Shown here: positions 1-64,000 of the stretch, in pieces
How positions within the stretch are numbered: position 1 is the stretch's first letter
Layout of the letters: the number at the start of each line of letters is the position of its first letter
IMG/VR virus record: IMGVR_UViG_3300045988_105383
Length of the DNA stretch: 64,000 nucleotides
From: a virus
Reading direction: 5' to 3' (one strand)
Program-made: the position numbers and the translations under genes
The notes under the pieces: generated by a model
Seen by the model: the letters and a program-made list of their open reading frames with translations, nothing else
Database searches by the model: none
What the model was told of the DNA's origin: nothing

Positions 1-1264
1 CGGTGTTGTTTGTCACCTTCTGGATGGCGGTCAGCTCTGTATCGACCTCTTTCAGAACGGAAACCGCCTCGCGGAACATCCCAATCACTTTCGCAACGGA
101 AGCATTGATGACCTGCCACGCAACGATCTTTTTTACAATGTTAGTAAGGCTGTCACCGAGAATATTTGTGGAGTTCTTCAGCTTTTCCGTATCTGCCCTC
201 GTCTGAGCGAATTCAGACTGCAAGCCTTTTAAGCCAGTTTTCGCCTCATCCACGCCGCGGACATAATCCTCATAGCTGACTGTCCCATCTGCCAGCCCAG
301 CATCCAGCGCGCGAAGACTTTCCCGAGCCGAGGAGACGCCATCGGCAATTTCGTCAAATGTCCCTTTCGGATATTTGTCTGCTGCACTTTCAATGGACCG
401 TGCCAAATCGGCATACTGCTTCTGCAGCGTCGGCATATTTTTCTGTGCCGATTCAAAAATCTTGTCCTGCCCATCCAGCCAGCTGTCGTACCAGGCAACT
501 TCCTTCTTCGTGCTCTCTGCGATCTGCTGTTCGGCATCGGCCTGCTGCTTGGCATACTCTGCCCATGCGCGGTCCGTCTCAGAAATAATTCTCTGCTGAT
601 TCTCAAGCTCCGCATTATAGGAGCGCCACATATCGCCTTCTTGGCGCTGCTGCAAGGCAGCCGCAGCCTTTTCCGCCGCGTCCGCTTGTTTGTTGTAAAG
701 CTCGATCTCTTTCTGCGTCTGCGCTGCGACCTTCTGCTCCGCCTTTTCCTGCTTGGCCGCATAATCGTCAAGCCCCTTGGAAACCTCGCCAAGCACCTTC
801 GCCTGCTGTTCCAGCTCGGCGTTGTGCTGCGCCCACATATCGTCTTCCTGCTGCTGGCGCAGTTTTTCTGCCTGCTCGGCAGCTTTCTGAGCTGCCTGAG
901 CCATCTTGTCATAGTTGGCCGTGGTCTTAGTCTGCACAGTTGTGTAAGACTGCGTTTCCTCATCCAGTGTCCGGATGATCTCGGTCGTCCGGCCAAGTCC
1001 GTTGTTCACGATCTCAATGGTCCTTGCCGGCGCGCCATCCGCCACGCCATCCCATATTTTAGTAAATTTTCCGTTCAGGCCACCGACATTCTGTTCCATC
1101 GTCTTGATCGACGCATTAAACTTGTTGATGGCCTCCATACCGGAGGACTCCACACTAATTGAGAGTTTCTGGCCTTTGAGCGAGTTGACATCCTTAATCA
1201 GCGTATCAAGCTGATTCCGGACGACCTCAACCTGCAACTGAACTCTGTCGACGTTTCCCGCCAT
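1..1264 (-). CDS. Tail tape measure protein, N-terminal part (3' end lies beyond window edge)
   Basis: Own translation: GGAGGG RBS then ATG at 1264, frame open to position 1; Q/A/E-rich coiled-coil text then ...KEVDTELTAIQKVTNNT like TP901-type TMP cores; track ORFs 229..996(-) and 641..1162(+) are other frames of the same DNA. Confidence 0.6.
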   Translation of the reverse strand, partial: MAGNVDRVQLQVEVVRNQLDTLIKDVNSLKGQKLSISVESSGMEAINKFNASIKTMEQNVGGLNGKFTKIWDGVADGAPARTIEIVNNGLGRTTEIIRTLDEETQSYTTVQTKTTANYDKMAQAAQKAAEQAEKLRQQQEDDMWAQHNAELEQQAKVLGEVSKGLDDYAAKQEKAEQKVAAQTQKEIELYNKQADAAEKAAAALQQRQEGDMWRSYNAELENQQRIISETDRAWAEYAKQQADAEQQIAESTKKEVAWYDSWLDGQDKIFESAQKNMPTLQKQYADLARSIESAADKYPKGTFDEIADGVSSARESLRALDAGLADGTVSYEDYVRGVDEAKTGLKGLQSEFAQTRADTEKLKNSTNILGDSLTNIVKKIVAWQVINASVAKVIGMFREAVSVLKEVDTELTAIQKVTNNT

Positions 1265-1278
1265 CTTGCACCCTCCAA

Positions 1279-1731
1279 TCAGTCTTTTACTGTAAATCCA
1301 GCCCCACGCAGCGCGGAAATCAGCGCTCCCTCGAACCATCCGCTCTGGACGACTTCCTCCTGCGCTTTTTCATGAAACGGACGAGGTTTTTGCCCGTCCC
1401 AAGGGAATTTATATCCTTCGCCGCTTTCCACCACCGGCGCGATAAGCCGTCCTGTTTCATCGTCCCGGCTCATATCCTGCACTTCCAGTGTCATCGTCGC
1501 CGGGTCGTAGGTCGCAACCATCACATCTTTGTTCTGCGACTGCAAGCCGCCATCCACAGGCCCACGGCGCTTGTACATATGTGGCTGATATTCGTCATAG
1601 ACTTCGGTTTCGACCGCATTGGAAAGCGCCACACGAACCATGGCTGCAACATCATTTTCCATTGCCTGACCGACAGCCGCGTTGAGCTTTGCATTGAACT
1701 GCGCCACAATATCCTCAATCGCCATATTCAC
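1279..1731 (-). CDS. Hypothetical tail-module protein (between tail-tube candidate and tape measure)
   Basis: 150-aa ORF, clean protein-like composition, operon position. Confidence 0.5.
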   Translation of the reverse strand: MNMAIEDIVAQFNAKLNAAVGQAMENDVAAMVRVALSNAVETEVYDEYQPHMYKRRGPVDGGLQSQNKDVMVATYDPATMTLEVQDMSRDDETGRLIAPVVESGEGYKFPWDGQKPRPFHEKAQEEVVQSGWFEGALISALRGAGFTVKD

Positions 1732-1823
1732 GCGCCTCCCTCTGAAAAATGCGCCAACCCGCCAATTCCTTGATGGATTCGCGCATTCCCCGGAGAGGCT
1801 TTCGCCCCTCCGGGCATTTTTGC

Positions 1824-2948
1824 TTACGACTGTACCGTCACAGTGCAGGAATCGGTGAAGGTCTTTCCGCCGACTTCATAGTTGACCGTGAGAGAGCCAT
1901 CTCCTGCGGTTGCTCCGCTCGTGAGAAGGCCGCTGTCCGAAACAGTGAGGCCAGTCACGCCGGAAGCAGAATAGGTGCAGAGGCTCGGAGACAGGTCGAC
2001 CAGCTGGCCGTTCTCCATGATGGCCTTCGGCTGCACCTGCATGGTAGAGCTCTTGGCCATGGTGATTACGCCGCCAATCTTTGCGATGATACCCTGATAG
2101 CTGTCTGCGTTGCTTTCGCAGGGGACATAGATGTAGTACGCAAGATCGGAACCACCGCCGTTGCAGTCTTCGCAGTTCTCAGAGATCACGTCAGAGTCAT
2201 AGATGACCGCCTGGCCGGACATGGACGTGGTATCGTTGTTGGTCTGGTCGCCAACCACACCGCCGTTTGCGCCGAACTTCAGCGACGGAATGATGACATA
2301 CAGCGTACCAACTCGCGTGCCCTCGTTCTGCGCAGAGCCAGACTCATTGGCATAAACCGCCATTGCTGCAGTGAAATGAACGACCTTCGGGTCGAGCATG
2401 GAGGTGATGGTGGCGATCTGCGCATCCGCCCGATTCACGAAATACCAGACCTTATAGGTCTTGCCGGTTTCTGCCGTAAAGCCAGAGACAGCGCCCGTTG
2501 CCGGGTCGATGCTGTATGCCTTGCCGCCGGTGGAGATCAGGGAACCAGCGCCCACCTCCTGCACATAGCAGCAGATTCTCGTCATGCCCTGCTGTGCAAC
2601 CGGCGTTCCCTTGGTGACATCCGCAGACAGCGCCGTGCTTTCGGCAGTAACGTTCTGGCAGGTCATGACGGGTGCGGAATACTTCAGCGTCGCACCAACC
2701 TGTGCTGCCTTGCCCCAGAGCGAGAAGTCCGCAGCCGTAAATTCCACGTTGACCGCCGCATCGGACGGGATGATGGCCGCAACTGCATTGCCAAGGCCCG
2801 CGCGGATTTCGCCCATCGTAACGCCGGTGGTCACGTTGCCGGTCTGGAACTTGTTGGAGTAATACATGATGTCGCCCGTTGCTTTATCCGTACAGATGGC
2901 TTCGGACGTACCCTTGAGATAAAGTCTCTTATCAGTGAAATGAATCAT
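1824..2948 (-). CDS. Major tail (tube) protein candidate with C-terminal Ig-like (Big_2-type) domain
   Basis: 374 aa, position just upstream of TMP; C-terminus ...TGLTVSDSGLLTSGATAGDGSLTVNYEVGGKTFTDSCTVTVQS is Ig-like. Confidence 0.45.
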   Translation of the reverse strand: MIHFTDKRLYLKGTSEAICTDKATGDIMYYSNKFQTGNVTTGVTMGEIRAGLGNAVAAIIPSDAAVNVEFTAADFSLWGKAAQVGATLKYSAPVMTCQNVTAESTALSADVTKGTPVAQQGMTRICCYVQEVGAGSLISTGGKAYSIDPATGAVSGFTAETGKTYKVWYFVNRADAQIATITSMLDPKVVHFTAAMAVYANESGSAQNEGTRVGTLYVIIPSLKFGANGGVVGDQTNNDTTSMSGQAVIYDSDVISENCEDCNGGGSDLAYYIYVPCESNADSYQGIIAKIGGVITMAKSSTMQVQPKAIMENGQLVDLSPSLCTYSASGVTGLTVSDSGLLTSGATAGDGSLTVNYEVGGKTFTDSCTVTVQS

Positions 2949-2985
2949 TTACTTTCACTCCTTTGTCGAAATGATTTTGAGTTTC

Positions 2986-3819
2986 TTACGTTGTGCGGCT
3001 TCCCGCATTTTGAACGGCCCGCATACCGGCTCCACCGGCAAAGCTCTCCATTGCAATCACACCGCCGGAGCCGTTGTCTTCTTTGGCGAAAAGCGGACTT
3101 GGGAACGGGTTTCCGCCCTTCCACTTAGCCCCCTGCGCCTCTGCCACGCCGCATAGCAGATAGCCCATCATTCTCCGCAATGCCTCTTTTCGCCGCGTCA
3201 GTTTCAAGATCGGCCAGTCGTACATCTTCGTTTCATCCTCACCGCTTACCAGCGCGATTGATGCCATCATGCTCTCCAGTCGGTAATCCAGTTTCGGGGC
3301 ATTCATCTCCGCAAGGTCCCTCTCCGCCTGCACCAGTTCAGGGTTGGCATTCTCCGAAACCAGTTCAATGCCGTTCTGGGCAGCTATGATCGGTCGAATG
3401 CGCTGAAATTGCACCGGTGTCACCCGCATCACCCGTCCGTTATCCTCAATCTGGACCGAATCAAGAACACGTGGGTCACTCTCTTTATGACAAATTTTTG
3501 CGCACTCCATCCGTTCGCCGAAATCCTTCTCCTCTCCAACTCTCATCGATAGGAGCAGGAACAAAATGCTTTGATAAAGCAGTCCGACGCTCGGTTTTCC
3601 TTGCACCGCAGCCTCGAATTCTAACGTGTAGAACGCCTGCAGCAGCGGTTTCGACATCAAAGCCACAGGGAGGCTCTGCTGCATAAACTCGATTGCTGCC
3701 CGCGTCATGGAAAACGCTTCAAATTCTCGCACGCGGATTGGATATAGGGTCAGGCCCTCCGCCTCGATGGGCTTGTACTGCGAAACAGCCTGAACCATAT
3801 TCAAAGGGAGTCCATTCAT
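2986..3819 (-). CDS. Hypothetical phage structural protein
   Basis: ORF track 2986..3864; start moved to ATG at 3819 preceded by GGAGG. Confidence 0.5.
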   Translation of the reverse strand: MNGLPLNMVQAVSQYKPIEAEGLTLYPIRVREFEAFSMTRAAIEFMQQSLPVALMSKPLLQAFYTLEFEAAVQGKPSVGLLYQSILFLLLSMRVGEEKDFGERMECAKICHKESDPRVLDSVQIEDNGRVMRVTPVQFQRIRPIIAAQNGIELVSENANPELVQAERDLAEMNAPKLDYRLESMMASIALVSGEDETKMYDWPILKLTRRKEALRRMMGYLLCGVAEAQGAKWKGGNPFPSPLFAKEDNGSGGVIAMESFAGGAGMRAVQNAGSRTT

Positions 3820-3929
3820 GTTTTCCTTTTCCTCCCGGTTTGAAGAATAAAAAATGGAGCACAACGGCTTATCGCCGTCATGCTCCTCTCAGCCTTCCTG
3901 CCGCGCTCTTCCGCAGCAGGGATTCTGTA

Positions 3930-4631
3930 TCAAATTGTGTCTTCCTCAGCAGGAATATCCATTTCGCTGTCGCACCATTCGATGCTCATTTTGAGTCTTC
4001 GGCCGACGAGAGTTCCATACGTGAAGATGCTCTCACTTCCGTTGTCCGGATGTGCATACCGGCTGAAATCCACCACGCCGATTCCGGACATGTTCACCCC
4101 GTGCAGTGCCTCGATGATGCACTGCTCGATGTCATAGGCGCGGGAATAAGCGTCCGTCCTCGTCGTGTTCTCCAGATTCACATTCACCAGTATCTCGAAC
4201 GTCAGCCCGAAGATCGTGTGAAAATTGTCTTTTGCGACCGTCCTGCCCAAATAGCACTTGAGCGTGGTCGCCGCCTCGGTCTCGCTCTGTCCCCAGACTC
4301 TCTGTGGATAGATGCGATATCCTTTCGGGTGCTTTTTCCGCAGCTCCTCTCCGTTCAGGACCGGTTCATCGCCGTCAAATAGCATCGAGAGCTTTTCATT
4401 GGGAGTCGGAAGCGCATTGCTCAGCGGCCTTGCTCCATCGTACCAGAGATATTTCGCAAGCCTTACGCGCGCCCTTTTGTTGTCATCCACTGGGAAATAT
4501 CCGTTTGCGTCCGGCAGATCAAGCAGATACATCAACACCTGCTTCGGAATATTCTCAGAACCGCGAAGCCGGTTGAATCCCGACTGGACTCGATCAAATG
4601 GATAGGTGTCGGAGTTGAACGATGCGCTCAT
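3930..4631 (-). CDS. Hypothetical phage structural protein
   Basis: ORF track 3930..4664; ATG at 4631 lies 1 nt after upstream stop (TGAGATG). Confidence 0.5.
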   Translation of the reverse strand: MSASFNSDTYPFDRVQSGFNRLRGSENIPKQVLMYLLDLPDANGYFPVDDNKRARVRLAKYLWYDGARPLSNALPTPNEKLSMLFDGDEPVLNGEELRKKHPKGYRIYPQRVWGQSETEAATTLKCYLGRTVAKDNFHTIFGLTFEILVNVNLENTTRTDAYSRAYDIEQCIIEALHGVNMSGIGVVDFSRYAHPDNGSESIFTYGTLVGRRLKMSIEWCDSEMDIPAEEDTI

Positions 4632-4632
4632 C

Positions 4633-5208
4633 TCAGGCCCCACCGCCGATCTTCTTGGCCGCATAGTCCTGCAGTTCCTTCTGCACGCCTTCCAGTTCCT
4701 GCTTCAGCGCCTGCATTGCCTCCGGTGTTGTCTGCTGGCCGATGGCTGTCATGATGCGCGACACTGGTTCATTCATCACCTGCAGCATTCCATAAATTTC
4801 GGAGTTCAGCCGCTTCTCCAAATCCTTGTAGTCCGCGAGGATGTCAAACGCTTTGTCGCGCACATCCGGACTGCCCTTCTTGAGCCGGTCGATCTGGTTG
4901 AAAACGTGGCTTCCGGCCCACCGGTCATATTCTTCTACGCTCATCAGCCAGGGACTTTCCTTCTCCGCATCGATCTCGGTTTTGCAGTAGAGCCGTGCAA
5001 CCGCGCCCATCAGCATCCGGCTCTTGATGCCGGTGTTCTCCTTGTAGAGCGGCGGAATCGGAAGGCTGTCAGAACCGTTCCTGATTTTGATCTCCATTCG
5101 GTCAAAGCAGCCGTCAGCCGCCTCTTTCACAAATCGCAGTTTTTCCCCTAGCGGGATATAGTCCCTCATTTCCAACAGTTTCTCCGCAGAAATCACAATC
5201 TTCTCCAT
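4633..5208 (-). CDS. Hypothetical phage structural protein
   Basis: 191-aa ORF in structural operon. Confidence 0.5.
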   Translation of the reverse strand: MEKIVISAEKLLEMRDYIPLGEKLRFVKEAADGCFDRMEIKIRNGSDSLPIPPLYKENTGIKSRMLMGAVARLYCKTEIDAEKESPWLMSVEEYDRWAGSHVFNQIDRLKKGSPDVRDKAFDILADYKDLEKRLNSEIYGMLQVMNEPVSRIMTAIGQQTTPEAMQALKQELEGVQKELQDYAAKKIGGGA

Positions 5209-5507
5209 GTTTTACTCTCCTTTCAGATTCCCATGGGCTGAACTACTTTAACTATCCGCGTTCCTGTCCCCGAATTTCGCACTGGATTGCTCCTCCGGAA
5301 ACTTCCCATCTTCGCGTGCGCTTGCACAGGTACTGATGTGCACACCAGTCCCTTTCGCTCTCTTTCTTTTCCAAAATTCTGCAATGCAGGCTCACATCTC
5401 CAGCTTTTCTATATGCATACTTGCAATCCATCTTTTTGCCTTTCCTTCCGGACCGTCTCTACTGATCTTTCAGCAGCCTGTCCAGTCCTTTCTTACAATT
5501 CCTGCTC

Positions 5508-5783
5508 TTATTTTGCCAGATTATCCATGATGGACATAGCATCAAGATAACTGACCTCTCCGTCACCGTTGACATCTGCCCGCTTCAGCGCGTCCTCGTC
5601 TAGCGGTGCGGTCCCTGCCAAATGATCCATGATAGCCGTGGCATCATTCTTATCTACCTGGCCGTCCCCGTTCACGTCCCCAACTGCGAGGGGTCGCTCC
5701 ACATCCAATGCGCTGACCAACTCAGCGGGAATCTCCAGCTTCAGCTTCATACCGTTTTTCAGTTCCACATTTAATTTGTACAT
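5508..5783 (-). CDS. Stand-alone dockerin-repeat protein
   Basis: Two canonical dockerin Ca-binding repeats DVNGDGQVDKNDATAIMDHL and DVNGDGEVSYLDAMSIMDNL. Confidence 0.75.
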   Translation of the reverse strand: MYKLNVELKNGMKLKLEIPAELVSALDVERPLAVGDVNGDGQVDKNDATAIMDHLAGTAPLDEDALKRADVNGDGEVSYLDAMSIMDNLAK

Positions 5784-5802
5784 AATAATCTCCTTTCAAA
5801 AA

Positions 5803-7521
5803 TCATGTTGTTGTAGTTGCGGTCAGCGGCAGCTCTCCCGCCGTGATTGTGATAGGCGCGTTAATTGCACCGCTTAGATAATCCACTATGTTCAGCTTCG
5901 CAGTCTCTACTTTCAATACAGCAGTACCAGCGGAATCTGTGACGATCTCGGAACGGAAAAACACAGTAACCACGTAGTTCCCAGACCCCTGCATAGACGC
6001 AGGCTCCTCAAAACCTACACACTGATATGTTTTGCGATCGTAGATCAGCAAGGCGTTTCCGTAGTCAATTAACCCAAACGTTGTCGTTATGGTTGCCTCT
6101 TCTGTGCAGGCCGCGTCGGTATAAGCCTTGATCTTACCGTTAGCATCCGCCTTGCCGTATATCTTTACCCCCGGCAGAACAGCGATACGGGTCCTAAAAG
6201 CATCCATCGTGCTGGTAGGGATATTACTCCCATCCACTTTGGCCAGCAGCGCCGCCCCCCACGCCGTAGGCTTACCATCGGCATCTACGGCATTGATGAT
6301 GGGAGACTGCCCCGTGCTGGCACCAGTAATGTCAAAGGATGCGTCTCCCTCAGCAGCCGCCCATGCACCGGAAACAACACGCATGAATTTTCCATTGTCG
6401 GAGGTAGTGACATCTGGCAGATTCTCAAACCCAATGTGTTGCTTAAATTCATAACCGCCCGTGTCTCCTGTGCCAAAGATTTGATTGGAACCTGATATGC
6501 CATTGTATTGTATAAAGTTACCAGGAGATACAGTCGTTAATGTGTAAGTTCTTTCGCCCGACGTATCAATATCGACATTCCATCCTATCCCGAATGTACT
6601 TCCATCTTCGCTTATGGTAAAAAAATACAGATGACTAGGATTGTTGGCAATGTTGCAAAGCTGAGTTATAACATGGTTTTCGTCTACTAATGCTATGACT
6701 AGTTTTTTGGACTCTATCGCATTGATAACCTCTTCTGGTGTTCTGTCTGATGTAATAATGGGGTCCCCTGTGAGTTTACGCTTTAGTGTGAAGTATACAA
6801 TAAACGCTTCATTTGGAAGTGTTGTTGCCTCCCATTCTGTGGGTTTCCCCTGCTCATCAATGGTTTTCACCGCTGGAACTTGTCCAACGGTTGTGCCGGT
6901 TAGTCCGAGGGAGAGGTCGGAGGTCGATTTGTCCTCCATGACATACTTGTAACCGTCACCGACCTGTTTTGAAACCGGAATTTTACCTACATTCTCAGCA
7001 GACGGTGTAGGAACATCCACAACACCGATATTATCTCTCGCCTGTTGCTTCTGAGCATCGGTGAGCGACTGAGTCTTGTCATATCGAACTGCTCCCTCTG
7101 CAGAAAACTCAACTCCCGCGGCAGCAACGATCACGAGGATAGCTCCTTGCAGCTCTGTCTGCATCGTCGGAGCGTTCTGTTTGGCAGCAGTGGTCCCATC
7201 GGTGCCGATGATGCCTTTATTCAAAGCGTTCTGCAACTCAACAGGCTCTCCAGCGCCTCCAAAAATATCATCGTTCAGGAATTCCACTCTGGCCTGCGGC
7301 TCCACACTGCCACGCATGGCAAAGGTCTGCGCCTGCGTCACCGGAAACAGCCACTGGCCGTTTTTATAGGTGACATCCCCCGGATACTGCCGTGAGAGAT
7401 TTCCAAGATTCAGGACAACGGTCTTGACCATCGCATCTGTGATAAGCGTACCGTCCTTCATCTTCAGGACAAACGGAATCGCGTGCTGGTCTCCCTGCAT
7501 CAAGTTCTTTGCCATGCTCAT
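5803..7521 (-). CDS. Large hypothetical virion protein (572 aa)
   Basis: Long ORF in structural operon, 4-nt overlap with upstream gene. Confidence 0.5.
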   Translation of the reverse strand: MSMAKNLMQGDQHAIPFVLKMKDGTLITDAMVKTVVLNLGNLSRQYPGDVTYKNGQWLFPVTQAQTFAMRGSVEPQARVEFLNDDIFGGAGEPVELQNALNKGIIGTDGTTAAKQNAPTMQTELQGAILVIVAAAGVEFSAEGAVRYDKTQSLTDAQKQQARDNIGVVDVPTPSAENVGKIPVSKQVGDGYKYVMEDKSTSDLSLGLTGTTVGQVPAVKTIDEQGKPTEWEATTLPNEAFIVYFTLKRKLTGDPIITSDRTPEEVINAIESKKLVIALVDENHVITQLCNIANNPSHLYFFTISEDGSTFGIGWNVDIDTSGERTYTLTTVSPGNFIQYNGISGSNQIFGTGDTGGYEFKQHIGFENLPDVTTSDNGKFMRVVSGAWAAAEGDASFDITGASTGQSPIINAVDADGKPTAWGAALLAKVDGSNIPTSTMDAFRTRIAVLPGVKIYGKADANGKIKAYTDAACTEEATITTTFGLIDYGNALLIYDRKTYQCVGFEEPASMQGSGNYVVTVFFRSEIVTDSAGTAVLKVETAKLNIVDYLSGAINAPITITAGELPLTATTTT

Positions 7522-8843
7522 AGTCCCTCCAGTTCAATTTCTGCCGAAACGGAATAATCGCCGCATACTGCCGAAATGGTCAGCGGCTCATTGGCTCCGC
7601 GCCAGCATGTGATTGTTACACTCTCTCCCGTGATTTCTGCTCGATAGGCCGAAGGCTCTGCGCCGGAAAGCACAAACGATATGCCTGTATCTGTTTCTTC
7701 GCCGGTTTGGAAGAAAGCCGCTGTGATGGTTACACTCTCGAATGCGGCCAGCCTGCGCGGCACGGTGCTTGTAAACCGTACTTCTGCCTCTGTGGCCGGT
7801 TCGACCACCATTTCATATTCCGCGAAAATATCCTCATTCTGTGCAAGAATGCACCGGATTTTACATGTTCCAGTAGCTACTGCCTCTGCGACTCCGTCCG
7901 GACGCATGGATACGACATCTTCATTCTCGCTGCGCCAGATATAGTCGATGGGATGCTCGTCCGTCCCAGTCACATAATCGCCGTTTCTAAGGCTGACCGC
8001 AGTCAGCAGCGTGGTTTGCCCTTCATGAATAGTCGGTCGCCCATCCACACGGATTTCCCAAGAGAACGTCTTTCCGCCGGCAACATGCCGCTCCATATCG
8101 TCGATTTCAAGATTCGGAGGCTCATACCGGGCCGCGAACTCCAAAAGGCGGACCGAATCATAATCACCGGTAAATTCCTGCGTGAAGTCTCCAAAGCCCG
8201 TAATGCGGTACGCACCGGAGCCAAGAATCATGCGGCTGTTCGTGCCGAGATTCTTTGTGGCCTCGTTTCTCTGGCATACCACATTCACATAGCCCTTCGT
8301 GATAAGCGCATATTCCTGCATGTCGCTGTCATTGGACAGCGGTTCTCCTTTTTCGACGCACAGCGGCTCAGATTGCAGTCTTCCATACCAGTCCAACCAG
8401 TTCCAAACCGTTCTGCACCGCTGAACGATCGCGCTCCCAATCGCGTTGGAGATGTTCTGCGGATTTACAACGAGCCAGACGTTGCCCATACATCGGATTT
8501 TCGTCCCAAGCCTCACATAGTCGATGCTCTCGTCTGCAAACAGAATAATTTTATAATCGTCCTGCTTGCGCAAAGACGCAGGAGAGACCGCCGAGATATC
8601 TGCCATACGGATTTGAACCGTCTCCCATGCGTCCGGCTCATTTGGATTCAGCCCCTGCACCTCAGCATCGAAATAATCAGTCGCATATTTCGCGTACTTG
8701 TGCATAAACTCCGCAGCCGCTTCCCCCATATACTGGTGCCTGCGGCTGTTATACTCGGTTGGAGAGTTTTTCACTGATTGCTGCAAGCGGCCTCCTATCG
8801 CAAGGCCGTTGGTCACGTTATTCTTGATGTCGATTGGGACCAC
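7518..8843 (-). CDS. Hypothetical virion protein with Ig-like (Big_2-type) segment
   Basis: 441 aa; segment ...VVSMRPDGVAEAVATGTCKIRCILAQNEDIFAEYEMVVEP resembles Big_2. Confidence 0.5.
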   Translation of the reverse strand: MVPIDIKNNVTNGLAIGGRLQQSVKNSPTEYNSRRHQYMGEAAAEFMHKYAKYATDYFDAEVQGLNPNEPDAWETVQIRMADISAVSPASLRKQDDYKIILFADESIDYVRLGTKIRCMGNVWLVVNPQNISNAIGSAIVQRCRTVWNWLDWYGRLQSEPLCVEKGEPLSNDSDMQEYALITKGYVNVVCQRNEATKNLGTNSRMILGSGAYRITGFGDFTQEFTGDYDSVRLLEFAARYEPPNLEIDDMERHVAGGKTFSWEIRVDGRPTIHEGQTTLLTAVSLRNGDYVTGTDEHPIDYIWRSENEDVVSMRPDGVAEAVATGTCKIRCILAQNEDIFAEYEMVVEPATEAEVRFTSTVPRRLAAFESVTITAAFFQTGEETDTGISFVLSGAEPSAYRAEITGESVTITCWRGANEPLTISAVCGDYSVSAEIELEGL

Positions 8844-8875
8844 AGCCTTTCATCTTCGAGTTTTCAGAGTTCCTG

Positions 8876-9568
8876 TCACTTATACATAGCGTAGACGTAG
8901 TACTCCTTGTTTGGATCAAATGTAAGTGTATACGATTGGTTCAAATCCATTGCCATAGCATAAAGGTATATCTTTCCATTTGATCGAATTTCGCTGTGAT
9001 ATGCGGTCGTAGCTCCTCCTCCAGTCGATCCCTGAACTATTGCTGTTCCGGAGTAGGTTGTTAGAGAAGAACTATTGTCCTGAATTGAATAACCCGTATA
9101 CGCCTGCATGCTTTGGATATAAGTCGTGCTCGTGCTTGCACTAAATATCAGAACCGAAAATCCAATAATTTCTGTCGCCGTGCTTGGGATTCCCTTCAGT
9201 TCGAGACAAATTTTCCCGTTGACTGTCGTTGGCATCGCCGTAGTGATGATCGTGCTATTTTCTGGTTCAAGCGTACCTGTCACGCCGAAAATCGAAACGC
9301 CCTTCTTGATGTTTCCGGCCACGAGGTTTGAATCCTTATTGATCGTAGCGCGCCGAAGTCCTACATAAGACCCCGTTGGACTCACGGTATAAGGCAGCGA
9401 AGCAGGCGTAATGGTGCGGTCTTGCAGAAGGACCTGATTGACCGTCACCTTGCTCAGTCCGTTATACCCGGAATCCGGCGACACGCTGACGGCCCCGGAG
9501 GCCGATGCTGTGACCGTCTTTTCCTGAAGCGTCACAACGCCGCCGCGGCGGCTGAACTCACAAGCCAT
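8876..9568 (-). CDS. Hypothetical phage structural protein
   Basis: 230-aa ORF in operon. Confidence 0.45.
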   Translation of the reverse strand: MACEFSRRGGVVTLQEKTVTASASGAVSVSPDSGYNGLSKVTVNQVLLQDRTITPASLPYTVSPTGSYVGLRRATINKDSNLVAGNIKKGVSIFGVTGTLEPENSTIITTAMPTTVNGKICLELKGIPSTATEIIGFSVLIFSASTSTTYIQSMQAYTGYSIQDNSSSLTTYSGTAIVQGSTGGGATTAYHSEIRSNGKIYLYAMAMDLNQSYTLTFDPNKEYYVYAMYK

Positions 9569-9581
9569 GTACAGTCCCCCC

Positions 9582-10304
9582 TCAAATCATCTGCCAGATG
9601 CGCCTCGTCGGATTCACCATCCGCATATAGGCGCAGTCCTGTTCGTATTTTCTCAGCTCCGCAAAAAAGAGCTGCGCATTCTCTTTGTATCGCGCCGTCG
9701 ACTCCTTCATCGTCGTGTTCTCATTCGGCGTGTCGAAGCTCTTGTCGTGCGGCTTCGGCTGGATGTTCAGCCAGTTTCGATTGAACCGATTGTCCCACGT
9801 CACAGCCACAGCCAGACCGAGGAGCCGCTTCTGTGTCGCAGTCAACTCATGTGCAAAGGTCCCATCCGTATAAAAGTCGAGCCTATATTCTGTTCCTGCG
9901 TTGTCCTGCTGCGGGAAGGTCACATTCCCGGTATCCGGGTCATAGGTAAAATCGGTATACGGGATGAAGGTCACGTCCCCGTTCCGTGCCGTCAGCGCAA
10001 TTACACAGGAGCAAAGCTCATATCCGGTCTTCCCGGTTTCCACCACGGTCTGCCCTGTCGTGCTCTCCTGCGTGCTGAGCCACTCCGCATCGTCATAAAC
10101 AGGCTCCGTCAGTCCCTCCGAAAGATAGGTCAGCAGCTCCGGAGGCCGGTTCAGCATCGGCATCGCAGTCTTCATCCAAAGGCTCATCCGCCGAAAGAAA
10201 AGGGCAGCGTTGATCGCAAGGTCATCGGTCATTCGCTCGTCATCAATTACGACCATTGCATACCCAGTGATGATCTCGCTCCAAGCCGTTCCGCTCACGT
10301 CCAT
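9582..10304 (-). CDS. Hypothetical phage structural protein
   Basis: 240-aa ORF in operon. Confidence 0.45.
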   Translation of the reverse strand: MDVSGTAWSEIITGYAMVVIDDERMTDDLAINAALFFRRMSLWMKTAMPMLNRPPELLTYLSEGLTEPVYDDAEWLSTQESTTGQTVVETGKTGYELCSCVIALTARNGDVTFIPYTDFTYDPDTGNVTFPQQDNAGTEYRLDFYTDGTFAHELTATQKRLLGLAVAVTWDNRFNRNWLNIQPKPHDKSFDTPNENTTMKESTARYKENAQLFFAELRKYEQDCAYMRMVNPTRRIWQMI

Positions 10305-10474
10305 CCCTCCTCTTCTTCGCCTCGCCGCATGATGCGGCGATACGCCTCTCTCAACTCATAGGCGGCGGTCTCATCCTCGATCAGTTCCAAAAGACTCTCC
10401 ACGACACCGCAAAGCGCCTCAATCTTTTTCCGATCTTCCACAAAACCGCCGCCTTCCTGATTCAAATTGATAAT

Positions 10475-11377
10475 TTACTGCGCATCGCGTTCATTCATCT
10501 GCTCGATGATTGCCACGAAATCGCCGCGCGGGTTCTCTTCGCTCTTACTCATCTCGTTGAGCTTCACCACGCGCTCCCGCGTCACATACGGGCTATTCTC
10601 TCCAAACGCCTCAGCGTACCGGGCCGCGACCATCTTCTTGTGCCCCGCGCAGAGCCTCGGATAGATATCCAGCATCTCGTCCCCGATCTCTACCATCTTG
10701 GCGAACGCCTTTTTATCCAGCAGCTCACCCTCGCAGTAGTCGCATCCCAGCGCCTCGCGTTCCTCCTCGTTGAGGCCGCTCACCACGATCAGCCAGCGCT
10801 TTTTCAAAAACACGCGCGTCAGATCGGTCAGCACGCGCGAAAGGTCGTTCTTCGGCACATAGAAGCTGCCTGTCTTCCCCACGATTTGGCCGTACATTCC
10901 GTGCTCCCCGAAGAGGACGACATTGTCATCTGCAACCTCCGCCTGCCACAGGAAATGGACCTTCTCGCTGTCTCCCATGACCTGAACGACCTGCGGGGCA
11001 GTCGGCTGCATCCCGGCCATGGCCTTCGCCACCGCCGCCGCGACCGCATCCGCGACCATCTTCTGCACATCATCTTCGGTGTAGGTCTTCTTTTCCGGCT
11101 GCTTCTCGGCGCTCTGCGCCTCCTGCTCCGGGATGACGGCTTCGGGAGGAACCGTTACAGTCTCGCCCTTGAGCGTTGGTTCCACGTCCACCAGCGGTGT
11201 ATCGCTGCCATCGTAGCCGACTACCGTCACATCCTCGGCGGGGACATGATATTCCGCCGGCACAGCAGAGGAGGAAGTCACAGGCTCCTCAAACTCACCG
11301 AGCTCTCCGAACTCCTGCGATTTTTTCTTTTCCGGCTGCTTCTCTCCGGAATTGCTGCTGTTTGCTTTTCTGGGCAT
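10475..11377 (-). CDS. Hypothetical acidic head-module protein
   Basis: 300-aa ORF directly downstream of capsid candidate; E/P/V-rich N-terminal half. Confidence 0.45.
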   Translation of the reverse strand: MPRKANSSNSGEKQPEKKKSQEFGELGEFEEPVTSSSAVPAEYHVPAEDVTVVGYDGSDTPLVDVEPTLKGETVTVPPEAVIPEQEAQSAEKQPEKKTYTEDDVQKMVADAVAAAVAKAMAGMQPTAPQVVQVMGDSEKVHFLWQAEVADDNVVLFGEHGMYGQIVGKTGSFYVPKNDLSRVLTDLTRVFLKKRWLIVVSGLNEEEREALGCDYCEGELLDKKAFAKMVEIGDEMLDIYPRLCAGHKKMVAARYAEAFGENSPYVTRERVVKLNEMSKSEENPRGDFVAIIEQMNERDAQ

Positions 11378-11556
11378 GTTTATGCTCTCCTTTCGGTTTC
11401 AGATGCCTTACTCCTTCTTGTATATGCCCCTGCCGGACTTGCACCGGCATTTCGCGCTTGCGGGGCCGTTTATGTTGTGGGGAGGGCCGGAGGAAAACCC
11501 TCCCCACGGAGCACGCCTATAACATCTGCGTGAATCTCACGCAGCGTGTCCCATCC

Positions 11557-12792
11557 TTAGACCGTGATATGTGCGATCTTGCTGGAGAAGGTCGCAACAG
11601 AATCCAGTGCAATGGTCATGTTGATTGCCAGCTCAAAGTCAGCAGACTGGAGCGGATCGATCTCGATGGTGATCGGAGTCTCGGCCGTGTACGCAATGGT
11701 CATCGGCTTCCGGCCGGTGGAAGACATCATCCAGATGTCGTTGGCGCTCAGGATGGTCGCCGGAGCAGTGTTCTGCGTACCGGGGATGATCGCATCACGC
11801 AGAGGCAGCAGAGGTACGCTCATGAACTCACCGAGATAGCCAGCGCGGTTGTAGCGGTCGCCAAGCAGCGTCGCCAGCGCAGCATCCATGTTGACGTTGG
11901 TGGAACCGGTTGCCTGCGTCGGCAGGACCTTCGACAGCGCAACCATGCTGCCGGTCGCAAACAGGCCGCCGATCCCGGTGTTGTTGAGCGCGGCCAGCTT
12001 GTTCGCTGCCAGCATCCAGTTCTGACTGTTGAAAACATAGGTCAGGTTGGTGGGGATCAGATTGGTATCTGCGGTTGCGGCAGTCAGTGCGGCATTCCAC
12101 ATACCCATGGTCTTGGCGTACATGCCTGCCACAATATTGGCAAAGAAAACGCCGAAGTCCTGGTTGTTGCCGACCAGCTGATGCCACTTTGCGTTGATCT
12201 GTGCAGTCTTCGGCTGCGGGTTCAGCGTGTAGTCGCGGGAATAGAACCGGTTACGCGGCACGCTGCGGCTCGCACCCCAGGAGGAATCCTGGAAAATGGG
12301 GATGTCGTTAGATCCGATGGAAATGGCCTCAGTCGTACCGAAGCCAACCTCTACGGTATCCGCAAACATATCGACCGCCTCAGAGTAGACCGCCGGGATG
12401 ATCGGAGTTACGATTTCCTGATAGATGCCCTGCAGGACAGCGTAGAACTGCTTGTTGTTGTAGAAGTTCCGGCCCTGGCGGCGGAACTCATCGAAGTTTT
12501 CCGGAGTCATGGAGCCGTTCTGGGCGCAGCAGACCTTGGCTGCAAACAGCAGGTGCTCCGCCTGGAACTGCTCATTGAGCTGCTTATAGGCGTTGGCGTT
12601 CATCAGGCTTGCTACACGCTCGGTGCTGCCTCTTGCCGCATTCAGCGCGTTCTTGCCTCTGGCCGCATGTTCAAAGAAAAGCATCCGGCCCTTTGCAACA
12701 ACATCTGCGCGCTGTTTTGCAAGTCCGCTGCCGCTCTCCGCATTCACCTGAAACACAGACGGAGAAACGCTGTTCAAAGAAAGTCTCGACAT
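11557..12792 (-). CDS. Major capsid protein candidate
   Basis: 411 aa, follows scaffold-like gene and a small head protein; size and position only. Confidence 0.55.
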   Translation of the reverse strand: MSRLSLNSVSPSVFQVNAESGSGLAKQRADVVAKGRMLFFEHAARGKNALNAARGSTERVASLMNANAYKQLNEQFQAEHLLFAAKVCCAQNGSMTPENFDEFRRQGRNFYNNKQFYAVLQGIYQEIVTPIIPAVYSEAVDMFADTVEVGFGTTEAISIGSNDIPIFQDSSWGASRSVPRNRFYSRDYTLNPQPKTAQINAKWHQLVGNNQDFGVFFANIVAGMYAKTMGMWNAALTAATADTNLIPTNLTYVFNSQNWMLAANKLAALNNTGIGGLFATGSMVALSKVLPTQATGSTNVNMDAALATLLGDRYNRAGYLGEFMSVPLLPLRDAIIPGTQNTAPATILSANDIWMMSSTGRKPMTIAYTAETPITIEIDPLQSADFELAINMTIALDSVATFSSKIAHITV

Positions 12793-12812
12793 TTCAATTC
12801 ACTCCTTCCTGA

Positions 12813-13412
12813 TTAGCCCGCCGAAGCGACAGCCGAAACGACCGTCTTGGCAAACACATCAACATACTCGAAGCTGTTGACCGTGCCTTCGGTGAAGTTG
12901 CCGGTGCCCTTCAGTTCAAAATATATTGCGCCATTGCCGGTCGGGGCGGCAGCCGCAGGAACCAGCTTGCCGCCTGCGATCGTGAAGAACTTGTTGCTGC
13001 CAAGCGCTGCCGACAGGTTGCCAATACCAAAACGGTAAGTCATTTCACCATTGAAAACGATCTTGGTGAACGTGCCATCCCGGCCCGCCGGGATACCAAG
13101 GCCAAGCGTCTCCGTGCCGACGTAGTAAGCGTTGCCGTGCCGGCCAGAGAGCATCGGAGTCTCATAGGTGTTTGCCGCGTAGATTCCAGTTGCCGCATTG
13201 GCTGCCGCACCGGCTGCGGTCATGTAGAACGCATTCTCGTTCTTCACATTCGTAAACCCCTCGCAAGGGAGGTTGTCTCCGCGCACGCAGAGGATACCTG
13301 CCGAGCAGTCCGCATCCGCACTGCTTTCCTGATATCTGCCGGTGATGTTGCACAGATCATCGTTTCTGTTGTTCGTGATGCGCGGCTCAAACGCAGTTTT
13401 TTCGATAAACAT
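12813..13412 (-). CDS. Hypothetical head protein (decoration-type position)
   Basis: 199-aa ORF between scaffold-like and capsid candidates. Confidence 0.4.
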   Translation of the reverse strand: MFIEKTAFEPRITNNRNDDLCNITGRYQESSADADCSAGILCVRGDNLPCEGFTNVKNENAFYMTAAGAAANAATGIYAANTYETPMLSGRHGNAYYVGTETLGLGIPAGRDGTFTKIVFNGEMTYRFGIGNLSAALGSNKFFTIAGGKLVPAAAAPTGNGAIYFELKGTGNFTEGTVNSFEYVDVFAKTVVSAVASAG

Positions 13413-13432
13413 CTTGTTTCACTCTCCTTTTC

Positions 13433-14836
13433 TTACTGAGCGTCAATGCCCCAGCTCGCAAGCAGATCGGTCACAGAACCGCCGTCATGCTTTTCGTTCG
13501 TCTGGAACTTATCCCAAGCGAAGACTCTCTGGTTCTTCTTTGCTGCTGCAGCGTCCATTTCCTCAACGGCCTTGCCGCAGACTGCGTAAACCGCATCAGA
13601 AACCTGCTTCTCGCCGATCCAGTTGCCGTCCTTGTCCATGCTGTTGGTGTAAAGTCCGCTCTCGATATCGCTGAGGATCGCGGAAATAGCCGACTCAGCC
13701 ACTTTCTCCGTGCGGCTCGCATTGAACCGGGTCAGGATTTCCGAAGCCTTTGCCTTCGCAGCGTTCAGCCGGCGCTTACTTTCAAACTCCTGCATTGCGT
13801 TGAGCTGATTGTTTGCCTGTTCAAGCTGCGTTTTCAGCGTGGAAGCCTCCGCTTCCGCGGCATTCAGGCGCGTTCTCAGCTCTCCGTCTGCACGGTCGAT
13901 GAAATCCTGCGCATCAACTTCACAGATTTCTTCTTCCGAGAACTGCATCGCTGCGTTGACAGTCACACTCTTGATTCGCTCCGGAGCGATGGTCTCGGCT
14001 TCGTTTTCCATCACGTAGGACTTGAATCCGCCATCCTTCGCCATCAAACAAACAAGGATTTTCCCTTCCTTGTTCTTTACGGCGGAGAGGACTGTATAAC
14101 CCTCAAAGCGAGCGCTCAGAGTTTCGAGCTGTCTCTTGTTGAAGATGTTCAAATTTCTCACTCCTTTTCGAGTTTTCTTCCCAATTTCGGGTGCGTTGCT
14201 GTCCGGGGCCTTCTGCAAAGATGCCGCTCTGAGCTTCAATGCCTTAAACTCATCGTTCATCGCGGCAAGTCGAGCGATGTTGGCCCCCGGAATTGCCGGA
14301 GCAACGCCCGATCCAAGAATCGTCACGCCAAGTCCCTGCCAGGAATCAAAAATCGTGATTTCTCCGTCCTGGTATTCCTCGTCTACCAAAGTCTCCACGG
14401 ATACGTCCATGCGCCCTGTTCGCACGATCTCATCCACGGTTTCTTTGGCATAGAAGGCGAAGAGCTTTCCTCGCGCAACAATCCATGTATGGCCATCCCT
14501 CTCCCGGAGGGAAAAGTCATTTTTGTCATCTGACAGCGTGCCGACAATGCGTTCCGCCGTCCCGTCTGTGTAGGACTGGTATTCTTCTCCGGTCCTCATA
14601 TCGATCTTTGTTCTGGAGTTGTGTCCATCTCCGACCTTACCGGCCACATATGCAATGAGGATTGGCCGGCCAACAAACGTCAGGTAGTACTTTTCGAGAT
14701 TTCTGTAATCCCATTTGTTCTGATTCGCTCCGTCGCGCATCAACCACAGCTCCACGCCGAATTCATAAGGATTCAGCTTTTGGAGCACTCGGAGCTGCCC
14801 TGTTCCGACGCTCCTCGTCCTTCCCTTCACCGGCAT
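13433..14836 (-). CDS. Scaffolding / prohead-maturation protein candidate
   Basis: Start moved to ATG 14836 (GAGGAGG RBS); C-terminal coiled coil ...EAEASTLKTQLEQANNQLNAMQEFESKRRLNAAKAKA; position after portal. Confidence 0.5.
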   Translation of the reverse strand: MPVKGRTRSVGTGQLRVLQKLNPYEFGVELWLMRDGANQNKWDYRNLEKYYLTFVGRPILIAYVAGKVGDGHNSRTKIDMRTGEEYQSYTDGTAERIVGTLSDDKNDFSLRERDGHTWIVARGKLFAFYAKETVDEIVRTGRMDVSVETLVDEEYQDGEITIFDSWQGLGVTILGSGVAPAIPGANIARLAAMNDEFKALKLRAASLQKAPDSNAPEIGKKTRKGVRNLNIFNKRQLETLSARFEGYTVLSAVKNKEGKILVCLMAKDGGFKSYVMENEAETIAPERIKSVTVNAAMQFSEEEICEVDAQDFIDRADGELRTRLNAAEAEASTLKTQLEQANNQLNAMQEFESKRRLNAAKAKASEILTRFNASRTEKVAESAISAILSDIESGLYTNSMDKDGNWIGEKQVSDAVYAVCGKAVEEMDAAAAKKNQRVFAWDKFQTNEKHDGGSVTDLLASWGIDAQ

Positions 14837-14837
14837 C

Positions 14838-15371
14838 TCAGTCACCGTCCTCCTCAAAGAGTTCTTCGATCCAGCCCTCAAAGCTCGTCGCGCTCATCTC
14901 GTGCTCCGAACTCATCTGCCATGCGTAGAGGAATTTTTCGTAGCTCTCGCTATTCTCCATTTGCAGAGTTTCAAACTGCCGTCCCAATGGGAAAAGGCCG
15001 TTCTCGTCACATACCCGGACGCAGATGCGGAGTTTGTCTTCGATTCTCTGAAGCAAATCGATGATTGCCTCAAATACGCCGTCCAGATCATCAGGCCGTT
15101 CTTCGTATTCCGCCGTCTCCGGATAAATCTGCAGGATGTGCCGCTGATGCAGGATATCCCCAACGGCATCGAACCGTTTCGGCTGTTCATGCGCGAGTCT
15201 GTGGATCACCTCCGCCGTCTTCGGCATTCCAAATTCGATCAGGACGCGCTCCTTCAGCGTATCGAGCCCACGCGCCGCATCCTGATAAGCTCCAGTCGCG
15301 TCCCTTGCCGCATCGCGTACCGCAGCCAGTGCGCCGTTTTCAAAGTTCATTCGATCTCTCAGCCGTGCCAT
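14838..15371 (-). CDS. Hypothetical head-module protein
   Basis: ORF track 14838..15389; ATG 15371 has AAGGAG RBS. Confidence 0.45.
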   Translation of the reverse strand: MARLRDRMNFENGALAAVRDAARDATGAYQDAARGLDTLKERVLIEFGMPKTAEVIHRLAHEQPKRFDAVGDILHQRHILQIYPETAEYEERPDDLDGVFEAIIDLLQRIEDKLRICVRVCDENGLFPLGRQFETLQMENSESYEKFLYAWQMSSEHEMSATSFEGWIEELFEEDGD

Positions 15372-15542
15372 GGCCGCATCTCCTTTCAAAACAAAAAAGA
15401 GCCAACCGGCTACAAAATCGTAGTCAGTTGGCTCTCGTCAGCCCTTTTGCAGCGCCCTTTCGCCGCAAGTTTCTCTATCAGTTCCCGCCGCATCTACTTC
15501 AATACCCCGCGCATCAAGCGCAGGCCTTCGGCTTGGTAGGAG

Positions 15543-15695
15543 TCATTTTTCAAGAACCGCGCTCTTTTTCAGCACCCGAACCGTGTCCTCCACAATTCGG
15601 TATCCGTCCCGCGTCCGCTGGATTCGCACGTCCTTTTCCTCGTTGAGTGCCTTATTGATGACCCGCAGATCATCTGCCTTTACAAACTCTGTCAT
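15543..15695 (-). CDS. Small hypothetical protein (50 aa)
   Basis: Own translation MTEFVKADDLRVINKALNEEKDVRIQRTRDGYRIVEDTVRVLKKSAVLEK; fills gap after portal gene; below the 60-aa track cutoff. Confidence 0.35.
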   Translation of the reverse strand: MTEFVKADDLRVINKALNEEKDVRIQRTRDGYRIVEDTVRVLKKSAVLEK

Positions 15696-15712
15696 TTCAA
15701 ATTCTCCATCCG

Positions 15713-17464
15713 TCAGACCGGGTTCGTGGCCCCGTAGGTGTCGACCATAGCCTCTGTGCCATCCGTCGTAACGCTGCCGTCTCCTTTTGGGCGTCCAGTC
15801 TCCTGGGGTGGAAGACCCGAGGACTCCTGCTTCATATTGTAACTCGTCACCAGAGGTATGCGCCTATCCAAAATTCCGCTCTTGTAAACCACTTCCGAAA
15901 GCGAAATGTCATCCAGGATAGAGCGATCGAGCAGCGCGTTGTAAAGAATCGTGTCAGGCAAAATGCCGTGCTCCATGCCCTTCATGCACCGGTCGAGCAT
16001 CTTTTCATCCTCAGCGATGTCTCCAAACATCACGAATCTCCATTCATATTTGAGATTCAGCCTTTTCAGGATGGCGTTCATCATCCGCTCGAAATCCCGA
16101 TATACCGTCTGCATAAACTTGCTTTCGATTTGCAAAGAAATCTGTGCGGTTGCTGCCTTTGCGTCGGAGTCAATAGGCATGATTGCGCCGAGGCCAGCCT
16201 GATTGATTGTATCGCTGTATCCCTGCTTCACGATATCCATTGCACTCGGTGCCTCAGACAGGCTTTCGAGTTTCATATTCACCAGCGGAGCCATATAAAG
16301 ACCAATACCGGATGTGTTGTTATCTCGCAGCATGTCATACCACATTGCCTGAAACAGCAGGATACCCGCGTTACTCAGTTTGTATTGGTCATCTGGGGAT
16401 GCATTTGCATCGTCCCGGTACGGTATTTCGCCGTGAAGCAGGCTGACGAGCGGATTCTGAATCAGTTCCAGCTGAATCTGCTCCATCTGTGCCAGCTGGA
16501 TCATGCTCAAAAACACACCGGAAAACGGAGAGATCACTGCACGGCCCACATCATCAGCCTCAAACGGAAATACTTCTTCCGGCGGAAGGTAGACCCAGTA
16601 ATACCAGCGTCCATTCTGATAGTAAACGTCCGGCGTTCCCGCCATCGGTCCGCTCGACTGGATCATGCTGAACCGTTCCATATCGACCAGCCGTCTTGCA
16701 AACACCACCGACGAGCCGGTTCCCTTTGGCTTTCCAACTACCTGTGCGAAGTCGTATAGATATGGCCGGAAGAGGTCTCCAAACTGTTCCGGGACACATC
16801 CAGGCTGCAGGAAGTACATCATGTTGAACGCAACGGTGTACTTCGATACATTGTTGAATCCCGTGATTTTCACCCAATCGCTCGGAAGCTGCTGCGCAAA
16901 TGCGTAATTGACCTTATTGTGGCTCTTGTCCACACTATATCGAGGGTAGTAGAATACTTTACCCTCCGCGCCAGTCTGGCCGACAATCTGGTGCGCCAGC
17001 TCCTTTGGGCGAAACTCTGTCCGCAGTTTTTCCGCCAGCGTCCATTCTCGCATGAAATCGTCTTTCCCAGCGTCCTCTTTGGACACGAGGTTTGGCGTGA
17101 TGTAACTGTGGTAGGTCAGCATATTTTGGTAGCTTTTCCGAATATGAAAAAACGGATATGCTGTGTATTCCAGAATATGTGCCACCTGCCGGAGCTGCAT
17201 TTCGCTCTCATACGGTTTGGTGAGCATCTGCGCCACGTCATCCTTGGAGTAATCCTCCGGCAGAGATGATATCTTCTTTACACGCCGATTTTGAATGTAG
17301 GGATTCGCCAGTCCATAGCGTCCGCTGTTGATCCCCGCAAACGCCGAGACAAGGCTCGACAGCGGCATTCCGCTATTTTCCTGAGCCAGCGTTCTGAACC
17401 GTTTGAAAATTTCCGGAAAAGACTCATACTGCGCCTTCCGCAACTCCTCCATCGGTATCGCCAT
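15713..17464 (-). CDS. Portal protein candidate
   Basis: 583 aa immediately downstream of terminase large subunit candidate. Confidence 0.6.
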   Translation of the reverse strand: MAIPMEELRKAQYESFPEIFKRFRTLAQENSGMPLSSLVSAFAGINSGRYGLANPYIQNRRVKKISSLPEDYSKDDVAQMLTKPYESEMQLRQVAHILEYTAYPFFHIRKSYQNMLTYHSYITPNLVSKEDAGKDDFMREWTLAEKLRTEFRPKELAHQIVGQTGAEGKVFYYPRYSVDKSHNKVNYAFAQQLPSDWVKITGFNNVSKYTVAFNMMYFLQPGCVPEQFGDLFRPYLYDFAQVVGKPKGTGSSVVFARRLVDMERFSMIQSSGPMAGTPDVYYQNGRWYYWVYLPPEEVFPFEADDVGRAVISPFSGVFLSMIQLAQMEQIQLELIQNPLVSLLHGEIPYRDDANASPDDQYKLSNAGILLFQAMWYDMLRDNNTSGIGLYMAPLVNMKLESLSEAPSAMDIVKQGYSDTINQAGLGAIMPIDSDAKAATAQISLQIESKFMQTVYRDFERMMNAILKRLNLKYEWRFVMFGDIAEDEKMLDRCMKGMEHGILPDTILYNALLDRSILDDISLSEVVYKSGILDRRIPLVTSYNMKQESSGLPPQETGRPKGDGSVTTDGTEAMVDTYGATNPV

Positions 17465-17822
17465 CTGTCTTTTCCTCCTTCTCCCTCTGTTTCAGCTTTT
17501 CCCTCTCTGCATCCAGCGCTTCGGAGAGCTGATCCACCATCTGGCTGAGGCGTTCCATCGTCTTCGGTTCCTCTTTTTTCAGCCGTTCACACAGAAGTCT
17601 GGTCGCGCACTCCACGATCCAATCCTCATCTGCTTTCGTCAGCCGCCGAAGCTCCTTACCGTTGATCTCAACGCTCTTTTCCGGCGCATCTCCCGCCGTA
17701 TAGATGAGGATATACCCAGACGAAATACGGCTGAATCTCTGTTCCAGTGCAAGTCCAATGTTCTCCTGCGTCAGGTTCAGCGCATAAAGCCGATATACAA
17801 CATTTTCCTTCTGCTCTTCCAT
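17424..17822 (-). CDS. Small hypothetical protein between terminase and portal
   Basis: ATG at 17822 overlaps the TerL stop (TGATG); MEEQKENVVYRLYALNLTQENIG... Confidence 0.45.
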   Translation of the reverse strand: MEEQKENVVYRLYALNLTQENIGLALEQRFSRISSGYILIYTAGDAPEKSVEINGKELRRLTKADEDWIVECATRLLCERLKKEEPKTMERLSQMVDQLSEALDAEREKLKQREKEEKTDGDTDGGVAEGAV

Positions 17823-19672
17823 CAGTATAAGCGCCCTCCCCGGCGGCCTACCGCAATTCTTCCACCAGCGCCTTTTCCAGCGCTGGCCGTCAATGGCTTT
17901 CCTCTGTATTTCGCCAGTATCGAGTCCCAATCACTCTTTTTTCTGGCCGATTCTATCGCAAGCTGTTTTTCAAGTTTCTGGGCCAGCCGCAGGCCATACT
18001 TGATGGCCGACCAGCTATCTCGCTGTATCGCTCTCGATATGCGCTTTTCACTGAATCCAGCTCCACTCGGCACGGCTTTCAGGTTCTGAATCTGTGCGGA
18101 AAGCTCTCTGGTCTTTTGATAGGGCCGCGCAATGCGGTAGTCCATATCATCCTCTTTGATCTTATGCAGCCGCTTGTATGCCTCCACGCCATCGCGGGTA
18201 TTCATCGTCAGCAGCTGAACGTTGTGGTTATCAAATTGTATCTGCGCGTAGCGGATCATTTCTGCATCCGGGTCTGTGACACCCGTTCCGCCGGCCTTAA
18301 TTGGGTATATGATTGGAAGAGCGCCGTCCAGTTCGAGGGCCGTATATTCCGTATGGTCCATGATGCAGAGGGGCGGAAGGCCATCTCCGAGGTCCTTCAT
18401 AAGGTCCTCAATGACTGCCTTGCCATACTGCCAACCATCAATTGCAATGTAAGTCGTATTTCCACCATCAAAGCAAAACCGATACCAAACATCCTTGAGC
18501 ATCCGCGCTTGTTTCATCGCATTGTCGGGCGGAGGCCAATCATCCAGCCAAACAAGCTGTTTGAGATATCGATCCCGCTTCAGGAAATCGCTCTGCCGCG
18601 TCAGTTTCCAAACGCCGACGGCACATTTCGCATTTCGCTTGTTTTCCTCGTAAGAAACGTCGTAGCAGACGATGTAGGTCACATCTTTTGGGTCGACTGT
18701 GCATCCCGGATATTTGCAGCAGTGCTGACGTTCCATCGCCATCAAGCAGCAGCTTTCCGAAAGAGATTCATCAGAGATGATTGGATTCTCATCCGCACCG
18801 GTGTATCGGCTCTCCATCTCGCGCATCCACCGCTCCGGTGTCAGTTTTGTTTTCAGTTTCATTGCCCAAGAGTACGGGCGCATCTGCTGAAGCACGACAC
18901 ATTCCCAGCTCATGTCGTAAGCGAAGGCGCTTTCTCCGCAATACATTTCTTTGAGCGTATCGCACCGTACCTGAAACGATGGATGTTGCTTTCTCCCGGA
19001 GCTCGTAATCGAGTGGTTTTTATATGCAACGAAGTTTTCGTCAGGCTGTCCATTTACATTGTGCCGCAAACGAACGGCCGGCAGAACGATCGTCGAATAT
19101 TCCGTAAAGTCAAATGCTGGGTTCTCTTCCTGCGCAAATTCTTCGGCAGTCACTGCATGGATGTTATCTCCGCGGAATGCCGAAATATAAAACGCACTTC
19201 CAAGATCAGTTTCGATTTTGAAGTCATCCTTACTCTCGGCCGTAATTCTCCATCCTTTGGTCAGTGCCGGATAGTCATGTGAAATCTGTTTAAACTGTTT
19301 ACTTCCGATGGCCGCCATCTGTTTGTACGATGGCCCATAATATGCACTCTGCGTCCCCGGCCAAACAAGTCCATCCAACAACTCATATTTGAACTTTGTA
19401 CTTGTCTTTGTAATTCCTCGCGTTCCCGTGAACGCAACATCTTCATATCTTGCATAGCAGCGCATCATAAGCCGCTGCATAAATTCCTCATTGGCATAGT
19501 CAGCAGACTCATCCCGGAGGAGGTCGCACCCTTTGTCCGGATACCACCGAAGAACCCAAATCAGGAAGGCCCACCATTCCGATTCAAATGACGAATAGTC
19601 CCGCTGTTCAACTTCTCGCTTACTGACCCAGCCAACCCCAGGGGCCCAAGCCTTCCCAGCACGTCTCGCCAT
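17822..19672 (-). CDS. Terminase large subunit candidate
   Basis: 616 aa, first large gene of late operon; FTGTRGITKTS Walker-A-like segment. Confidence 0.6.
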   Translation of the reverse strand: MARRAGKAWAPGVGWVSKREVEQRDYSSFESEWWAFLIWVLRWYPDKGCDLLRDESADYANEEFMQRLMMRCYARYEDVAFTGTRGITKTSTKFKYELLDGLVWPGTQSAYYGPSYKQMAAIGSKQFKQISHDYPALTKGWRITAESKDDFKIETDLGSAFYISAFRGDNIHAVTAEEFAQEENPAFDFTEYSTIVLPAVRLRHNVNGQPDENFVAYKNHSITSSGRKQHPSFQVRCDTLKEMYCGESAFAYDMSWECVVLQQMRPYSWAMKLKTKLTPERWMREMESRYTGADENPIISDESLSESCCLMAMERQHCCKYPGCTVDPKDVTYIVCYDVSYEENKRNAKCAVGVWKLTRQSDFLKRDRYLKQLVWLDDWPPPDNAMKQARMLKDVWYRFCFDGGNTTYIAIDGWQYGKAVIEDLMKDLGDGLPPLCIMDHTEYTALELDGALPIIYPIKAGGTGVTDPDAEMIRYAQIQFDNHNVQLLTMNTRDGVEAYKRLHKIKEDDMDYRIARPYQKTRELSAQIQNLKAVPSGAGFSEKRISRAIQRDSWSAIKYGLRLAQKLEKQLAIESARKKSDWDSILAKYRGKPLTASAGKGAGGRIAVGRRGGRLY

Positions 19673-19686
19673 CCAGATTCACCGCC

Positions 19687-20649
19687 TTATTTTCTGTCCT
19701 TTTGGTCCTTCAGCGGCGGCATACGAATCAAGCCAAGTTTTTCATAAGCCTCCATCTCCGCTTCGTTCGGCTCCGGTGCAAATTCTCCCAAGTTATCGTG
19801 GATTCTCATTTCATCCGGCAACGTACTCAGTTCCGGCATTCCGTCGTTCTGCCGCATCCGATTCTCATTGATGAGGATCATCTGGTCTACGGCATCCGCT
19901 GTGTATTGGTATCTCGGCTTACGGCCAAAGAAAAATTCAAACATCTCATCCGGACTGCACTGTTTTCCGTTTTTGAGCAGCCCCGCCTTTTCGAGCCGAT
20001 CTGTGATCTCATCGATTCGGATAATGTCGGCAGGCCGAACGTCCTTTTTCCGCAGATTTTCGCTGGCGAGGTTTTCCTGAATCAGACTGGACAGCTTTTT
20101 CGCCATATCAAACTTGCCGGCCGCAGACGCATCATTCATCTGCTTCATCCAGATCGTCACATTTCGCAAAATAAGCTGCTGCTTTGCGCTCAAGGCGCTT
20201 TCGCCGCCATAATCAGAAACCAAAATCGCATAGATTCTGTCAAACTCCGCAAAATCCTCGTTCGTGAACGGACGTTCTGGGCTTCCTGTTCCCCAGTCCT
20301 TACGTTGCCGTTGCGTTCCAAATCTCGCCGACCTTGCGTTTTGCTCCGCGTAGATAGCCTTTGTGAACTCACCGTCCTTCAAGCCTTCCCCGAAAATTTT
20401 CGTAATGTCCGTGAGACCATCCAGAAAACCAAGCGTTTCTCCAGCTTTATTCACATCCAGCTTTTTGAGATGCAGATTGTCGATGTAAGAGAGCCACTTA
20501 TCGCGTCCCTCGTCGCGCGGCACGCAGTCCCGCGCAAACGGAATGTTGTATTTCACACAGCAATAAAAATAGGCCAGACTCTCTGAGGTCTTCTTTGCAA
20601 GCTCATTGTAATATTCCTGCTGCTGAAGTTCATTCGTCTGGTCTTCCAT
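19687..20649 (-). CDS. Terminase small subunit candidate (by position only)
   Basis: ORF track 19687..20703; ATG 20649 has GGGAGG RBS; first gene after late promoter. Confidence 0.35.
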   Translation of the reverse strand: MEDQTNELQQQEYYNELAKKTSESLAYFYCCVKYNIPFARDCVPRDEGRDKWLSYIDNLHLKKLDVNKAGETLGFLDGLTDITKIFGEGLKDGEFTKAIYAEQNARSARFGTQRQRKDWGTGSPERPFTNEDFAEFDRIYAILVSDYGGESALSAKQQLILRNVTIWMKQMNDASAAGKFDMAKKLSSLIQENLASENLRKKDVRPADIIRIDEITDRLEKAGLLKNGKQCSPDEMFEFFFGRKPRYQYTADAVDQMILINENRMRQNDGMPELSTLPDEMRIHDNLGEFAPEPNEAEMEAYEKLGLIRMPPLKDQKDRK

Positions 20650-20669
20650 CGTTTCCTCCCTGAAAAACG

Positions 20670-20713
20670 AAAAACGCCGTTCCGGTATCTTTGATAGATA
20701 CACCGAAACGGCG
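20670..20713 (-). terminator. Intrinsic terminator inside the late-operon leader
   Basis: Long imperfect hairpin (CGCCGTT.CGGTATCT / AGATA..CCG.AACGGCG) followed by a 5-nt U run on the minus strand, about 20 nt before the RBS. Confidence 0.6.
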
Positions 20714-20739
20714 TGAAGTCACACTATTCTTTTTAACAC

Positions 20740-20767
20740 ATTATACCACACCTTTATAGAAATGCAA
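20740..20767 (-). promoter_or_regulatory. Sigma-70-type late promoter
   Basis: Minus strand TTGCAT-N16-TATAAT with TG extended -10. Confidence 0.6.
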
Positions 20768-20813
20768 GGAAAAATTCAAAATTGAAAAATCCTATTCTAT
20801 TGCGTCTTTGTTT

Positions 20814-21134
20814 TCAGCTTGTGGCACCGAACGTCTGAATTTTCATTTCTGCAACCACGTTCTCATTCCAATTGACTGCATCATCCGTTCCTCCGAAAAA
20901 CAGCAAGCCGTCCACTTCAACAAATCCTTTCGGATTCCACTGCACATGTTCAGAAATCCCGATCACTCTCGGTTTTCCATCTCTGTCAAATTGCAGGATT
21001 GGCTGGCTATCCGCCTTTTCACATGCTTTTCGGATGGCTTCCTCTGAGTATTTCACCTTGTTTTCATCTGTAAAAATACCGCCCTCTATCTCAACCGGTA
21101 TTACGGCGTGAATCTTGATGTTTTTACAACGCAT
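20814..21134 (-). CDS. Hypothetical protein
   Basis: 106-aa ORF. Confidence 0.45.
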   Translation of the reverse strand: MRCKNIKIHAVIPVEIEGGIFTDENKVKYSEEAIRKACEKADSQPILQFDRDGKPRVIGISEHVQWNPKGFVEVDGLLFFGGTDDAVNWNENVVAEMKIQTFGATS

Positions 21135-21138
21135 TTGT

Positions 21139-21318
21139 CTACCTCATCGCATATTCGATCTTTTCCCTGACAGTCTCATAGTCCTCGGACGCGACAACGT
21201 AGTCCTGTTCCGCTGCATGAGGAACATTGAATGCAAAGAAAATCATTGTGCAACCTGTTTTTGGAACGACCATCTGAATCCACGCAGTATTTATGAGCAC
21301 TTTTTCACGGTCTTCCAT
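21139..21318 (-). CDS. Small hypothetical protein
   Basis: ORF track 21139..21372; ATG 21318 has GAGGT RBS and avoids overlap with dut. Confidence 0.4.
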   Translation of the reverse strand: MEDREKVLINTAWIQMVVPKTGCTMIFFAFNVPHAAEQDYVVASEDYETVREKIEYAMR

Positions 21319-21352
21319 TGTTGTGACCTCGATAAATCCGTGCAACCCTGTC

Positions 21353-21766
21353 TCACCTCCCCGTACTGCCAAATCCGCCAGTTCCTCGCTCAGTGTCTTC
21401 CAGAGAATCCACTACTTCCAGCTCTGGCAGCAGACATGGCAAGATCACCAGCTGCGAGATTTTGTCGCCATTCCGTACCAGGTACGGCTTTTCACCGTGG
21501 TTGTAGAGTTTGACCATGATACTACCCGTAAAGCCGCTGTCAATAACGCCTTCACTTGTAAGTCCGTACTTGACGTTCAGGCCGCTCTTGGCTTTTACCA
21601 TTCCGACAGTACCTTTCTCCAGTTCGACGTGTACGCCGGTGTCGAAAAGCTCGCTTCCGCCCGGATAGATATACACATCATCACGAGCCGAATAGAGGTC
21701 GAGGCCCGCGTCGAACTCATGTGCCCGTGTCGGCATGATCGCCCACGGCTCCAAAACAATTTTCAT
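21353..21766 (-). CDS. dut: dUTP diphosphatase
   Basis: Motifs AGLDLYS, GVIDSGFTGSI, RGTGGFGSTGR; start at MKIVLEP. Confidence 0.85.
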   Translation of the reverse strand: MKIVLEPWAIMPTRAHEFDAGLDLYSARDDVYIYPGGSELFDTGVHVELEKGTVGMVKAKSGLNVKYGLTSEGVIDSGFTGSIMVKLYNHGEKPYLVRNGDKISQLVILPCLLPELEVVDSLEDTERGTGGFGSTGR

Positions 21767-21767
21767 T

Positions 21768-21986
21768 TCATTCCTCCAAATAAACTGCTCCGCCGAGTAG
21801 ATGCGTCTTGACCATCGCTCCGCACTGGTCGCAAATGATCTCCGCATCCCCGCGTTCCGAAGAATAGATGGCCGTTCGTTTTCGGTATCGCATCACAAGC
21901 CGTCCGTCCTCCACGCTTCCAACGATATGGCCGTTCCGGCAGCGAATCATGCTGCCGGATGCCATTAACCGCCACGCCAGACTCAT
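21768..21986 (-). CDS. Small Cys-containing hypothetical protein
   Basis: 72-aa ORF, CRNGH...CDQCG zinc-ribbon-like. Confidence 0.4.
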   Translation of the reverse strand: MSLAWRLMASGSMIRCRNGHIVGSVEDGRLVMRYRKRTAIYSSERGDAEIICDQCGAMVKTHLLGGAVYLEE

Positions 21987-22168
21987 TCCACGCCCTCCGC
22001 AATGCAGGACTGCTTTTCCAGTCGCTCCAACTCGTCAGCAGCCTCTTCCTTCACAGTCTTCTGACATTTGCTGCACATCGTTTCGCGCGGCTCAAACGGA
22101 CACGAATCGATTTTGGGGCAACGTAACCGTTTTATCAATTTCTCACGCTTTGTCATGTCAAACACCAC
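21983..22168 (-). CDS. Small hypothetical protein
   Basis: 61-aa ORF, 4-nt overlaps on both sides. Confidence 0.4.
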   Translation of the reverse strand: MVFDMTKREKLIKRLRCPKIDSCPFEPRETMCSKCQKTVKEEAADELERLEKQSCIAEGVE

Positions 22169-22484
22169 ACAGTTTTTTCTTGTATCGGGAAACCGTCATT
22201 CTGCTCATCCCGAGCTCCATGCAAATCTCGGCATTCGATTTTTTAAGGCGCAGCATCTCAGCCAGCCTTTCCATGTCAAACTTTTCTGGACGGCCTCGTT
22301 TCGCGTCCGGTCTTCCGCCAGAAAGGCAGTTGCAGCACTCTTCGCTCGCATAGGGGCAGTGGTTGAGGCAGAAGTCTATATCTTCCGGAGAATCTGTTGT
22401 ATGTCTTTCCACGATCTCTTCCCGGTAAACGCTTTGCCAAGGCACCGATGCCCGGATCACCAATGATTCATAATCGACTTCCAT
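22158..22484 (-). CDS. HTH DNA-binding protein
   Basis: C-terminal ...NAEICMELGMSRMTVSRYKKKL helix-turn-helix. Confidence 0.5.
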   Translation of the reverse strand: MEVDYESLVIRASVPWQSVYREEIVERHTTDSPEDIDFCLNHCPYASEECCNCLSGGRPDAKRGRPEKFDMERLAEMLRLKKSNAEICMELGMSRMTVSRYKKKLCGV

Positions 22485-22505
22485 TTTGTTTTCCTCCGGT
22501 GCGAT

Positions 22506-23018
22506 TTAAATTTCTGTAATTTCAATTCCGTGGAAGTAAAGCATCATTTTACGCTTCAAAACGAACTTCGCATAGGCCGCAGAAGACGGATTCCGATAGC
22601 CTTTCACATCTTCGACCACCAAAATTCCATCCTTTTCATACACAAAATCGGCGTAGTAATCCACCGCACGTTCCACCAGCTTCTGCCCATCCTTCAAACG
22701 CGCACCGTTTTTACCATAGCGGATGACTGTTTTATACTGTGCCGGCAGCAAAGGGAATTTTTTCTGCCATTCCAGATTGCAGATCACTCCCTGCCGCTCC
22801 ATCAGTAAAAGTTCATCATAGCGGTCGGCTTCTTTGATGCTGTCAAAAGTCTTTCCGCATCGCTCAACCTTCTTGTTGTGCAGCTTTGCCGCTTTCTTTT
22901 CTTTCTGGGGAATCTGCGTCGCTGTAGTCTGCTTTTTCTTCATCTGCGAAATGATTTTCTCCGTTGCCTGCTTCCTGTAAGGCTCAGGCAGGTCCGACAA
23001 ACTGATATTCAGGCTCAT
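22506..23018 (-). CDS. DUF1064-like protein
   Basis: ...FDSIKEADRYDELLLMERQGVICNLEWQKKF...YYADFVY...VEDVKG pattern. Confidence 0.55.
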   Translation of the reverse strand: MSLNISLSDLPEPYRKQATEKIISQMKKKQTTATQIPQKEKKAAKLHNKKVERCGKTFDSIKEADRYDELLLMERQGVICNLEWQKKFPLLPAQYKTVIRYGKNGARLKDGQKLVERAVDYYADFVYEKDGILVVEDVKGYRNPSSAAYAKFVLKRKMMLYFHGIEITEI

Positions 23019-23024
23019 AGTTTC

Positions 23025-23615
23025 TCAAATCGTCATTTCATAATCGTCCGCGCCATATCCATCCTCTTCGGCCGATTCTTCCGGGGCCTCTCCCTGCATT
23101 TCCTGACAGAGATTCCAGAAGGCATCCACAAAGGACAGGTTGAAGGCTTTTACGAAATCGCGCTTCTCGTCATATCGCCCAAGCGTCAATATTTTCGACA
23201 TTGCGGTCGTCATGGCATCCACCACAGCCTCCCGGAAACCGTCACTGAGGATTTCGATATGTTCGATTCGCAGCTCATTCCAGGTCCTCTGCTCGCCGTC
23301 TTTGTTTGTATACTCCTTGCTGGACCATCTTCCAGCAATCAGCACATAGTCTCCGGCATGAACGCGCTGCGCCAAATCCGTCTGGTAGCACTCTCCGATG
23401 GAGATGCAGTTCATGAACTTCTTATCGGTTTCTGCGCCCTTGTCTCCATACGCCACGCCGAACGTGACTTTTGGCTTGGGAGGGGCCGTGTCCGACCCCT
23501 TTGTGTATTCCAGCTTTGCGTCTCGCGTAACCTTTCCCCAAATGACCATGCTTTGGCAGAATTTGCGCTTTGAGTCTTTTGGGTCCTGCTCTACGCGATT
23601 TACCAGCGGCCTCAT
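23025..23615 (-). CDS. OB-fold single-stranded DNA-binding protein (atypical)
   Basis: ...GDYVLIAGRWSSKEYTNKDGEQRTWNELRIEHIEIL OB-fold pattern; directly downstream of recT. Confidence 0.55.
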   Translation of the reverse strand: MRPLVNRVEQDPKDSKRKFCQSMVIWGKVTRDAKLEYTKGSDTAPPKPKVTFGVAYGDKGAETDKKFMNCISIGECYQTDLAQRVHAGDYVLIAGRWSSKEYTNKDGEQRTWNELRIEHIEILSDGFREAVVDAMTTAMSKILTLGRYDEKRDFVKAFNLSFVDAFWNLCQEMQGEAPEESAEEDGYGADDYEMTI

Positions 23616-24637
23616 GCCTCACCCATACCGAAGAACCCGTCATCCGAGAAGTCATCTTCTGCCGGTGCAGCATTTTTCTGACTTTTCTTCTGGCTCTTGG
23701 GTTCTGTCGTGGCCTCAGTCTTCTGTGCTGCCTCTTCCCGCTGCTTCAGCTCTTCCTCGACCGTGTTTCCGTCGCCGAAGAAATCATCGTCTTTGGCGCT
23801 CTCGATTGCCGCCGGCGCAGGATTCATAACCTCTCCGGTGCTACGATCCACACTGAGAACCGGAAGGGCCGGAATCATGCCATCTTCATCATCTTCCGAA
23901 AGAACATACCGGACCTCGTTCGACAGCGGAGCATAACCAGAATTCAAGAGACTGCGAAGCACCGTCTTCTTGCACATCCGCTCCTGCCCACCTCCAACGT
24001 CATACCATGGAGAGGACTTTTTCAGCTTTGCCGTTTCAGCCTCGCTGAGTTCTTCGTTGACATAGGCGTTGAATTTATCCAGCTTAAATGCCTGCGAATA
24101 TTTGTCGGCATGTTTGAGCAGTTTGTCCATGTTCCAGTATTCCGAGCGGAACATTCCGTTTTTCAGCTCAAAATATGCGTAATATCCGATGACCCTTGCT
24201 TTCTCCCGTTCTTCATCATCCGCATAGACCTCAAAGTCAAACGACGGCTTTCCGGTTCTCCGGTCACGGCCTTTGTATTCACCCTCTCGGATATCAATGC
24301 AGTCAATATCGCTGTACTGCCCAGTCGCCAGCGCCAGAGCAATCAGGCCCTTATATCCAACGATGAACGTGCAGGTTTGCCCATACGGAACGAGATAATA
24401 GCCCATTCCAAGACTCAGTCCCATGCCCTCGCCACGAAGTGCCGCTGCTACAATCGTCCCCGGCTCGCAAGCCTTCAACTGATCCGATGCATTGACGGCC
24501 GAGATCAACGTCGATGTAAAGCGCGCTGCGGCCCGGTCATCCTTCAGCGATTTTTGGATCATCGTCTGCATTGTCGTGGATGTGATGGCCCCGGAGAACG
24601 TCTGCTGTCTCGGAGCCAGTCTATTTGTTGCGTTCAT
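23612..24637 (-). CDS. recT: RecT-family single-strand annealing protein
   Basis: ...GMGLSLGMGYYLVPYGQTCTFIVGYKGLIALALATGQ... Confidence 0.8.
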   Translation of the reverse strand: MNATNRLAPRQQTFSGAITSTTMQTMIQKSLKDDRAAARFTSTLISAVNASDQLKACEPGTIVAAALRGEGMGLSLGMGYYLVPYGQTCTFIVGYKGLIALALATGQYSDIDCIDIREGEYKGRDRRTGKPSFDFEVYADDEEREKARVIGYYAYFELKNGMFRSEYWNMDKLLKHADKYSQAFKLDKFNAYVNEELSEAETAKLKKSSPWYDVGGGQERMCKKTVLRSLLNSGYAPLSNEVRYVLSEDDEDGMIPALPVLSVDRSTGEVMNPAPAAIESAKDDDFFGDGNTVEEELKQREEAAQKTEATTEPKSQKKSQKNAAPAEDDFSDDGFFGMGEA

Positions 24638-24652
24638 ATCTCAATTCCCTCC

Positions 24653-25531
24653 TCAGTAATCCTCTTTCGGCACTCGGCCAAACTTGATCCCATGTTTGAG
24701 CAGCCAATCACGGAGCTCAATTTTCTGGCTTCGCGTAAGATAGCATCTGAAATCGAGCACTTCGAGCGGCTCTGTCGGTTCCTCACTCTGTTTTACAGTT
24801 GTTGCAATCGGCTGCTCCGGCTTCTGAGTGAAAGTTGCTCTCTCAGCAGCCTCTCTCTCGGCAGCTTTCTTCGCTGCAGCTTTCTGCGCAACTCTTTGAG
24901 CGTCGCGCTGCTTTTTCATCTGAACCAGCATCGTCTCGCGCTCGATCACAGACCGCATTTCAAGGCTCCGCTGGTATTCCAGCATCAGCTCATCCTGAAA
25001 ATCGCTCTCCATCCTTCGGATGGTGTCCAAATCTGATTGGACGGTCTGCACCTTGCTGTCGATCTCCTTCTTTGCATCCTCGAGGGAGAACGTCGCATTC
25101 ATCCAACGTGGATTCTCGATGCGCTCAAATGCGAGCCAGCTCGGCGGCGTAACAGAGTGGAAGTACTCTCTGAGCATATCGCGCTTTTCAGCCTTGCGTT
25201 TTTCCTCAAACGCCTTGAGCTGCGTGTCGATGTTCTTCGCCGCCTCGTCGCACATCCCGGAAAGCTCCTTCATTTTCGCTTCAAAGGAGTTATACGGCTC
25301 CAAATAGCGCTTCTTGACCGCGATCCGCTGTTCCGAAATTGCTGAGCTGATCTTTCGGATTTTCGCCTTGTCCGCCTTCGCAGCCCCAAGACCATCCTCC
25401 GTGACCACCATTGTCCGATATGCTGTCAGATTTTCAGACAGCCAGCCTTTCACTTCCTCGAAGTTGAAATCGAGGCTCTGTGGAACGGCGCTGTCAAGGT
25501 CGGTAATCATCCGGATTTCCGTCGTCTGCAT
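24653..25531 (-). CDS. DUF1351-like protein
   Basis: N-terminal ...LDFNFEEVKGWLSENLTAYRTMVVTEDGLGAAKADKAKIRK; typical neighbour of recT. Confidence 0.5.
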   Translation of the reverse strand: MQTTEIRMITDLDSAVPQSLDFNFEEVKGWLSENLTAYRTMVVTEDGLGAAKADKAKIRKISSAISEQRIAVKKRYLEPYNSFEAKMKELSGMCDEAAKNIDTQLKAFEEKRKAEKRDMLREYFHSVTPPSWLAFERIENPRWMNATFSLEDAKKEIDSKVQTVQSDLDTIRRMESDFQDELMLEYQRSLEMRSVIERETMLVQMKKQRDAQRVAQKAAAKKAAEREAAERATFTQKPEQPIATTVKQSEEPTEPLEVLDFRCYLTRSQKIELRDWLLKHGIKFGRVPKEDY

Positions 25532-25764
25532 CAGCCCTCTGCCTCCTCGACATCATATTCCGTGATTTTCTTCAGCGGAAAGAACGCCGGATTGATCTCC
25601 TCCTGCGGCACATTCTCCCTTACAACGATAGCCTTGTTCTTTCCAGTCCCAGCCGGAACGATTACGCGGTCGCCAGTCTTCAGCGGCCGGCCTGTTTCAT
25701 AGCTATACGCCATGCCAGAATATCCCGCAGTCTTCTCTCGGTAAAATTTTACTGCAACGTACAT
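25531..25764 (-). CDS. Small hypothetical protein
   Basis: 77-aa ORF. Confidence 0.4.
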   Translation of the reverse strand: MYVAVKFYREKTAGYSGMAYSYETGRPLKTGDRVIVPAGTGKNKAIVVRENVPQEEINPAFFPLKKITEYDVEEAEG

Positions 25765-25773
25765 TTTTCCTCC

Positions 25774-26421
25774 TTATAAACTTAAAACCATTGGCGGCAT
25801 CTGTCGCCTCTGCACATAACCCCAGAAGGTTTCCGCCTTCTCCAGCAGCCATGCGAGGTCATCCTCGCAGTTCGCCCGTTCAATGTGGCGTGTCCGAATC
25901 GACCAGTCACCGCGGACGTCTTCCAATGCTGCAAACAAGTCTACGAACTCCCAACCCGTAGCGAGGAGCTGAAAAAGCGTCTGGCAATAATAGTTGTCCG
26001 GTATCTTCCCATCCGCCCACTTTTCATAGTCCGCTTTTTTCATAATCTGGCCGGTCTTGATCTCCAAAATTCCTCGCCGACCGCTCTCATCGGTTAATTC
26101 TCCGTCAAGGGTTGATGTCAACCAGTGGCGCTCGCTCTGCGCCAGAATGTCATACGGATAATGCTCGACTTGGACTTTAGGGTTCATAGCGGCGTACAGT
26201 GTTCTAAACGCCGGTTCCATCCGAACGCCGCGCTCCACAGCCTCGTTTTCAGAAATGTCCTTTGCTTTTTTCTGTCCCGTTTTGATTTTCCAGAGCTCCA
26301 CCGGTGACATCCATGGTGACAGGCCGCAGACCGCCGCCGCATCTGATCCGCCGATTCCAAGTTCCTGCCGGCCCTGCAGCCAGCTTTCCCGGTCCTCAAA
26401 GTGCTTTCGTATCAGGCTCAT
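25774..26421 (-). CDS. YqaJ-like recombination exonuclease
   Basis: ...LGIGGSDAAAVCGLSPWMSPVELWKIKTG...ILEIKT... Confidence 0.8.
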   Translation of the reverse strand: MSLIRKHFEDRESWLQGRQELGIGGSDAAAVCGLSPWMSPVELWKIKTGQKKAKDISENEAVERGVRMEPAFRTLYAAMNPKVQVEHYPYDILAQSERHWLTSTLDGELTDESGRRGILEIKTGQIMKKADYEKWADGKIPDNYYCQTLFQLLATGWEFVDLFAALEDVRGDWSIRTRHIERANCEDDLAWLLEKAETFWGYVQRRQMPPMVLSL

Positions 26422-26648
26422 ACCGTAGCCGCCTGTCTCATGTCTTCAGCCGGAATGTGTGCCTTTCTGCATATCCGGTTCAGTTCCCCGAGCGTGAAGA
26501 GTTCCGGCGCATTCATCTTTTTTCTTGCAGTCGTCGGCGAGCAGTTCAGAATTTCTGCCACCTGCGGCGGCGTGACATATCCGCGGATCAACCGCGTGAT
26601 TGAGAAGAAATCCGGCTGCTTTTTTCTGCTGTTTTTAAGATACGGCAT
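26418..26648 (-). CDS. Small HTH protein
   Basis: ...YVTPPQVAEILNCSPTTARKKM... Confidence 0.45.
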   Translation of the reverse strand: MPYLKNSRKKQPDFFSITRLIRGYVTPPQVAEILNCSPTTARKKMNAPELFTLGELNRICRKAHIPAEDMRQAATV

Positions 26649-26660
26649 TGTCTCCCCCCC

Positions 26661-27089
26661 TCATGCTGTTCCAATAATCATCATACGGAATGCCTCTCGG
26701 CCCTTCGCCGTAACCACCTGCAAGAGATAGTCCGGGTTCAGAATCGCCGCCTGCAATGTCTCGGGAGTCATATAAGCCCCATGCTTACGGATGCTCGGAA
26801 GCACCTCAGACGTTACCCACTTGCGGAAAGGCTTTGCCTCCGGTTTGTCGGAACGAAGAATCACGTTGTAAAGTCCGGATTCGTTGACGCAAAGCATTTC
26901 TCGGCTCTGACCACCTGACACGAATTTAATTCGGGTCAGCTCCTCCTGGTCAAGACGTGTGGAGATTTTGTTTGTATCGGTCAGCCCTAGAACATCGCAC
27001 ACGTCTTTCAGCACGAACCACGGTTCACCGTCAATCTGTACGGTTCTTACTGAAGCCTCTTTGTAATTGAAAATCCGTAATTCGTTCAT
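26661..27089 (-). CDS. Bro-N domain antirepressor-like protein
   Basis: MNELRIFNYKEASVRTVQIDGEPWFVLKDVCDVLGL...; start ATG 27089 overlaps the Cro-like stop (ATGA). Confidence 0.75.
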   Translation of the reverse strand: MNELRIFNYKEASVRTVQIDGEPWFVLKDVCDVLGLTDTNKISTRLDQEELTRIKFVSGGQSREMLCVNESGLYNVILRSDKPEAKPFRKWVTSEVLPSIRKHGAYMTPETLQAAILNPDYLLQVVTAKGREAFRMMIIGTA

Positions 27090-27343
27090 TCTCCCTCCGC
27101 CTTTTCGTCGCACATCGAAACAATGTCATCTTCGCCGCAGTTGTAAATTGCAGCAAGTACACGGCGGTATTTTCTCTGCGGACGTGATTTTCCGTTTTCC
27201 CATTGACTTACTGCGCTCTGCGCAACATTCAATACTTTTGCGACTTCACGCTGTGTCATACCGGACATGAGTCGGAGCTTCTTTATGGTTCTGATGCTAT
27301 CACCTCGCAAACCTAATAAATATAAGTTTTTATTGACAAGCAT
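27086..27343 (-). CDS. Cro-like XRE-family HTH regulator
   Basis: ...MTQREVAKVLNVAQSAVSQWENGKSRP; divergent from the repressor candidate. Confidence 0.7.
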   Translation of the reverse strand: MLVNKNLYLLGLRGDSIRTIKKLRLMSGMTQREVAKVLNVAQSAVSQWENGKSRPQRKYRRVLAAIYNCGEDDIVSMCDEKAEGE

Positions 27344-27361
27344 AAAGCACAGTGATAGAAT
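27333..27361 (+). promoter_or_regulatory. Sigma-70-type promoter toward the repressor side
   Basis: TTGACA-N17-TAGAAT with TG extended -10. Confidence 0.5.
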
Positions 27362-27436
27362 GAAATTGTCTGAAAATCATAGTATCGATGCGCTTTATGC
27401 GGTCATTTTCTATACCCTATCAGCGAGTACATTCAT

Positions 27437-27465
27437 ATAATACCTTATGTTATTTAGTTTTTCAA
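27437..27465 (-). promoter_or_regulatory. Sigma-70-type early promoter toward the Cro-like gene
   Basis: Minus strand TTGAAA-N17-TATTAT. Confidence 0.55.
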
Positions 27466-27522
27466 GTGCATTTCCTAAATTTCATTAGGTTTGTATGATT
27501 TAACAAAATAGAGGTACATAAT

Positions 27523-27903
27523 ATGAGCAAGATGCCAAGATCAGAAGAGGACATCACTTTAACGAGGATTCTCTCTCTCATCGAGAAAAATGAGGACGGG
27601 TCCTATAAATTTGGAGCAAAAAAAGCCTTTGCAGAAAGCATTGGATACACTGGTGGCGAAATCATCAACGCTTGGGAAAATGGTTCCAGCAAGTCCTATC
27701 TCAATAAAATCTATATAATCGCAACTGTACATCACGTCTCGCTCGCGTGGCTCGCTGGTGAGAGTGATGAAAAGTATGAAAAAAATGAACTCGCCGATTC
27801 CGACGAGTCCATTTCTGACTTTTTGCTTTTAAACGATGCTAATAAAGCAGTTATTCGAGCCGCGATCTCTGATTTGCTAAGAGGTCAGAAATCATCTGAG
27901 TGA
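27523..27903 (+). CDS. CI-type repressor candidate (HTH)
   Basis: Divergent from the Cro-like gene; ...SIGYTGGEIINAWENGSS...HHVSLAWLAGES XRE-like. Confidence 0.5.
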   Translation: MSKMPRSEEDITLTRILSLIEKNEDGSYKFGAKKAFAESIGYTGGEIINAWENGSSKSYLNKIYIIATVHHVSLAWLAGESDEKYEKNELADSDESISDFLLLNDANKAVIRAAISDLLRGQKSSE

Positions 27904-28057
27904 CTTTCGTTTTGTTTTCGCTGTTCAATTTTGAAAAACTCTCTTTTACACGCCTGTATTCTTGCATTACTTCGTTCCAGCTCTTTTCCATCATTCGTTC
28001 CCTCGATTCTTTCTTGTTCCATGTTCTTATACTAAAACGTTTGTTTGTATTTTGCAA
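27851..28057 (-). CDS. Doubtful small ORF
   Basis: 68-aa ORF overlapping the 3' end of 27523..27903; K/E-rich. Confidence 0.25.
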   Translation of the reverse strand: MQNTNKRFSIRTWNKKESRERMMEKSWNEVMQEYRRVKESFSKLNSENKTKVTQMISDLLANQRSRLE

Positions 28058-28447
28058 TATCCAGTCTGCACAAATCGGCCCCAGAATTTTCTACATTGAG
28101 CCGCAACATTCGTCCTCATTATTGTACGTCAAATATGCTATGCTCAGCGTTTTATGAAGCCATGACGAGTCATGGCTTGCCCAGCCTGGCTGGGCAGTTC
28201 ATTTTTCGCCTGAAAGGAGTCTTTCCGATGGGTTGAATCGCCCCAAGGCCGAGACATGTTTGAAAGCGGCCCCGCCGCCGTGCCACCGGCGACGGAGCCT
28301 ATAGCAGATTCGCCTTTACACATCATCTGCTACGCTTCTATCGTACCAGAATTTGGTGTGGAAAGTCCACGCCTTGGATTTCAAAACACTCCCCTGTTTT
28401 GATAAAACGCTACCCTGTTTTGCAAATTCTGCTATTGGAGGCTCGAA

Positions 28448-29074
28448 ATGTCCACATCAATGGAAAAACTATCGCCCTATTTCGATTCCTTCTCTGTGAA
28501 AGTCAAGCAGCGAAGGAACGAGCTGGGTCTAACTGTAAACGCGCTCTCCGAAAAGTCTGGTGTCCCCTATTCAAACGTCAGCCGCATCAACGCCGGCACG
28601 CAGGCAAATCCTCTGCTGTTCAACTGTGCTGCCATGGCTGATGTTATGGGTTTGTCACTTGACGAACTCTGCGGCCTTTCTGTCTCTGGAAATGATGATT
28701 TCCAATCGAAAGACCGGCTTCACGCCCTAGAACTGGAAAGCGCGCAGAAGGATGCAGAGATTCAGCGACTCAAGGGCCTTGTAAACACAGCTACCGCAAC
28801 AGCCGATGGGTTTAAAAAACTCGATGAGTACAAAATATCGCAGTCTGCTGTGCATCGCCCTGTAGAGTATGCACAGTTTGTGACGAACATCATTTTGACG
28901 TTCTTCCTGGTTGTCTATCTCATCATTGACTTTCAAATCAAGGATGCCGGGCTTATTCGTTTCGGAAGTTTCAGTGTTTTTGCATGGATCATCATTCTCA
29001 TCATAGCTGTGGCCACTATTACGGTCACGATTTCGTTTTCCAGATATCTAGGCAAAGCTAAAAAGAAGAAATAA
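28448..29074 (+). CDS. XRE-HTH / coiled-coil / C-terminal transmembrane protein
   Basis: LGLTVNALSEKSGVPYSNVSRINAG HTH, then a coiled coil, then two hydrophobic helices (IILTFFLVVYLIIDF, VFAWIIILIIAVATITVTI). Confidence 0.6.
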   Translation: MSTSMEKLSPYFDSFSVKVKQRRNELGLTVNALSEKSGVPYSNVSRINAGTQANPLLFNCAAMADVMGLSLDELCGLSVSGNDDFQSKDRLHALELESAQKDAEIQRLKGLVNTATATADGFKKLDEYKISQSAVHRPVEYAQFVTNIILTFFLVVYLIIDFQIKDAGLIRFGSFSVFAWIIILIIAVATITVTISFSRYLGKAKKKK

Positions 29075-29121
29075 CCTCCTCCGTCCAGCGATACATATCA
29101 AAAATTTCAAGAGAAAGAGGT

Positions 29122-29316
29122 ATGGCAAAATTGAAATCTAATAGTGAACGCGACAAACTCGTGCTGGACGCACTCAACGAAAACATCAAGAAGGCCCCAT
29201 CGCTCGGCATTTGCGCTGAGACCTTCTATGCTCTCAAGCAAGAATTCCTTCGTATTATGCAGGAGCGTGACGACGCTCTAAAACAGCTTCAGGATCAGGA
29301 AGACCATGAAATGTAA
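29122..29316 (+). CDS. Small hypothetical protein
   Basis: 64-aa ORF with AGAGG RBS, overlaps the int start. Confidence 0.4.
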   Translation: MAKLKSNSERDKLVLDALNENIKKAPSLGICAETFYALKQEFLRIMQERDDALKQLQDQEDHEM

Positions 29317-30412
29317 ATCCTGCGGCCGCGAAATCGAGGACAATTCTCTGTTCTGCAATTGGTGCGGAGAAAAACAGATCAAAGCACGCAAGAAGAAGGA
29401 TGAACTCAAGGTCCCAACTCCGAGGAAACTCCCCAGCGGAAACTGGCGGATTTATTTGGACGCAGAGAAGCAGAGTATCACAGAGCCAACGAAGGAACTG
29501 TGCATTGCAAAGGCAAAAGCCATCCGCGCTGGCTTCATCGAGCAAAAGAAAAATACCTCAAGAATCACGCTCGGAAAAGCAATCGATAAAATGATTGCAG
29601 AGCGGGGGCCTTCTCTTTCCCCTTCTACACGCCGCAACTATATGTCATATCGAAAAAATCACTTTCTCGATTATATGGGTCGTGACCTTTCTGGAATTAC
29701 AAGGAGTGAATGGCAGATTGCCATTGGCGAAGAGCTGAAGCATTGTTCCGCAAAAACTGTCTGTAATATGTGGGCTCTCGTGACAGCCACGATGAACTAT
29801 TTAGAAATCACTCCTCCAAAAGTTACTCTTCCTAAATTCAAGAAAGGCGGTCGCCCTTATCTTGACTATGAGCAAATCAAAGTGTTCACAAAAGCAATCA
29901 AGGGCCAAGACGTGGAACTTGCAGCTATATTAGGTCTTCATTCTCTTCGCCGTTCAGAAATTATGGGGCTCGCTCGCTCCGATCTGCATTTTGAGTCCAA
30001 AGGATTTGAATACATTTCTGTTTCTGGCGCAGTCGTTTTTGATGAGAACGGTAAGTTAGTCAGCAAAGAAACAAACAAGTCATCCAAATCTACCCGCCAA
30101 ATTCCGGTCCTTATTCCAAGACTTCTTGAAATCATACCCGAAGCCGATGGACCATTGATGAATTGTAATCCTAACACGATATGGAGGAGAATCAATCGGA
30201 TTTGTGAAGCAAATAATTTACCGAAGGTCGGAGTACATGGTCTGCGTCGTTCCTTTTGTTCATTGGCTTATCACCTTAACTGGTCGGAGCAGCGTACCAT
30301 GGATGTTGGAGGTTGGGATGATTTAAAAACAGTCCATGACTTCTATTTGCACGAAGCCCAAAAAGACAAGGACAAAAGCACAAATCGTATGCGGAAATTC
30401 TACGAGAAATAA
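29306..30412 (+). CDS. int: Tyrosine integrase with N-terminal zinc ribbon
   Basis: CKSCG...CNWCG; catalytic pattern LRRSE...HGLRRSF...GGW...DFYLH. Confidence 0.85.
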   Translation: MKCKSCGREIEDNSLFCNWCGEKQIKARKKKDELKVPTPRKLPSGNWRIYLDAEKQSITEPTKELCIAKAKAIRAGFIEQKKNTSRITLGKAIDKMIAERGPSLSPSTRRNYMSYRKNHFLDYMGRDLSGITRSEWQIAIGEELKHCSAKTVCNMWALVTATMNYLEITPPKVTLPKFKKGGRPYLDYEQIKVFTKAIKGQDVELAAILGLHSLRRSEIMGLARSDLHFESKGFEYISVSGAVVFDENGKLVSKETNKSSKSTRQIPVLIPRLLEIIPEADGPLMNCNPNTIWRRINRICEANNLPKVGVHGLRRSFCSLAYHLNWSEQRTMDVGGWDDLKTVHDFYLHEAQKDKDKSTNRMRKFYEK

Positions 30413-30486
30413 CCACTCGATTCCATTTTGCTCAAAAGCAGTTGGAATACAGATGCGAGTTATTGACCCTCCGAGCAACTTGAAGT

Positions 30487-30521
30487 CGTGCCGATTTTCG
30501 TGCCGATTTTCGTGCGTTTTT
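30487..30521 (+). repeat. Tandem arm-type repeats CGTGCCGATTTT x2 plus a degenerate third copy
   Basis: Read directly; a further copy at 30739..30750 on the other side of the tRNA fragment. Confidence 0.6.
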
Positions 30522-30601
30522 GGCTGACTGAAAGGTCAGAATAATGACTAAATAGTTAGTCATGTGGTGCTCTTGCGTTATGGTAGTTTCGCCGCAATAT
30601 A

Positions 30602-30614
30602 TTGAAAATACAAG
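30602..30614 (+). repeat. 13-bp direct repeat TTGAAAATACAAG (copy 1)
   Basis: Identical copy exactly 100 bp away at 30702..30714. Confidence 0.7.
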
Positions 30615-30647
30615 AAAACCCGGTAATCTCGACGATTGCCGGGTTTT
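30615..30647. terminator. Bidirectional hairpin terminator
   Basis: AAAACCCGGTAATC-tcgac-GATTGCCGGGTTTT. Confidence 0.65.
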
Positions 30648-30654
30648 CTCTCTT

Positions 30655-30681
30655 TGGTGCTGATGGCGGGACTCGAACCCG
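30655..30681 (-). other. tRNA 3'-end fragment (T arm, acceptor strand, CCA): att core
   Basis: Minus strand reads CGGGTTCGAGTCCCGC-CATCAGC-A-CCA; the sequence 5' of it is AT-rich and not tRNA-like. Confidence 0.75.
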
Positions 30682-30701
30682 ACTATAAATAAGCATAAAC
30701 G

Positions 30702-30714
30702 TTGAAAATACAAG
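30702..30714 (+). repeat. 13-bp direct repeat TTGAAAATACAAG (copy 2)
   Basis: See 30602..30614. Confidence 0.7.
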
Positions 30715-30738
30715 GTATAAATATATCGTGCAAAATTC

Positions 30739-30750
30739 CGTGCCGATTTT
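30739..30750 (+). repeat. Arm-type repeat CGTGCCGATTTT (right-side copy)
   Basis: Identical 12-mer to 30487..30498. Confidence 0.6.
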
Positions 30751-31124
30751 TTGCATTAAACCAAAGTAAGGCCAAGGCTTCTTTTCCGGAAATCTTATGC
30801 ATCACCGAAAGGTACAGATTTAACATCAACGAATGCAGCAAATGTGGTTTCAACGGTATTCGGCAGAACTTCATTGATTTTTTCTTGCATGACCCAAACA
30901 TATAGCAAAAGCAATCCTGCGCCTGCGTTTTTTTCTTCGCAGTGCTTTTTCTTTTCGCAAAGGTCCGTGATACCGAAAAGCCGTGCATTCGCTTCCAGCC
31001 ATTTGGAATCGTGAACCACAAATCGCTTTGCGAGCAGGCCCCGTGTTCCGCAGCTCTCCATATAGTTTCAAAGCGATCTCCGTAGTATTTTTGAATCGCT
31101 TCTTTTCGGGATATTCTATCCACT

Positions 31125-31319
31125 CTAGTCCTCCTTTTCCTTGAAGCAGCTCCGGATTTTGATTCCCTTAGAGATTTCAAATTCCGCGAGATAGAATCTA
31201 CGCTGAGGATGTATCCAAATCACATTTCCGTAATATACTTTCGTTGTGCTGTCGCTTCTTCCATCCGCATGATCTGCCAGCGAAAATTTTTTCTTCACTT
31301 TATCTCCGACCTGAATCAT
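31125..31319 (-). CDS. Small hypothetical protein
   Basis: 64-aa ORF. Confidence 0.4.
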   Translation of the reverse strand: MIQVGDKVKKKFSLADHADGRSDSTTKVYYGNVIWIHPQRRFYLAEFEISKGIKIRSCFKEKED

Positions 31320-31488
31320 TTTTTCTCACTTTCCCTTCTGTTGCAGGCCGATACACTTTTCCATCTTTGTATGCTTTATAGCCGGCCTTCATCATATTTC
31401 TGATCGTCGTATCACTGTAAATGCAGCTCTCATGGCTGGTTGTCATCATGACTTGTCCATCAAGCGCTCGGACAATCTTGAATTCCAT
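31300..31488 (-). CDS. Small hypothetical protein
   Basis: 62-aa ORF. Confidence 0.4.
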   Translation of the reverse strand: MEFKIVRALDGQVMMTTSHESCIYSDTTIRNMMKAGYKAYKDGKVYRPATEGKVRKNDSGRR

Positions 31489-31494
31489 ACTTTC

Positions 31495-32337
31495 CTACCT
31501 CCCAGAGCGTAGCCTCCAGTTTTTGTCTGTCCCTGTGTTTCTCAGGCAGAATCCCTTCGACCGCTCATAGATGCGGCTCCCAAGAGCTTCGTCCAGCTCC
31601 AAAAGCTCACTGATGCTCCGCTCCGTAGAAATCACCGTCAGCTTATCCGGCTGATTGTAGCGCGCCATCAGAATTTCAAGGGCAACGTCTGTGTCTGCCT
31701 TTGTCGGCACTTCGTTTTTGCCGCACTTGAGAAAATCGTCGATGTAGAGCACATCCGCCGTCTTGTACTTGCGGAGCTGGTCGCTGCGCTCGTCCATGTC
31801 CCCGTCGTAGGACTTCAGGGCGCGGATTTGATCGCGCCACATGAGGTACTGCACCGAGCGGCCCTGTTTCAGCAGTTCTCCGCAGATCGCCACGCAAAGG
31901 TGGGATTTGCCGGAGCCGACCGCGCCGGACATCACAAACCAGCCTTTTTGTTCCTGCAAGTACCGCTCCGCCGTCCGCTTTGCCGCCGCTTGCCATGGCT
32001 CCACAGTCTGGAACCGGTCGAGGGTATAGATCTGCAAAAGGTCTTTCAGTCCGCTGGACTCCGCCCGCTGGATGCTGTTCCGCGCGTCCATACAAGCGCA
32101 CCGAACCATCGTCACGGCATTGTGGCGAATCTCTGCGATGCACCCTCGGTTTTTGCAAAGTGGGCAATCGTAGCCCGTCAGCGTCCCCGGATTAGCATTG
32201 AACGAATCGCAGCGGAATTGCAAGTAGGCCGCGTTGTCAAAGCTCGATGATATCGAGGTCCCACTGACGCTTAGCCTCTGTCTGATTTGCGCTGGAATTT
32301 TGATCTGTTCCAAGTTTTTTTCTCCTCTCGCGTTCAC
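31495..32337 (-). CDS. DnaC/IstB-like AAA+ helicase loader
   Basis: Walker A GAVGSGKSHL, Walker B VLYIDDF; the 5' 100 nt overlap the upstream gene, so the true start may be internal. Confidence 0.75.
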   Translation of the reverse strand: MNARGEKNLEQIKIPAQIRQRLSVSGTSISSSFDNAAYLQFRCDSFNANPGTLTGYDCPLCKNRGCIAEIRHNAVTMVRCACMDARNSIQRAESSGLKDLLQIYTLDRFQTVEPWQAAAKRTAERYLQEQKGWFVMSGAVGSGKSHLCVAICGELLKQGRSVQYLMWRDQIRALKSYDGDMDERSDQLRKYKTADVLYIDDFLKCGKNEVPTKADTDVALEILMARYNQPDKLTVISTERSISELLELDEALGSRIYERSKGFCLRNTGTDKNWRLRSGR

Positions 32338-32938
32338 TCGATTCCCAAGTCAGGAACTTTTGTTTCCAGTTCTTTACCTCCTGACCTTTGGAGTCCACCC
32401 AGTTTCCGGCAGTGAAATACTCGAAGAATTTCTGCGCCAAATCCGGAATTCCACGCTTGACGGCATATTCTTTCACTTCCTCTAACGTAGGTGGCATAAA
32501 CTCTTTGTTCTTACCTTTCTTCTTAGAAACAGAAATATCTTCTTTTTTATTTCCATTTCCATTTCCATTTCCTAAAGGTAATACCATGGTATTACCATCT
32601 GTGTTACCAGCGTCGATACCAGATGCGGCGTTTCCTTTATTCCATCGTTTGGCGATATTCTCTCTCTGACGCTGACAATGAGCGTCGCGTTTTTCGATCT
32701 CCTGCTCCATACGGTGGTTGTAATATTTTCCCTCTTCGTCCTGCTGAAATTTGCTCATAACCTCGTCAGATGGCTTCTTGACAGCGCGCGTGATCTCCTG
32801 CATCGTCATGTGCCCCCGTTCCCGTTGGAGGCACAGAAGCGTGATATATTGCCCACGCTCCCGCATATCCATCAAGGCGCATCCGGATAGGAAATCGGAC
32901 GTATAAAACAGGACGGCCGGGTCTTTTCCACTTCCCAT
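32237..32938 (-). CDS. DUF1376/DnaD-like replication initiator (replisome organiser)
   Basis: MGSGKDPAVLFYTSDFLSGCALMDMRERGQYITLLC... plus C-terminal ...FFEYFTAGNWVDSKGQEVKNWKQKF; ATG 32938 has GGAGG RBS. Confidence 0.65.
   Translation of the reverse strand: MGSGKDPAVLFYTSDFLSGCALMDMRERGQYITLLCLQRERGHMTMQEITRAVKKPSDEVMSKFQQDEEGKYYNHRMEQEIEKRDAHCQRQRENIAKRWNKGNAASGIDAGNTDGNTMVLPLGNGNGNGNKKEDISVSKKKGKNKEFMPPTLEEVKEYAVKRGIPDLAQKFFEYFTAGNWVDSKGQEVKNWKQKFLTWESSERERRKKLGTDQNSSANQTEAKRQWDLDIIEL
32524..32598. repeat. Ori-like segment: A-run, (AATGGA)3 and 20-bp perfect palindrome GGTAATACCATGGTATTACC (32577..32596)
   Basis: Near-identical inverted copy at 56523..56591, with one fewer AATGGA unit. 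Confidence 0.7.
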
Positions 32939-32952
32939 AAGCAAAGTACCTC

Positions 32953-33381
32953 CTAGAACGGTAGATCAGGGTCTTCATCCGTCATTTCTGCAAATCCAGC
33001 CGGTTCCAACGTAGCATTTGGAGCCGGTACATGAGGCGAGGAGCTTTCAGCTCCATTTTTCGGCTTGCTGTCACCGAAGTAGATATCTGACGCAACCACC
33101 TCCATAATGCTTTTCTTCTTTCCATCGCGGTCCTCATATTTCCGCAAGGCAAGCCTGCCGGCGATGATAGCCATGCGCCCTTTCGTGAAGTTGCGAGCCA
33201 AGAACTCGGCTGTATTCCCCCACGCTACCAGCGGAACGAAATCTACCTCACCTGTCTCTCCCGGCCTTGTGTAGTCCCGCTCCACGGCCAGAGACACTGT
33301 CGCAACGGCCGTTCCTTTTTGTGTACGTCTTAACTCCGGATCGGCGCAGAGCCGTCCGGCTAAAATTACTTTGTTGAGCAT
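32953..33381 (-). CDS. ssb: Single-stranded DNA-binding protein
   Basis: MLNKVILAGRLCADPELRRTQKGTAVATVSLAV... and acidic tail ...DEDPDLPF. Confidence 0.85.
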   Translation of the reverse strand: MLNKVILAGRLCADPELRRTQKGTAVATVSLAVERDYTRPGETGEVDFVPLVAWGNTAEFLARNFTKGRMAIIAGRLALRKYEDRDGKKKSIMEVVASDIYFGDSKPKNGAESSSPHVPAPNATLEPAGFAEMTDEDPDLPF

Positions 33382-33508
33382 TTGCGTTCTCCTTAATGTT
33401 TTGGAACGATGCGCCGAACCGCTCATTCGCCGCGACACATCGTTTGAATTTTGTTCGTGTCTTTTTGCGTTTTAAAAATAAAATGGTTCCTGCGCGCGGA
33501 AAGCGCCT

Positions 33509-33679
33509 TTACAGGAGCGCGAAATCCAGTGTGAATGTCAGAGCATAAAGGATGAGAAGAAACTCGCAAAAGAAAATGGCGGCCCACAGAGGCTTCCGGA
33601 GTTTGACCGCGATCACCACGGCGGCCGATACGGGAATCAGAGCCAAAAGGTTCGCTACTCCTGCAGCAACTTCCAGCAT
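33509..33679 (-). CDS. Small membrane peptide (56 aa)
   Basis: Own translation MLEVAAGVANLLALIPVSAAVVIAVKLRKPLWAAIFFCEFLLILYALTFTLDFALL; GGAGA RBS; below the track cutoff. Confidence 0.4.
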   Translation of the reverse strand: MLEVAAGVANLLALIPVSAAVVIAVKLRKPLWAAIFFCEFLLILYALTFTLDFALL

Positions 33680-33703
33680 TTTTACACGATCTCCTTTCCC
33701 TTG

Positions 33704-34396
33704 TCAGCGACAAAAATAAATACCATCCTGATAAACCACAATCTCTGTTCCCTGAATGTGCTCGGACTGAAAAATGACATCGTCATCCAATACTCGCTCG
33801 CCTTCCAGCAATCTTCTGGCACAATCGTAGGCGCGCACAACCGCATCAGCCTCTGATTCATTGCTGGCTCTTTCCGGCCATTTGATACCAGTCCAGGAGA
33901 AGGTGTTGTACTGACGGGGCTGCAAAAGCACCTCCTCCATCGTATCGGGGAACCGATCATCTGCAACTCGGTTCAGTACAACGTTACCAACCATCATCCG
34001 GGTCTCATCCGAGCACGAATCTCCGCCGGCCTCTATGTAGATCGTGCAGGCCAGCATCTCAAGTTCCGTCTCATCGACAGTTACGGCTTCTTCCCTAGTA
34101 TCAGCTTCTTGCAGACCGAGTTCTTCTTTCTCGGAGCACGTTTCGTAGGCTTCTGCTGTCTCTTTCAGAACGTCACACGGAACATATTTCTCCTCTGTAA
34201 CCAATTGAAAATTGGTTTTGTCCGGTATTGCTGCAGCATTTGTTCGCGGAGTTTCTTCTTCTATTTCGCTCGCTGTTCGGATTTCACGCTTATCCCTGGC
34301 TACTGCCGCTGCGCCAGCCTTAAAAATCACAAACGTAAAAGTGAAAAGTGCGACCACGAATATGATACATGCAAGCAGATCACAAAAATGTTTCAT
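33704..34396 (-). CDS. SleB-type cell-wall hydrolase with N-terminal membrane anchor
   Basis: ...EMLACTIYIEAGGDSCSDETRMMVGNVVLNRVADDRFPDTMEEVLLQPRQY...; ATG 34396 has GGAGG RBS. Confidence 0.7.
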   Translation of the reverse strand: MKHFCDLLACIIFVVALFTFTFVIFKAGAAAVARDKREIRTASEIEEETPRTNAAAIPDKTNFQLVTEEKYVPCDVLKETAEAYETCSEKEELGLQEADTREEAVTVDETELEMLACTIYIEAGGDSCSDETRMMVGNVVLNRVADDRFPDTMEEVLLQPRQYNTFSWTGIKWPERASNESEADAVVRAYDCARRLLEGERVLDDDVIFQSEHIQGTEIVVYQDGIYFCR

Positions 34397-34826
34397 CGAT
34401 TCCTCCAATCTTGCTGGTTGGCGCGAATACTTGATTTAATTGCTCCATAGCCAGCAGCTTTTTCTTCTTTCTACGATACCGGCTGTTTTCCGTGCTCAAT
34501 CCGGGATGTGCAGCATAATAGGCACGCTTTTTGGCTCTGATTTCTTCTGCGTGTGCCAGATAATATCGCCTATTCTTCTCTTTGACATCGCGGTTCCGCT
34601 CACGTTCTTTCCGGCGTTCTTCTGTTTTCCCGTCAAAAAAGCCAATATGCTTATAGCTCGCAGCGAAACAGCTCTGCGAGCAGTAGTAGGTTGTCGCCTG
34701 TTTCTTTCCATCCCGCTCGATCTGCCGCATCCACGGGCTTTCAGCCGATGTTATAAACGTTTGTCCGCACGTTCCGCAGCACCGCACGAGTGTAAGGCGG
34801 AAATCTGTTTTACGTCTTACACTCAT
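34380..34826 (-). CDS. Hypothetical Cys-rich basic protein
   Basis: ORF track 34380..34835; CCGTCG...CSQSC. Confidence 0.4.
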   Translation of the reverse strand: MSVRRKTDFRLTLVRCCGTCGQTFITSAESPWMRQIERDGKKQATTYYCSQSCFAASYKHIGFFDGKTEERRKERERNRDVKEKNRRYYLAHAEEIRAKKRAYYAAHPGLSTENSRYRRKKKKLLAMEQLNQVFAPTSKIGGIDETFL

Positions 34827-35145
34827 ACTGCTCAATCAGCCGGTCGAGGTAGAATCTCGCTTTTTTGAGGTCTTCGGCCGGTTTTCCTTTGAAGGGATGC
34901 TTCCAAATGTATTTAACAGTCTGCCATGCAAGGACCGCAGCTACCGGACCATCCCATCCTTCGACCATAGCGTTGAGTGCGTCAATGCACTCAATAGAGC
35001 CATGATTATAGTGCGCAGGATGGGAAACCGCGCTTTGCGATTCTTTCGGCAGCAATGTATCACTGAAGCTATTCGTAGGTGCAGTGCGGTCATTCTCCGT
35101 ATAGACTTTCAATTTCTTTGTCCTCCTCATATTTTTCACATCCAC
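34810..35145 (-). CDS. DUF3310-like protein
   Basis: ...HPAHYNHGSIECIDALNAMVEGW...KYIWKHPFKGKPAEDLKKARFYLDRL. Confidence 0.55.
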   Translation of the reverse strand: MDVKNMRRTKKLKVYTENDRTAPTNSFSDTLLPKESQSAVSHPAHYNHGSIECIDALNAMVEGWDGPVAAVLAWQTVKYIWKHPFKGKPAEDLKKARFYLDRLIEQYECKT

Positions 35146-35335
35146 AATTCACAAAATCCGCACAATATGGGCTTTCACCATTGAAGCAAACCTCGTTCCA
35201 TGGCTCCCACCATTTGCAGCTGTCGCAGGTTTTATTCTCCAAAATCGCTACCTCCCGAATCTGCTTCGCGCGAACCTGGCATTCACCTTGTCGTTCCATC
35301 CTGGCTTTAACCGAATGCCGTGGTCTTCCACGCAT
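35090..35335 (-). CDS. Small Cys-rich hypothetical protein
   Basis: 81-aa ORF. Confidence 0.35.
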   Translation of the reverse strand: MRGRPRHSVKARMERQGECQVRAKQIREVAILENKTCDSCKWWEPWNEVCFNGESPYCADFVNCGCEKYEEDKEIESLYGE

Positions 35336-35646
35336 TCAACGTTCAATTTCACTTCTATGCAGTCCGAAGGTTTCAAAAGCAGCGGCTTCCCGCGAACTGT
35401 GATTCGATACCGAAAACCAGTTCCGACCTTGTTGTTGATACGAGCCGCCTCGTAGATTGCGCCGGTCTCTGGCTCCATTCCCCCAGAAAGATAAAGCCTC
35501 CTAGGTATAACGATCAGGACCGGCGTAGAAAATCGGTCATCTCCGGAGTTCCGGCGCGCTTGTTCTGCACACTCCCGGCTGCAGCAGTCCTTTGCATATC
35601 TCCCCCAGCCGGAATATTCTCTTCCGCAGGCCTTGCATCGCATCAT
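35248..35646 (-). CDS. Hypothetical zinc-ribbon protein
   Basis: The track ORF is plausible only from MMRCKACGREYSGW... (ATG 35646, ATGA overlap with the upstream gene). Confidence 0.4.
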   Translation of the reverse strand: MMRCKACGREYSGWGRYAKDCCSRECAEQARRNSGDDRFSTPVLIVIPRRLYLSGGMEPETGAIYEAARINNKVGTGFRYRITVRGKPLLLKPSDCIEVKLNVECVEDHGIRLKPGWNDKVNARFARSRFGR

Positions 35647-35876
35647 CCCAGATAATCTCTGACGCGCATCTTTTGAAGGACCTGCTGTTTCACATACTTG
35701 GACATTTCCTCGTGAATGCAGGCATACTTCTCCTTCGTAAGTCTGGCATGTTCTTCTGAGCAGGTTGGAAGATACTCTGTCCGACCGTTGCAATTCACAA
35801 CACGAACTTTCCACACATAACCAGATTCTCCGATTTCTTTCCCGCAGAATGCGCATTTGACTTTCGCTTCAATCAC
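35643..35876 (-). CDS. Small zinc-ribbon protein
   Basis: 77 aa, CAFCG...CSEEH. Confidence 0.4.
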   Translation of the reverse strand: MIEAKVKCAFCGKEIGESGYVWKVRVVNCNGRTEYLPTCSEEHARLTKEKYACIHEEMSKYVKQQVLQKMRVRDYLG

Positions 35877-36094
35877 TTTGCTTCCTCCGTAACGTAGTAT
35901 CGCTTATATCTGGTAGGCTTCTGATGCCGATTGACTCCATACTCCCAAGCATCTGTGACAACGATGCCGGGGCGGCGTTTCAGATCCCAGATCCGACCCG
36001 AAAGCCGTGTGCAGCCCAAAGCGTTGGTAGCTTCCATCTGCGTGATGGAGCCGTGCTGCTTGCAATACGCAATAATGAGATCACGTGCACTCAC
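35873..36094 (-). CDS. Small winged-helix-like DNA-binding protein
   Basis: 73 aa ...ITQMEATNALGCTRLSGRIWDLKRR. Confidence 0.4.
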   Translation of the reverse strand: MSARDLIIAYCKQHGSITQMEATNALGCTRLSGRIWDLKRRPGIVVTDAWEYGVNRHQKPTRYKRYYVTEEAK

Positions 36095-36303
36095 TTTCTC
36101 AGTCCTCCAATGTCTGCCCAGTTTCGCGCCAAATGGCCTAAACTGTCGTAGTGGATCGCCTCACCATCCACTTCCACCCAGATGCGGCGGTACATGCTGA
36201 CCAGTGACACAGTGTAAACTTTTCCGTGCCGAAGGCCGCGCACACCGCTTTTTCCGATATAGCGGAGCCGAATGAGGCTGTCCTTTTGTCTATGGTCTTC
36301 CAT
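36091..36303 (-). CDS. Small hypothetical protein
   Basis: 70-aa ORF. Confidence 0.4.
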   Translation of the reverse strand: MEDHRQKDSLIRLRYIGKSGVRGLRHGKVYTVSLVSMYRRIWVEVDGEAIHYDSLGHLARNWADIGGLRK

Positions 36304-36354
36304 TCATTTTCCTCTCCACGGCGTTATACCGCATTTTCAAAACACATTTCTAAC

Positions 36355-36819
36355 TCACACTACTCCGCACGGGTAGAAGCAGAAACAGTTCTGAAACCGC
36401 TCGCGCACCATCCGGCGGGCCTCGGGGTCTGGAACGTAGTTGCAGATCGCAAAGTATTCCAGATTGTTGAACTGATACGGAATTGGGCCATCGGCGGCTA
36501 GGAAATCCTGAATCCGGCCATAGTAGTGCGTCGCATTGGGCGGCCGGAACCGCTGCATATCCATTACCCCATCCACACCGATGTAGGCTTTATGATCTTT
36601 GAAGAAATAGCTCTGCGCAGCCAGATAACAACCAAAGTCGATTATCGTCGTGTCTTGGGGAATGAGTTTGCTCAATGCGTAGTAGGCATCCACAAAACCA
36701 AGAAAATTCGGTTCCAGCTCGCATCTGTACTGCAAAAGGATTCTGCGCTGTTCATCAGCGGGGATCAGATTGGAAAGCGTAAGATTTGCCTCTTCGAAGA
36801 ATTGTTCTTTCAGAGTCAT
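36355..36819 (-). CDS. Hypothetical protein
   Basis: 154-aa ORF. Confidence 0.45.
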   Translation of the reverse strand: MTLKEQFFEEANLTLSNLIPADEQRRILLQYRCELEPNFLGFVDAYYALSKLIPQDTTIIDFGCYLAAQSYFFKDHKAYIGVDGVMDMQRFRPPNATHYYGRIQDFLAADGPIPYQFNNLEYFAICNYVPDPEARRMVRERFQNCFCFYPCGVV

Positions 36820-37154
36820 GTTCCCTCCCGACGCACCGCGTCCGCGCAGAAATAATTCTCATCGAACGTCTTCCAGTCGCTGCTCTCCCAAGGATGACAC
36901 GCTTCACCTTCTGAGCCGATAAAATGCGAGTGTTCCTCGCACCACGCTTCGTCCCGATGCCATCTCTGGCAGTCTTTGCAATGAACCACTTCCTCTACAT
37001 CGGCCGCAGAAAACTGTTTGATGGAGCGAATAATGCGATCATAAGTGTCTTCTACGACTCTTTGAGGACACGGATCAGTGAGAGAACCCTTTTGCTTGCG
37101 AATGAGGTCGATTGCAGCACTGCGAAGAATGAATTTGTCACTCATTTCCGGCAT
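36816..37154 (-). CDS. Hypothetical Cys/His-rich protein
   Basis: 112-aa ORF. Confidence 0.45.
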   Translation of the reverse strand: MPEMSDKFILRSAAIDLIRKQKGSLTDPCPQRVVEDTYDRIIRSIKQFSAADVEEVVHCKDCQRWHRDEAWCEEHSHFIGSEGEACHPWESSDWKTFDENYFCADAVRREGT

Positions 37155-37563
37155 CTCCGATCAAAAGTTGATTTTTCTGATAGCACTGAAAGAGCGTCTG
37201 TCCAGAGTCGTTTATCATATAGGGCAAGAAGATCTCATCCATCTGAACCATCTCGGTTTCCAAAATTGCCATCTGCGCAGCTACCCAGTCCTTGATGATG
37301 CGCCAAGCGACACGTTCCGCCTGTGCCCGGTCGCATTTCACCTTCTGGCGCTGGAGCACTGACCATACCGCATCAACGTTTGCCGGGAGCCGGATTCCGC
37401 GCGGGCCGTTCGGCGTGTCGATCATGAAACACAGAGACACAATGCTGCCGGCATCATCATAGTCCTGCACGATCTTCTTGGCGCCGTGCTTCACGAGATC
37501 TGCCTGAATGGTGCCGAGGGTCTTGTAGACATCTACGTCTGTCGTATAATTCTTAATTGGCAT
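37138..37563 (-). CDS. Hypothetical protein, paralog of 61279..61698
   Basis: Shares [55 protein letters not shown] with the plus-strand copy. Confidence 0.55.
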   Translation of the reverse strand: MPIKNYTTDVDVYKTLGTIQADLVKHGAKKIVQDYDDAGSIVSLCFMIDTPNGPRGIRLPANVDAVWSVLQRQKVKCDRAQAERVAWRIIKDWVAAQMAILETEMVQMDEIFLPYMINDSGQTLFQCYQKNQLLIGDAGNE

Positions 37564-37572
37564 GTTCTTACC

Positions 37573-38388
37573 TCATAGCAACACCGTTTCCGGCAGCACT
37601 TGCGCGTTGTCTGTAATTTTGACCCTCATCTCATCCGTCAGCTTAATTTTCAGCATAGCGCCTTCTCCCCAGAACGGTGTAAACGCGGATTTATAGCAGT
37701 CGCAGACCAGCCAGTCACCTTCCATGCGGAATACGTTCTTACCGTCCACGTACTCACACACCGGGTTGCAGGTAGCGAGTTTTGCTATCCGACCAATGAA
37801 GTTTGGCTTTTTCTCCGCGTATTCCGGGTACTCCGCAATCAGGGCGGCGTATTCGTCTGGAAACAGTAAGGACATCTGGTGCAAGAAATTCGGCACGGTC
37901 TCTTCCTGATACTTCGTGATCGTGCCGCCCATCAAACTTTGCGGCCTGTACGAACATATCCGATTCAGGTTTTCCGGGGTCAGCGTCTCGCGCTTTACGA
38001 CAACCCAATTGCAGCCAAATCCGGGGTCTGAAACATTCAGACGCCCGTTCCAGTCCCCGATCTTGACAAACGGCGGGCACAAATAGGCATCGTCTCCGAT
38101 TCGTCCAATGTGTTCATCCGACGGATAGTTCAGTTTTGCGTAGCATGGGTCGGCTTTCACCTGCTCCCGTATATTGCTAAACTTCTTGCTCTGCTTTGTT
38201 CCACCGTCCACGCAAGTTCTTTCCCCGATAGGGCAGCGGTTTCCGAAAAGTGTTGTCACGTTGAAGCATTTCCCGCTTTTGTAAAGCGAGCACTCATCCG
38301 CGCGATCGCAGTAGATATACTCCGCCCGGAGCCTCGCGCCCCGGCTTCCATCGCCATACAAGCCGACATTGATTTTTCTTTGATTCAT
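37573..38388 (-). CDS. Hypothetical Cys-rich protein
   Basis: 271-aa ORF. Confidence 0.45.
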   Translation of the reverse strand: MNQRKINVGLYGDGSRGARLRAEYIYCDRADECSLYKSGKCFNVTTLFGNRCPIGERTCVDGGTKQSKKFSNIREQVKADPCYAKLNYPSDEHIGRIGDDAYLCPPFVKIGDWNGRLNVSDPGFGCNWVVVKRETLTPENLNRICSYRPQSLMGGTITKYQEETVPNFLHQMSLLFPDEYAALIAEYPEYAEKKPNFIGRIAKLATCNPVCEYVDGKNVFRMEGDWLVCDCYKSAFTPFWGEGAMLKIKLTDEMRVKITDNAQVLPETVLL

Positions 38389-38954
38389 CTGTCGGAACCT
38401 CCCAGTCTGATTGGAAGCACCATTTTGATGTCGTCCGTGTTCGTCCGGATAATCACCGGAGAAATAGGAGACCAGAACTCCAAGACGATTGGATTTCTGA
38501 ATGTCTGACCAGCGCTGATCTTCGCGGCCTGAAGTGCTGTCAGCAGATAGTTTCCATTAAATCCAATCTTGAAGTGCGGTTCGCCTTCCGGAATTACCTT
38601 CTGCCATTCAAACGGCTGTGGATCTTCCGGCTGCTCAAATCCAAACAGGGCCCCAGCGCATCGGATCTGAACTTCGGTCCCCACCTTCTCAATCACAGCG
38701 TAGGTTTTTCGCGGAAGGCGGAAGCTGCCCATGATGTAGACCGAGAAGTTCTCGTCGCACTCACTCACCACAGAGTTCTCCACGCTCATCCGATAGCCAT
38801 CCAGCGACATCGCCGTCACCTTCTGATGCTCGGCGTCAAAATCGAAGCGAATGTACTCCTTCGCTTTCCGGCTCTCACAATGAACCTTGCTGACGAACTG
38901 CTTCGTGGCATCTACGATTCTGTTAAAATCGTCTGAAAAGATTGTTGCTCTCAT
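38385..38954 (-). CDS. Short DNA polymerase III beta-clamp-like protein
   Basis: ...SLDGYRMSV..., ...FNGNYLLTALQAA..., ...VLPIRL resemble DnaN motifs, but the ORF is only about 190 aa; ATG 38954 has GGAGG RBS. Confidence 0.45.
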   Translation of the reverse strand: MRATIFSDDFNRIVDATKQFVSKVHCESRKAKEYIRFDFDAEHQKVTAMSLDGYRMSVENSVVSECDENFSVYIMGSFRLPRKTYAVIEKVGTEVQIRCAGALFGFEQPEDPQPFEWQKVIPEGEPHFKIGFNGNYLLTALQAAKISAGQTFRNPIVLEFWSPISPVIIRTNTDDIKMVLPIRLGGSDR

Positions 38955-40036
38955 TTCTTCCTCCAATATTTCATCCGTTTTCCTGCGGATTTGTTTCTCT
39001 ATTCTCATCGTACCATCCGCCCAAAACGATTTATGTTACACTCCCGGCTACCGCGACGCCGACTCCGCCTTACTTCGCTGCTGCACCATAACCACCCCTT
39101 CCCTGCCATAGACCCGAAGGGTATCTGCTTCGTTGCCGTAAGGCAACCGCGCAAATTTTATTTTTTGGTCTTTTCCTTTTTTGATTTCCAAAATTCCAGC
39201 TCGGGTTTGAAAAGTATGCCCCCTCCCCACCTTACGCATAAGAAAAGCGCCGGCCGTAGACGCAGATGGCCTTTGGCTGACGCGATGAGAAATATATATA
39301 TGGTTGAAAACAGGTTTACCCGGCGGTGGTATGTCGGAGGGGAGCCGATGTGGAACATGGATGGGGGGAGAAGAGCTATTGCCCTTCTCCAGGAAAAAGG
39401 GCCTTTCGGGTTTGTAAAGTGGGGCGGGGTCTTGCATTTCTGCATGCTGCCTTGCATTTTTAGGCCGTTGTCGTTTACATTCTGCCGTGGAAAGTAAACG
39501 ACATCCCTGAATTTCTGCAAGTTCTCTTGCAAGTCATGCATTTTTGCCAAATTCGGCGGGTTAATCTCGCTCGGCTCGGACTTGCTGCGGAGCTAGGGCG
39601 GATGCTCTGCCGATCAGATGCGGATGGACCGGGCTGTGCCCGTCCAGATCGGCGGCCTGAACACGCCGGAGCCGCGAACACTTTTCCCTGTCCTCGTTTC
39701 CCTCTCTTGGTTGCCCTCTGTTGGCCTGCATGGTCTTCTCTTTGCCGGTGCTTGGCTGCGTGTGGCTGGTCTGGCTGGGTTGGTATGATATGAGTTTAGA
39801 CTATAGTATGCTCGCCCGCGCGGAGTACACGCGCGCACGCGCGCGATTATAATAAAGAGTAGGCGCGGAGCTGTTCCGGGCCGTTCTGCTTGGCGTGGCG
39901 GCGCTCTGGCTGGCGCTGGGGTGGCGTGGATGGCCTCGGCGGGTTTGTTGCCCGCTTGGAGCTGGGCGGGGTGTTTTGGGCGCAGGAAAGCCGCTCTGGG
40001 CTATACCGGGGCGGCTAAAGGCTGGGGCGGTATATA

Positions 40037-40747
40037 TTATGCAATGGCCTTGCGGTAGCGCTCGCGGATTGCTTCGATGCGTCTTTGTACGCTGCTCTTG
40101 CTCATGGCGAGCACGGCGGCGATGTCTCGGACGGTGTAACCGGCTGCGAGCTGCTGCACGATGATCTTGTCCGTGTCCGTGGCGATGGCCTCGCGGATGA
40201 TCTCGGCGGTGATGGCTGCGGCCTCGGGGCCCTGCGTGATCGGCTCGGCGGTGACGCTGGCGGAAAGATCGATCACGGTCTGAGTCTGGTCCTCGTCGGT
40301 GACGATCTGGCGGCATGCGTTGGCGTGGCGGCGCTCGGCGCGGCTGATGCTGTGCGCTGCCTGGGCGCACGCGGAAAACATGATATAGGCGAGCGGGCGC
40401 GGCTCCTCTCGCTGCTCGTTGCGGTCGAGGGCGGCGAAGATGCGGCAATAAGCATCCGCTGCGACGGTCTGCGCGTCGTCCGGGGTGACGATCCAATCGG
40501 TGTCCATGTCCCGGCCTTGGGCCTCGGCGCGGTGCTTCATGGTCCACGTCATGCGGATCAGGGCGGAATATTTCTCCTCACCGGTCATGGCGTCCCACTC
40601 GCAGCGGGCTGTCTGGGCCGCTCTGGCGGCGCGGTGCGCCTCTTTCAGGCAGATGGCAAACTGGGCGCGGCTGCGGGTCTCGGGGTACTCGGTGACGGTC
40701 TGGCGGTACAGGCTCCACGCCTGAGACATGATGGCGGTTTTCTTCAT
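40037..40747 (-). CDS. Sigma-70-family (ECF-like, regions 2+4) protein
   Basis: Region-4-like ...IIVQQLAAGYTVRDIAAVLAMSKSSVQRRIEAIRERY and region-2-like ...DDAQTVAADAYCRIFAAL...LAYIMFSACAQAAHSISRAERRH; start MKKTAIM (AAGGAG RBS) inside track ORF 40037..40858. Confidence 0.55.
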   Translation of the reverse strand: MKKTAIMSQAWSLYRQTVTEYPETRSRAQFAICLKEAHRAARAAQTARCEWDAMTGEEKYSALIRMTWTMKHRAEAQGRDMDTDWIVTPDDAQTVAADAYCRIFAALDRNEQREEPRPLAYIMFSACAQAAHSISRAERRHANACRQIVTDEDQTQTVIDLSASVTAEPITQGPEAAAITAEIIREAIATDTDKIIVQQLAAGYTVRDIAAVLAMSKSSVQRRIEAIRERYRKAIA

Positions 40748-40832
40748 GGTATTGATCTCCTTTACATCGTCAAAATTTTGATGGGATCGGGTCGCTTTAC
40801 GGTGCGGCCCGTCAAGGTGTCCGGCTGCTGGA

Positions 40833-41591
40833 TCAGACAAGATACAGAATTCCATCAAGCTCGATGCTTACCGCCTCCTGCTTCATCTCCTCCTTGATCC
40901 GCTGGGCAATGCGGATGATTTCCGGAACCTGCTCGTGATACTGGCGTTCGGTACAGCTGGCGTAAACGATGGTAACGGCCTCGGCAACCAGTCCGGCGGA
41001 GTCGCTTACCCAAAAGCCGCGGGCGGTGGTGGCGGTCGCGCCGCCGAACATTTCGGCAAGCTCGCGGGCGACGCGCTGGACCTGCTCGGAGTTGTCGGTG
41101 TTCTCTGCCGGGCCCTGCGTGCTGGGGACGTACACCGCGACGCGGTGTGGCAGCTGTACGCCGCCGAATTGCTCGACGGTCAGGCGGACCGGTGCCGCCG
41201 GGGCGCTGGGCTTGGCCGTCTCCTGCGGCGCGGGCGGCGCGTACTTGCTCATCGCCTGCGCAAGCTGGTTGATGTGCGCGGGGTGGATTTCGGCGGGCTG
41301 GTAGATGCTCTTTGCTTCCAGCTCGTCACGGGTCGCGGCGGTCTCGATGGTGGCGGCCCACTCGCGGGAGCTGGGCCAGATTCTGCCGTCCCACTCGCCC
41401 ACGGTGTTGATGATCTCGGCGATTGCCTCGCGGGCGGTATCGTATCCGAGGCGTTCCACGATAGCGGCGACGGTCTCGGCGGGGGTCCGGTCGCTGGTTT
41501 CGCGGTAGATGTTTACCACGGTTTTGATGTTCGCGCGGGTGGTCTTGATCTGCTCGCGGCGGGCGGTGATCTCGGTTGCATTCATTTTCAT
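40833..41591 (-). CDS. Hypothetical protein, first gene of the minus arm
   Basis: 252-aa ORF with GGAGA RBS. Confidence 0.5.
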   Translation of the reverse strand: MKMNATEITARREQIKTTRANIKTVVNIYRETSDRTPAETVAAIVERLGYDTAREAIAEIINTVGEWDGRIWPSSREWAATIETAATRDELEAKSIYQPAEIHPAHINQLAQAMSKYAPPAPQETAKPSAPAAPVRLTVEQFGGVQLPHRVAVYVPSTQGPAENTDNSEQVQRVARELAEMFGGATATTARGFWVSDSAGLVAEAVTIVYASCTERQYHEQVPEIIRIAQRIKEEMKQEAVSIELDGILYLV

Positions 41592-41649
41592 ATTGGTTTC
41601 TCCTTTCCCTTGCGGGGCGTTCGTTGTTTCATTTGATGGCTTTATTTTA

Positions 41650-41664
41650 GCACTTATTATGTGC
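41650..41664. promoter_or_regulatory. Operator-like palindrome O1 GCACTTATTATGTGC
   Basis: GCAC-N7-GTGC; overlaps the -10 of the minus-strand promoter. Confidence 0.55.
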
Positions 41665-41685
41665 CGCGTCTATTGACGTTTTCAA
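41656..41685 (-). promoter_or_regulatory. Sigma-70-type promoter for the minus arm
   Basis: Minus strand TTGAAA-N18-CATAAT. Confidence 0.45.
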
Positions 41686-41716
41686 CAATTATTAAGTGCC
41701 GTTTTCGTGTATTTTA

Positions 41717-41731
41717 GCACTTATTACGTGC
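41717..41731. promoter_or_regulatory. Operator-like palindrome O2 GCACTTATTACGTGC
   Basis: Same 24-nt context TTTTAGCACTTATTA(T/C)GTGCCGCG as O1. Confidence 0.55.
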
Positions 41732-41775
41732 CGCGCTTGGTACTGTGCAGCCGCCACTTATTAAAAAATAAATTG

Positions 41776-41790
41776 GCACTTGCTACGTGC
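41776..41790. promoter_or_regulatory. Operator-like palindrome O3 GCACTTGCTACGTGC
   Basis: Overlaps the -35 of the plus-strand promoter. Confidence 0.5.
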
Positions 41791-41808
41791 CGCCGCGCGT
41801 GGTATAAT
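41780..41808 (+). promoter_or_regulatory. Sigma-70-type promoter for the plus arm
   Basis: TTGCTA-N17-TATAAT with TG extended -10. Confidence 0.55.
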
Positions 41809-41823
41809 TTTTACATCGGCGGC

Positions 41824-41848
41824 GGGACAAATGCCGCCGATCCGGTAG
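41824..41848 (+). promoter_or_regulatory. Element-2 motif copy 1
   Basis: GGGACAAA-N12-GGTAG; 32 nt to ATG 41881. Confidence 0.6.
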
Positions 41849-41880
41849 ATTAAAAAGCAAAAGGCACGGGAGGGCATCAC

Positions 41881-42495
41881 ATGGCAGTAAGTGAGCGCAA
41901 AAAGGCATCGAACAAAAAGTGGGATGTTGCAAATATTGAGCGGCTATCTATTGCAGTCCCCAAGGGCGAGCGCGACGAGATTAGAGCATCGGCAGCGGCG
42001 GCGGGTGAGAGCATCAACAAATACATCATCGCGGCCATTCGGGCGCGGATGGGCGACGCGGACGGCGGCGCGTCTCCTGCGGCTGAGATCGTCCAGGCGG
42101 CGCAGCCGGTAGCAGAGGCGCAGCCGGGGCAGGTGCTCAACGGGGCCGCGCTGGAGTCGGCCAAGGTGGCAGCGGCGGCGGCCGGTGAGACTTTGCCCGC
42201 ATTTGTGGCGCGGGCCGTCCAGCAGGCGGCGGACGCGGACGCGCGGGAGCGCCTGCTTGCGGTAGCGTGTAAAAATGCAAGTTTGCCGTCGTCAGCAGAT
42301 GCAAGCGCGGCGGCTGAATCTTGCGCGACTTCCGCGTGTGATGTCGTGGACTGGGCCGCACGCACGGACCACCTGCGCGCGCTGCGAGAATCCGCCCGCG
42401 CGTCCGCTGGAATTCCAAGCCCTGAACAGACGGCTCCCGGAAATTCTGGGGACTTACCGCCTGAACAGGCAGGGTCGAAAACTCCGGGAGACTGA
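41881..42495 (+). CDS. Tandem ribbon-helix-helix (CopG/Arc-type) regulator with Ala-rich tail
   Basis: ERLSIAVPKGERDEIRASAAAAGESINKYIIAAIRARM and a second RHH-like LESAKVAAAAAGETLPAFVARAVQQAAD. Confidence 0.6.
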   Translation: MAVSERKKASNKKWDVANIERLSIAVPKGERDEIRASAAAAGESINKYIIAAIRARMGDADGGASPAAEIVQAAQPVAEAQPGQVLNGAALESAKVAAAAAGETLPAFVARAVQQAADADARERLLAVACKNASLPSSADASAAAESCATSACDVVDWAARTDHLRALRESARASAGIPSPEQTAPGNSGDLPPEQAGSKTPGD

Positions 42496-42611
42496 CGGCC
42501 ATCTTTTGAAATTGCTGAACAGCGCCCCTTCCAATTTCCGGGGAAAAACCTGAACAGCAGCGCTCCGCAGCTCCTGAACAGCACCAACTTGAATATTCTG
42601 AACAGCAGCGC
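42422..42611 (+). repeat. Six direct copies of CTGAACAG (iteron-like array)
   Basis: Copies start at 42422, 42461, 42515, 42550, 42574, 42598; the copies at 42550 and 42598 extend to CTGAACAGCAGCGC. Confidence 0.7.
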
Positions 42612-42636
42612 CCGATCACTCGGGCGCTATTTTTTT
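42607..42636 (+). terminator. Intrinsic terminator
   Basis: AGCGCCC-loop-GGGCGCT then a T run. Confidence 0.65.
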
Positions 42637-42646
42637 ACGTTTTTGC

Positions 42647-42670
42647 GGGACAAACGCAGAAATCGTGTAG
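42647..42670 (+). promoter_or_regulatory. Element-2 motif copy 2
   Basis: GGGACAAA-N11-TGTAG; 32 nt to ATG 42703. Confidence 0.55.
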
Positions 42671-42702
42671 CTATAAAGAAAAAGCAAAAAGGAGCACGTA
42701 AC

Positions 42703-43044
42703 ATGATTATTGACCTCATTCTCGACCGCAAGGACGGCATTTTCTACAATCCATTCGATTTTTACATTGGCGTGGCAAGCTACGCCGAAACGGCCTCGGA
42801 CATCGCCCAGAGAATCGCCGAAGCAATGGACGGCGGCGAGGAAGCGGACGTCCAGCGCGAACTCTGCGCATACATCGCGGCCAACAACTACGATCCGGAA
42901 ATCTGCGAGTATATCAAGTCGGTCAAATGGCTGGAAAAGGACGCTGAACAGCTGAATCCGATCTGCGTAGACTGCAAGCGGCGCGGAAGCACGTGCAGCG
43001 GCACGACCTGTCAGGCGTGGACCGGCTGCGTCTATCGAAAATAG
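42703..43044 (+). CDS. Hypothetical protein (113 aa, C-terminal Cys cluster)
   Basis: AAGGAG RBS; start inside track ORF 42589..43044. Confidence 0.5.
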   Translation: MIIDLILDRKDGIFYNPFDFYIGVASYAETASDIAQRIAEAMDGGEEADVQRELCAYIAANNYDPEICEYIKSVKWLEKDAEQLNPICVDCKRRGSTCSGTTCQAWTGCVYRK

Positions 43045-43067
43045 GTCAAAAAAATCCCGCCTTCGGC

Positions 43068-43091
43068 GGGACAAATCGGAAAATACGGTAG
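43068..43091 (+). promoter_or_regulatory. Element-2 motif copy 3
   Basis: GGGACAAA-N11-GGTAG; 35 nt to ATG 43127. Confidence 0.6.
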
Positions 43092-43126
43092 CTTCAAAGT
43101 CAAAGAACAGAAACGAGGTACACACC

Positions 43127-43345
43127 ATGAAACATGTCACAACAGTCAAGGCGCAGCTCGTCAAAACGTCCATCGGCTACGGCGTTGCCTATACGTGGCC
43201 GTCTGCAATTACCGGCTCGATTATGGCGCATCAGGAGCGGTTCCAAACATTCCAGCAAGCGGAGAAATTCATCGACCGCCTGAAATGGGAGGCGGTGTTC
43301 TGGAATTTCCGCTTCCTGATCCGCGGAGCAAAAACGCCAGTCTGA
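43127..43345 (+). CDS. Small hypothetical protein
   Basis: 72 aa, GAGGT RBS. Confidence 0.5.
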   Translation: MKHVTTVKAQLVKTSIGYGVAYTWPSAITGSIMAHQERFQTFQQAEKFIDRLKWEAVFWNFRFLIRGAKTPV

Positions 43346-43417
43346 ATGTCGCCGAAAAACCGCAAAGAATCCGAACCAACCAGCAGCGCCCAAAAACGTG
43401 AAAAAACCAAGCGACAG

Positions 43418-43450
43418 AAAAACCGGGAGAAATCCCGGCTTTCTTTTTTT
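43418..43450 (+). terminator. Intrinsic terminator
   Basis: AAAAACCGGGA-gaaa-TCCCGG then a T-rich run. Confidence 0.6.
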
Positions 43451-43480
43451 CCCAAAAACGAGAAAATTTCCGAACCAAGC

Positions 43481-43504
43481 GGGACAAATCCAATTTTGAG
43501 GTAG
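43481..43504 (+). promoter_or_regulatory. Element-2 motif copy 4
   Basis: GGGACAAA-N11-GGTAG; 33 nt to ATG 43538. Confidence 0.6.
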
Positions 43505-43537
43505 CTATAAAGAAAAAACATAAAGGAGTCCTCCAAG

Positions 43538-43915
43538 ATGAAAAAAGCAGCAAGCCGCACGATCCCCTATCGGGTCTACAAAAAGATGTTTTCGGACTGC
43601 AAAGCCTACGACTACAAAAGCGGAAAAATCACGGTTGACTTCCCTGTCGACTATCTGGAATCGAAGATGTACATACCGGACGGCTGGTACTCTGGTGCAA
43701 ATTATGTTTCTAAACGGATTGGGCGCACAACCGCAGGCCGTGAGGTTCGGGCAGAGATCGCGGAGCATTCGGACGGCGGCTGCAAGTATTACGACGCCGT
43801 TGTGACGGTCGGGAACACGTTCTACGGCGGTTCTATGCGGACGCGGGACTTTATACGTTCGTTCGACGCCGCCATCGCGTGGGCAGTTGAAACCGCCGAA
43901 AGTTTTTTGAAATAA
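43538..43915 (+). CDS. Hypothetical protein
   Basis: 125 aa, AAGGAG RBS. Confidence 0.5.
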   Translation: MKKAASRTIPYRVYKKMFSDCKAYDYKSGKITVDFPVDYLESKMYIPDGWYSGANYVSKRIGRTTAGREVRAEIAEHSDGGCKYYDAVVTVGNTFYGGSMRTRDFIRSFDAAIAWAVETAESFLK

Positions 43916-43930
43916 GCGCACACAATTACA

Positions 43931-43956
43931 GCGCCGGATGAAATTCCGGCGTTTTT
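43931..43956 (+). terminator. Intrinsic terminator
   Basis: GCGCCGGA-tgaaa-TTCCGGCG-TTTTT. Confidence 0.65.
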
Positions 43957-43970
43957 CCTTTATCCAGTGC

Positions 43971-43994
43971 GGGACAAACGCCGATTTCCGGTAG
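43971..43994 (+). promoter_or_regulatory. Element-2 motif copy 5
   Basis: GGGACAAA-N11-GGTAG; 36 nt to ATG 44031. Confidence 0.6.
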
Positions 43995-44030
43995 AGGTAA
44001 AGGTAGAACATCAAAACTAATTTTGGAGGT

Positions 44031-44363
44031 ATGAATATGAATAAACTGTATTTTGTGGAAACGAACGGCGGCTTCATGACAGTCGCAACAAGCGACGACG
44101 GACGCGCCTGCTACATGTGGCAGGACGGACGGGAGCAGAATTACCCGACGCAAAATCCCGCGTGGAACGAATCCGTCAGAACCGAGCGGGAGCAGATCGC
44201 GCTTGCGTGGCTTCGTAGCATTGCGGATGTGAACACGTTTGACGGTCTTTACGCCAACTCCGACGTGATAGAAAGCGGATACGTCGGAGTTTATACCGTG
44301 CAGGAGTTCCGGGAGGATCTCAAAAAAACCGGGGACAGAATCATTGCAAGCATCGAATTTTAA
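44031..44363 (+). CDS. Hypothetical protein
   Basis: 110 aa, GGAGGT RBS. Confidence 0.5.
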   Translation: MNMNKLYFVETNGGFMTVATSDDGRACYMWQDGREQNYPTQNPAWNESVRTEREQIALAWLRSIADVNTFDGLYANSDVIESGYVGVYTVQEFREDLKKTGDRIIASIEF

Positions 44364-44364
44364 G

Positions 44365-44406
44365 AAAATATCCGGGGGACGTGAAAAATCCCCCGGATAT
44401 TTTTTT
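44365..44406 (+). terminator. Intrinsic terminator
   Basis: AAAATATCCGGGGGA-cgtgaaaaa-TCCCCCGGATATTTTTTT. Confidence 0.75.
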
Positions 44407-44416
44407 GCCCGTCAGC

Positions 44417-44440
44417 GGGACAACCGCAAAAAACCGGTAG
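44417..44440 (+). promoter_or_regulatory. Element-2 motif copy 6
   Basis: GGGACAAC-N11-GGTAG; 37 nt to ATG 44478. Confidence 0.6.
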
Positions 44441-44477
44441 AACCGAAGATAGAAAGAAAAAACGGAGGTACTTACTC

Positions 44478-44822
44478 ATGACTAACGCAGCAATCATTCT
44501 TGACGAATCTATCCGCCTTATGCAGTCCGGCATCCTGTCCGGCACGGGCCATTTCATCGACATCGTAGACGAGAACGGCCAGACCGAGCAGCTGGAGCTC
44601 CCCGAGGAGATTCACACCTTCAACGCCTGGAAGCAGCGCGGCTATATCGTCCGCAAGGGCGAGCACTCCATTGCGTCCTTCCCGATCTGGAAGTACATCG
44701 GCGGCAAGCGCAAAGAATCCGACGAGCCGCAGGAGGGCGACGAGGCCGAATCGAGCGGCTACTGCCGCATGAAACTTTCCCACTTCTTCACCGCCGCGCA
44801 GGTCCAGCCGCTGACGGTCTGA
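44478..44822 (+). CDS. Hypothetical protein; weak resemblance to the ArdC N-terminal ssDNA-binding domain
   Basis: ...HTFNAWKQRGYIVRKGEHSIASFPIW... recalls the ...T..QA..LGG.VRKGEKG block; weak. Confidence 0.3.
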   Translation: MTNAAIILDESIRLMQSGILSGTGHFIDIVDENGQTEQLELPEEIHTFNAWKQRGYIVRKGEHSIASFPIWKYIGGKRKESDEPQEGDEAESSGYCRMKLSHFFTAAQVQPLTV

Positions 44823-44837
44823 GTCTGAGGAACTCAC

Positions 44838-44872
44838 AAAAAACGCACGGAAACAATCCGTGCGTTTTTTTT
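44838..44872 (+). terminator. Intrinsic terminator
   Basis: AAAAAACGCACGGA-aacaa-TCCGTGCGTTTTTTTT. Confidence 0.75.
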
Positions 44873-44956
44873 CGTGCGTTCTTTGTGCGTTCGACTGTAT
44901 CAAAATTCACTTTTCCCGCATGTCATACTGAAATCAGAGAAAAATTTCAAATCCAC

Positions 44957-44980
44957 GGGACAAATTCAAATCTCCGGTAG
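44957..44980 (+). promoter_or_regulatory. Element-2 motif copy 7
   Basis: GGGACAAA-N11-GGTAG; 39 nt to ATG 45020. Confidence 0.6.
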
Positions 44981-45019
44981 CAATAACAGCGAAAAGAAAC
45001 CGACCACGGAGGAACGGCT

Positions 45020-45118
45020 ATGAAAATCAAACTTCAAAAAATCCTGACGGCCATCGCCGTCATCGCCCTGTTCTATCTCATGCTCGGGGCGGATACCCTG
45101 ATCGAATACATTCTATAA
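45020..45118 (+). CDS. Very small membrane peptide (32 aa)
   Basis: Own translation MKIKLQKILTAIAVIALFYLMLGADTLIEYIL; GGAGG RBS; first ORF after motif copy 7. Confidence 0.4.
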   Translation: MKIKLQKILTAIAVIALFYLMLGADTLIEYIL

Positions 45119-45131
45119 AGGGGCAGCAACC

Positions 45132-45503
45132 ATGAAAAACACGAAATTTCTTCGTAAAATGTGCGGCTTTTCCGCGCGGCACGGCCTCGATATGGAGCCC
45201 GAGAAAATCAGCGTCGCCATCCGCTGCCGGACCTACGAGCAGTACCGGGCGGCGCTCGCCGCGGCCTATCGCCTGAGAAACGTGAAGATCGAGAATCTGT
45301 ACCATAGTCTGTTCATCCGCATCTACGATGCCGCCGACTGGCAGGCGTGGAAAGAAAGCGAGCAGCGCCGGCAGCAGATCGTCTATCGCTTCTGGGAGGC
45401 CATGCGCGAAAACGGCAGAGATCAAAAAGCCTCTCAGGCCGCAGCACACGACCTTGCCGTCCAGATCGGCGCTCTGAAGGAATACGAAGCCATCTACGCC
45501 TGA
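45132..45503 (+). CDS. Hypothetical protein
   Basis: 123-aa ORF. Confidence 0.5.
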   Translation: MKNTKFLRKMCGFSARHGLDMEPEKISVAIRCRTYEQYRAALAAAYRLRNVKIENLYHSLFIRIYDAADWQAWKESEQRRQQIVYRFWEAMRENGRDQKASQAAAHDLAVQIGALKEYEAIYA

Positions 45504-45519
45504 ACAGGAGGCCACGATC

Positions 45520-45672
45520 ATGAAATATAGCGAGATCATCCGAAGCATCGACGATATTTTCGACTACTTCAAATTTCACAACAAAAACATGACGAAAGCG
45601 CAGGAAGAAAAACTGTATGAGCTGCAAGACTTGATCCACGAACTTCGCATCACGCAGGAGAGAAATAAATGA
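45520..45672 (+). CDS. Small hypothetical protein (50 aa)
   Basis: Own translation MKYSEIIRSIDDIFDYFKFHNKNMTKAQEEKLYELQDLIHELRITQERNK; AGGAGG RBS. Confidence 0.45.
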   Translation: MKYSEIIRSIDDIFDYFKFHNKNMTKAQEEKLYELQDLIHELRITQERNK

Positions 45673-45833
45673 AACGAAATCAGCACCGCCGAACCTTTGA
45701 ATTTTTCAGCACAGAACAGCAAGCCGCCGCATTTGTGGCGGCTCGCAAAAAGCAGCGCCGCAAGGCGTACCTGACCCCGTGGACATCAGCAGACGGAACA
45801 GAACACAAGTTTATCGTCTGGTATTACATCTGA
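45669..45833 (+). CDS. Small hypothetical protein (54 aa)
   Basis: Own translation MKRNQHRRTFEFFSTEQQAAAFVAARKKQRRKAYLTPWTSADGTEHKFIVWYYI; ATGA overlap with the upstream ORF. Confidence 0.45.
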   Translation: MKRNQHRRTFEFFSTEQQAAAFVAARKKQRRKAYLTPWTSADGTEHKFIVWYYI

Positions 45834-45849
45834 ACAGGAGGAACAGAAA

Positions 45850-46116
45850 ATGACCGTATATATTGCGCTTCACACTTGGGATACCCCGGATAACGAGGGC
45901 AGCGAAATTCTTGGCGTTTACTCAAACTTTGAGAAAGCCCGTGAACAGATCGAGGCCGGAGCCGCCGCCATCCGCGAAGAGTACGACGATGACCTGTGGG
46001 AGGATGACATGACATGGGACGAACCCACAGAAATCCACCTCGGAAGAACCACGGATTTCATGGGAGACTATGCCACGATCTACAGCTGGGAGATCATCCC
46101 GCGCGAAATCGAATAA
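45850..46116 (+). CDS. Small acidic hypothetical protein
   Basis: 88 aa, AGGAGG RBS. Confidence 0.5.
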   Translation: MTVYIALHTWDTPDNEGSEILGVYSNFEKAREQIEAGAAAIREEYDDDLWEDDMTWDEPTEIHLGRTTDFMGDYATIYSWEIIPREIE

Positions 46117-46131
46117 AAAGCACCGGGAAAC

Positions 46132-46155
46132 GGGACAAATCCCGTTTCCCGGTAG
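46132..46155 (+). promoter_or_regulatory. Element-2 motif copy 8
   Basis: GGGACAAA-N11-GGTAG inside hairpin CCGGGAAACGGGA/TCCCGTTTCCCGG; 42 nt to ATG 46198. Confidence 0.6.
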
Positions 46156-46197
46156 ATACATGGGTGCAATAAAGCCATCAGGCAGGAGGTATTTAAA

Positions 46198-46860
46198 ATG
46201 ACGCAGCTCGAAATCTACCAGAAAATCGCCGATGCCGTGAACGCAGCAGCCGGTTCCAAGAATCCAAAAATGACCATCGTAACCGAAAGTGAGTTCGGCG
46301 GTGTGTACTTTTTGCACATCAATGCACATTCCGCAGATATCAAGCCTTATGCGCAGTACAAAGACGCGCTGACGATCTACTTCAAAAAGCGCGGTGGCCG
46401 CTCAGTCTATGGAATGCGCTTCTATGGTACAAAGCCCGTGGCAATCTTCTCCGGGTGGCAAGAGACAACATGGGCGCAGCCCAGAAGCTTCCTTTGCTTT
46501 GACAAGAATATGTTCTACGGTCTGGTTGATAGCTTCCCGAAGGAACAGAAGATTTCCGAAGAATCCGAGCGCGTTCACCTGTCCGAGATTCAGCAGAAGG
46601 GTAAGGTCTACAAGGTTGTCAGCATGAACACGGACGACCCGCGGCCGCGCATGATCGTCGAAACATTTGAAACCGTCGAGCATCTGAAAAAAGCATTCGA
46701 GACCACCGGAGAATTCCACAGCGTATCCTGCCGGGCCGAGCTGCAAGGCGCGCCGAAGATTAAAAACTTCTGCGGGCCGATGTACGACGGCGAGGACAGC
46801 CAGGGGCGCGCGGTCATCCGCTACGAAACGCAGGAGGTCTACGACATTCTCAGCGCCTGA
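46198..46860 (+). CDS. Hypothetical protein
   Basis: 220 aa, AGGAGG RBS. Confidence 0.5.
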   Translation: MTQLEIYQKIADAVNAAAGSKNPKMTIVTESEFGGVYFLHINAHSADIKPYAQYKDALTIYFKKRGGRSVYGMRFYGTKPVAIFSGWQETTWAQPRSFLCFDKNMFYGLVDSFPKEQKISEESERVHLSEIQQKGKVYKVVSMNTDDPRPRMIVETFETVEHLKKAFETTGEFHSVSCRAELQGAPKIKNFCGPMYDGEDSQGRAVIRYETQEVYDILSA

Positions 46861-46873
46861 TTTTAAAAATGGC

Positions 46874-46898
46874 GGGACAATCCCGCCTTTTCCCGTAG
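46874..46898 (+). promoter_or_regulatory. Element-2 motif copy 9
   Basis: GGGACAAT-N12-CGTAG; hairpin GGCGGGA/TCCCGCC followed by TTTT; 34 nt to ATG 46933. Confidence 0.55.
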
Positions 46899-46932
46899 AT
46901 ATAAAACCAGAACAGAAACCGGAGGTGCAACC

Positions 46933-47139
46933 ATGAAATACAGCAAAAAAACGGAACGTAAGCTTCTGGAAATTGCCATGCAGCATATGCCGCCCGTTGC
47001 AGATCGTGGAGACTTGAAAACGCGCAACTCAGACAGCGAGGACTTTCTCAATGTTGCTGTTTGGGGACTTCGGGACGCCCTGATGGAAGCATACGAACTC
47101 GGCAAGGATGAGAAGGGAGAAAACCGCCATGAAAGATGA
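46933..47139 (+). CDS. Small hypothetical protein
   Basis: 68 aa, GGAGGT RBS. Confidence 0.5.
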   Translation: MKYSKKTERKLLEIAMQHMPPVADRGDLKTRNSDSEDFLNVAVWGLRDALMEAYELGKDEKGENRHER

Positions 47140-47338
47140 CTACAGACTCGGCTTTGGGTATCTCGGAAATGGGCTGACGGTATGGAACAGGGCGAAAGAG
47201 GTAAATCACGACTATCAGACGGTCGCCCACATATCCTCTAGCGGAGAAATCACCTACTACAAACAGGATCTTCCGCAGTGTGTCCGGGCGCACATAGAAC
47301 AAGTTGCACAAGAAGAACGTGACCATAGAAGACTTTGA
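47129..47338 (+). CDS. Small hypothetical protein
   Basis: Start MKDDYRLGFGYLGNG inside track ORF 47108..47338; GGGAGA RBS. Confidence 0.45.
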   Translation: MKDDYRLGFGYLGNGLTVWNRAKEVNHDYQTVAHISSSGEITYYKQDLPQCVRAHIEQVAQEERDHRRL

Positions 47339-47372
47339 ATCGCACGATTTTAGATAAGAAGGGAGAAAAACC

Positions 47373-48596
47373 ATGTATTACATCATCAACCGAGAAACCG
47401 AGAAGCTGGAGCTTCATTTTGATAAATCCGAATACCAGGCGCTTTCTGACGATCAACAATCCACCATCAAAAGCAACTTCCTCTTTTCAAGATACGGCGG
47501 CTGTTGGGTCAGCCGCGCAAAAATCCCGAACCTCTGGCGCGCAGAACAGGTTGCAAAGAGCCTTGGCGCGGAGAATCAGGGAAAGACGGGTGAGCTTCTT
47601 TCCTTCGAGGAAAAAATGGAGCGCAAAGCAGCCCGCGCGGAAGAACGAGCCGAGCGCATGGACGCGCGCGCCGATGCAGCAGAGCAGCGCGGCGAACAGC
47701 TGCAAAAGCCCATCAACGCCAGGCGCGGCGATATTGCGTTCTTCACCCAGCCGAACATCAACACATCCTCCGGGCGCGCCTTCACGCGCCAGCGCGAAAA
47801 AATGTTCGCCGCCTTTGAGCGCGGCATGGACGAGTTCAAAAAATCGGAATACTACGCCGAACGTGCCGAAGCCGCACGCAGAACAGCAAATCTGGAAAAT
47901 TCCAAGGATAAGGCATTCTGCGACCGCCGCGTGAAGGATGCCGAGAAAAACATCCGGGCTATCCAAAAGAACCTCGAAGGCTACCGCGCGCGGCTCGAAC
48001 GCATCCGGAACGGCGAACAGCAGACCAGATTCAACGGAACAGTCATTGAACAGTCCGAAATCGAGCGCTGGATCGAGGACGCAGAAGAACGCCTGGAATC
48101 CGAAATCTCCCGCCTGTGCTATTATCAGTCCTGCATCGACGAGCTGGGCGGCGTACAGTACAGCCGTGAGAACATCAAGCCCGGCTACAAGGTAAAACTC
48201 AAGCGCTATGGCGTTTGCGAAGTTCTCAGCACCGGGCCGAAGAACATCGTATACGAGATTCTTTCCGGCGGAGCGGAGGGATTTACCGGACGCGCAGCCT
48301 ATGCCGAAATTCTGGAAGTGACCAGCTCCGAGGAAAAAGCGAAACCAACTCACCCCTTCAAAGTCGGCGATACCATCGTCGTAGAAGCAATTCGAGATAA
48401 CGGATTTGTGCGGGAGACCCTTGAAGTTATTAAAACGACCAAATTAACCGTATCCATGAAGAATCGGGCAACCGGGGCGATCATCTGCAAAACGCCGAAA
48501 ATCCGCTGGACCAGAGACGGAAACAAATGGGTGCTGTTCTTCACGAATACCGATGGCCTGCTCACCCAGTATATCTATCGCAACCCGGAAGCGTAA
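47373..48596 (+). CDS. DUF3560-like protein
   Basis: ...LSFEEKMERKAARAEERAERMDARADAAEQRGEQLQKPINARRGDIAFFTQPNINTSSGRAFTRQREKM... matches my recollection of DUF3560 architecture. Confidence 0.5.
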   Translation: MYYIINRETEKLELHFDKSEYQALSDDQQSTIKSNFLFSRYGGCWVSRAKIPNLWRAEQVAKSLGAENQGKTGELLSFEEKMERKAARAEERAERMDARADAAEQRGEQLQKPINARRGDIAFFTQPNINTSSGRAFTRQREKMFAAFERGMDEFKKSEYYAERAEAARRTANLENSKDKAFCDRRVKDAEKNIRAIQKNLEGYRARLERIRNGEQQTRFNGTVIEQSEIERWIEDAEERLESEISRLCYYQSCIDELGGVQYSRENIKPGYKVKLKRYGVCEVLSTGPKNIVYEILSGGAEGFTGRAAYAEILEVTSSEEKAKPTHPFKVGDTIVVEAIRDNGFVRETLEVIKTTKLTVSMKNRATGAIICKTPKIRWTRDGNKWVLFFTNTDGLLTQYIYRNPEA

Positions 48597-48613
48597 AAAA
48601 ACTTACCGGCAGT

Positions 48614-48638
48614 GGGACAAACCGTCTCCTGCCGGTAG
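48614..48638 (+). promoter_or_regulatory. Element-2 motif copy 10
   Basis: GGGACAAA-N12-GGTAG; stem CCGGCAG/CTGCCGG; 34 nt to ATG 48673. Confidence 0.6.
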
Positions 48639-48672
48639 CATTATATGTGAAATCAAAAAGGAGGCCGAAACA

Positions 48673-48987
48673 ATGACCAGAATCTACGAAGAAACCAGAT
48701 ACGACAAAGAAGCCGACGCGCTCGTCCACGTCGCCAACTGGAGTTTTACAGTCTATCCCGGCAGCAGTGAACAGTTCACCGTCTGCAAAAACGGCGTGGC
48801 AAAAACCGTCCGCGTCGAAGACTGCGGCAGCGAGTTCGTCTACAAGCTGCTGAAAACCAAGGTCAAGGCCGCTGGCGGCGCGCACGGGCTCTTTGAATGG
48901 CTCGACATGTGCCTTTCCGAAAAATTTGAAGAGTGCCACGCCTGGAAGGTCCTGCGCTGGTGCTTCGACACCTGCCGCCCGCTCTGA
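48673..48987 (+). CDS. Hypothetical protein
   Basis: Start MTRIYEETRYDKE inside track ORF 48553..48987; AGGAGG RBS. Confidence 0.5.
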   Translation: MTRIYEETRYDKEADALVHVANWSFTVYPGSSEQFTVCKNGVAKTVRVEDCGSEFVYKLLKTKVKAAGGAHGLFEWLDMCLSEKFEECHAWKVLRWCFDTCRPL

Positions 48988-49003
48988 GAAAGGAGAACAC
49001 AAC

Positions 49004-49195
49004 GTGAAGATTCGGGCAAACATCAACGGTAAAGTCTTTCAGCGAACCGTCCATAAAACGACTGTTGAATTTTCCGACGGAAGCCGCGAACGCTTCAACT
49101 GCGTATCGATCTCCGGCAGGGAATACGTCGTTCAGACCTGCAACGGAATCCCGGTCAGCGTCTATCCGCTGATTTCTTATCTTCTCATCCCGTAA
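49004..49195 (+). CDS. Small hypothetical protein (GTG start)
   Basis: AAGGAG RBS then GTG; VKIRANINGKVFQRTV... Confidence 0.4.
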   Translation: MKIRANINGKVFQRTVHKTTVEFSDGSRERFNCVSISGREYVVQTCNGIPVSVYPLISYLLIP

Positions 49196-49278
49196 AATTT
49201 CCGGAAACCGCTGGAAAATCCGGAAGAGCCGTGATAAACTATGGATACCAGCATAAAGTAAAAAAGGAGAACAGAATC

Positions 49279-49506
49279 ATGTTTTACGATCATAACGAAT
49301 ATACCATCATCGGCGGCCAGTTCATCGTGAACAAAACCAACAAACCCATGGAGCCCGGCGACATGGCTGCCATCCATGTCTACTCCGCCCCGGATGATAT
49401 CTCTGGCGTTGAAACCTACGGCAAGGAGCTCGTCGCCCAGAACAGAGAGATCGTCGAAAAAGACGGCAAAAAGCAGCTCTGCAAAGTCGCCATCGTCCGT
49501 ATCTAA
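49279..49506 (+). CDS. Small hypothetical protein
   Basis: Start MFYDHNEYTIIGG inside track ORF 49231..49506; AAGGAG RBS. Confidence 0.5.
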   Translation: MFYDHNEYTIIGGQFIVNKTNKPMEPGDMAAIHVYSAPDDISGVETYGKELVAQNREIVEKDGKKQLCKVAIVRI

Positions 49507-49510
49507 ACCA

Positions 49511-49544
49511 GAAACAGCCGCCCGATTGGGCGGCTGTTTCTTTT
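49511..49544. terminator. Strong (bidirectional) intrinsic terminator
   Basis: GAAACAGCCGCCC-gatt-GGGCGGCTGTTTC-TTTT. Confidence 0.8.
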
Positions 49545-49729
49545 CAAAAAACTACAATCAGAATTCCTGCGAAAGCCACAGCTATTCCAATACATAGAAT
49601 TACCGATGTCAGGCATCCGTTCGGCTCCCCCTTCGGGTGTGACTGCCGCCAATAGGAATTGAACGCCTGCCGCGCCCTGTTCCTGCAATACCTTCCTCCA
49701 AATCCTCCCCAAGTTCCTCTCCGTCCCAT
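49544..49729 (-). CDS. Small basic protein with C-terminal transmembrane tail (61 aa)
   Basis: MGRRGTWGGFGGRYCRNRARQ...CLTSVILCIGIAVAFAGILIVVF; TAGGAGGT RBS; only minus-strand gene in this arm. Confidence 0.5.
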   Translation of the reverse strand: MGRRGTWGGFGGRYCRNRARQAFNSYWRQSHPKGEPNGCLTSVILCIGIAVAFAGILIVVF

Positions 49730-49764
49730 AATTTTACCTCCTATAATTTCTCCATAAAACAATA

Positions 49765-49793
49765 TTGACTTTTTGATAATCATAATATATAAT
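49765..49793 (+). promoter_or_regulatory. Consensus-like sigma-70 promoter
   Basis: TTGACT-N17-TATAAT. Confidence 0.7.
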
Positions 49794-49812
49794 GGTAATC
49801 AGAAAGTGAGGT

Positions 49813-49998
49813 GTGAACGTGACAAAACCGATGGGCCGTCCCAAAATTGAGAACCCGAAAGAAACGCAGCTTGGCGTTAGACTGAATACGGACGAATTAC
49901 GAAAACTGGACGAAAACGCCCAGCATTATAATGAAACCAGAACGCAGTCACTCCGACGTGGTATCGAAGTTTTGAACCAGGCCATAAAGTCAGAATAA
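49813..49998 (+). CDS. Ribbon-helix-helix (CopG-type) protein
   Basis: ...GRPKIENPKETQLGVRLNTDELRKLDENAQHYNETRTQSLRRGIEVL; the start may be GTG 49813/49819 or ATG 49831. Confidence 0.6.
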   Translation: MNVTKPMGRPKIENPKETQLGVRLNTDELRKLDENAQHYNETRTQSLRRGIEVLNQAIKSE

Positions 49999-50235
49999 TA
50001 TAAAACGCCCCCTCTTTGCGGTTAGTTTGGCGACCGAGCGCAAAGAAGGAGCCTCCCTTGAGGGAATACCTCGCGGTAAATTTATTATACCGTGCAGTAT
50101 ACCCTCTGTCAAATGCAAATTTGAACGGAGGGGATTTTTATACCCATTTTCAGGTGTAACAAAAAACATTTTGGTTGCGTGCTACGCTTGAAATGAAGGG
50201 GCATCCCCCATCAACTGATTTACGAGGAGAATTTT

Positions 50236-51033
50236 ATGGATTTACAAATGTTCAATAATCCGAGATTTGGTGAAGTTCGCACAATCGAAGAAGGCGGAAA
50301 GGTTTTGTTCTGTGGTAACGATATTGCAAAGGCACTCGGATATAAAAGCCCAAAGGATGCGATTGCCGCACATTGCAAGGGGGCGGTAAAACGCCGCCTA
50401 GGGGTGCAGACTGGTACAAAAGCAGATGGAACTCCTGCTATGCAGGAAGTAGAAATGACTTTCATTCCAGAGGGTGACATTTACCGCCTTGCCGCTCGCT
50501 CCAAGCTACCGGGTGCAGACGAGTTCGAGAGATGGATTTTCGATGAAGTACTTCCCAGCATCCGGCGTAACGGCGCGTACATGACACCAGAAGTCATCGA
50601 GCGTACTCTGACAGACCCGGATTACATCATCCAGCTTGCAACTACGCTCAAAATGGAGCAGCAAAAGCGCAGAGCGCTGGAAGAAAAGGTCAAGGCCGAC
50701 GCGCCTGCGGTATTCTTCGCCGAAGCCGTCACCGGTGCGGACACAAACATCCTCATTCGGGACATGGCGAAGCTGCTTGCGCAAAACGGCACAGACATCG
50801 GCGGAAATCGACTCTATGAAGTTTTGCGTCGGGACGGATATCTCATCAAATCGGGCAGCGATTACAACATGCCGACGCAGAAATCCATGGAACTTGGCTT
50901 GTTTTTCGTGCGTGAAACGCCGCGCATTTCAAAAGATGGTGCTGTGATTGACCGCACCACAAAGGTTACGCTAAAAGGGCAGAAATATTTCATCAACAAG
51001 TATGCGACCCAAAAAGCGCTCGCCAAAATGTAA
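50236..51033 (+). CDS. Phage antirepressor (Bro-N plus KilAC/ANT C-terminal domain)
   Basis: ...FGEVRTIEEGGKVLFCGNDIAKALGY... and ...ILIRDMAKLLAQNGTDIGGNRLYEVLRRDGYLIK. Confidence 0.8.
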   Translation: MDLQMFNNPRFGEVRTIEEGGKVLFCGNDIAKALGYKSPKDAIAAHCKGAVKRRLGVQTGTKADGTPAMQEVEMTFIPEGDIYRLAARSKLPGADEFERWIFDEVLPSIRRNGAYMTPEVIERTLTDPDYIIQLATTLKMEQQKRRALEEKVKADAPAVFFAEAVTGADTNILIRDMAKLLAQNGTDIGGNRLYEVLRRDGYLIKSGSDYNMPTQKSMELGLFFVRETPRISKDGAVIDRTTKVTLKGQKYFINKYATQKALAKM

Positions 51034-51048
51034 CAGGAGGATTTTGAT

Positions 51049-51252
51049 ATGACCATTCAGGAACTTGTGAACGTTATGGAAAAGCATGTCAAAAGATTCT
51101 CCGTCTTCTACGACGAGGACGCGCTTGAGCTTGACACCTCCAATCCTATTGTGATGGCCGGTATCGGGCGGCTGACGGTCGATTCGGTCGACCCCATCCC
51201 CGTAGACGATGGCGTGACCGTCTATATCCATCCTGCCGTCAAAATTCTGTGA
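51049..51252 (+). CDS. Small hypothetical protein (tandem paralog 1)
   Basis: MTIQELVNVMEKH...NPIVMAGIGRLTV aligns with the next ORF. Confidence 0.5.
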   Translation: MTIQELVNVMEKHVKRFSVFYDEDALELDTSNPIVMAGIGRLTVDSVDPIPVDDGVTVYIHPAVKIL

Positions 51253-51285
51253 CCAGAAACCAAAATCCAAAGGAGAGTTCTCATA

Positions 51286-51492
51286 ATGACCATTAAAGAA
51301 GTTTATGACCACATGGAGAATGTCGATGACTGGTGCGTCAGCGTTGACGGCGTTTCATCCCCAATCGTGTTAGAGAATCCGGCGATCATGTCCGGAGTTG
51401 CGAAGTTTCATGTCCAGAAAGTCTATCTGCTTGCCGAGGCAGATAAAATTACTGCCGAACTGGCTCTCGCTACGACAATCGAATCCGATTAA
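51286..51492 (+). CDS. Small hypothetical protein (tandem paralog 2)
   Basis: MTIKEVYDHMENV...NPAIMSGVAKFHV. Confidence 0.5.
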   Translation: MTIKEVYDHMENVDDWCVSVDGVSSPIVLENPAIMSGVAKFHVQKVYLLAEADKITAELALATTIESD

Positions 51493-51512
51493 AAGAATTT
51501 TTGAAAACTGGC

Positions 51513-51537
51513 GGGACAAATTCAGTCCTGCCAGTAT
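51513..51537 (+). promoter_or_regulatory. Element-2 motif copy 11 (variant)
   Basis: GGGACAAA-N12-AGTAT; stem CTGGCGGGAC/GTCCTGCCAG; 86 nt to ATG 51624. Confidence 0.5.
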
Positions 51538-51544
51538 CTATAAG

Positions 51545-51591
51545 GATGTAACATAATTCATTTTTTCGCCGTGATACGATAAAATCAGAGG
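51545..51591 (+). repeat. 46-bp direct repeat, copy A (GATGTAACATAATTCATTTT...TGATACGATAAAAT)
   Basis: First 20 nt identical to 54472..54491, then TGATA(C/T)GAT(A/G)AAAAT conserved. Confidence 0.7.
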
Positions 51592-51623
51592 CCACAAAAC
51601 GTCAAAAAGAAAGGAAAAGAACC

Positions 51624-51977
51624 ATGGACGAACTTGACCGCAAAATCTACACACTCCTCAAGCGCATCGGCGTTCCTGCCGACATCGACGGATACGACTA
51701 TATTTTCCACGCCATCCGTCTTCTTGTCGACAACGGATACCGGAGCATTCCTATCACGAAACCCGGCGGGCTTTACGACCAGATCGCAGCACGCTACAAG
51801 ACCATGCCGCTGCGCGTCGAACGCAGCATCCGCCATGCGGTAGAGCTGACATTCGACCGCATCCCGTACACCGTCAGCGAGCAGGTCTTCGGCGCAACGA
51901 TCGACCCGATGAAGGGGAAACTCACCAACAGCGATTTCATCCGGCAGCTCGCACTGGAGATTCGCTACAGCAACTAG
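51624..51977 (+). CDS. Orphan Spo0A C-terminal (DNA-binding) domain protein
   Basis: IGVPADIDGYDYIFHAI / ...RYKTMPLRVERSIRHAVELTF / KLTNSDFIRQLALEIR align with B. subtilis Spo0A IGVPAHIKGYLYLREAI / [21 protein letters not shown] / KPTNSEFIAMVADKLR; no receiver domain. Confidence 0.85.
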   Translation: MDELDRKIYTLLKRIGVPADIDGYDYIFHAIRLLVDNGYRSIPITKPGGLYDQIAARYKTMPLRVERSIRHAVELTFDRIPYTVSEQVFGATIDPMKGKLTNSDFIRQLALEIRYSN

Positions 51978-51995
51978 AAAAAAATCTCAAAGGCC

Positions 51996-52019
51996 GGGAC
52001 AAATTCAGATTTCCGGTAG
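51996..52019 (+). promoter_or_regulatory. Element-2 motif copy 12
   Basis: GGGACAAA-N11-GGTAG; 35 nt to ATG 52055. Confidence 0.6.
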
Positions 52020-52054
52020 CATTCAAAACACACAACATTTTAGGAGGTAGCACC

Positions 52055-52288
52055 ATGCGTCATTCCCGCACAAATCTCACCCTTCTCCCGGCCTGTCTGC
52101 CGGAGAACGTCTTCGAGCCCATCGTTGACCGCCATCACGCAGAAGTCCGTCTCCGTTCCGCCCAGCGGGCGGAGGCGGAGCGGATTCACCGTCTTCGCTG
52201 CCGTGTCCGCCTGATTTTGGCCGTCGGCGTAGTCCTCTCTGCGGTCCTCGGTGTTCTGGTCGGCTCCGGAATTCTGCCGCTGGCGTGA
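52055..52288 (+). CDS. Small protein with C-terminal transmembrane helix
   Basis: 77 aa, AGGAGG RBS; ...LILAVGVVLSAVLGVLVGSGILPLA. Confidence 0.5.
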   Translation: MRHSRTNLTLLPACLPENVFEPIVDRHHAEVRLRSAQRAEAERIHRLRCRVRLILAVGVVLSAVLGVLVGSGILPLA

Positions 52289-52302
52289 AAGGAGGCCAGA
52301 TC

Positions 52303-52548
52303 ATGAAATATTCCACGCTTTCCTATCTGGTCGCACTCATGAACAAGGACATCGAAACGCGCCGCGGGGCGCTGGAGCTTGCGAGAAAGACCTACAACAT
52401 GAAGGTCGACGAGGCAGACGGAATGTCCAACCGCAAGGAAGCGAAAGAGCACATCTCCTACGCGAAAGAAATCTATGACCGGGCACGGGAAAATCTGCTC
52501 TGCGCCGAACAGGCCCTCGCGGATTTCACCGAGCACGATTTCCGCTGA
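52303..52548 (+). CDS. Small hypothetical protein
   Basis: Start MKYSTLSYLVALMNKD (AGGAGG RBS) inside track ORF 52285..52548. Confidence 0.5.
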   Translation: MKYSTLSYLVALMNKDIETRRGALELARKTYNMKVDEADGMSNRKEAKEHISYAKEIYDRARENLLCAEQALADFTEHDFR

Positions 52549-52566
52549 AAATTTTTCCGCACCGGC

Positions 52567-52591
52567 GGGACAAATCCCATTCCGCCGGTAG
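52567..52591 (+). promoter_or_regulatory. Element-2 motif copy 13
   Basis: GGGACAAA-N12-GGTAG; stem CCGGCGG/CCGCCGG; 42 nt to ATG 52634. Confidence 0.6.
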
Positions 52592-52633
52592 CAATACATG
52601 CGAAATCAAACTCACCCACAGGAGGTACATAAT

Positions 52634-53221
52634 ATGGGCCAGCGTTCACAAATTTACGTCCGCTTCGACGGGCAGCTCATCGTCGCAAACTATTACCAGT
52701 GGAACTACTCCGAGCGAATGATCTCGCGCGCCAGATATGGCATTGACTTTATCGCATCCAACCTCGATTATAAATGGTTTTTCCTTCGGGATGTCAATAT
52801 CGAGCACCTGCGCCGCATCTTCGATGTGAATTTTGATATGAAGGATTATCAGATTTCCCAAAGGCTCATCGACGAGTGGAAAGAGCAGTTTTCCTCTGAT
52901 CCATTTAACGATGTGGTATTCAACTGGCAGGGCAACAATAACGGTCAGCTTTTCATCAACATTTCAAAAGAAGGAAAAATTTCCTACGCTTTCAGAAAAA
53001 TTGAAGACAAATCCGGGCAGGAGCCGATGTCTGCCTCCGAATACATGAATTGGGACCGACCCAACTGGCAGGAAAGCGAAACCCTCACAAAAGCTGAAAA
53101 ACAGACCTGCTTCCGCAATATCAAGTACATCGAAAAGACGGCCCGTCTCATGACGCCGGACGAACTGAATGAATTTCTTACACACGACTATGGTTATGAA
53201 TCTTTGAAGGAGGCCGATTGA
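52634..53221 (+). CDS. Hypothetical protein
   Basis: Start MGQRSQIYVRFDG (GGAGGT RBS) inside track ORF 52598..53221. Confidence 0.5.
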   Translation: MGQRSQIYVRFDGQLIVANYYQWNYSERMISRARYGIDFIASNLDYKWFFLRDVNIEHLRRIFDVNFDMKDYQISQRLIDEWKEQFSSDPFNDVVFNWQGNNNGQLFINISKEGKISYAFRKIEDKSGQEPMSASEYMNWDRPNWQESETLTKAEKQTCFRNIKYIEKTARLMTPDELNEFLTHDYGYESLKEAD

Positions 53222-53374
53222 GTGGAAACTGCAACTGTCAATCTTGGAGACTACGGCGAGCTTTTCTGTGAAAGCTGCGGTGCGCCGCTCGAATGTGACC
53301 AAAACGGAGATTTACCGGAACTGTGCCCTGTCTGTGGAACCAAACTCAACTATTTGAAAACATTGGAGGAATAA
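53222..53374 (+). CDS. Small zinc-ribbon protein (50 aa, GTG start)
   Basis: Own translation VETATVNLGDYGELFCESCGAPLECDQNGDLPELCPVCGTKLNYLKTLEE; AGGAGG 8 nt upstream. Confidence 0.4.
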   Translation: METATVNLGDYGELFCESCGAPLECDQNGDLPELCPVCGTKLNYLKTLEE

Positions 53375-53376
53375 AT

Positions 53377-53658
53377 ATGTCTGGCTTTTCTCATTTTCGG
53401 GGGCTCATTGTAAACCTTCCAAATTTCAATGTGGATCATTGGCTATTCTCGCAACACCGGAATGGATACAGCGCAGCCTATCGTCCTCACTATCCAGAGA
53501 AAACCGCAGCAGACTTTATGATCTATTACGAATCTCCCACTGGCGAAACGCGGACCGGAACATGGACAATTTCCGCGGATACGGATTGCGTTCCAATCGT
53601 GAAGAAATTCAAATCTTTTTTCGATTTGCGCAAATCCATCTCAAGCATAGACACATAA
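53377..53658 (+). CDS. Hypothetical protein
   Basis: Start MSGFSHFRG (GGAGGA RBS) inside track ORF 53323..53658. Confidence 0.5.
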   Translation: MSGFSHFRGLIVNLPNFNVDHWLFSQHRNGYSAAYRPHYPEKTAADFMIYYESPTGETRTGTWTISADTDCVPIVKKFKSFFDLRKSISSIDT

Positions 53659-53672
53659 ATTCCAAAAATGCC

Positions 53673-53696
53673 GTGACAAATTCAGTTTTTCGGTAG
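53673..53696 (+). promoter_or_regulatory. Element-2 motif copy 14 (variant)
   Basis: GTGACAAA-N11-GGTAG; 41 nt to ATG 53738. Confidence 0.55.
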
Positions 53697-53737
53697 AACT
53701 AACTATACAACCACCCCCAACGAAAGGAGCCATCCCC

Positions 53738-54235
53738 ATGACCATTACACAAACTCAGGCAAACGCGCTGGACGAGCTGCGCACCGTTGGCATTGCCAGA
53801 TACGCAGCCATGAAATCCGCAGAAAAAGCGTATGCAGACGCGCAGGAGCGCGAACGGAAGGCCTACCAGTACGCCGCCGAGCACGGAGAGTTTTACACCG
53901 AGGAAGGCAAGCGCGTCACCGGCGAGCCTGACGCTTTTCTGATGGACGAGCAGAAATTCGCAGTGGAATTCTGCCCGCTCATCGCTGAGGGCTATAAGGT
54001 GCTCTTCGGCCTCGACTATCCGGTCGGCTATACGCCAGTCTTCGACCAGTATCTCGACCCGCTGAACAAGGCCCGCCGTGCTTACCGGCAGATTGCTGCC
54101 GACTATCTCCGCATCCTTGGCCGCGAACAGGAAGCGCAGAAAATCGAGCGTGCCCTGAACACCTACGTTCATCCGAAATACATGGAGGAGCTGGACCGTA
54201 TCAACCGGCAGTTCCTCGGCATCAAGGAGGCCTGA
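53738..54235 (+). CDS. Hypothetical protein
   Basis: 165 aa, AAGGAG RBS. Confidence 0.5.
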   Translation: MTITQTQANALDELRTVGIARYAAMKSAEKAYADAQERERKAYQYAAEHGEFYTEEGKRVTGEPDAFLMDEQKFAVEFCPLIAEGYKVLFGLDYPVGYTPVFDQYLDPLNKARRAYRQIAADYLRILGREQEAQKIERALNTYVHPKYMEELDRINRQFLGIKEA

Positions 54236-54237
54236 CT

Positions 54238-54483
54238 ATGCGCACCACGCCCAGAAAACGGAAGCCCGTCCGCCCCATCGACCGCCTGCCGCGCCAGTAC
54301 CGCGACAGCGTTGCAGCTTTTTTCAAGGATGATGACGGCTGGTGGATTATGCTGGAGGAGGACGGGCCGTACCACTTCCCTACTTACTACAGCAAATATA
54401 CCATCCACGAAGATACCCAGCGCGGGGCCATGGCGCAGTTTCTCGCCTGCGTCGCAGAAAAGCCAAAAGCAGATGTAACATAA
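54238..54483 (+). CDS. Small hypothetical protein
   Basis: 81-aa ORF; its last codons lie in repeat copy B. Confidence 0.5.
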   Translation: MRTTPRKRKPVRPIDRLPRQYRDSVAAFFKDDDGWWIMLEEDGPYHFPTYYSKYTIHEDTQRGAMAQFLACVAEKPKADVT

Positions 54484-54517
54484 TTCATTTTAGACGCATG
54501 ATATGATGAAAATAGGA
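54472..54517 (+). repeat. 46-bp direct repeat, copy B
   Basis: See 51545..51591; sits immediately upstream of the recombinase RBS. Confidence 0.7.
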
Positions 54518-54527
54518 GGGCAAATCA

Positions 54528-55616
54528 ATGGCAGCACCCATCAAGGCCGAGAAAAAATTTATGGCCGCTATGGCCGCCTACGAAAACAATCTCCGCGCCA
54601 TCGGCCGCGCAGAACAGACCATCCGGTCCAAAGATTTCATCTTCATGGCCTTTTCGGCCTTCATGATTGAAGAGCGAAGCAACTGGGACCACGAGGAGAG
54701 TTTCACCGACATTCAGGCGTGGCGCGATCAACTCCGCCGTGAAGGAAAGAAGCAATCCACAATCCAGAAATATCTTCGGGAACTCGCAGCATTTTACAAC
54801 TACGCATCCTCTGAACAGCTTGGCGAATCTCGCTTCTATGACCGAAATCCCGTTTCCAAGCTGCTCATTCCGGATATCAAAAAGGAGCAGCGTCGTCCCT
54901 ATGAACAGTTCCTGACGGACGATCAGGTCATCCTCCTCTGGCGGAACAATCCCCCGCAGGGCCTCCGAAGGCCGCAGTTCTGGGAGCGGAATTATGCTAT
55001 CGTTGTTCTCCTGCTCACGACCGAGATTCGGAACAGCGAACTCCTGGCGCTTACGCCGAACGACCTGGACTGGGAAAACTCCGAGATCGTTGTGGAACAC
55101 GGCAAGGGAGACAAATTCCGGAACGTGGACTTCCCGCTCGTCGCCCAGACCGCTGTCCGGCTCTATCTTTGCAGCGGCCTCCGACCGCAAAACGCCCGCG
55201 ATGACGAAGTGCTCTTCGGAACCTACGCCGAAAAAACATTCTCCGGTCAGAACAGCGGCGAATCCTGGCATCCGGGAACGCGCCAATGGCTCTCCGACGT
55301 CGTCCGCCGGCATGTAAAAACCGTCACAGGAGTCGATATGATCCGCTCGCACGACCTTCGCCATGTCGGCGCACGGCTCGACCTGAACAGCGGCATGTCC
55401 TTTGAGGAGCTGCAAGCCAAGCTCGGCCACGAATCCGTCATCGTCACGCAGCTCTATTCCGGCAAGCTCACAAGCCGGAAGTCACGCAAGAAAACCAAAC
55501 AGGTGCAGATGGAAAAGGACCGTCAGGCCCAGCGAAACATCCTTCGCCTCCAGCAAAAGGGCGACAGCTTTTTTCTCTCCGCGCTGACAAGCGCACCTTT
55601 TCCAATCCACGCATAA
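54528..55616 (+). CDS. Xer-like tyrosine recombinase/integrase
   Basis: SAM-like N domain ...STIQKYLRELAAFYNYA; catalytic pattern TEIRNSEL...GKGDKFR...HDLRHV...LGHES...QLY. Confidence 0.8.
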   Translation: MAAPIKAEKKFMAAMAAYENNLRAIGRAEQTIRSKDFIFMAFSAFMIEERSNWDHEESFTDIQAWRDQLRREGKKQSTIQKYLRELAAFYNYASSEQLGESRFYDRNPVSKLLIPDIKKEQRRPYEQFLTDDQVILLWRNNPPQGLRRPQFWERNYAIVVLLLTTEIRNSELLALTPNDLDWENSEIVVEHGKGDKFRNVDFPLVAQTAVRLYLCSGLRPQNARDDEVLFGTYAEKTFSGQNSGESWHPGTRQWLSDVVRRHVKTVTGVDMIRSHDLRHVGARLDLNSGMSFEELQAKLGHESVIVTQLYSGKLTSRKSRKKTKQVQMEKDRQAQRNILRLQQKGDSFFLSALTSAPFPIHA

Positions 55617-55806
55617 CTGCCGGACATTCTCCGGCCCTACGGTCGGGCGCAGTTGCTCTCCGGGCTCCTTTCCTCCCGGACAAGCCGGTGCAGCTCCGGC
55701 TCCGACCATCCGATTTCGCCGCAAGTCTGATACCTCCTTGCGGCGAGGCATATCGGCTCCTTTCTATGTAGAAAAGCGGCCGCCAAAGTAAGCGAAGGCG
55801 CTCGCC

Positions 55807-55830
55807 GGAACAAATCTGAGATTCCGGTGC
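55807..55830 (+). promoter_or_regulatory. Element-2 motif copy 15 (degenerate)
   Basis: GGAACAAA-N11-GGTGC with stem CCGGAA/TTCCGG; heads the ORF-free tRNA-containing region. Confidence 0.45.
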
Positions 55831-56026
55831 TCCAAACTGAGATGTTTGGCTTTTGGTTGTTGGGAAGAACGCTCCCGCACCAACGTAAAACCGGGGAGCC
55901 TCTACGCAGACCGCCGGCGCGAGAACCGGCTGTCTGTCATCTGATCCCCCTCCTGAAATCATGCTGGCAGCCCGGAAAGACGGGCCGTGCCGCCGCGGCT
56001 GACCTCCCCGCGCCGGCACGAAATAT

Positions 56027-56100
56027 CCGGTATTGGTGTAGTGGCAGCACATCAGTCCTCCAAACTGAGAGCGCGAGTTCAACCCTCGTATACCGGTCCA
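56027..56100 (+). tRNA. tRNA-Gly(UCC)-like gene with non-canonical C33
   Basis: Hand fold: acceptor CCGGTAT/ATACCGG, D arm GTGT-AGTGGCA-GCAC, anticodon arm TCAGT-CCTCCAA-ACTGA, T arm GCGAG-TTCAACC-CTCGT, T-CCA; 74 nt. Confidence 0.55.
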
Positions 56101-56451
56101 CAAGGAGTTCGTGGCTTCTGGGAAAGTTCTGAGGTTCCAAAGAATCGTGGAAACGATACGCGATTCGTCCACTCTGCCTGCAGGTAGTGCAAGTACGGCA
56201 GGCGGTAAAATTATTATGAGCTGGCTCCGGCTGAATGTGGGAACGGATGCGACCGATGCACCGGCGCAGGGCTGAAATGTTCCGTGGTTGATCCGGTTTG
56301 GCGCTCACCGAACACACGAGGCGAGAGTAAAGAAGATCATTGGAAGCGGTGCGGCAACGCGAACCAACATGTAAGCATGTGTTCCGGCGGTTGAGTAACG
56401 TCTTCGGCAGAGGCCAAACCGGACGATTGTGTAAAAGAAGGAGGCGACAGA

Positions 56452-56713
56452 ATGGGTGCTGTTGAATTTCTCAGCGCAGCAACATCGAATGGAATGCTTT
56501 TATAGCGCCATTTGGAACGCGAATGGTAATACCATGGTATTACCTTTAGGAAATGGAAATGGAAATAAAAAAGAAGATATTTCTGTTTCTAGGAAAGAAC
56601 GTGGAAGATTAAAAAAGCAGCACAGCATGCGGCCCTTGGAAACGGGAAGTGAAGAGCAGCTTGCCCAAGAGTGTTCGATTCACTCAGGCCGCGCCATGCC
56701 CGCCATTGGATGA
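56452..56713 (+). pseudogene. Decayed copy of a DUF1376/DnaD-like initiator gene
   Basis: AAGGAGG RBS and ATG 56452 give 17 codons then stop; in another frame ...NGNTMVLPLGNGNGNKKEDISVS matches 32237..32938 product ...DGNTMVLPLGNGNGNGNKKEDISVS. Confidence 0.6.
56523..56591. repeat. Ori-like segment, second copy (palindrome 56525..56544)
   Basis: Reverse complement of 32524..32598 apart from one AATGGA unit. Confidence 0.7.
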
Positions 56714-57123
56714 CTTCCCCAATGGAATGAAACCTCCGCATCTGGCAGCGGTGTCGTCGGGTTGATATAGCCGATAGCGAAGTTTGGGAGTAAACAAGCG
56801 AAATGGGAACTCCCCCGTCAGATCGTCCACCATGACGCAAAAAAGGTGGAGAACGTAAAGACCGTGTGTCTAAGGTCTTCGTAGGATGGTACGCACTTCC
56901 GCAGTGCAGCCCGTTCAGCTTGCCGGGAAAAACCCGCGCGCGGTTCACCCGGATGAGGACACGTTCGTAATGCTTGGGGCGAACTGAAATCCGCCAAGTT
57001 AGGAGGCACCTTTGGGAACGCTTTCAGGACCTCCGACATTCAAGCGCCGGTGTGCAATCACCTGATTTGCCGTTGGTCTGCGCGCAAGACCTCACGCCCG
57101 GTACGTTAAGCCGGGAGCTCCAC

Positions 57124-57199
57124 GGGCCGCTATCTCAAAGGCCAGAGCGGCCAGCTCATAACTGGCATGATCCCGGTTCGACTCCGGGGCGGCCCACCA
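57124..57199 (+). tRNA. tRNA with CAT anticodon (elongator Met or Ile2 type), CCA encoded
   Basis: Hand fold: GGGCCGC/GCGGCCC acceptor, anticodon arm GCCAG-CTCATAA-CTGGC, T arm CCCGG-TTCGACT-CCGGG, A-CCA; 76 nt; G1-C72 pair argues against an initiator. Confidence 0.9.
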
Positions 57200-57228
57200 G
57201 ATATTTTTGAAGAAAGGAGGATTTTCCC

Positions 57229-57504
57229 ATGACAAAAGAAGCCCTCAGCGCAGCCGTCGCTGCAAAACTGGACGTTTCCAAATCCTTCGGTGAAGAAGCG
57301 GTCAACGCCGTACTGGACTCTATCTCCGAAGCAATGGCCGCACGGGAAAACGTCGTGCTCATCGGTTTTGGCAAATTCGAGCCGAAATGGAAAGCCGCAA
57401 GAACGGCAAAGAACCTGCAAACCGGAGAGCCGATTCGTGTTCCGGGCCACTACGGCATCAAGTTCACACCTGGCAAAAAGCTGAAAGACCTTGTTGCGAA
57501 ATGA
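57229..57504 (+). CDS. hup: HU/IHF-family DNA-binding protein
   Basis: ...VVLIGFGKFEPKWKAARTAKNLQTGEPIRVPGHYGIKFTPGKKLKD. Confidence 0.85.
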   Translation: MTKEALSAAVAAKLDVSKSFGEEAVNAVLDSISEAMAARENVVLIGFGKFEPKWKAARTAKNLQTGEPIRVPGHYGIKFTPGKKLKDLVAK

Positions 57505-57574
57505 GCGAATGATCTGCCTGGCGCGGCGGTCCCACGCCGCGCCATTTTCAAAAAAAGCGAAGAAAGGAGCGCCT

Positions 57575-58069
57575 ATGGAGCTGAATATCCATCGCGGTGA
57601 TGTGTTCTACATTCAGGGTCCCAGTTACTGCGTCGGCTCTGAAATGTCAAAGACCCGGCCTGCGGTCGTCGTATCGAATGAGAAAAACAATATTTATGCA
57701 CCGCTGGTTGAAATCGTTTACTTAACCACAGCTGAGAAAAAACCGCTTCCGACGCATGTCCCAATTACGATCTACGGTCGAAAAAACACCGTCCTCTGTG
57801 AATCTGTCTACACCGTTTCCAAAGAACGGGTTGGAAGCTATCTCTGCACGCTCGACTCCGACGAAATGGCGCTCGTAGATGCAGCGCTCCTCATCAGTCT
57901 CGGCCTTTCTGCGCCAGCGCTTGCAGTGGCAGCAGCAGAAGAAGAACCCCTCGCTTCCTTCCAAACCATGCGGGATAGTCGAGCTGGAAGCTATACCGCT
58001 CGAATCAGTCACGGAGAGGGATGCCGCAGCACTGCGCGAAAAGGTCATCCGGTTGGAGGCTCAGAATGA
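57575..58069 (+). CDS. MazF/PemK-family endoribonuclease-like protein (C-terminal part of the ORF doubtful)
   Basis: MELNIHRGDVFYIQGP...SKTRPAVVVSNEKNN...HVPI...VLCESVYTVSKERV; AAAGGAG RBS; the last 55 or so residues look out of frame. Confidence 0.65.
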   Translation: MELNIHRGDVFYIQGPSYCVGSEMSKTRPAVVVSNEKNNIYAPLVEIVYLTTAEKKPLPTHVPITIYGRKNTVLCESVYTVSKERVGSYLCTLDSDEMALVDAALLISLGLSAPALAVAAAEEEPLASFQTMRDSRAGSYTARISHGEGCRSTARKGHPVGGSE

Positions 58070-58130
58070 AATTTATGAGAAAATATGCTCCGCCTATATC
58101 AGTTCCTGGCCGAAAGGAGCCGCAATATGA
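57879..58130 (+). CDS. Overlapping-frame ORF with a coiled-coil tail (separate small gene or displaced C-terminus of the MazF-like gene)
   Basis: ...VELEAIPLESVTERDAAALREKVIRLEAQNEIYEKICSAY reads like genuine protein. Confidence 0.3.
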   Translation: MQRSSSVSAFLRQRLQWQQQKKNPSLPSKPCGIVELEAIPLESVTERDAAALREKVIRLEAQNEIYEKICSAYISSWPKGAAI

Positions 58131-59239
58131 TCTATCTGGACTACGCCGCAACCTCCCCGGCTCTGAAAACAGCACTTTTCGCTTTTCAGCGGACAAGCCG
58201 GTATTTCTGGGGAAACCCAAACAGCAGCCACTCCTTCGGCCAGTCCGCCGAAAAAATGCTCTTCTCGCAGCGGGAGATCGTCGCTGATTGCCTCCATTGC
58301 GAGCCGGAGCAGGTGATCTTCACCTCCTCCGCCACAGAAAGCATCAGCATCGCCCTGCATGCTTTAGCCCGTGTCAATGAACTCTATATTTCGGATGTTG
58401 AGCATCAATCGGTCATTTCCGCCTATCAATCCGCTCAGTCGATGATTCAACCGTTTGCAGATGGCGATTCCGTCTGCCATATCCACACCAACAACGAGAC
58501 CGGTCGGGTCTACGACCTGAAAAAAGAGCTCGCTGGCGCAGAGCATACCTTTTCCGACTGCACAGCGGCCATGGGCAAGACACCCTTGAACTTCCGGAAA
58601 TCTGGTCTCGATTACATCTGCGGAAGCGGCCATAAATTTGGAGCCCCGGTCGGCATCGGTGTTCTGATTGCCAGAAATCTAGACGGAATCCTATCCCAGA
58701 CACATTTTGGAACACCATCTGTTCCTCTTGCCGCTGCCTTTGCGCAGGCTTTGTACTTCCGCACGCAGCATCTGCGGGAATTTTCCGAGATGGCTGAGGT
58801 CCTGCATGACCGTCTCATCACCGGCATCCTGAACGAACTTCCAGACGCGCAGCTCAACGGAGAGCTCTCGCACGGAAGCAGCGGCACACAGTCGCCCTAT
58901 ATCGCAAACGTTTCCTTCCCCGGCGTGGAAAACCACGCGCTCGTCCTTCGCCTCGCAGCCGACGGTGTTATGGTCTCCTCCGGGGCAGCCTGCTCCAGTG
59001 GAGACCCACAGCCATCCCGCGTCCTGATAAGCTCCGGCTACTCCGAAGAACGTGCTGCGAGTGCCATCCGATTCTCCTTCGACTACTCCCTGTCTGAACC
59101 AAACGAGACCTCCAGCGCCTACGGCCGAAGCGAAGCGACATATCTTGCAAAAATCGACGAGGCCGTAGAACTCGTAGCAAAAAACGTGAAAGCGTTAAAA
59201 ACATTTGATATATCCGGGACAAATCCGAAATCCGAGTAG
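58127..59239 (+). CDS. NifS/IscS-type cysteine desulfurase (class V aminotransferase)
   Basis: MIYLDYAATSP..., PLP-lysine motif SGHKFGAP, catalytic loop SSGAACSS; AAAGGAG RBS; the stop codon lies inside motif copy 16. Confidence 0.8.
   Translation: MIYLDYAATSPALKTALFAFQRTSRYFWGNPNSSHSFGQSAEKMLFSQREIVADCLHCEPEQVIFTSSATESISIALHALARVNELYISDVEHQSVISAYQSAQSMIQPFADGDSVCHIHTNNETGRVYDLKKELAGAEHTFSDCTAAMGKTPLNFRKSGLDYICGSGHKFGAPVGIGVLIARNLDGILSQTHFGTPSVPLAAAFAQALYFRTQHLREFSEMAEVLHDRLITGILNELPDAQLNGELSHGSSGTQSPYIANVSFPGVENHALVLRLAADGVMVSSGAACSSGDPQPSRVLISSGYSEERAASAIRFSFDYSLSEPNETSSAYGRSEATYLAKIDEAVELVAKNVKALKTFDISGTNPKSE
59216..59239 (+). promoter_or_regulatory. Element-2 motif copy 16
   Basis: GGGACAAA-N11-AGTAG; 49 nt to ATG 59289. 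Confidence 0.5.
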
Positions 59240-59288
59240 CAATCACAATGTCCGAGTCCTTGGATACAACACAAAAAGGAGCATTTCC

Positions 59289-59630
59289 ATGAATCATACC
59301 AACAATCCGCTCGGCGGTCTTCTCCGAGAAAATGAAGCCTTCCACGGAACGGTTCCAAATCAGTCATCCATCCAGAAATTTGACCGCCTGCGTGAAAACG
59401 TGGTTGAGTTCACAAAGTCCGCAAACATCGGCATCAACATCGTCCCGCCGCGGGCCGAAAGCCAGACCGCCTATTGCCAGCTGGAATTTCCACCGGCCAC
59501 GCATATCATGAGTACCCAGCTCAAAAGCCGTCTGGCTGAATCTGCCCTGCTCTGCGACGACCTCACACTCTGCAAAACTGACACCGGCCTTCTGCTTACC
59601 TTCACCATCTTAAACATCTGGGAGGAATGA
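59289..59630 (+). CDS. Hypothetical protein
   Basis: Start MNHTNNPLGG (AAGGAG RBS) inside track ORF 59205..59630. Confidence 0.5.
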   Translation: MNHTNNPLGGLLRENEAFHGTVPNQSSIQKFDRLRENVVEFTKSANIGINIVPPRAESQTAYCQLEFPPATHIMSTQLKSRLAESALLCDDLTLCKTDTGLLLTFTILNIWEE

Positions 59631-59633
59631 CCC

Positions 59634-60362
59634 ATGAAAATGACGAAAGCTCTTTCGGACTATATCGACAAACATGCCACGATCAAGGCCGAAACGAAAA
59701 GAGTCAGCAAATCCGAGTTTGAGGAATTTCTTTCCGCTTATCCGCGCCAGATTGTGCGTGATGTCTTCGGTGCCTGCGACCCTCCTGCCGTTTCCTATAA
59801 TGATTTCGAGCTTGGCTACTGGCCGCGCTCCATCGTCGCCAGCACCCATCTCTACGACGATAAGCCGGGCGAGTATTTCTACAAACCGCCAGAAGAGCGA
59901 TACTTTTCCATCGTCACAAACCCCGAAGCGCTTCATGCCGAATCGCAGCGCCTGACGGAGGAATATGAACATCTTCAAGCAGAGGCGAGTGAAGACGGTG
60001 AAGGGGCCGCCGCTCAAGAGCAGCATCAGGGCAAGCGCTACTTTATGACCGGCCCGGTTTGCCTTCGTATCATCAATAAACAGACCAACGAAACAATATA
60101 TGACGGACCGATTGCAACGTTTCCAAAACGTGAGGACAGCGAAATCATTTGCAGCGGAGAAATGGAAAGCCAAATGAATCAGAACCCCAAATACCACACG
60201 AACGTTGTGCGCCGACGCTGGCGCTTTGCGGTCCAGCGAGCAGCGAGCGAAGAAGAGGAGATCACCGTGGAAGCAGAAAGCCTTGCATCTGCGGTCCTGC
60301 GGCTTCCAAATGACACGGTATTTTCCACGCTTATCAGTACGGAAGAAGGAGAACCGATATGA
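59634..60362 (+). CDS. Hypothetical protein
   Basis: 242-aa ORF. Confidence 0.5.
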   Translation: MKMTKALSDYIDKHATIKAETKRVSKSEFEEFLSAYPRQIVRDVFGACDPPAVSYNDFELGYWPRSIVASTHLYDDKPGEYFYKPPEERYFSIVTNPEALHAESQRLTEEYEHLQAEASEDGEGAAAQEQHQGKRYFMTGPVCLRIINKQTNETIYDGPIATFPKREDSEIICSGEMESQMNQNPKYHTNVVRRRWRFAVQRAASEEEEITVEAESLASAVLRLPNDTVFSTLISTEEGEPI

Positions 60363-60652
60363 ACAACAATGACATCGAAATGAAGTCCTTTGCTGATTCC
60401 CTGTGGGAATATTTCCGCCCGAAAGTGGAAAATCTCATCGGCTCCAATGTTTGGTTTTTCCGCGCTCAGGTCACGAAAACAGCCTCCAACGGTAAAATCA
60501 CCGTCAGGCGGCCTTTCGACGAAGAAATCGCCCTTCCATACGTTTCCAGCATGGCCTCGGCCTCTGTCGGCTCTCAGGTCACAGTCTTTGTTCTCGGTTC
60601 CAGCCTGACCAACGCCGTCATCATCGGCAACGGCACACTTTCCAATCTGTGA
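60359..60652 (+). CDS. Small hypothetical protein
   Basis: 97 aa, ATGA overlap with the upstream gene. Confidence 0.5.
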   Translation: MNNNDIEMKSFADSLWEYFRPKVENLIGSNVWFFRAQVTKTASNGKITVRRPFDEEIALPYVSSMASASVGSQVTVFVLGSSLTNAVIIGNGTLSNL

Positions 60653-60661
60653 GGAATCTCT

Positions 60662-61276
60662 ATGAAAGCAGTTTTAATCAGCATTCGCCCGGAGTGGTGC
60701 GAGAAGATCGTGTTAGGTGAAAAGACCATCGAGGTTCGAAAGACGCGCCCGAAACTGGAAACGCCGTTCAAGGTGTACATCTACTGCACCAGCGGTAGAC
60801 CTGACCTGAACATTCCTATTTCGTCGGAACGCCTGATGCAGGACTACTTAGATACAGGTTCCATGCAGTCACTGAACTGCCCGCTTGGGAATGGCAAGGT
60901 CATTGGAGAGTTTACCTGTGACCGAATCGACACGATCCTTCCTGCAAACGAACCATACGGTATTTACGACATCGACGACGATTATGTCTTTCAGACGTGC
61001 CTTGAATATGGCGCGCTTTGGAACTATGGAAACGGCCAAACGCTATACGGCTGGCACATATCCAACTTAAAAATCTACAACGAGCCGAAGGCACTGAACG
61101 AGTTTACGGCTGCTTGCAGGTATAAAAATGATGATGGGACGTGCCCGCCACGCAGGATTGCGTGTTCGTTCCAGAGATATGATTACAACCCAGACGGAAG
61201 CATTAACATCGTGGAATGTGGAAATACAATTCGCCGTCCACCCCAGAGCTGGGGCTATGTGGAAGGAGACGTTTGA
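60662..61276 (+). CDS. ASCH-domain protein
   Basis: MKAVLISIRPEWCEKIVLGEKTIEVRKTRPK... Confidence 0.65.
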   Translation: MKAVLISIRPEWCEKIVLGEKTIEVRKTRPKLETPFKVYIYCTSGRPDLNIPISSERLMQDYLDTGSMQSLNCPLGNGKVIGEFTCDRIDTILPANEPYGIYDIDDDYVFQTCLEYGALWNYGNGQTLYGWHISNLKIYNEPKALNEFTAACRYKNDDGTCPPRRIACSFQRYDYNPDGSINIVECGNTIRRPPQSWGYVEGDV

Positions 61277-61278
61277 CG

Positions 61279-61698
61279 GTGCCTATCTTGAATTACACGA
61301 CGAAGGTTGACGTTTTTACGACGCTCGGCGAGATTCAGGCCATGCTCGTCAAGCATGGCGCGAGGAAAATCATGCAGGACTATGACGATTCCGGACATAT
61401 AACGTCGCTGTCCTTCCTGATCGATACCCCGGACGGCCAGCGCGGAATCCGGCTCCCGGCAAACGTCGACGCTGTGTTGGCCGTGCTGGTGAAGCAGAAA
61501 GTCAAATGCGGCCGCGATCAGGCCGAACGTGTCGCTTGGAGAATCCTCAAAGATTGGGTGGCAGCACAAATGGCGATTCTGGAATCTGAGATGGTACAAA
61601 TGGACGAAGTCTTCCTGCCGTACATGGTAAACGATTCCGGGCAGACGCTTTTCCAGTGCTACCGGAACAAACAGCTTGCGATTGGAGGGACACGATGA
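61279..61698 (+). CDS. Hypothetical protein, paralog of 37138..37563 (GTG start)
   Basis: [37 protein letters not shown]... aligns end to end with the minus-strand copy. Confidence 0.55.
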
Positions 61699-61795
61699 TT
61701 GCCCGCGTCTTCCCAAGAAAAACGAACGCTTACACTGCGGACGCGGAAAAGCGGTCACGGAGTGTAGCAAGATTGAAAAGAATGGGGTTGCTGAA

Positions 61796-62755
61796 ATGAC
61801 GCATCTGAGTTTGTTTTCGGGTATCGGCGGACTTGATCTTGCTGCGGAATGGGGAGGATTTACAACCGTTGGACAATGCGAATTTGCAGATTACCCAACA
61901 AAAGTGCTGGAAAAGCACTGGCCGGATGTGCCGCGCTGGCGTGACATCCGGACTTTGACGAAGGAGAGTTTTTATGAGCGAACAGGTCGACGGACAGTTG
62001 ACGTTATATCCGGTGGATTTCCCTGCCAGCCCTTTTCCGTGGCAGGAAAGCAAAAAGGTAAAAACGACGACCGTTACCTCTGGCCTGAGATGCTGCGGGT
62101 TATCCGAGAACTGCGCCCGCATTGCGTCGTCGGTGAGAATGTACCTGGAATCCTCAAGATTGCCGCCGGGCAAGTGGTCAAGGATTTGGAGCGTGCAGGC
62201 TATCACGTCGTCGTGTTCAATTTTGAAGCTGCGGCTGTCGGAGCTTGGCACAGGAGGTCAAGGGTGTTCTTCATCGGCCTCGCAGATGTGGCCGACACCG
62301 AAGGCAGGACAATGCGGCATGACTGCGGTGACGAGCGGAAGACCACCAGAAAAGAGCACGCATCTAGGGGCACAGGTACTGATCCGGAGCGGGCTATGGC
62401 CGACGCCGCGTGCGAACGAATACAAAGACACGCTGCAATCTGTGCCGCCAAGCCGGCAGAAAGATCCGGGCAAATGCAACCTGACGCAGGCAATAGCGAT
62501 GGAGCTGATGTTTGCAACGCCGTGTGCGCGGGATTATCGGACGGGGCAGAGGAAGCGGTACGACAATCCAGGCCGCGCAAACAACCTCAACGATCAGATT
62601 GGTGGGCAGCTGAACCCAACGTGGGTAGAGTGGCTCATGGGATTCCCGCCAGGGTGGACAGACTTAAATGCCTCGGAAACGCGGTAGTGCCGCAGCAGGC
62701 ATACCCGATCTTTAAGGCATTGGCGGAAGAATTGCAGAGGGAGGATTTGATATGA
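61796..62755 (+). CDS. dcm: DNA (cytosine-5) methyltransferase (central part frame-ambiguous)
   Basis: [36 protein letters not shown] in this frame; start MTHLSLF inside track ORF 61676..62755. Confidence 0.7.
61974..62687 (+). CDS. Alternative-frame ORF over the MTase gene (status unresolved)
   Basis: 714 nt open in the +1 frame; contains [48 protein letters not shown]. Confidence 0.3.
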
Positions 62756-63243
62756 ATTTGAAACCGGAAGAACTGGTCAAGGCGCTGCGGCATTGCAGCA
62801 ACGATTATCCGTGCAAAACGTGCCCGGTAGAGTTGCAAAAGGCTGAATCGAACTGCATCGGTGTGCTATTCAAGCATTGCATTGACCAGATCGAGCGCGA
62901 CCAGAAGGAGATTGAAGCGCTGCGAGAGAAGCAGCAGTGGATTCCAGTGGCGGAGCGGCTGCCGGAACCAGAGACAGATGTTTTGGCAGTTTGCAATCGA
63001 AACGGATACATTTTCGTGATACCGGCTATCTACGAGGACGGGAAGATGCTGACGCAGGAGAGTGCGTGGAACTGGAACGACATCTACTGCTATGGACTGT
63101 ACGACGAGGAGACGGATGATTACTACATCCCGGAGGGATGGTGGGAGAACCGGCAGTTCAACCCCGATGATGTATACAACAATCCGGTAGACTGCGCAGT
63201 CACCCACTGGATGCCGCTGCCGGAACCGCCAAAGGAGGACTGA
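62752..63243 (+). CDS. DUF551-like protein
   Basis: ...[18 protein letters not shown]... and C-terminal ...[14 protein letters not shown]. Confidence 0.55.
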
Positions 63244-63245
63244 GG

Positions 63246-63593
63246 ATGGAACGTATGACGAGCTGGAACGGCGACTGTGTGCGGATCAACGGGCATAATC
63301 TGGCAAACGTAACATTACCTGACATCGCTCAGATGGCAGATCGCCTTGCGCGCTATGAGGACGCGGACAGTCCGATGATACGCATCCGGCCGGGCGATAC
63401 GGTTTGGCTATCTCACATGTTTTGCACGCGCCCGAAAAAACCGCTCCCGGTCACGGTGGACGCCATACGGATTGACCGGGAGGGCGTGATGTTTATCGCG
63501 GGGCGATGGAGATTTTTGGAGGAAGAAATCGGAAAGACTGTGTTTCTTTCCAAAGAGGAAGCGGAAAAGGCTTTGCATGGGATGGAGGAATGA
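63246..63593 (+). CDS. Hypothetical protein
   Basis: 115-aa ORF. Confidence 0.5.
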   Translation: MERMTSWNGDCVRINGHNLANVTLPDIAQMADRLARYEDADSPMIRIRPGDTVWLSHMFCTRPKKPLPVTVDAIRIDREGVMFIAGRWRFLEEEIGKTVFLSKEEAEKALHGMEE

Positions 63594-63946
63594 TGATGCA
63601 TCGACTGACAACGGATACCCCGAAGGACAATTTTGAAATGGCGCTGAACCTGTTTTACGTCAAGGACAAAGAAGTTTGGGTGCGCGGATACGGGAAGGAC
63701 GGCGCAGACATCAGCCTGTTCGACCTGTCGCGGGATCTGACCAGATGGAACTGCCCGTATGTGGACTTGGATATCTCGGATGATTCCTTCTCGATGATGA
63801 TGGCCGAATGGCTCTGGGAAGATGTTGAATCGTTCGAGCACGTTTTGGCTCTGCTCTATCAGGCAGCGTGGGTATGCGCAGAACTGCGCGAACACTTGAA
63901 ACAGTTTGAGGATAAGGAGGCCGCCGATGGAACGACTGACCTTTGA
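63590..63946 (+). CDS. Hypothetical protein
   Basis: Start MMMHRLTTDTPKD (ATGA overlap) inside track ORF 63506..63946. Confidence 0.5.
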   Translation: MMMHRLTTDTPKDNFEMALNLFYVKDKEVWVRGYGKDGADISLFDLSRDLTRWNCPYVDLDISDDSFSMMMAEWLWEDVESFEHVLALLYQAAWVCAELREHLKQFEDKEAADGTTDL

Positions 63947-64000
63947 GGGAAACTTCTGCGAGATTGCGCGGTGCAAGGAAGTGAAGTGCCCATACGATAC
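63927..64000 (+). CDS. Hypothetical protein, 5' part only (runs off the window)
   Basis: AAGGAGG RBS then ATG 63927; MERLTFEGNFCEIARCKEVKCPYD... Confidence 0.4.
   Translation, partial: MERLTFEGNFCEIARCKEVKCPYD

Follow-up and report, generated by a model that had tools for sequence, protein, structure and literature searches.

Promoter-like modules with optional hairpins at the gene junctions of an accessory cassette array in a gut phage

Introduction

Promoter-early stem-loops (PeSLs) of the T4-type phages RB49/phi1, PST, and nt-1 combine an AT-rich region, a promoter, and a stem-loop that may cover the -35 and -10 boxes or lie in the interval separating them, and one of these stem-loops was found to match rrnB T1 as a transcription terminator (Arbiol et al. 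2010, PMC2839356; Comeau et al. 2014, PMC4122927). Here we describe a comparable array in a phage of a gut bacterium, in which approximately 15 small gene cassettes carry a 45-base promoter-like signal in front. As with PeSLs, an intergenic module is repeated between small same-orientation accessory ORFs; the upstream stop codon lies within an AT-rich tract that is followed by -35-like and -10-like boxes, a Shine-Dalgarno sequence, and a start codon; the stem-loop varies in sequence and position (upstream of, over, or between the boxes) and may include G.T pairs; and the cassettes appear to be insulated and shuffled between relatives at the modules. Conversely, the motif promoter is not sigma70-like and probably has a phage ECF-like sigma factor as its reader, the host is a Gram-positive gut anaerobe (the phage being Oscillospiraceae / Faecalibacterium-like), and PeSLs bear no sequence relation to the motif modules. 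Moreover, promoter and terminator activity and mini-circles are experimental findings for PeSLs, whereas the modules described here are known from sequence alone.

Phage sigma factors with promoter classes of their own include phiEco32 gp36, a member of the ECF family, and SPO1 gp28 and gp33/34. The likeness lies in a small phage sigma that would redirect the host core polymerase to near-identical promoters departing from the host consensus. Unlike in those systems, the regulon here appears to be the accessory cassette array rather than structural genes, the spacing of the motif blocks is below that usual for ECF promoters, and the sigma is so divergent that curated models stay under their cut-offs.

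Results

The motif and its placement

We analyzed a window of 64,000 nucleotides (the whole stretch of viral DNA presented here) together with 33 related phage contigs or loci. The window contains a bipartite motif composed of an A/T tract, GGGACAAAT, 13-14 nt, and GTAG-A-ATAAA. Exact occurrences of the pattern GGGACA-N14/15-GTAG in the window number 13, where 0.08 would be expected, and each is on the + strand. Two variants (51513, ..CAGTAT; 53673, GTGACA..) raise the count to 15 copies, which likewise use the + strand and span 41.8-59.2 kb, and the 41-kb minus-strand arm of the window has none. A further candidate listed as copy 15 in the initial annotation (55807, GGAAC..GGTGC) was left out, being without both invariant blocks and without a gene at the right distance.

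The motif lies upstream of genes, with a distance to the start codon of approximately 45 nt in the window. Across the family, the median distance between the end of the GTAG block and the start codon is 45 nt (interquartile range 42-56), and 202 of 219 unique copies are followed by a gene that has a ribosome-binding site. In the 33 related loci, a looser form of the motif has 423 occurrences on the gene strand compared to 7 on the opposite one. The conserved parts of these copies are two sequence blocks that remain unpaired and are separated by a constant 13/14 nt, with the A/T tract at -19..-11. From the G of GGGAC to the G of GTAG the distance is 20-21 nt, to which characterised ECF promoters add 2-3 bp. 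The GACAAA half of the motif resembles the reverse complement of the 0A box, the consensus of which is TTTGTCRAA.

Stems in a minority of copies

The initial annotation had proposed that the motif is embedded in hairpins with compensatory stem changes, and that it may be a structured site rather than a plain promoter. The stems quoted there are perfect in copies 1, 8, 9, 10, and 13, while copies 11 and 12 contain one G.T each. Compared to shuffled sequences, 8 of the 15 window copies fold far better (z <= -3 in copies 1, 2, 3, 8, 9, 10, 11, and 13), copies 12 (z -1.9) and 14 (z -1.4) fold weakly, and copies 4, 5, 6, 7, and 16 give no signal. Weak hairpins are uninformative, -7 kcal/mol being reached by 82% of random coding windows; only strong ones (<= -20 kcal/mol) are enriched, at 20% of copies versus 4% of random coding windows.

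As a control, left and right arms were exchanged between copies in 300 permutations, using 75 non-redundant copies from the window and the 33 related loci. Perfect stems of at least 8 bp were found in 11 of the 75 copies, compared to 0.9 expected, a count reached in 0 of 300 permutations; stems of at least 7 bp numbered 12 (2.8 expected) and of at least 6 bp 21 (9 expected). The copy-specific excess is thus true, but it concerns only approximately 15-30% of the non-redundant copies. Stem registers differ among copies (i+j = 9, 10, 11, 13, 16, and 18), stem lengths range from 6 to 14 bp, and the comparison of orthologous copies revealed one-sided changes, wobbles, or mismatches only. Classical covariation among orthologous copies was not seen. 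The motif is not one conserved structured site, because stems occur in this minority of copies and share no common register; the proposal was right about the stems and overstated as to the site, since most copies are without a significant hairpin and it is the unpaired blocks that are conserved. G.T pairs exceed A.C mismatches in the stems (12 vs 7), a difference that is not significant and does not identify the functional strand.

Hairpin position follows the intergenic space

Strong hairpins (<= -12 kcal/mol) are nearly equal in frequency after short and long gaps (44% and 42%), and their position depends on the gap. Where the gap after the stop codon is <=30 nt, 15 of 34 junctions have a hairpin overlapping the motif and 0 have one upstream; in longer gaps, 12 of 40 are upstream and 5 of 40 overlapping (Fisher p = 0.003 and 0.0003). 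Each of the 12 strong upstream hairpins resembles a canonical terminator, its GC-rich stem leading into a T-run; where there is room, the order is the canonical one of A-tract, stem, and T-tract. Of the 20 strong overlapping hairpins, 0 have >=5 T downstream and 10 come after an A-run; having an A-run before and no U-tract after, these are on paper better antisense terminators than terminators of the upstream gene. We confirmed that in copies 8-14 the hairpin begins 13-20 nt past the stop codon, with 14-21 nt from stop to GGGAC and no separate terminator. Since hairpin position tracks gap length, a fused transcript-end and promoter module, one of three options raised in the initial annotation, is the best fit.

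The individual copies, all on the + strand and given below with the position of GGGACA, illustrate this range. Copy 1 (41805..41860; 41824), which opens the rightward array as its first promoter module, has a good stem, ATCGGCGGC/GCCGCCGAT, around its GGGACAAAT block (z -3.35), yet there is no gene before it to be terminated; immediately upstream is a sigma70-like promoter (41780-41808). Canonical terminators precede copy 2 (42628..42685; 42647), at 42607-42628 with a T-run that pairs weakly with the A-rich spacer, and copy 5 (43952..44010; 43971), at 43930-43953. Upstream of copy 6 (44398..44455; 44417) is the terminator CCGGGGGAC..GTCCCCCGG, then a T-run, and copy 4 (43462..43520; 43481), which has no overlapping hairpin (z 0.0), follows a terminator-like stem at 43423-43438. 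Hairpins are also absent from copy 7 (44938..44995; 44957; z -0.07), which heads a four-gene operon (45132-46116), and from copy 16 (59197..59255; 59216; z +0.98), where the upstream aminotransferase gene uses the TAG of the GTAG block as its stop codon.

In copy 3 (43049..43105; 43068; z -3.22), the hairpin TCCCGCC-TTCG-GCGGGA lies 24 nt past the upstream stop codon with an A-run in front and its 3' arm within the GGGAC block (GCGGG), and forms no bridge to GGTAG. The strongest fold, in copy 8 (46113..46170; 46132; z -8.08, -27.1 kcal/mol), is a perfect 13-14 bp stem, CCGGGAAACGGGA/TCCCGTTTCCCGG, that encloses CAAA 16 nt past the stop codon. Copy 9 (46855..46912; 46874; z -3.02) has the stem GGCGGGA/TCCCGCC followed by TTTT within the spacer, and is therefore a terminator-like hairpin embedded in the promoter. 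Copy 10 (48595..48652; 48614; z -6.36) has the stem CCGGCAG(T)GGGAC/GTCTCCTGCCGG 18 nt past the stop codon. The stem of copy 11 (51494..51551; 51513; z -6.63), CTGGCGGGAC/GTCCTGCCAG, includes its one G.T pair; the second block is degenerate (CAGTAT), and the copy lies upstream of a gene (51624..51977, + strand) whose product has the Spo0A C-terminal DNA-binding domain but lacks a receiver domain. Stems are weak in copy 12 (51977..52034; 51996; CCGGGA/TTCCGG, z -1.91), significant in copy 13 (52548..52605; 52567; CCGGCGG/CCGCCGG, z -3.38), and not significant in copy 14 (53654..53711; variant GTGACA at 53673; z -1.39).

A divergent sigma-like protein

A candidate reader of the motif is a 236-aa protein encoded divergently from the array (40037..40747, minus strand). 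Its AlphaFold model has a mean pLDDT of 81, and sigma factors, chiefly of the ECF type, account for approximately 29 of the 30 best PDB fold matches; most probabilities among the best 15 fall in the range 0.85-0.99. Residues 59-234 match the PHROG 'RNA polymerase sigma factor' family (E 1.2e-5), the profile of its own family matches E. coli sigmaE, AlgU, and CnrH across both the sigma2 and sigma4 regions (E 1e-4 to 9e-4), and 28 of 54 family members match Pfam Sigma70_ECF. These sequence scores are weak, all under curated cut-offs, and together with the fold similarity they suggest a sigma-like assignment.

The sigma gene adjoins the array in every relative whose locus extends that far and has no motif copy of its own. 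Contigs encoding sigma-like proteins 32-36% identical have a similar layout, with the sigma gene divergent from an array of small ORFs. The array motif of the distant clade differs, being GGTTTCC-N15-17-GATTGGTA in six copies with none of the GGGACA type, and bridging hairpins occur in 3 of these 6. Sigma clade and motif type change together across two short contigs and one longer one. We conclude that the motif is probably a promoter read by the phage-encoded ECF-like sigma factor.

Recombinase and cassette reassortment

The tyrosine recombinase reported at the distal array end (54528..55616, + strand) is real (Pfam Phage_integrase, E 1e-17) and is kept at the array end in relatives. Xer-type models match it best; an identity as an integron integrase was rejected at 44 bits, far under the model cut-off of 265. 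Beside it lies a 13-nt identity to a tRNA-Gly anticodon arm, which suggests an ordinary att site.

Relatives differ in which cassettes they carry and in what order, so the intuition behind an integron-like array was right, although the option as stated fails: the recombinase is Xer-like, the sites are not attC-like, and each cassette has its own promoter-like motif. At motif junctions, 27 of the 59 groups of upstream flanks pair with at least two downstream groups, compared to 9 of 54 at motif-less junctions (p = 0.0011). One motif core was seen with exchanged flanks on either side; the core and spacer of copy 5, identical in relatives, are combined there with four kinds of upstream flank and two kinds of downstream flank, and a DUF3560 cassette is placed elsewhere in one relative, L060. 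At motif-less gene junctions, the density of homology-block ends comes close to that at motif junctions. Homologous recombination between repeats, as at PeSLs, is the simplest explanation of the reassortment.

Discussion

We hypothesize that these sites are composite promoter-terminator junctions, in which each cassette has a phage-specific promoter read by the sigma factor and the hairpin marks the transcript end of the upstream cassette, a reading that we consider moderately probable. The module would comprise a UP-like A/T tract (AAAAWWTTT), approximately 10 free bases, a -35-like block (gcGGGACAAAt), 13-14 mostly free bases, a -10-like block ((c)GGTAGA then wATAAArrT), a ribosome-binding site, and a start codon approximately 45 nt on. 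Expressed leftward from a sigma70-type control region at 41.6-41.8 kb, the ECF-like sigma would direct host RNA polymerase to the motif, where transcription would initiate. The hairpins would form a separate, facultative layer, namely the terminator or transcript-end stem-loop of the upstream cassette. Given a long gap, this would be an ordinary A-tract/stem/T-tract terminator upstream of the motif; in a gap of 14-24 nt, the stem would have to be built from the only promoter bases left free, namely the 10 that precede GGGAC and the spacer in front of GGTAG, with the -35 block in the loop or inner stem, and its arms would therefore differ between copies yet stay complementary. Such overlapping hairpins, which have no U-tract, may act in termination or in 3'-end protection.

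The Spo0A_C-only protein of the same phages could read the motif instead of or beside the sigma factor. As a constitutively active DNA-binding domain, it would bind GGGACAAA and activate polymerase carrying host sigmaA or another host sigma, in the way that Spo0A acts at spoIIG-type promoters; the promoter layout would be unchanged, and the sigma-like protein would serve other promoters. The domain match has an E value of 3.6e-25 with the receiver absent, the protein is conserved in relatives, and the bottom strand of the motif reads ATTTGTCCC, which has TTTGTC in common with the 0A-box consensus; in most relatives the gene has its own non-motif upstream element, so the protein could be made first. 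We nevertheless regard this reading as rather unlikely: the invariant GTAG block and the bases after it are unlike a sigmaA -10 element, Spo0A_C falls to 33-44% identity in relatives where the motif is unchanged, in a third sigma clade, L126, the sigma gene and divergent array are present but 20 kb of sequence contain no Spo0A_C, and it is with the sigma clade that the motif type changes.

The hairpins allow other roles. An A-run then a stem is a stem then a U-run on the minus strand, and the hairpins may therefore serve that strand by stopping antisense transcripts running back through the array. The three best minus-strand terminator-like matches are indeed motif hairpins (46154-46121, 43072-43054, and 46887-46871), in keeping with the >=5 A directly upstream of half the strong overlapping hairpins and the T-run downstream of none. 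However, the A-run is part of the A/T tract that every copy conserves whether or not it has a hairpin, the array has few minus-strand promoters, the shift of the hairpin with upstream gene spacing is simpler under a sense-strand function, and the excess of G.T over A.C leans, non-significantly, to the + strand; we consider an antisense role improbable. Very unlikely is a hairpin that is itself part of the promoter, either as an extruded or single-stranded site or as a cruciform modulating sigma binding. Early promoters of phage N4 also coincide with a short GC-rich hairpin, and here the -35-like block always lies between the stem arms or within them, a like arrangement surrounds the different motif of the distant clade, and copy 1 has a stem with no upstream gene. 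The N4 hairpin, though, is obligatory, stereotyped, and dependent on a giant virion RNA polymerase, whereas this one is optional (a significant stem is missing from 7 of 15 window copies and from approximately 70-85% of the non-redundant copies in the family), variable in register and length, and tied to the distance from the upstream stop codon, and the window has no N4-like polymerase gene (largest ORF 616 aa). The proposed N4-type option is thus not upheld. Least credible, and in our view extremely unlikely, are folded recombination sites served by the tyrosine recombinase. Small same-orientation ORFs with one repeated, folded-looking site each, a conserved recombinase at the array end, and variable cassette order and content recall attC and IntI of integrons, but the enzyme is best matched by Xer-type models rather than IntI, the 45-bp sites are short, asymmetric, non-palindromic, and mostly unfolded, and the cassettes are not promoterless, each having a promoter-like motif and a ribosome-binding site. 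The tRNA-Gly identity points to an ordinary att site, and the exchange points match homologous recombination inside the shared motif core.

Under the composite-junction reading, each cassette would be transcriptionally insulated, and the 45-bp modules may act as homology patches for the exchange, deletion, and movement of cassettes between related phages. Folding the end-hairpin of the upstream gene into the promoter signal would be a design already described in T4-type phages.

The phage and its relatives

The window represents a whole phage genome or a large portion of it. Up to 41.6 kb its genes lie on the minus strand and include those for a portal, a virion protein, RecT, SSB, a DnaC-like loader and a clamp-like protein; from 41.8 kb on, plus-strand and mostly small genes follow, among them ArdC-N-like, DUF3560, antirepressor, Spo0A_C-only, Xer-like recombinase and MazF genes together with two tRNAs. 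Megablast of the window against GenBank phages returned short matches only, including one to the RAGATH-5 region of Faecalibacterium phage FP_Toutatis. An exact scan of IMG/VR for the 45-base repeat that precedes the small plus-strand gene cassettes (GGGACAAA..GGTAG, hereafter the motif) proved unhelpful, yielding single chance matches in coding regions only, and relatives were then collected through the DUF3560 protein. This gave 33 human-gut IMG/VR contigs (30-120 kb) that encode DUF3560 proteins 66-81% identical to that of the window and share its architecture.

Several features lie apart from the motif copies. Within the minus-strand arm, a plus-strand island (27523-30412) carries small ORFs and a tyrosine integrase (29306-30412, +; PHROG integrase, E 2e-35), so that the phage has two tyrosine recombinases; the island is possibly a lysogeny module or an inserted element. 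Where the two arms diverge, an operator-like 26-mer, TATTTTAGCACTTATTAYGTGCCGCG, is present four times in the control region 41643-41794, interleaved with sigma70-like promoters that point both ways (41780-41808, +, with TG; 41685-41656, -). A motif-less module at 49500-50230, which looks like a moron or immunity-type insert, has consensus sigma70 promoters on both strands (TTGACT-17-TATAAT at 49765-49793, +; TTGACA-17-TATAAT at 50112-50084, -), a small ORF (49544-49783, -), a short ORF that is putatively ribbon-helix-helix-like as judged by eye (49813-49998, +) and a bidirectional-looking terminator at about 49507-49545.

Promoter-like anatomy of the repeated motif

The window contains 13 instances of GGGACA-N14/15-GTAG where 0.08 would be expected, all of them on the plus strand, from 41824 to 59216. 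Two variant copies at 51513 and 53673 bring the total to 15 on that strand within 17.4 kb (copies 1-14 and 16); the site at 55807, listed as copy 15 in the initial annotation, lacks both invariant blocks and was removed from the set. In the 33 related loci, a looser form of the motif has 423 occurrences on the gene strand and 7 on the opposite one. The position profile of 219 unique copies comprises AAAAWWTTT at -19..-11, gC-GGGACAAAt, a poorly conserved spacer and cc(G)GTAGA-w-a-t-A-a-A-R-R-T, and under relaxed matching ACAAA is constant among true copies, with the G positions varying only occasionally. From the end of the GTAG block to a start codon with a ribosome-binding site the median distance is 45 nt. 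Judged by its sequence, this anatomy is that of a predicted bipartite promoter with an UP-like element. No Rfam family covers the motif, a literature search with the motif string recovered primers only, and we found no paper describing either the motif or the sigma clade considered below.

At copy 16 (59216-59239), the TAG of GTAG is the stop codon of a class-V aminotransferase gene (58127-59239), so that the promoter-like module of this copy and the 3' end of a coding sequence overlap. A further upstream element common to more than one gene, GATGTAACATAATTCATTTT..CRTGATAYGAT, lies at 51545-51584 and 54472-54511, preceding the Spo0A_C-only gene and the recombinase gene, and in a weaker form at 50153-50192, where its association with the antirepressor gene is less clear. 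The string TGTAAC-N17-CRTG has three window copies against 0.37 expected. It was considered as a canonical ECF promoter for the phage's sigma-like protein and discarded, the AAC/TGTAAC half not being conserved in relatives, in which the extended -10-like half is.

Hairpins in a minority of copies

The initial annotation described the motif as embedded in hairpins with compensatory stem changes. The listed stems do exist, but a strong fold is present in only 8 of the 15 copies (z <= -3 against dinucleotide shuffles; copy 8 reaches -27.1 kcal/mol, z -8.1) and absent from the other seven. Since CCGG is its own complement and shows partial conservation in front of TAG, we used a stricter null in which the left half of one copy is joined to the right half of another (arm swap). 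Among 75 non-redundant copies, perfect stems of at least 8 bp were found in 11 against 0.9 expected (0 of 300 permutations) and stems of at least 7 bp in 12 against 2.8 expected. This excess indicates that pairing is under selection, but in a minority of copies. Stem-length statistics were needed since whole-module folding energies differed barely significantly from those of arm-swapped chimeras, with equal medians. Column-wise covariation analysis was abandoned because the pairing register varies between copies and orthologous copies show one-sided changes only (G-C to G.T, mismatches). The stems thus behave as independently evolved stem-loops and not as one homologous structured element, and the hairpin observation alone reveals no new kind of structured site. 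Internal G.T (12) and A.C (7) pairs do not differ significantly in number and do not identify the functional strand. Family-wide, long stems are commoner with a 14-nt spacer (about 9/23) than with a 13-nt spacer (6/52).

Hairpin position, by comparison, follows the space available between genes. An initial threshold of -7 kcal/mol was meaningless, being reached by 82% of random coding windows in a control, and the analysis was therefore repeated at -10, -12 and -15 kcal/mol. Taking -12 kcal/mol or below as a strong hairpin and at most 30 nt from stop codon to GGGAC as a short gap, strong hairpins are equally frequent at short-gap (15/34) and long-gap (17/40) junctions, or about 40% of junctions overall. 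Those at short gaps all overlap the motif, whereas at long gaps 12 lie upstream and 5 overlap (Fisher, short versus long gap, p = 0.003 for overlapping and p = 0.0003 for upstream hairpins), a difference also obtained with the -10 and -15 kcal/mol thresholds. Each of the 12 strong upstream hairpins resembles a textbook terminator, with A-tract, GC stem and T-tract. The same pattern is seen in the window, where copies 2, 4, 5, 6 and 7, with 54-152 nt of room, are each preceded by a terminator or a stem resembling one (canonical at copies 2, 5 and 6), and the overlapping stems are found at copies 3 and 8-14, with 14-24 nt of room. The stem arms coincide exactly with the two stretches of the module that are not conserved, namely the 10 bases 5' of GGGAC and the spacer. 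Together, this gap dependence and arm placement support the proposal, one of three made from the sequence at the outset, that each site is a fused transcript-end and promoter module. A two-by-two table of upstream terminators against bridging stems, built with a crude terminator finder, reached only p = 0.06. As caveats, besides the uninformative -7 kcal/mol threshold, the strong overlapping stems lack a U-tract in 20 of 20 cases and have an A-run in front in half, and therefore look like antisense terminators; and copy 1 has a stem but no upstream gene.

Cassette reassortment and comparison with known systems

Cassette order is not invariant: the DUF3560 cassette stands at a different place in one related locus (L060), and one and the same motif core is flanked by four different sequences upstream and two downstream. 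The motif junctions join 59 groups of upstream flanks to 58 groups of downstream flanks in 103 combinations, and 27 of the 59 upstream groups have at least two partners, compared with 9 of 54 at motif-less junctions of the same arrays (p = 0.0011). The ends of homology blocks fall only slightly more densely at motif modules than at other gene borders.

The closest described system is the promoter-early stem-loop (PeSL) of T4-type phages, for which promoter and terminator activity have been shown experimentally and modular shuffling and mini-circles documented (PMC2839356, PMC4122927). As in PeSLs, the same module is repeated in one orientation between small accessory ORFs; consists of an AT-rich tract, -35 and -10 boxes a fixed distance apart, a Shine-Dalgarno sequence and a start codon; carries a stem-loop whose position varies, from upstream of the boxes to over or between them; and bounds indels and replacements between related phages. 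The shared logic is that of composite promoter-terminator cassette junctions that reassort at modules, a likeness of functional class and not of homology, with activities known from experiment in PeSLs and predicted from sequence here. Unlike the early promoters of PeSLs, the boxes GGGACA / GTAG-A-ATAAA do not fit sigma70 (TTGACA-17-TATAAT), consensus promoters of which do exist elsewhere in the window. The predicted promoter is phage-specific and probably tied to a phage ECF-like sigma factor, and the host group differs from the Gram-negative hosts of T4-type phages.

The two other proposals are not supported. A hairpin-form promoter of the phage N4 type would account for promoter-like boxes and a hairpin at one site, but N4 promoters combine an obligatory, stereotyped short hairpin with a virion RNAP gene; here the hairpin is optional and variable, and the window contains no virion RNAP gene, its largest ORF measuring 616 aa. 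An integron-like system of folded recombination sites would agree with the mobility of the cassettes and with a tyrosine recombinase (54528-55616, +) conserved at the array end in relatives. Integron attC sites, however, are imperfect palindromes of 57-141 bp that fold in every cassette, the cassettes themselves being promoterless, whereas the core conserved here spans 45 bp without symmetry, a fold is missing from about half of the copies in the window and from most of those in the family, and every cassette has a promoter-like motif. Nor is the enzyme of the IntI type, since it scores 44 bits against TIGR02249 (integron integrase; cut-off 265) and higher against Xer-type models. We accordingly set both proposals aside in favor of the fused module.

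Just 3' of the recombinase gene, 13 nt at 55829-55841 (CTCCAAACTGAGA) are identical to 56058-56070 in the anticodon arm of a phage-borne tRNA-Gly (56027-56100); the rejected copy 15 overlaps this site, which may be an att core or an integration remnant. As the recombinase is Xer-like, stands at the array end and lies beside this copy of the tRNA-Gly arm, its predicted role would be ordinary integration or resolution.

A sigma-like protein as candidate reader of the motif

A 236-aa sigma-like protein is encoded next to the array and divergently from it (40037-40747, -), and its gene is kept there in every relative whose locus reaches that point. Its matches to sigma/ECF models of Pfam, NCBIfam and PHROGs are weak, all curated models remaining below their cut-offs. 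About 29 of the 30 best PDB matches to its AlphaFold model (mean pLDDT 81) are sigma factors, predominantly ECF ones; the protein also has an additional helical segment at its N terminus. ECF (group 4) sigma factors have no domains other than sigma2 and sigma4. A profile built from 54 diverse relatives matches sigmaE, AlgU and CnrH over both of these regions (E about 1e-4), and 28 of these 54 match Sigma70_ECF. Relatives of the protein were not found among GTDB species-representative genomes, and a search of IMG/VR for distant ones gave no match.

Related arrays add a further correspondence between sigma-like protein and motif. Two loci (L124 and L125) encode sigma-like proteins 32-36% identical to that of the window in the same divergent layout with small ORFs. 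The bipartite motif of their arrays (L124 230-1433, -; L125 492-1328, -) is a different one, GGTTTCC-N15-17-GATTGGTA, and three of its six copies have stems bridging the -35 block (e.g. -25.8 kcal/mol at L124 1001). In a third clade (L126, 6940-7110, - and 9513-10010, -; 29% identity), about 33 small ORFs with gaps of 10-25 nt diverge from the sigma gene, and yet another repeated element, TTTGTTGAAATTGYTGCGTCTCACTTTGGGCTTTT, is seen just twice.

Given the sigma-like matches, the conservation beside the array and the clade-specific motifs, the sigma-like protein is favored as reader of the motif. ECF promoters have a GGAAC-type -35 and a CGT-type -10 element about 16-17 bp apart; GGGAC and (C/G)GTA resemble these boxes, but their gap of 14-15 bp is 2-3 bp shorter than in characterized ECF promoters. 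ECF sigma genes are autoregulated from promoters of their own type and come with an anti-sigma gene; here no motif copy lies upstream of 40037-40747, and no anti-sigma factor was recognized among the neighbors of the gene. A real alternative is that the motif is read by the Spo0A_C-only protein (51624..51977, +), as GACAAA in the motif matches half of a reversed 0A box.

The 85-nt gap between the sigma-like gene and a 252-aa gene (40833-41591) contains a RAGATH-5 RNA (Rfam RF02685; 40775-40824, -; 57.9 bits, above the gathering score), and the FP_Toutatis match in this region is confined to the RAGATH-5 stretch.

Implications for accessory gene exchange in gut phages

It is possible, though on balance rather unlikely, that one family of gut Oscillospiraceae phages has an undescribed, very divergent clade of ECF-like sigma factors, that bipartite promoters particular to each subclade (GGGACAAA..GGTAG; GGTTTCC..GATTGGTA) head every cassette of its large, rapidly reshuffling accessory array, and that hairpins wrapped around the -35 box and lacking a U-tract serve as insulators and as part of promoter-based cassette exchange. 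If true, this would be a recombinase-independent, promoter-borne analogue of the integron in phages of Gram-positive anaerobes. Confirmation of the favored reading, that of composite promoter-terminator junctions probably read by the sigma-like protein, would provide a ready-made promoter and sigma pair for abundant, genetically intractable human-gut phages, with orthogonal variants available from the sister clades. The motif would likewise offer a rule for annotating these phages, marking the borders of cassettes and the unit in which genes, among them anti-restriction-like, antirepressor and toxin genes, are likely to be exchanged horizontally. More generally, confirmation would extend the PeSL principle, that of insulated, self-contained cassettes recombining at their own regulatory modules, beyond the T4-type phages of Gram-negative hosts, and would lend weight to the view that PeSL-like junctions offer a general way to maintain hyperplastic accessory regions.
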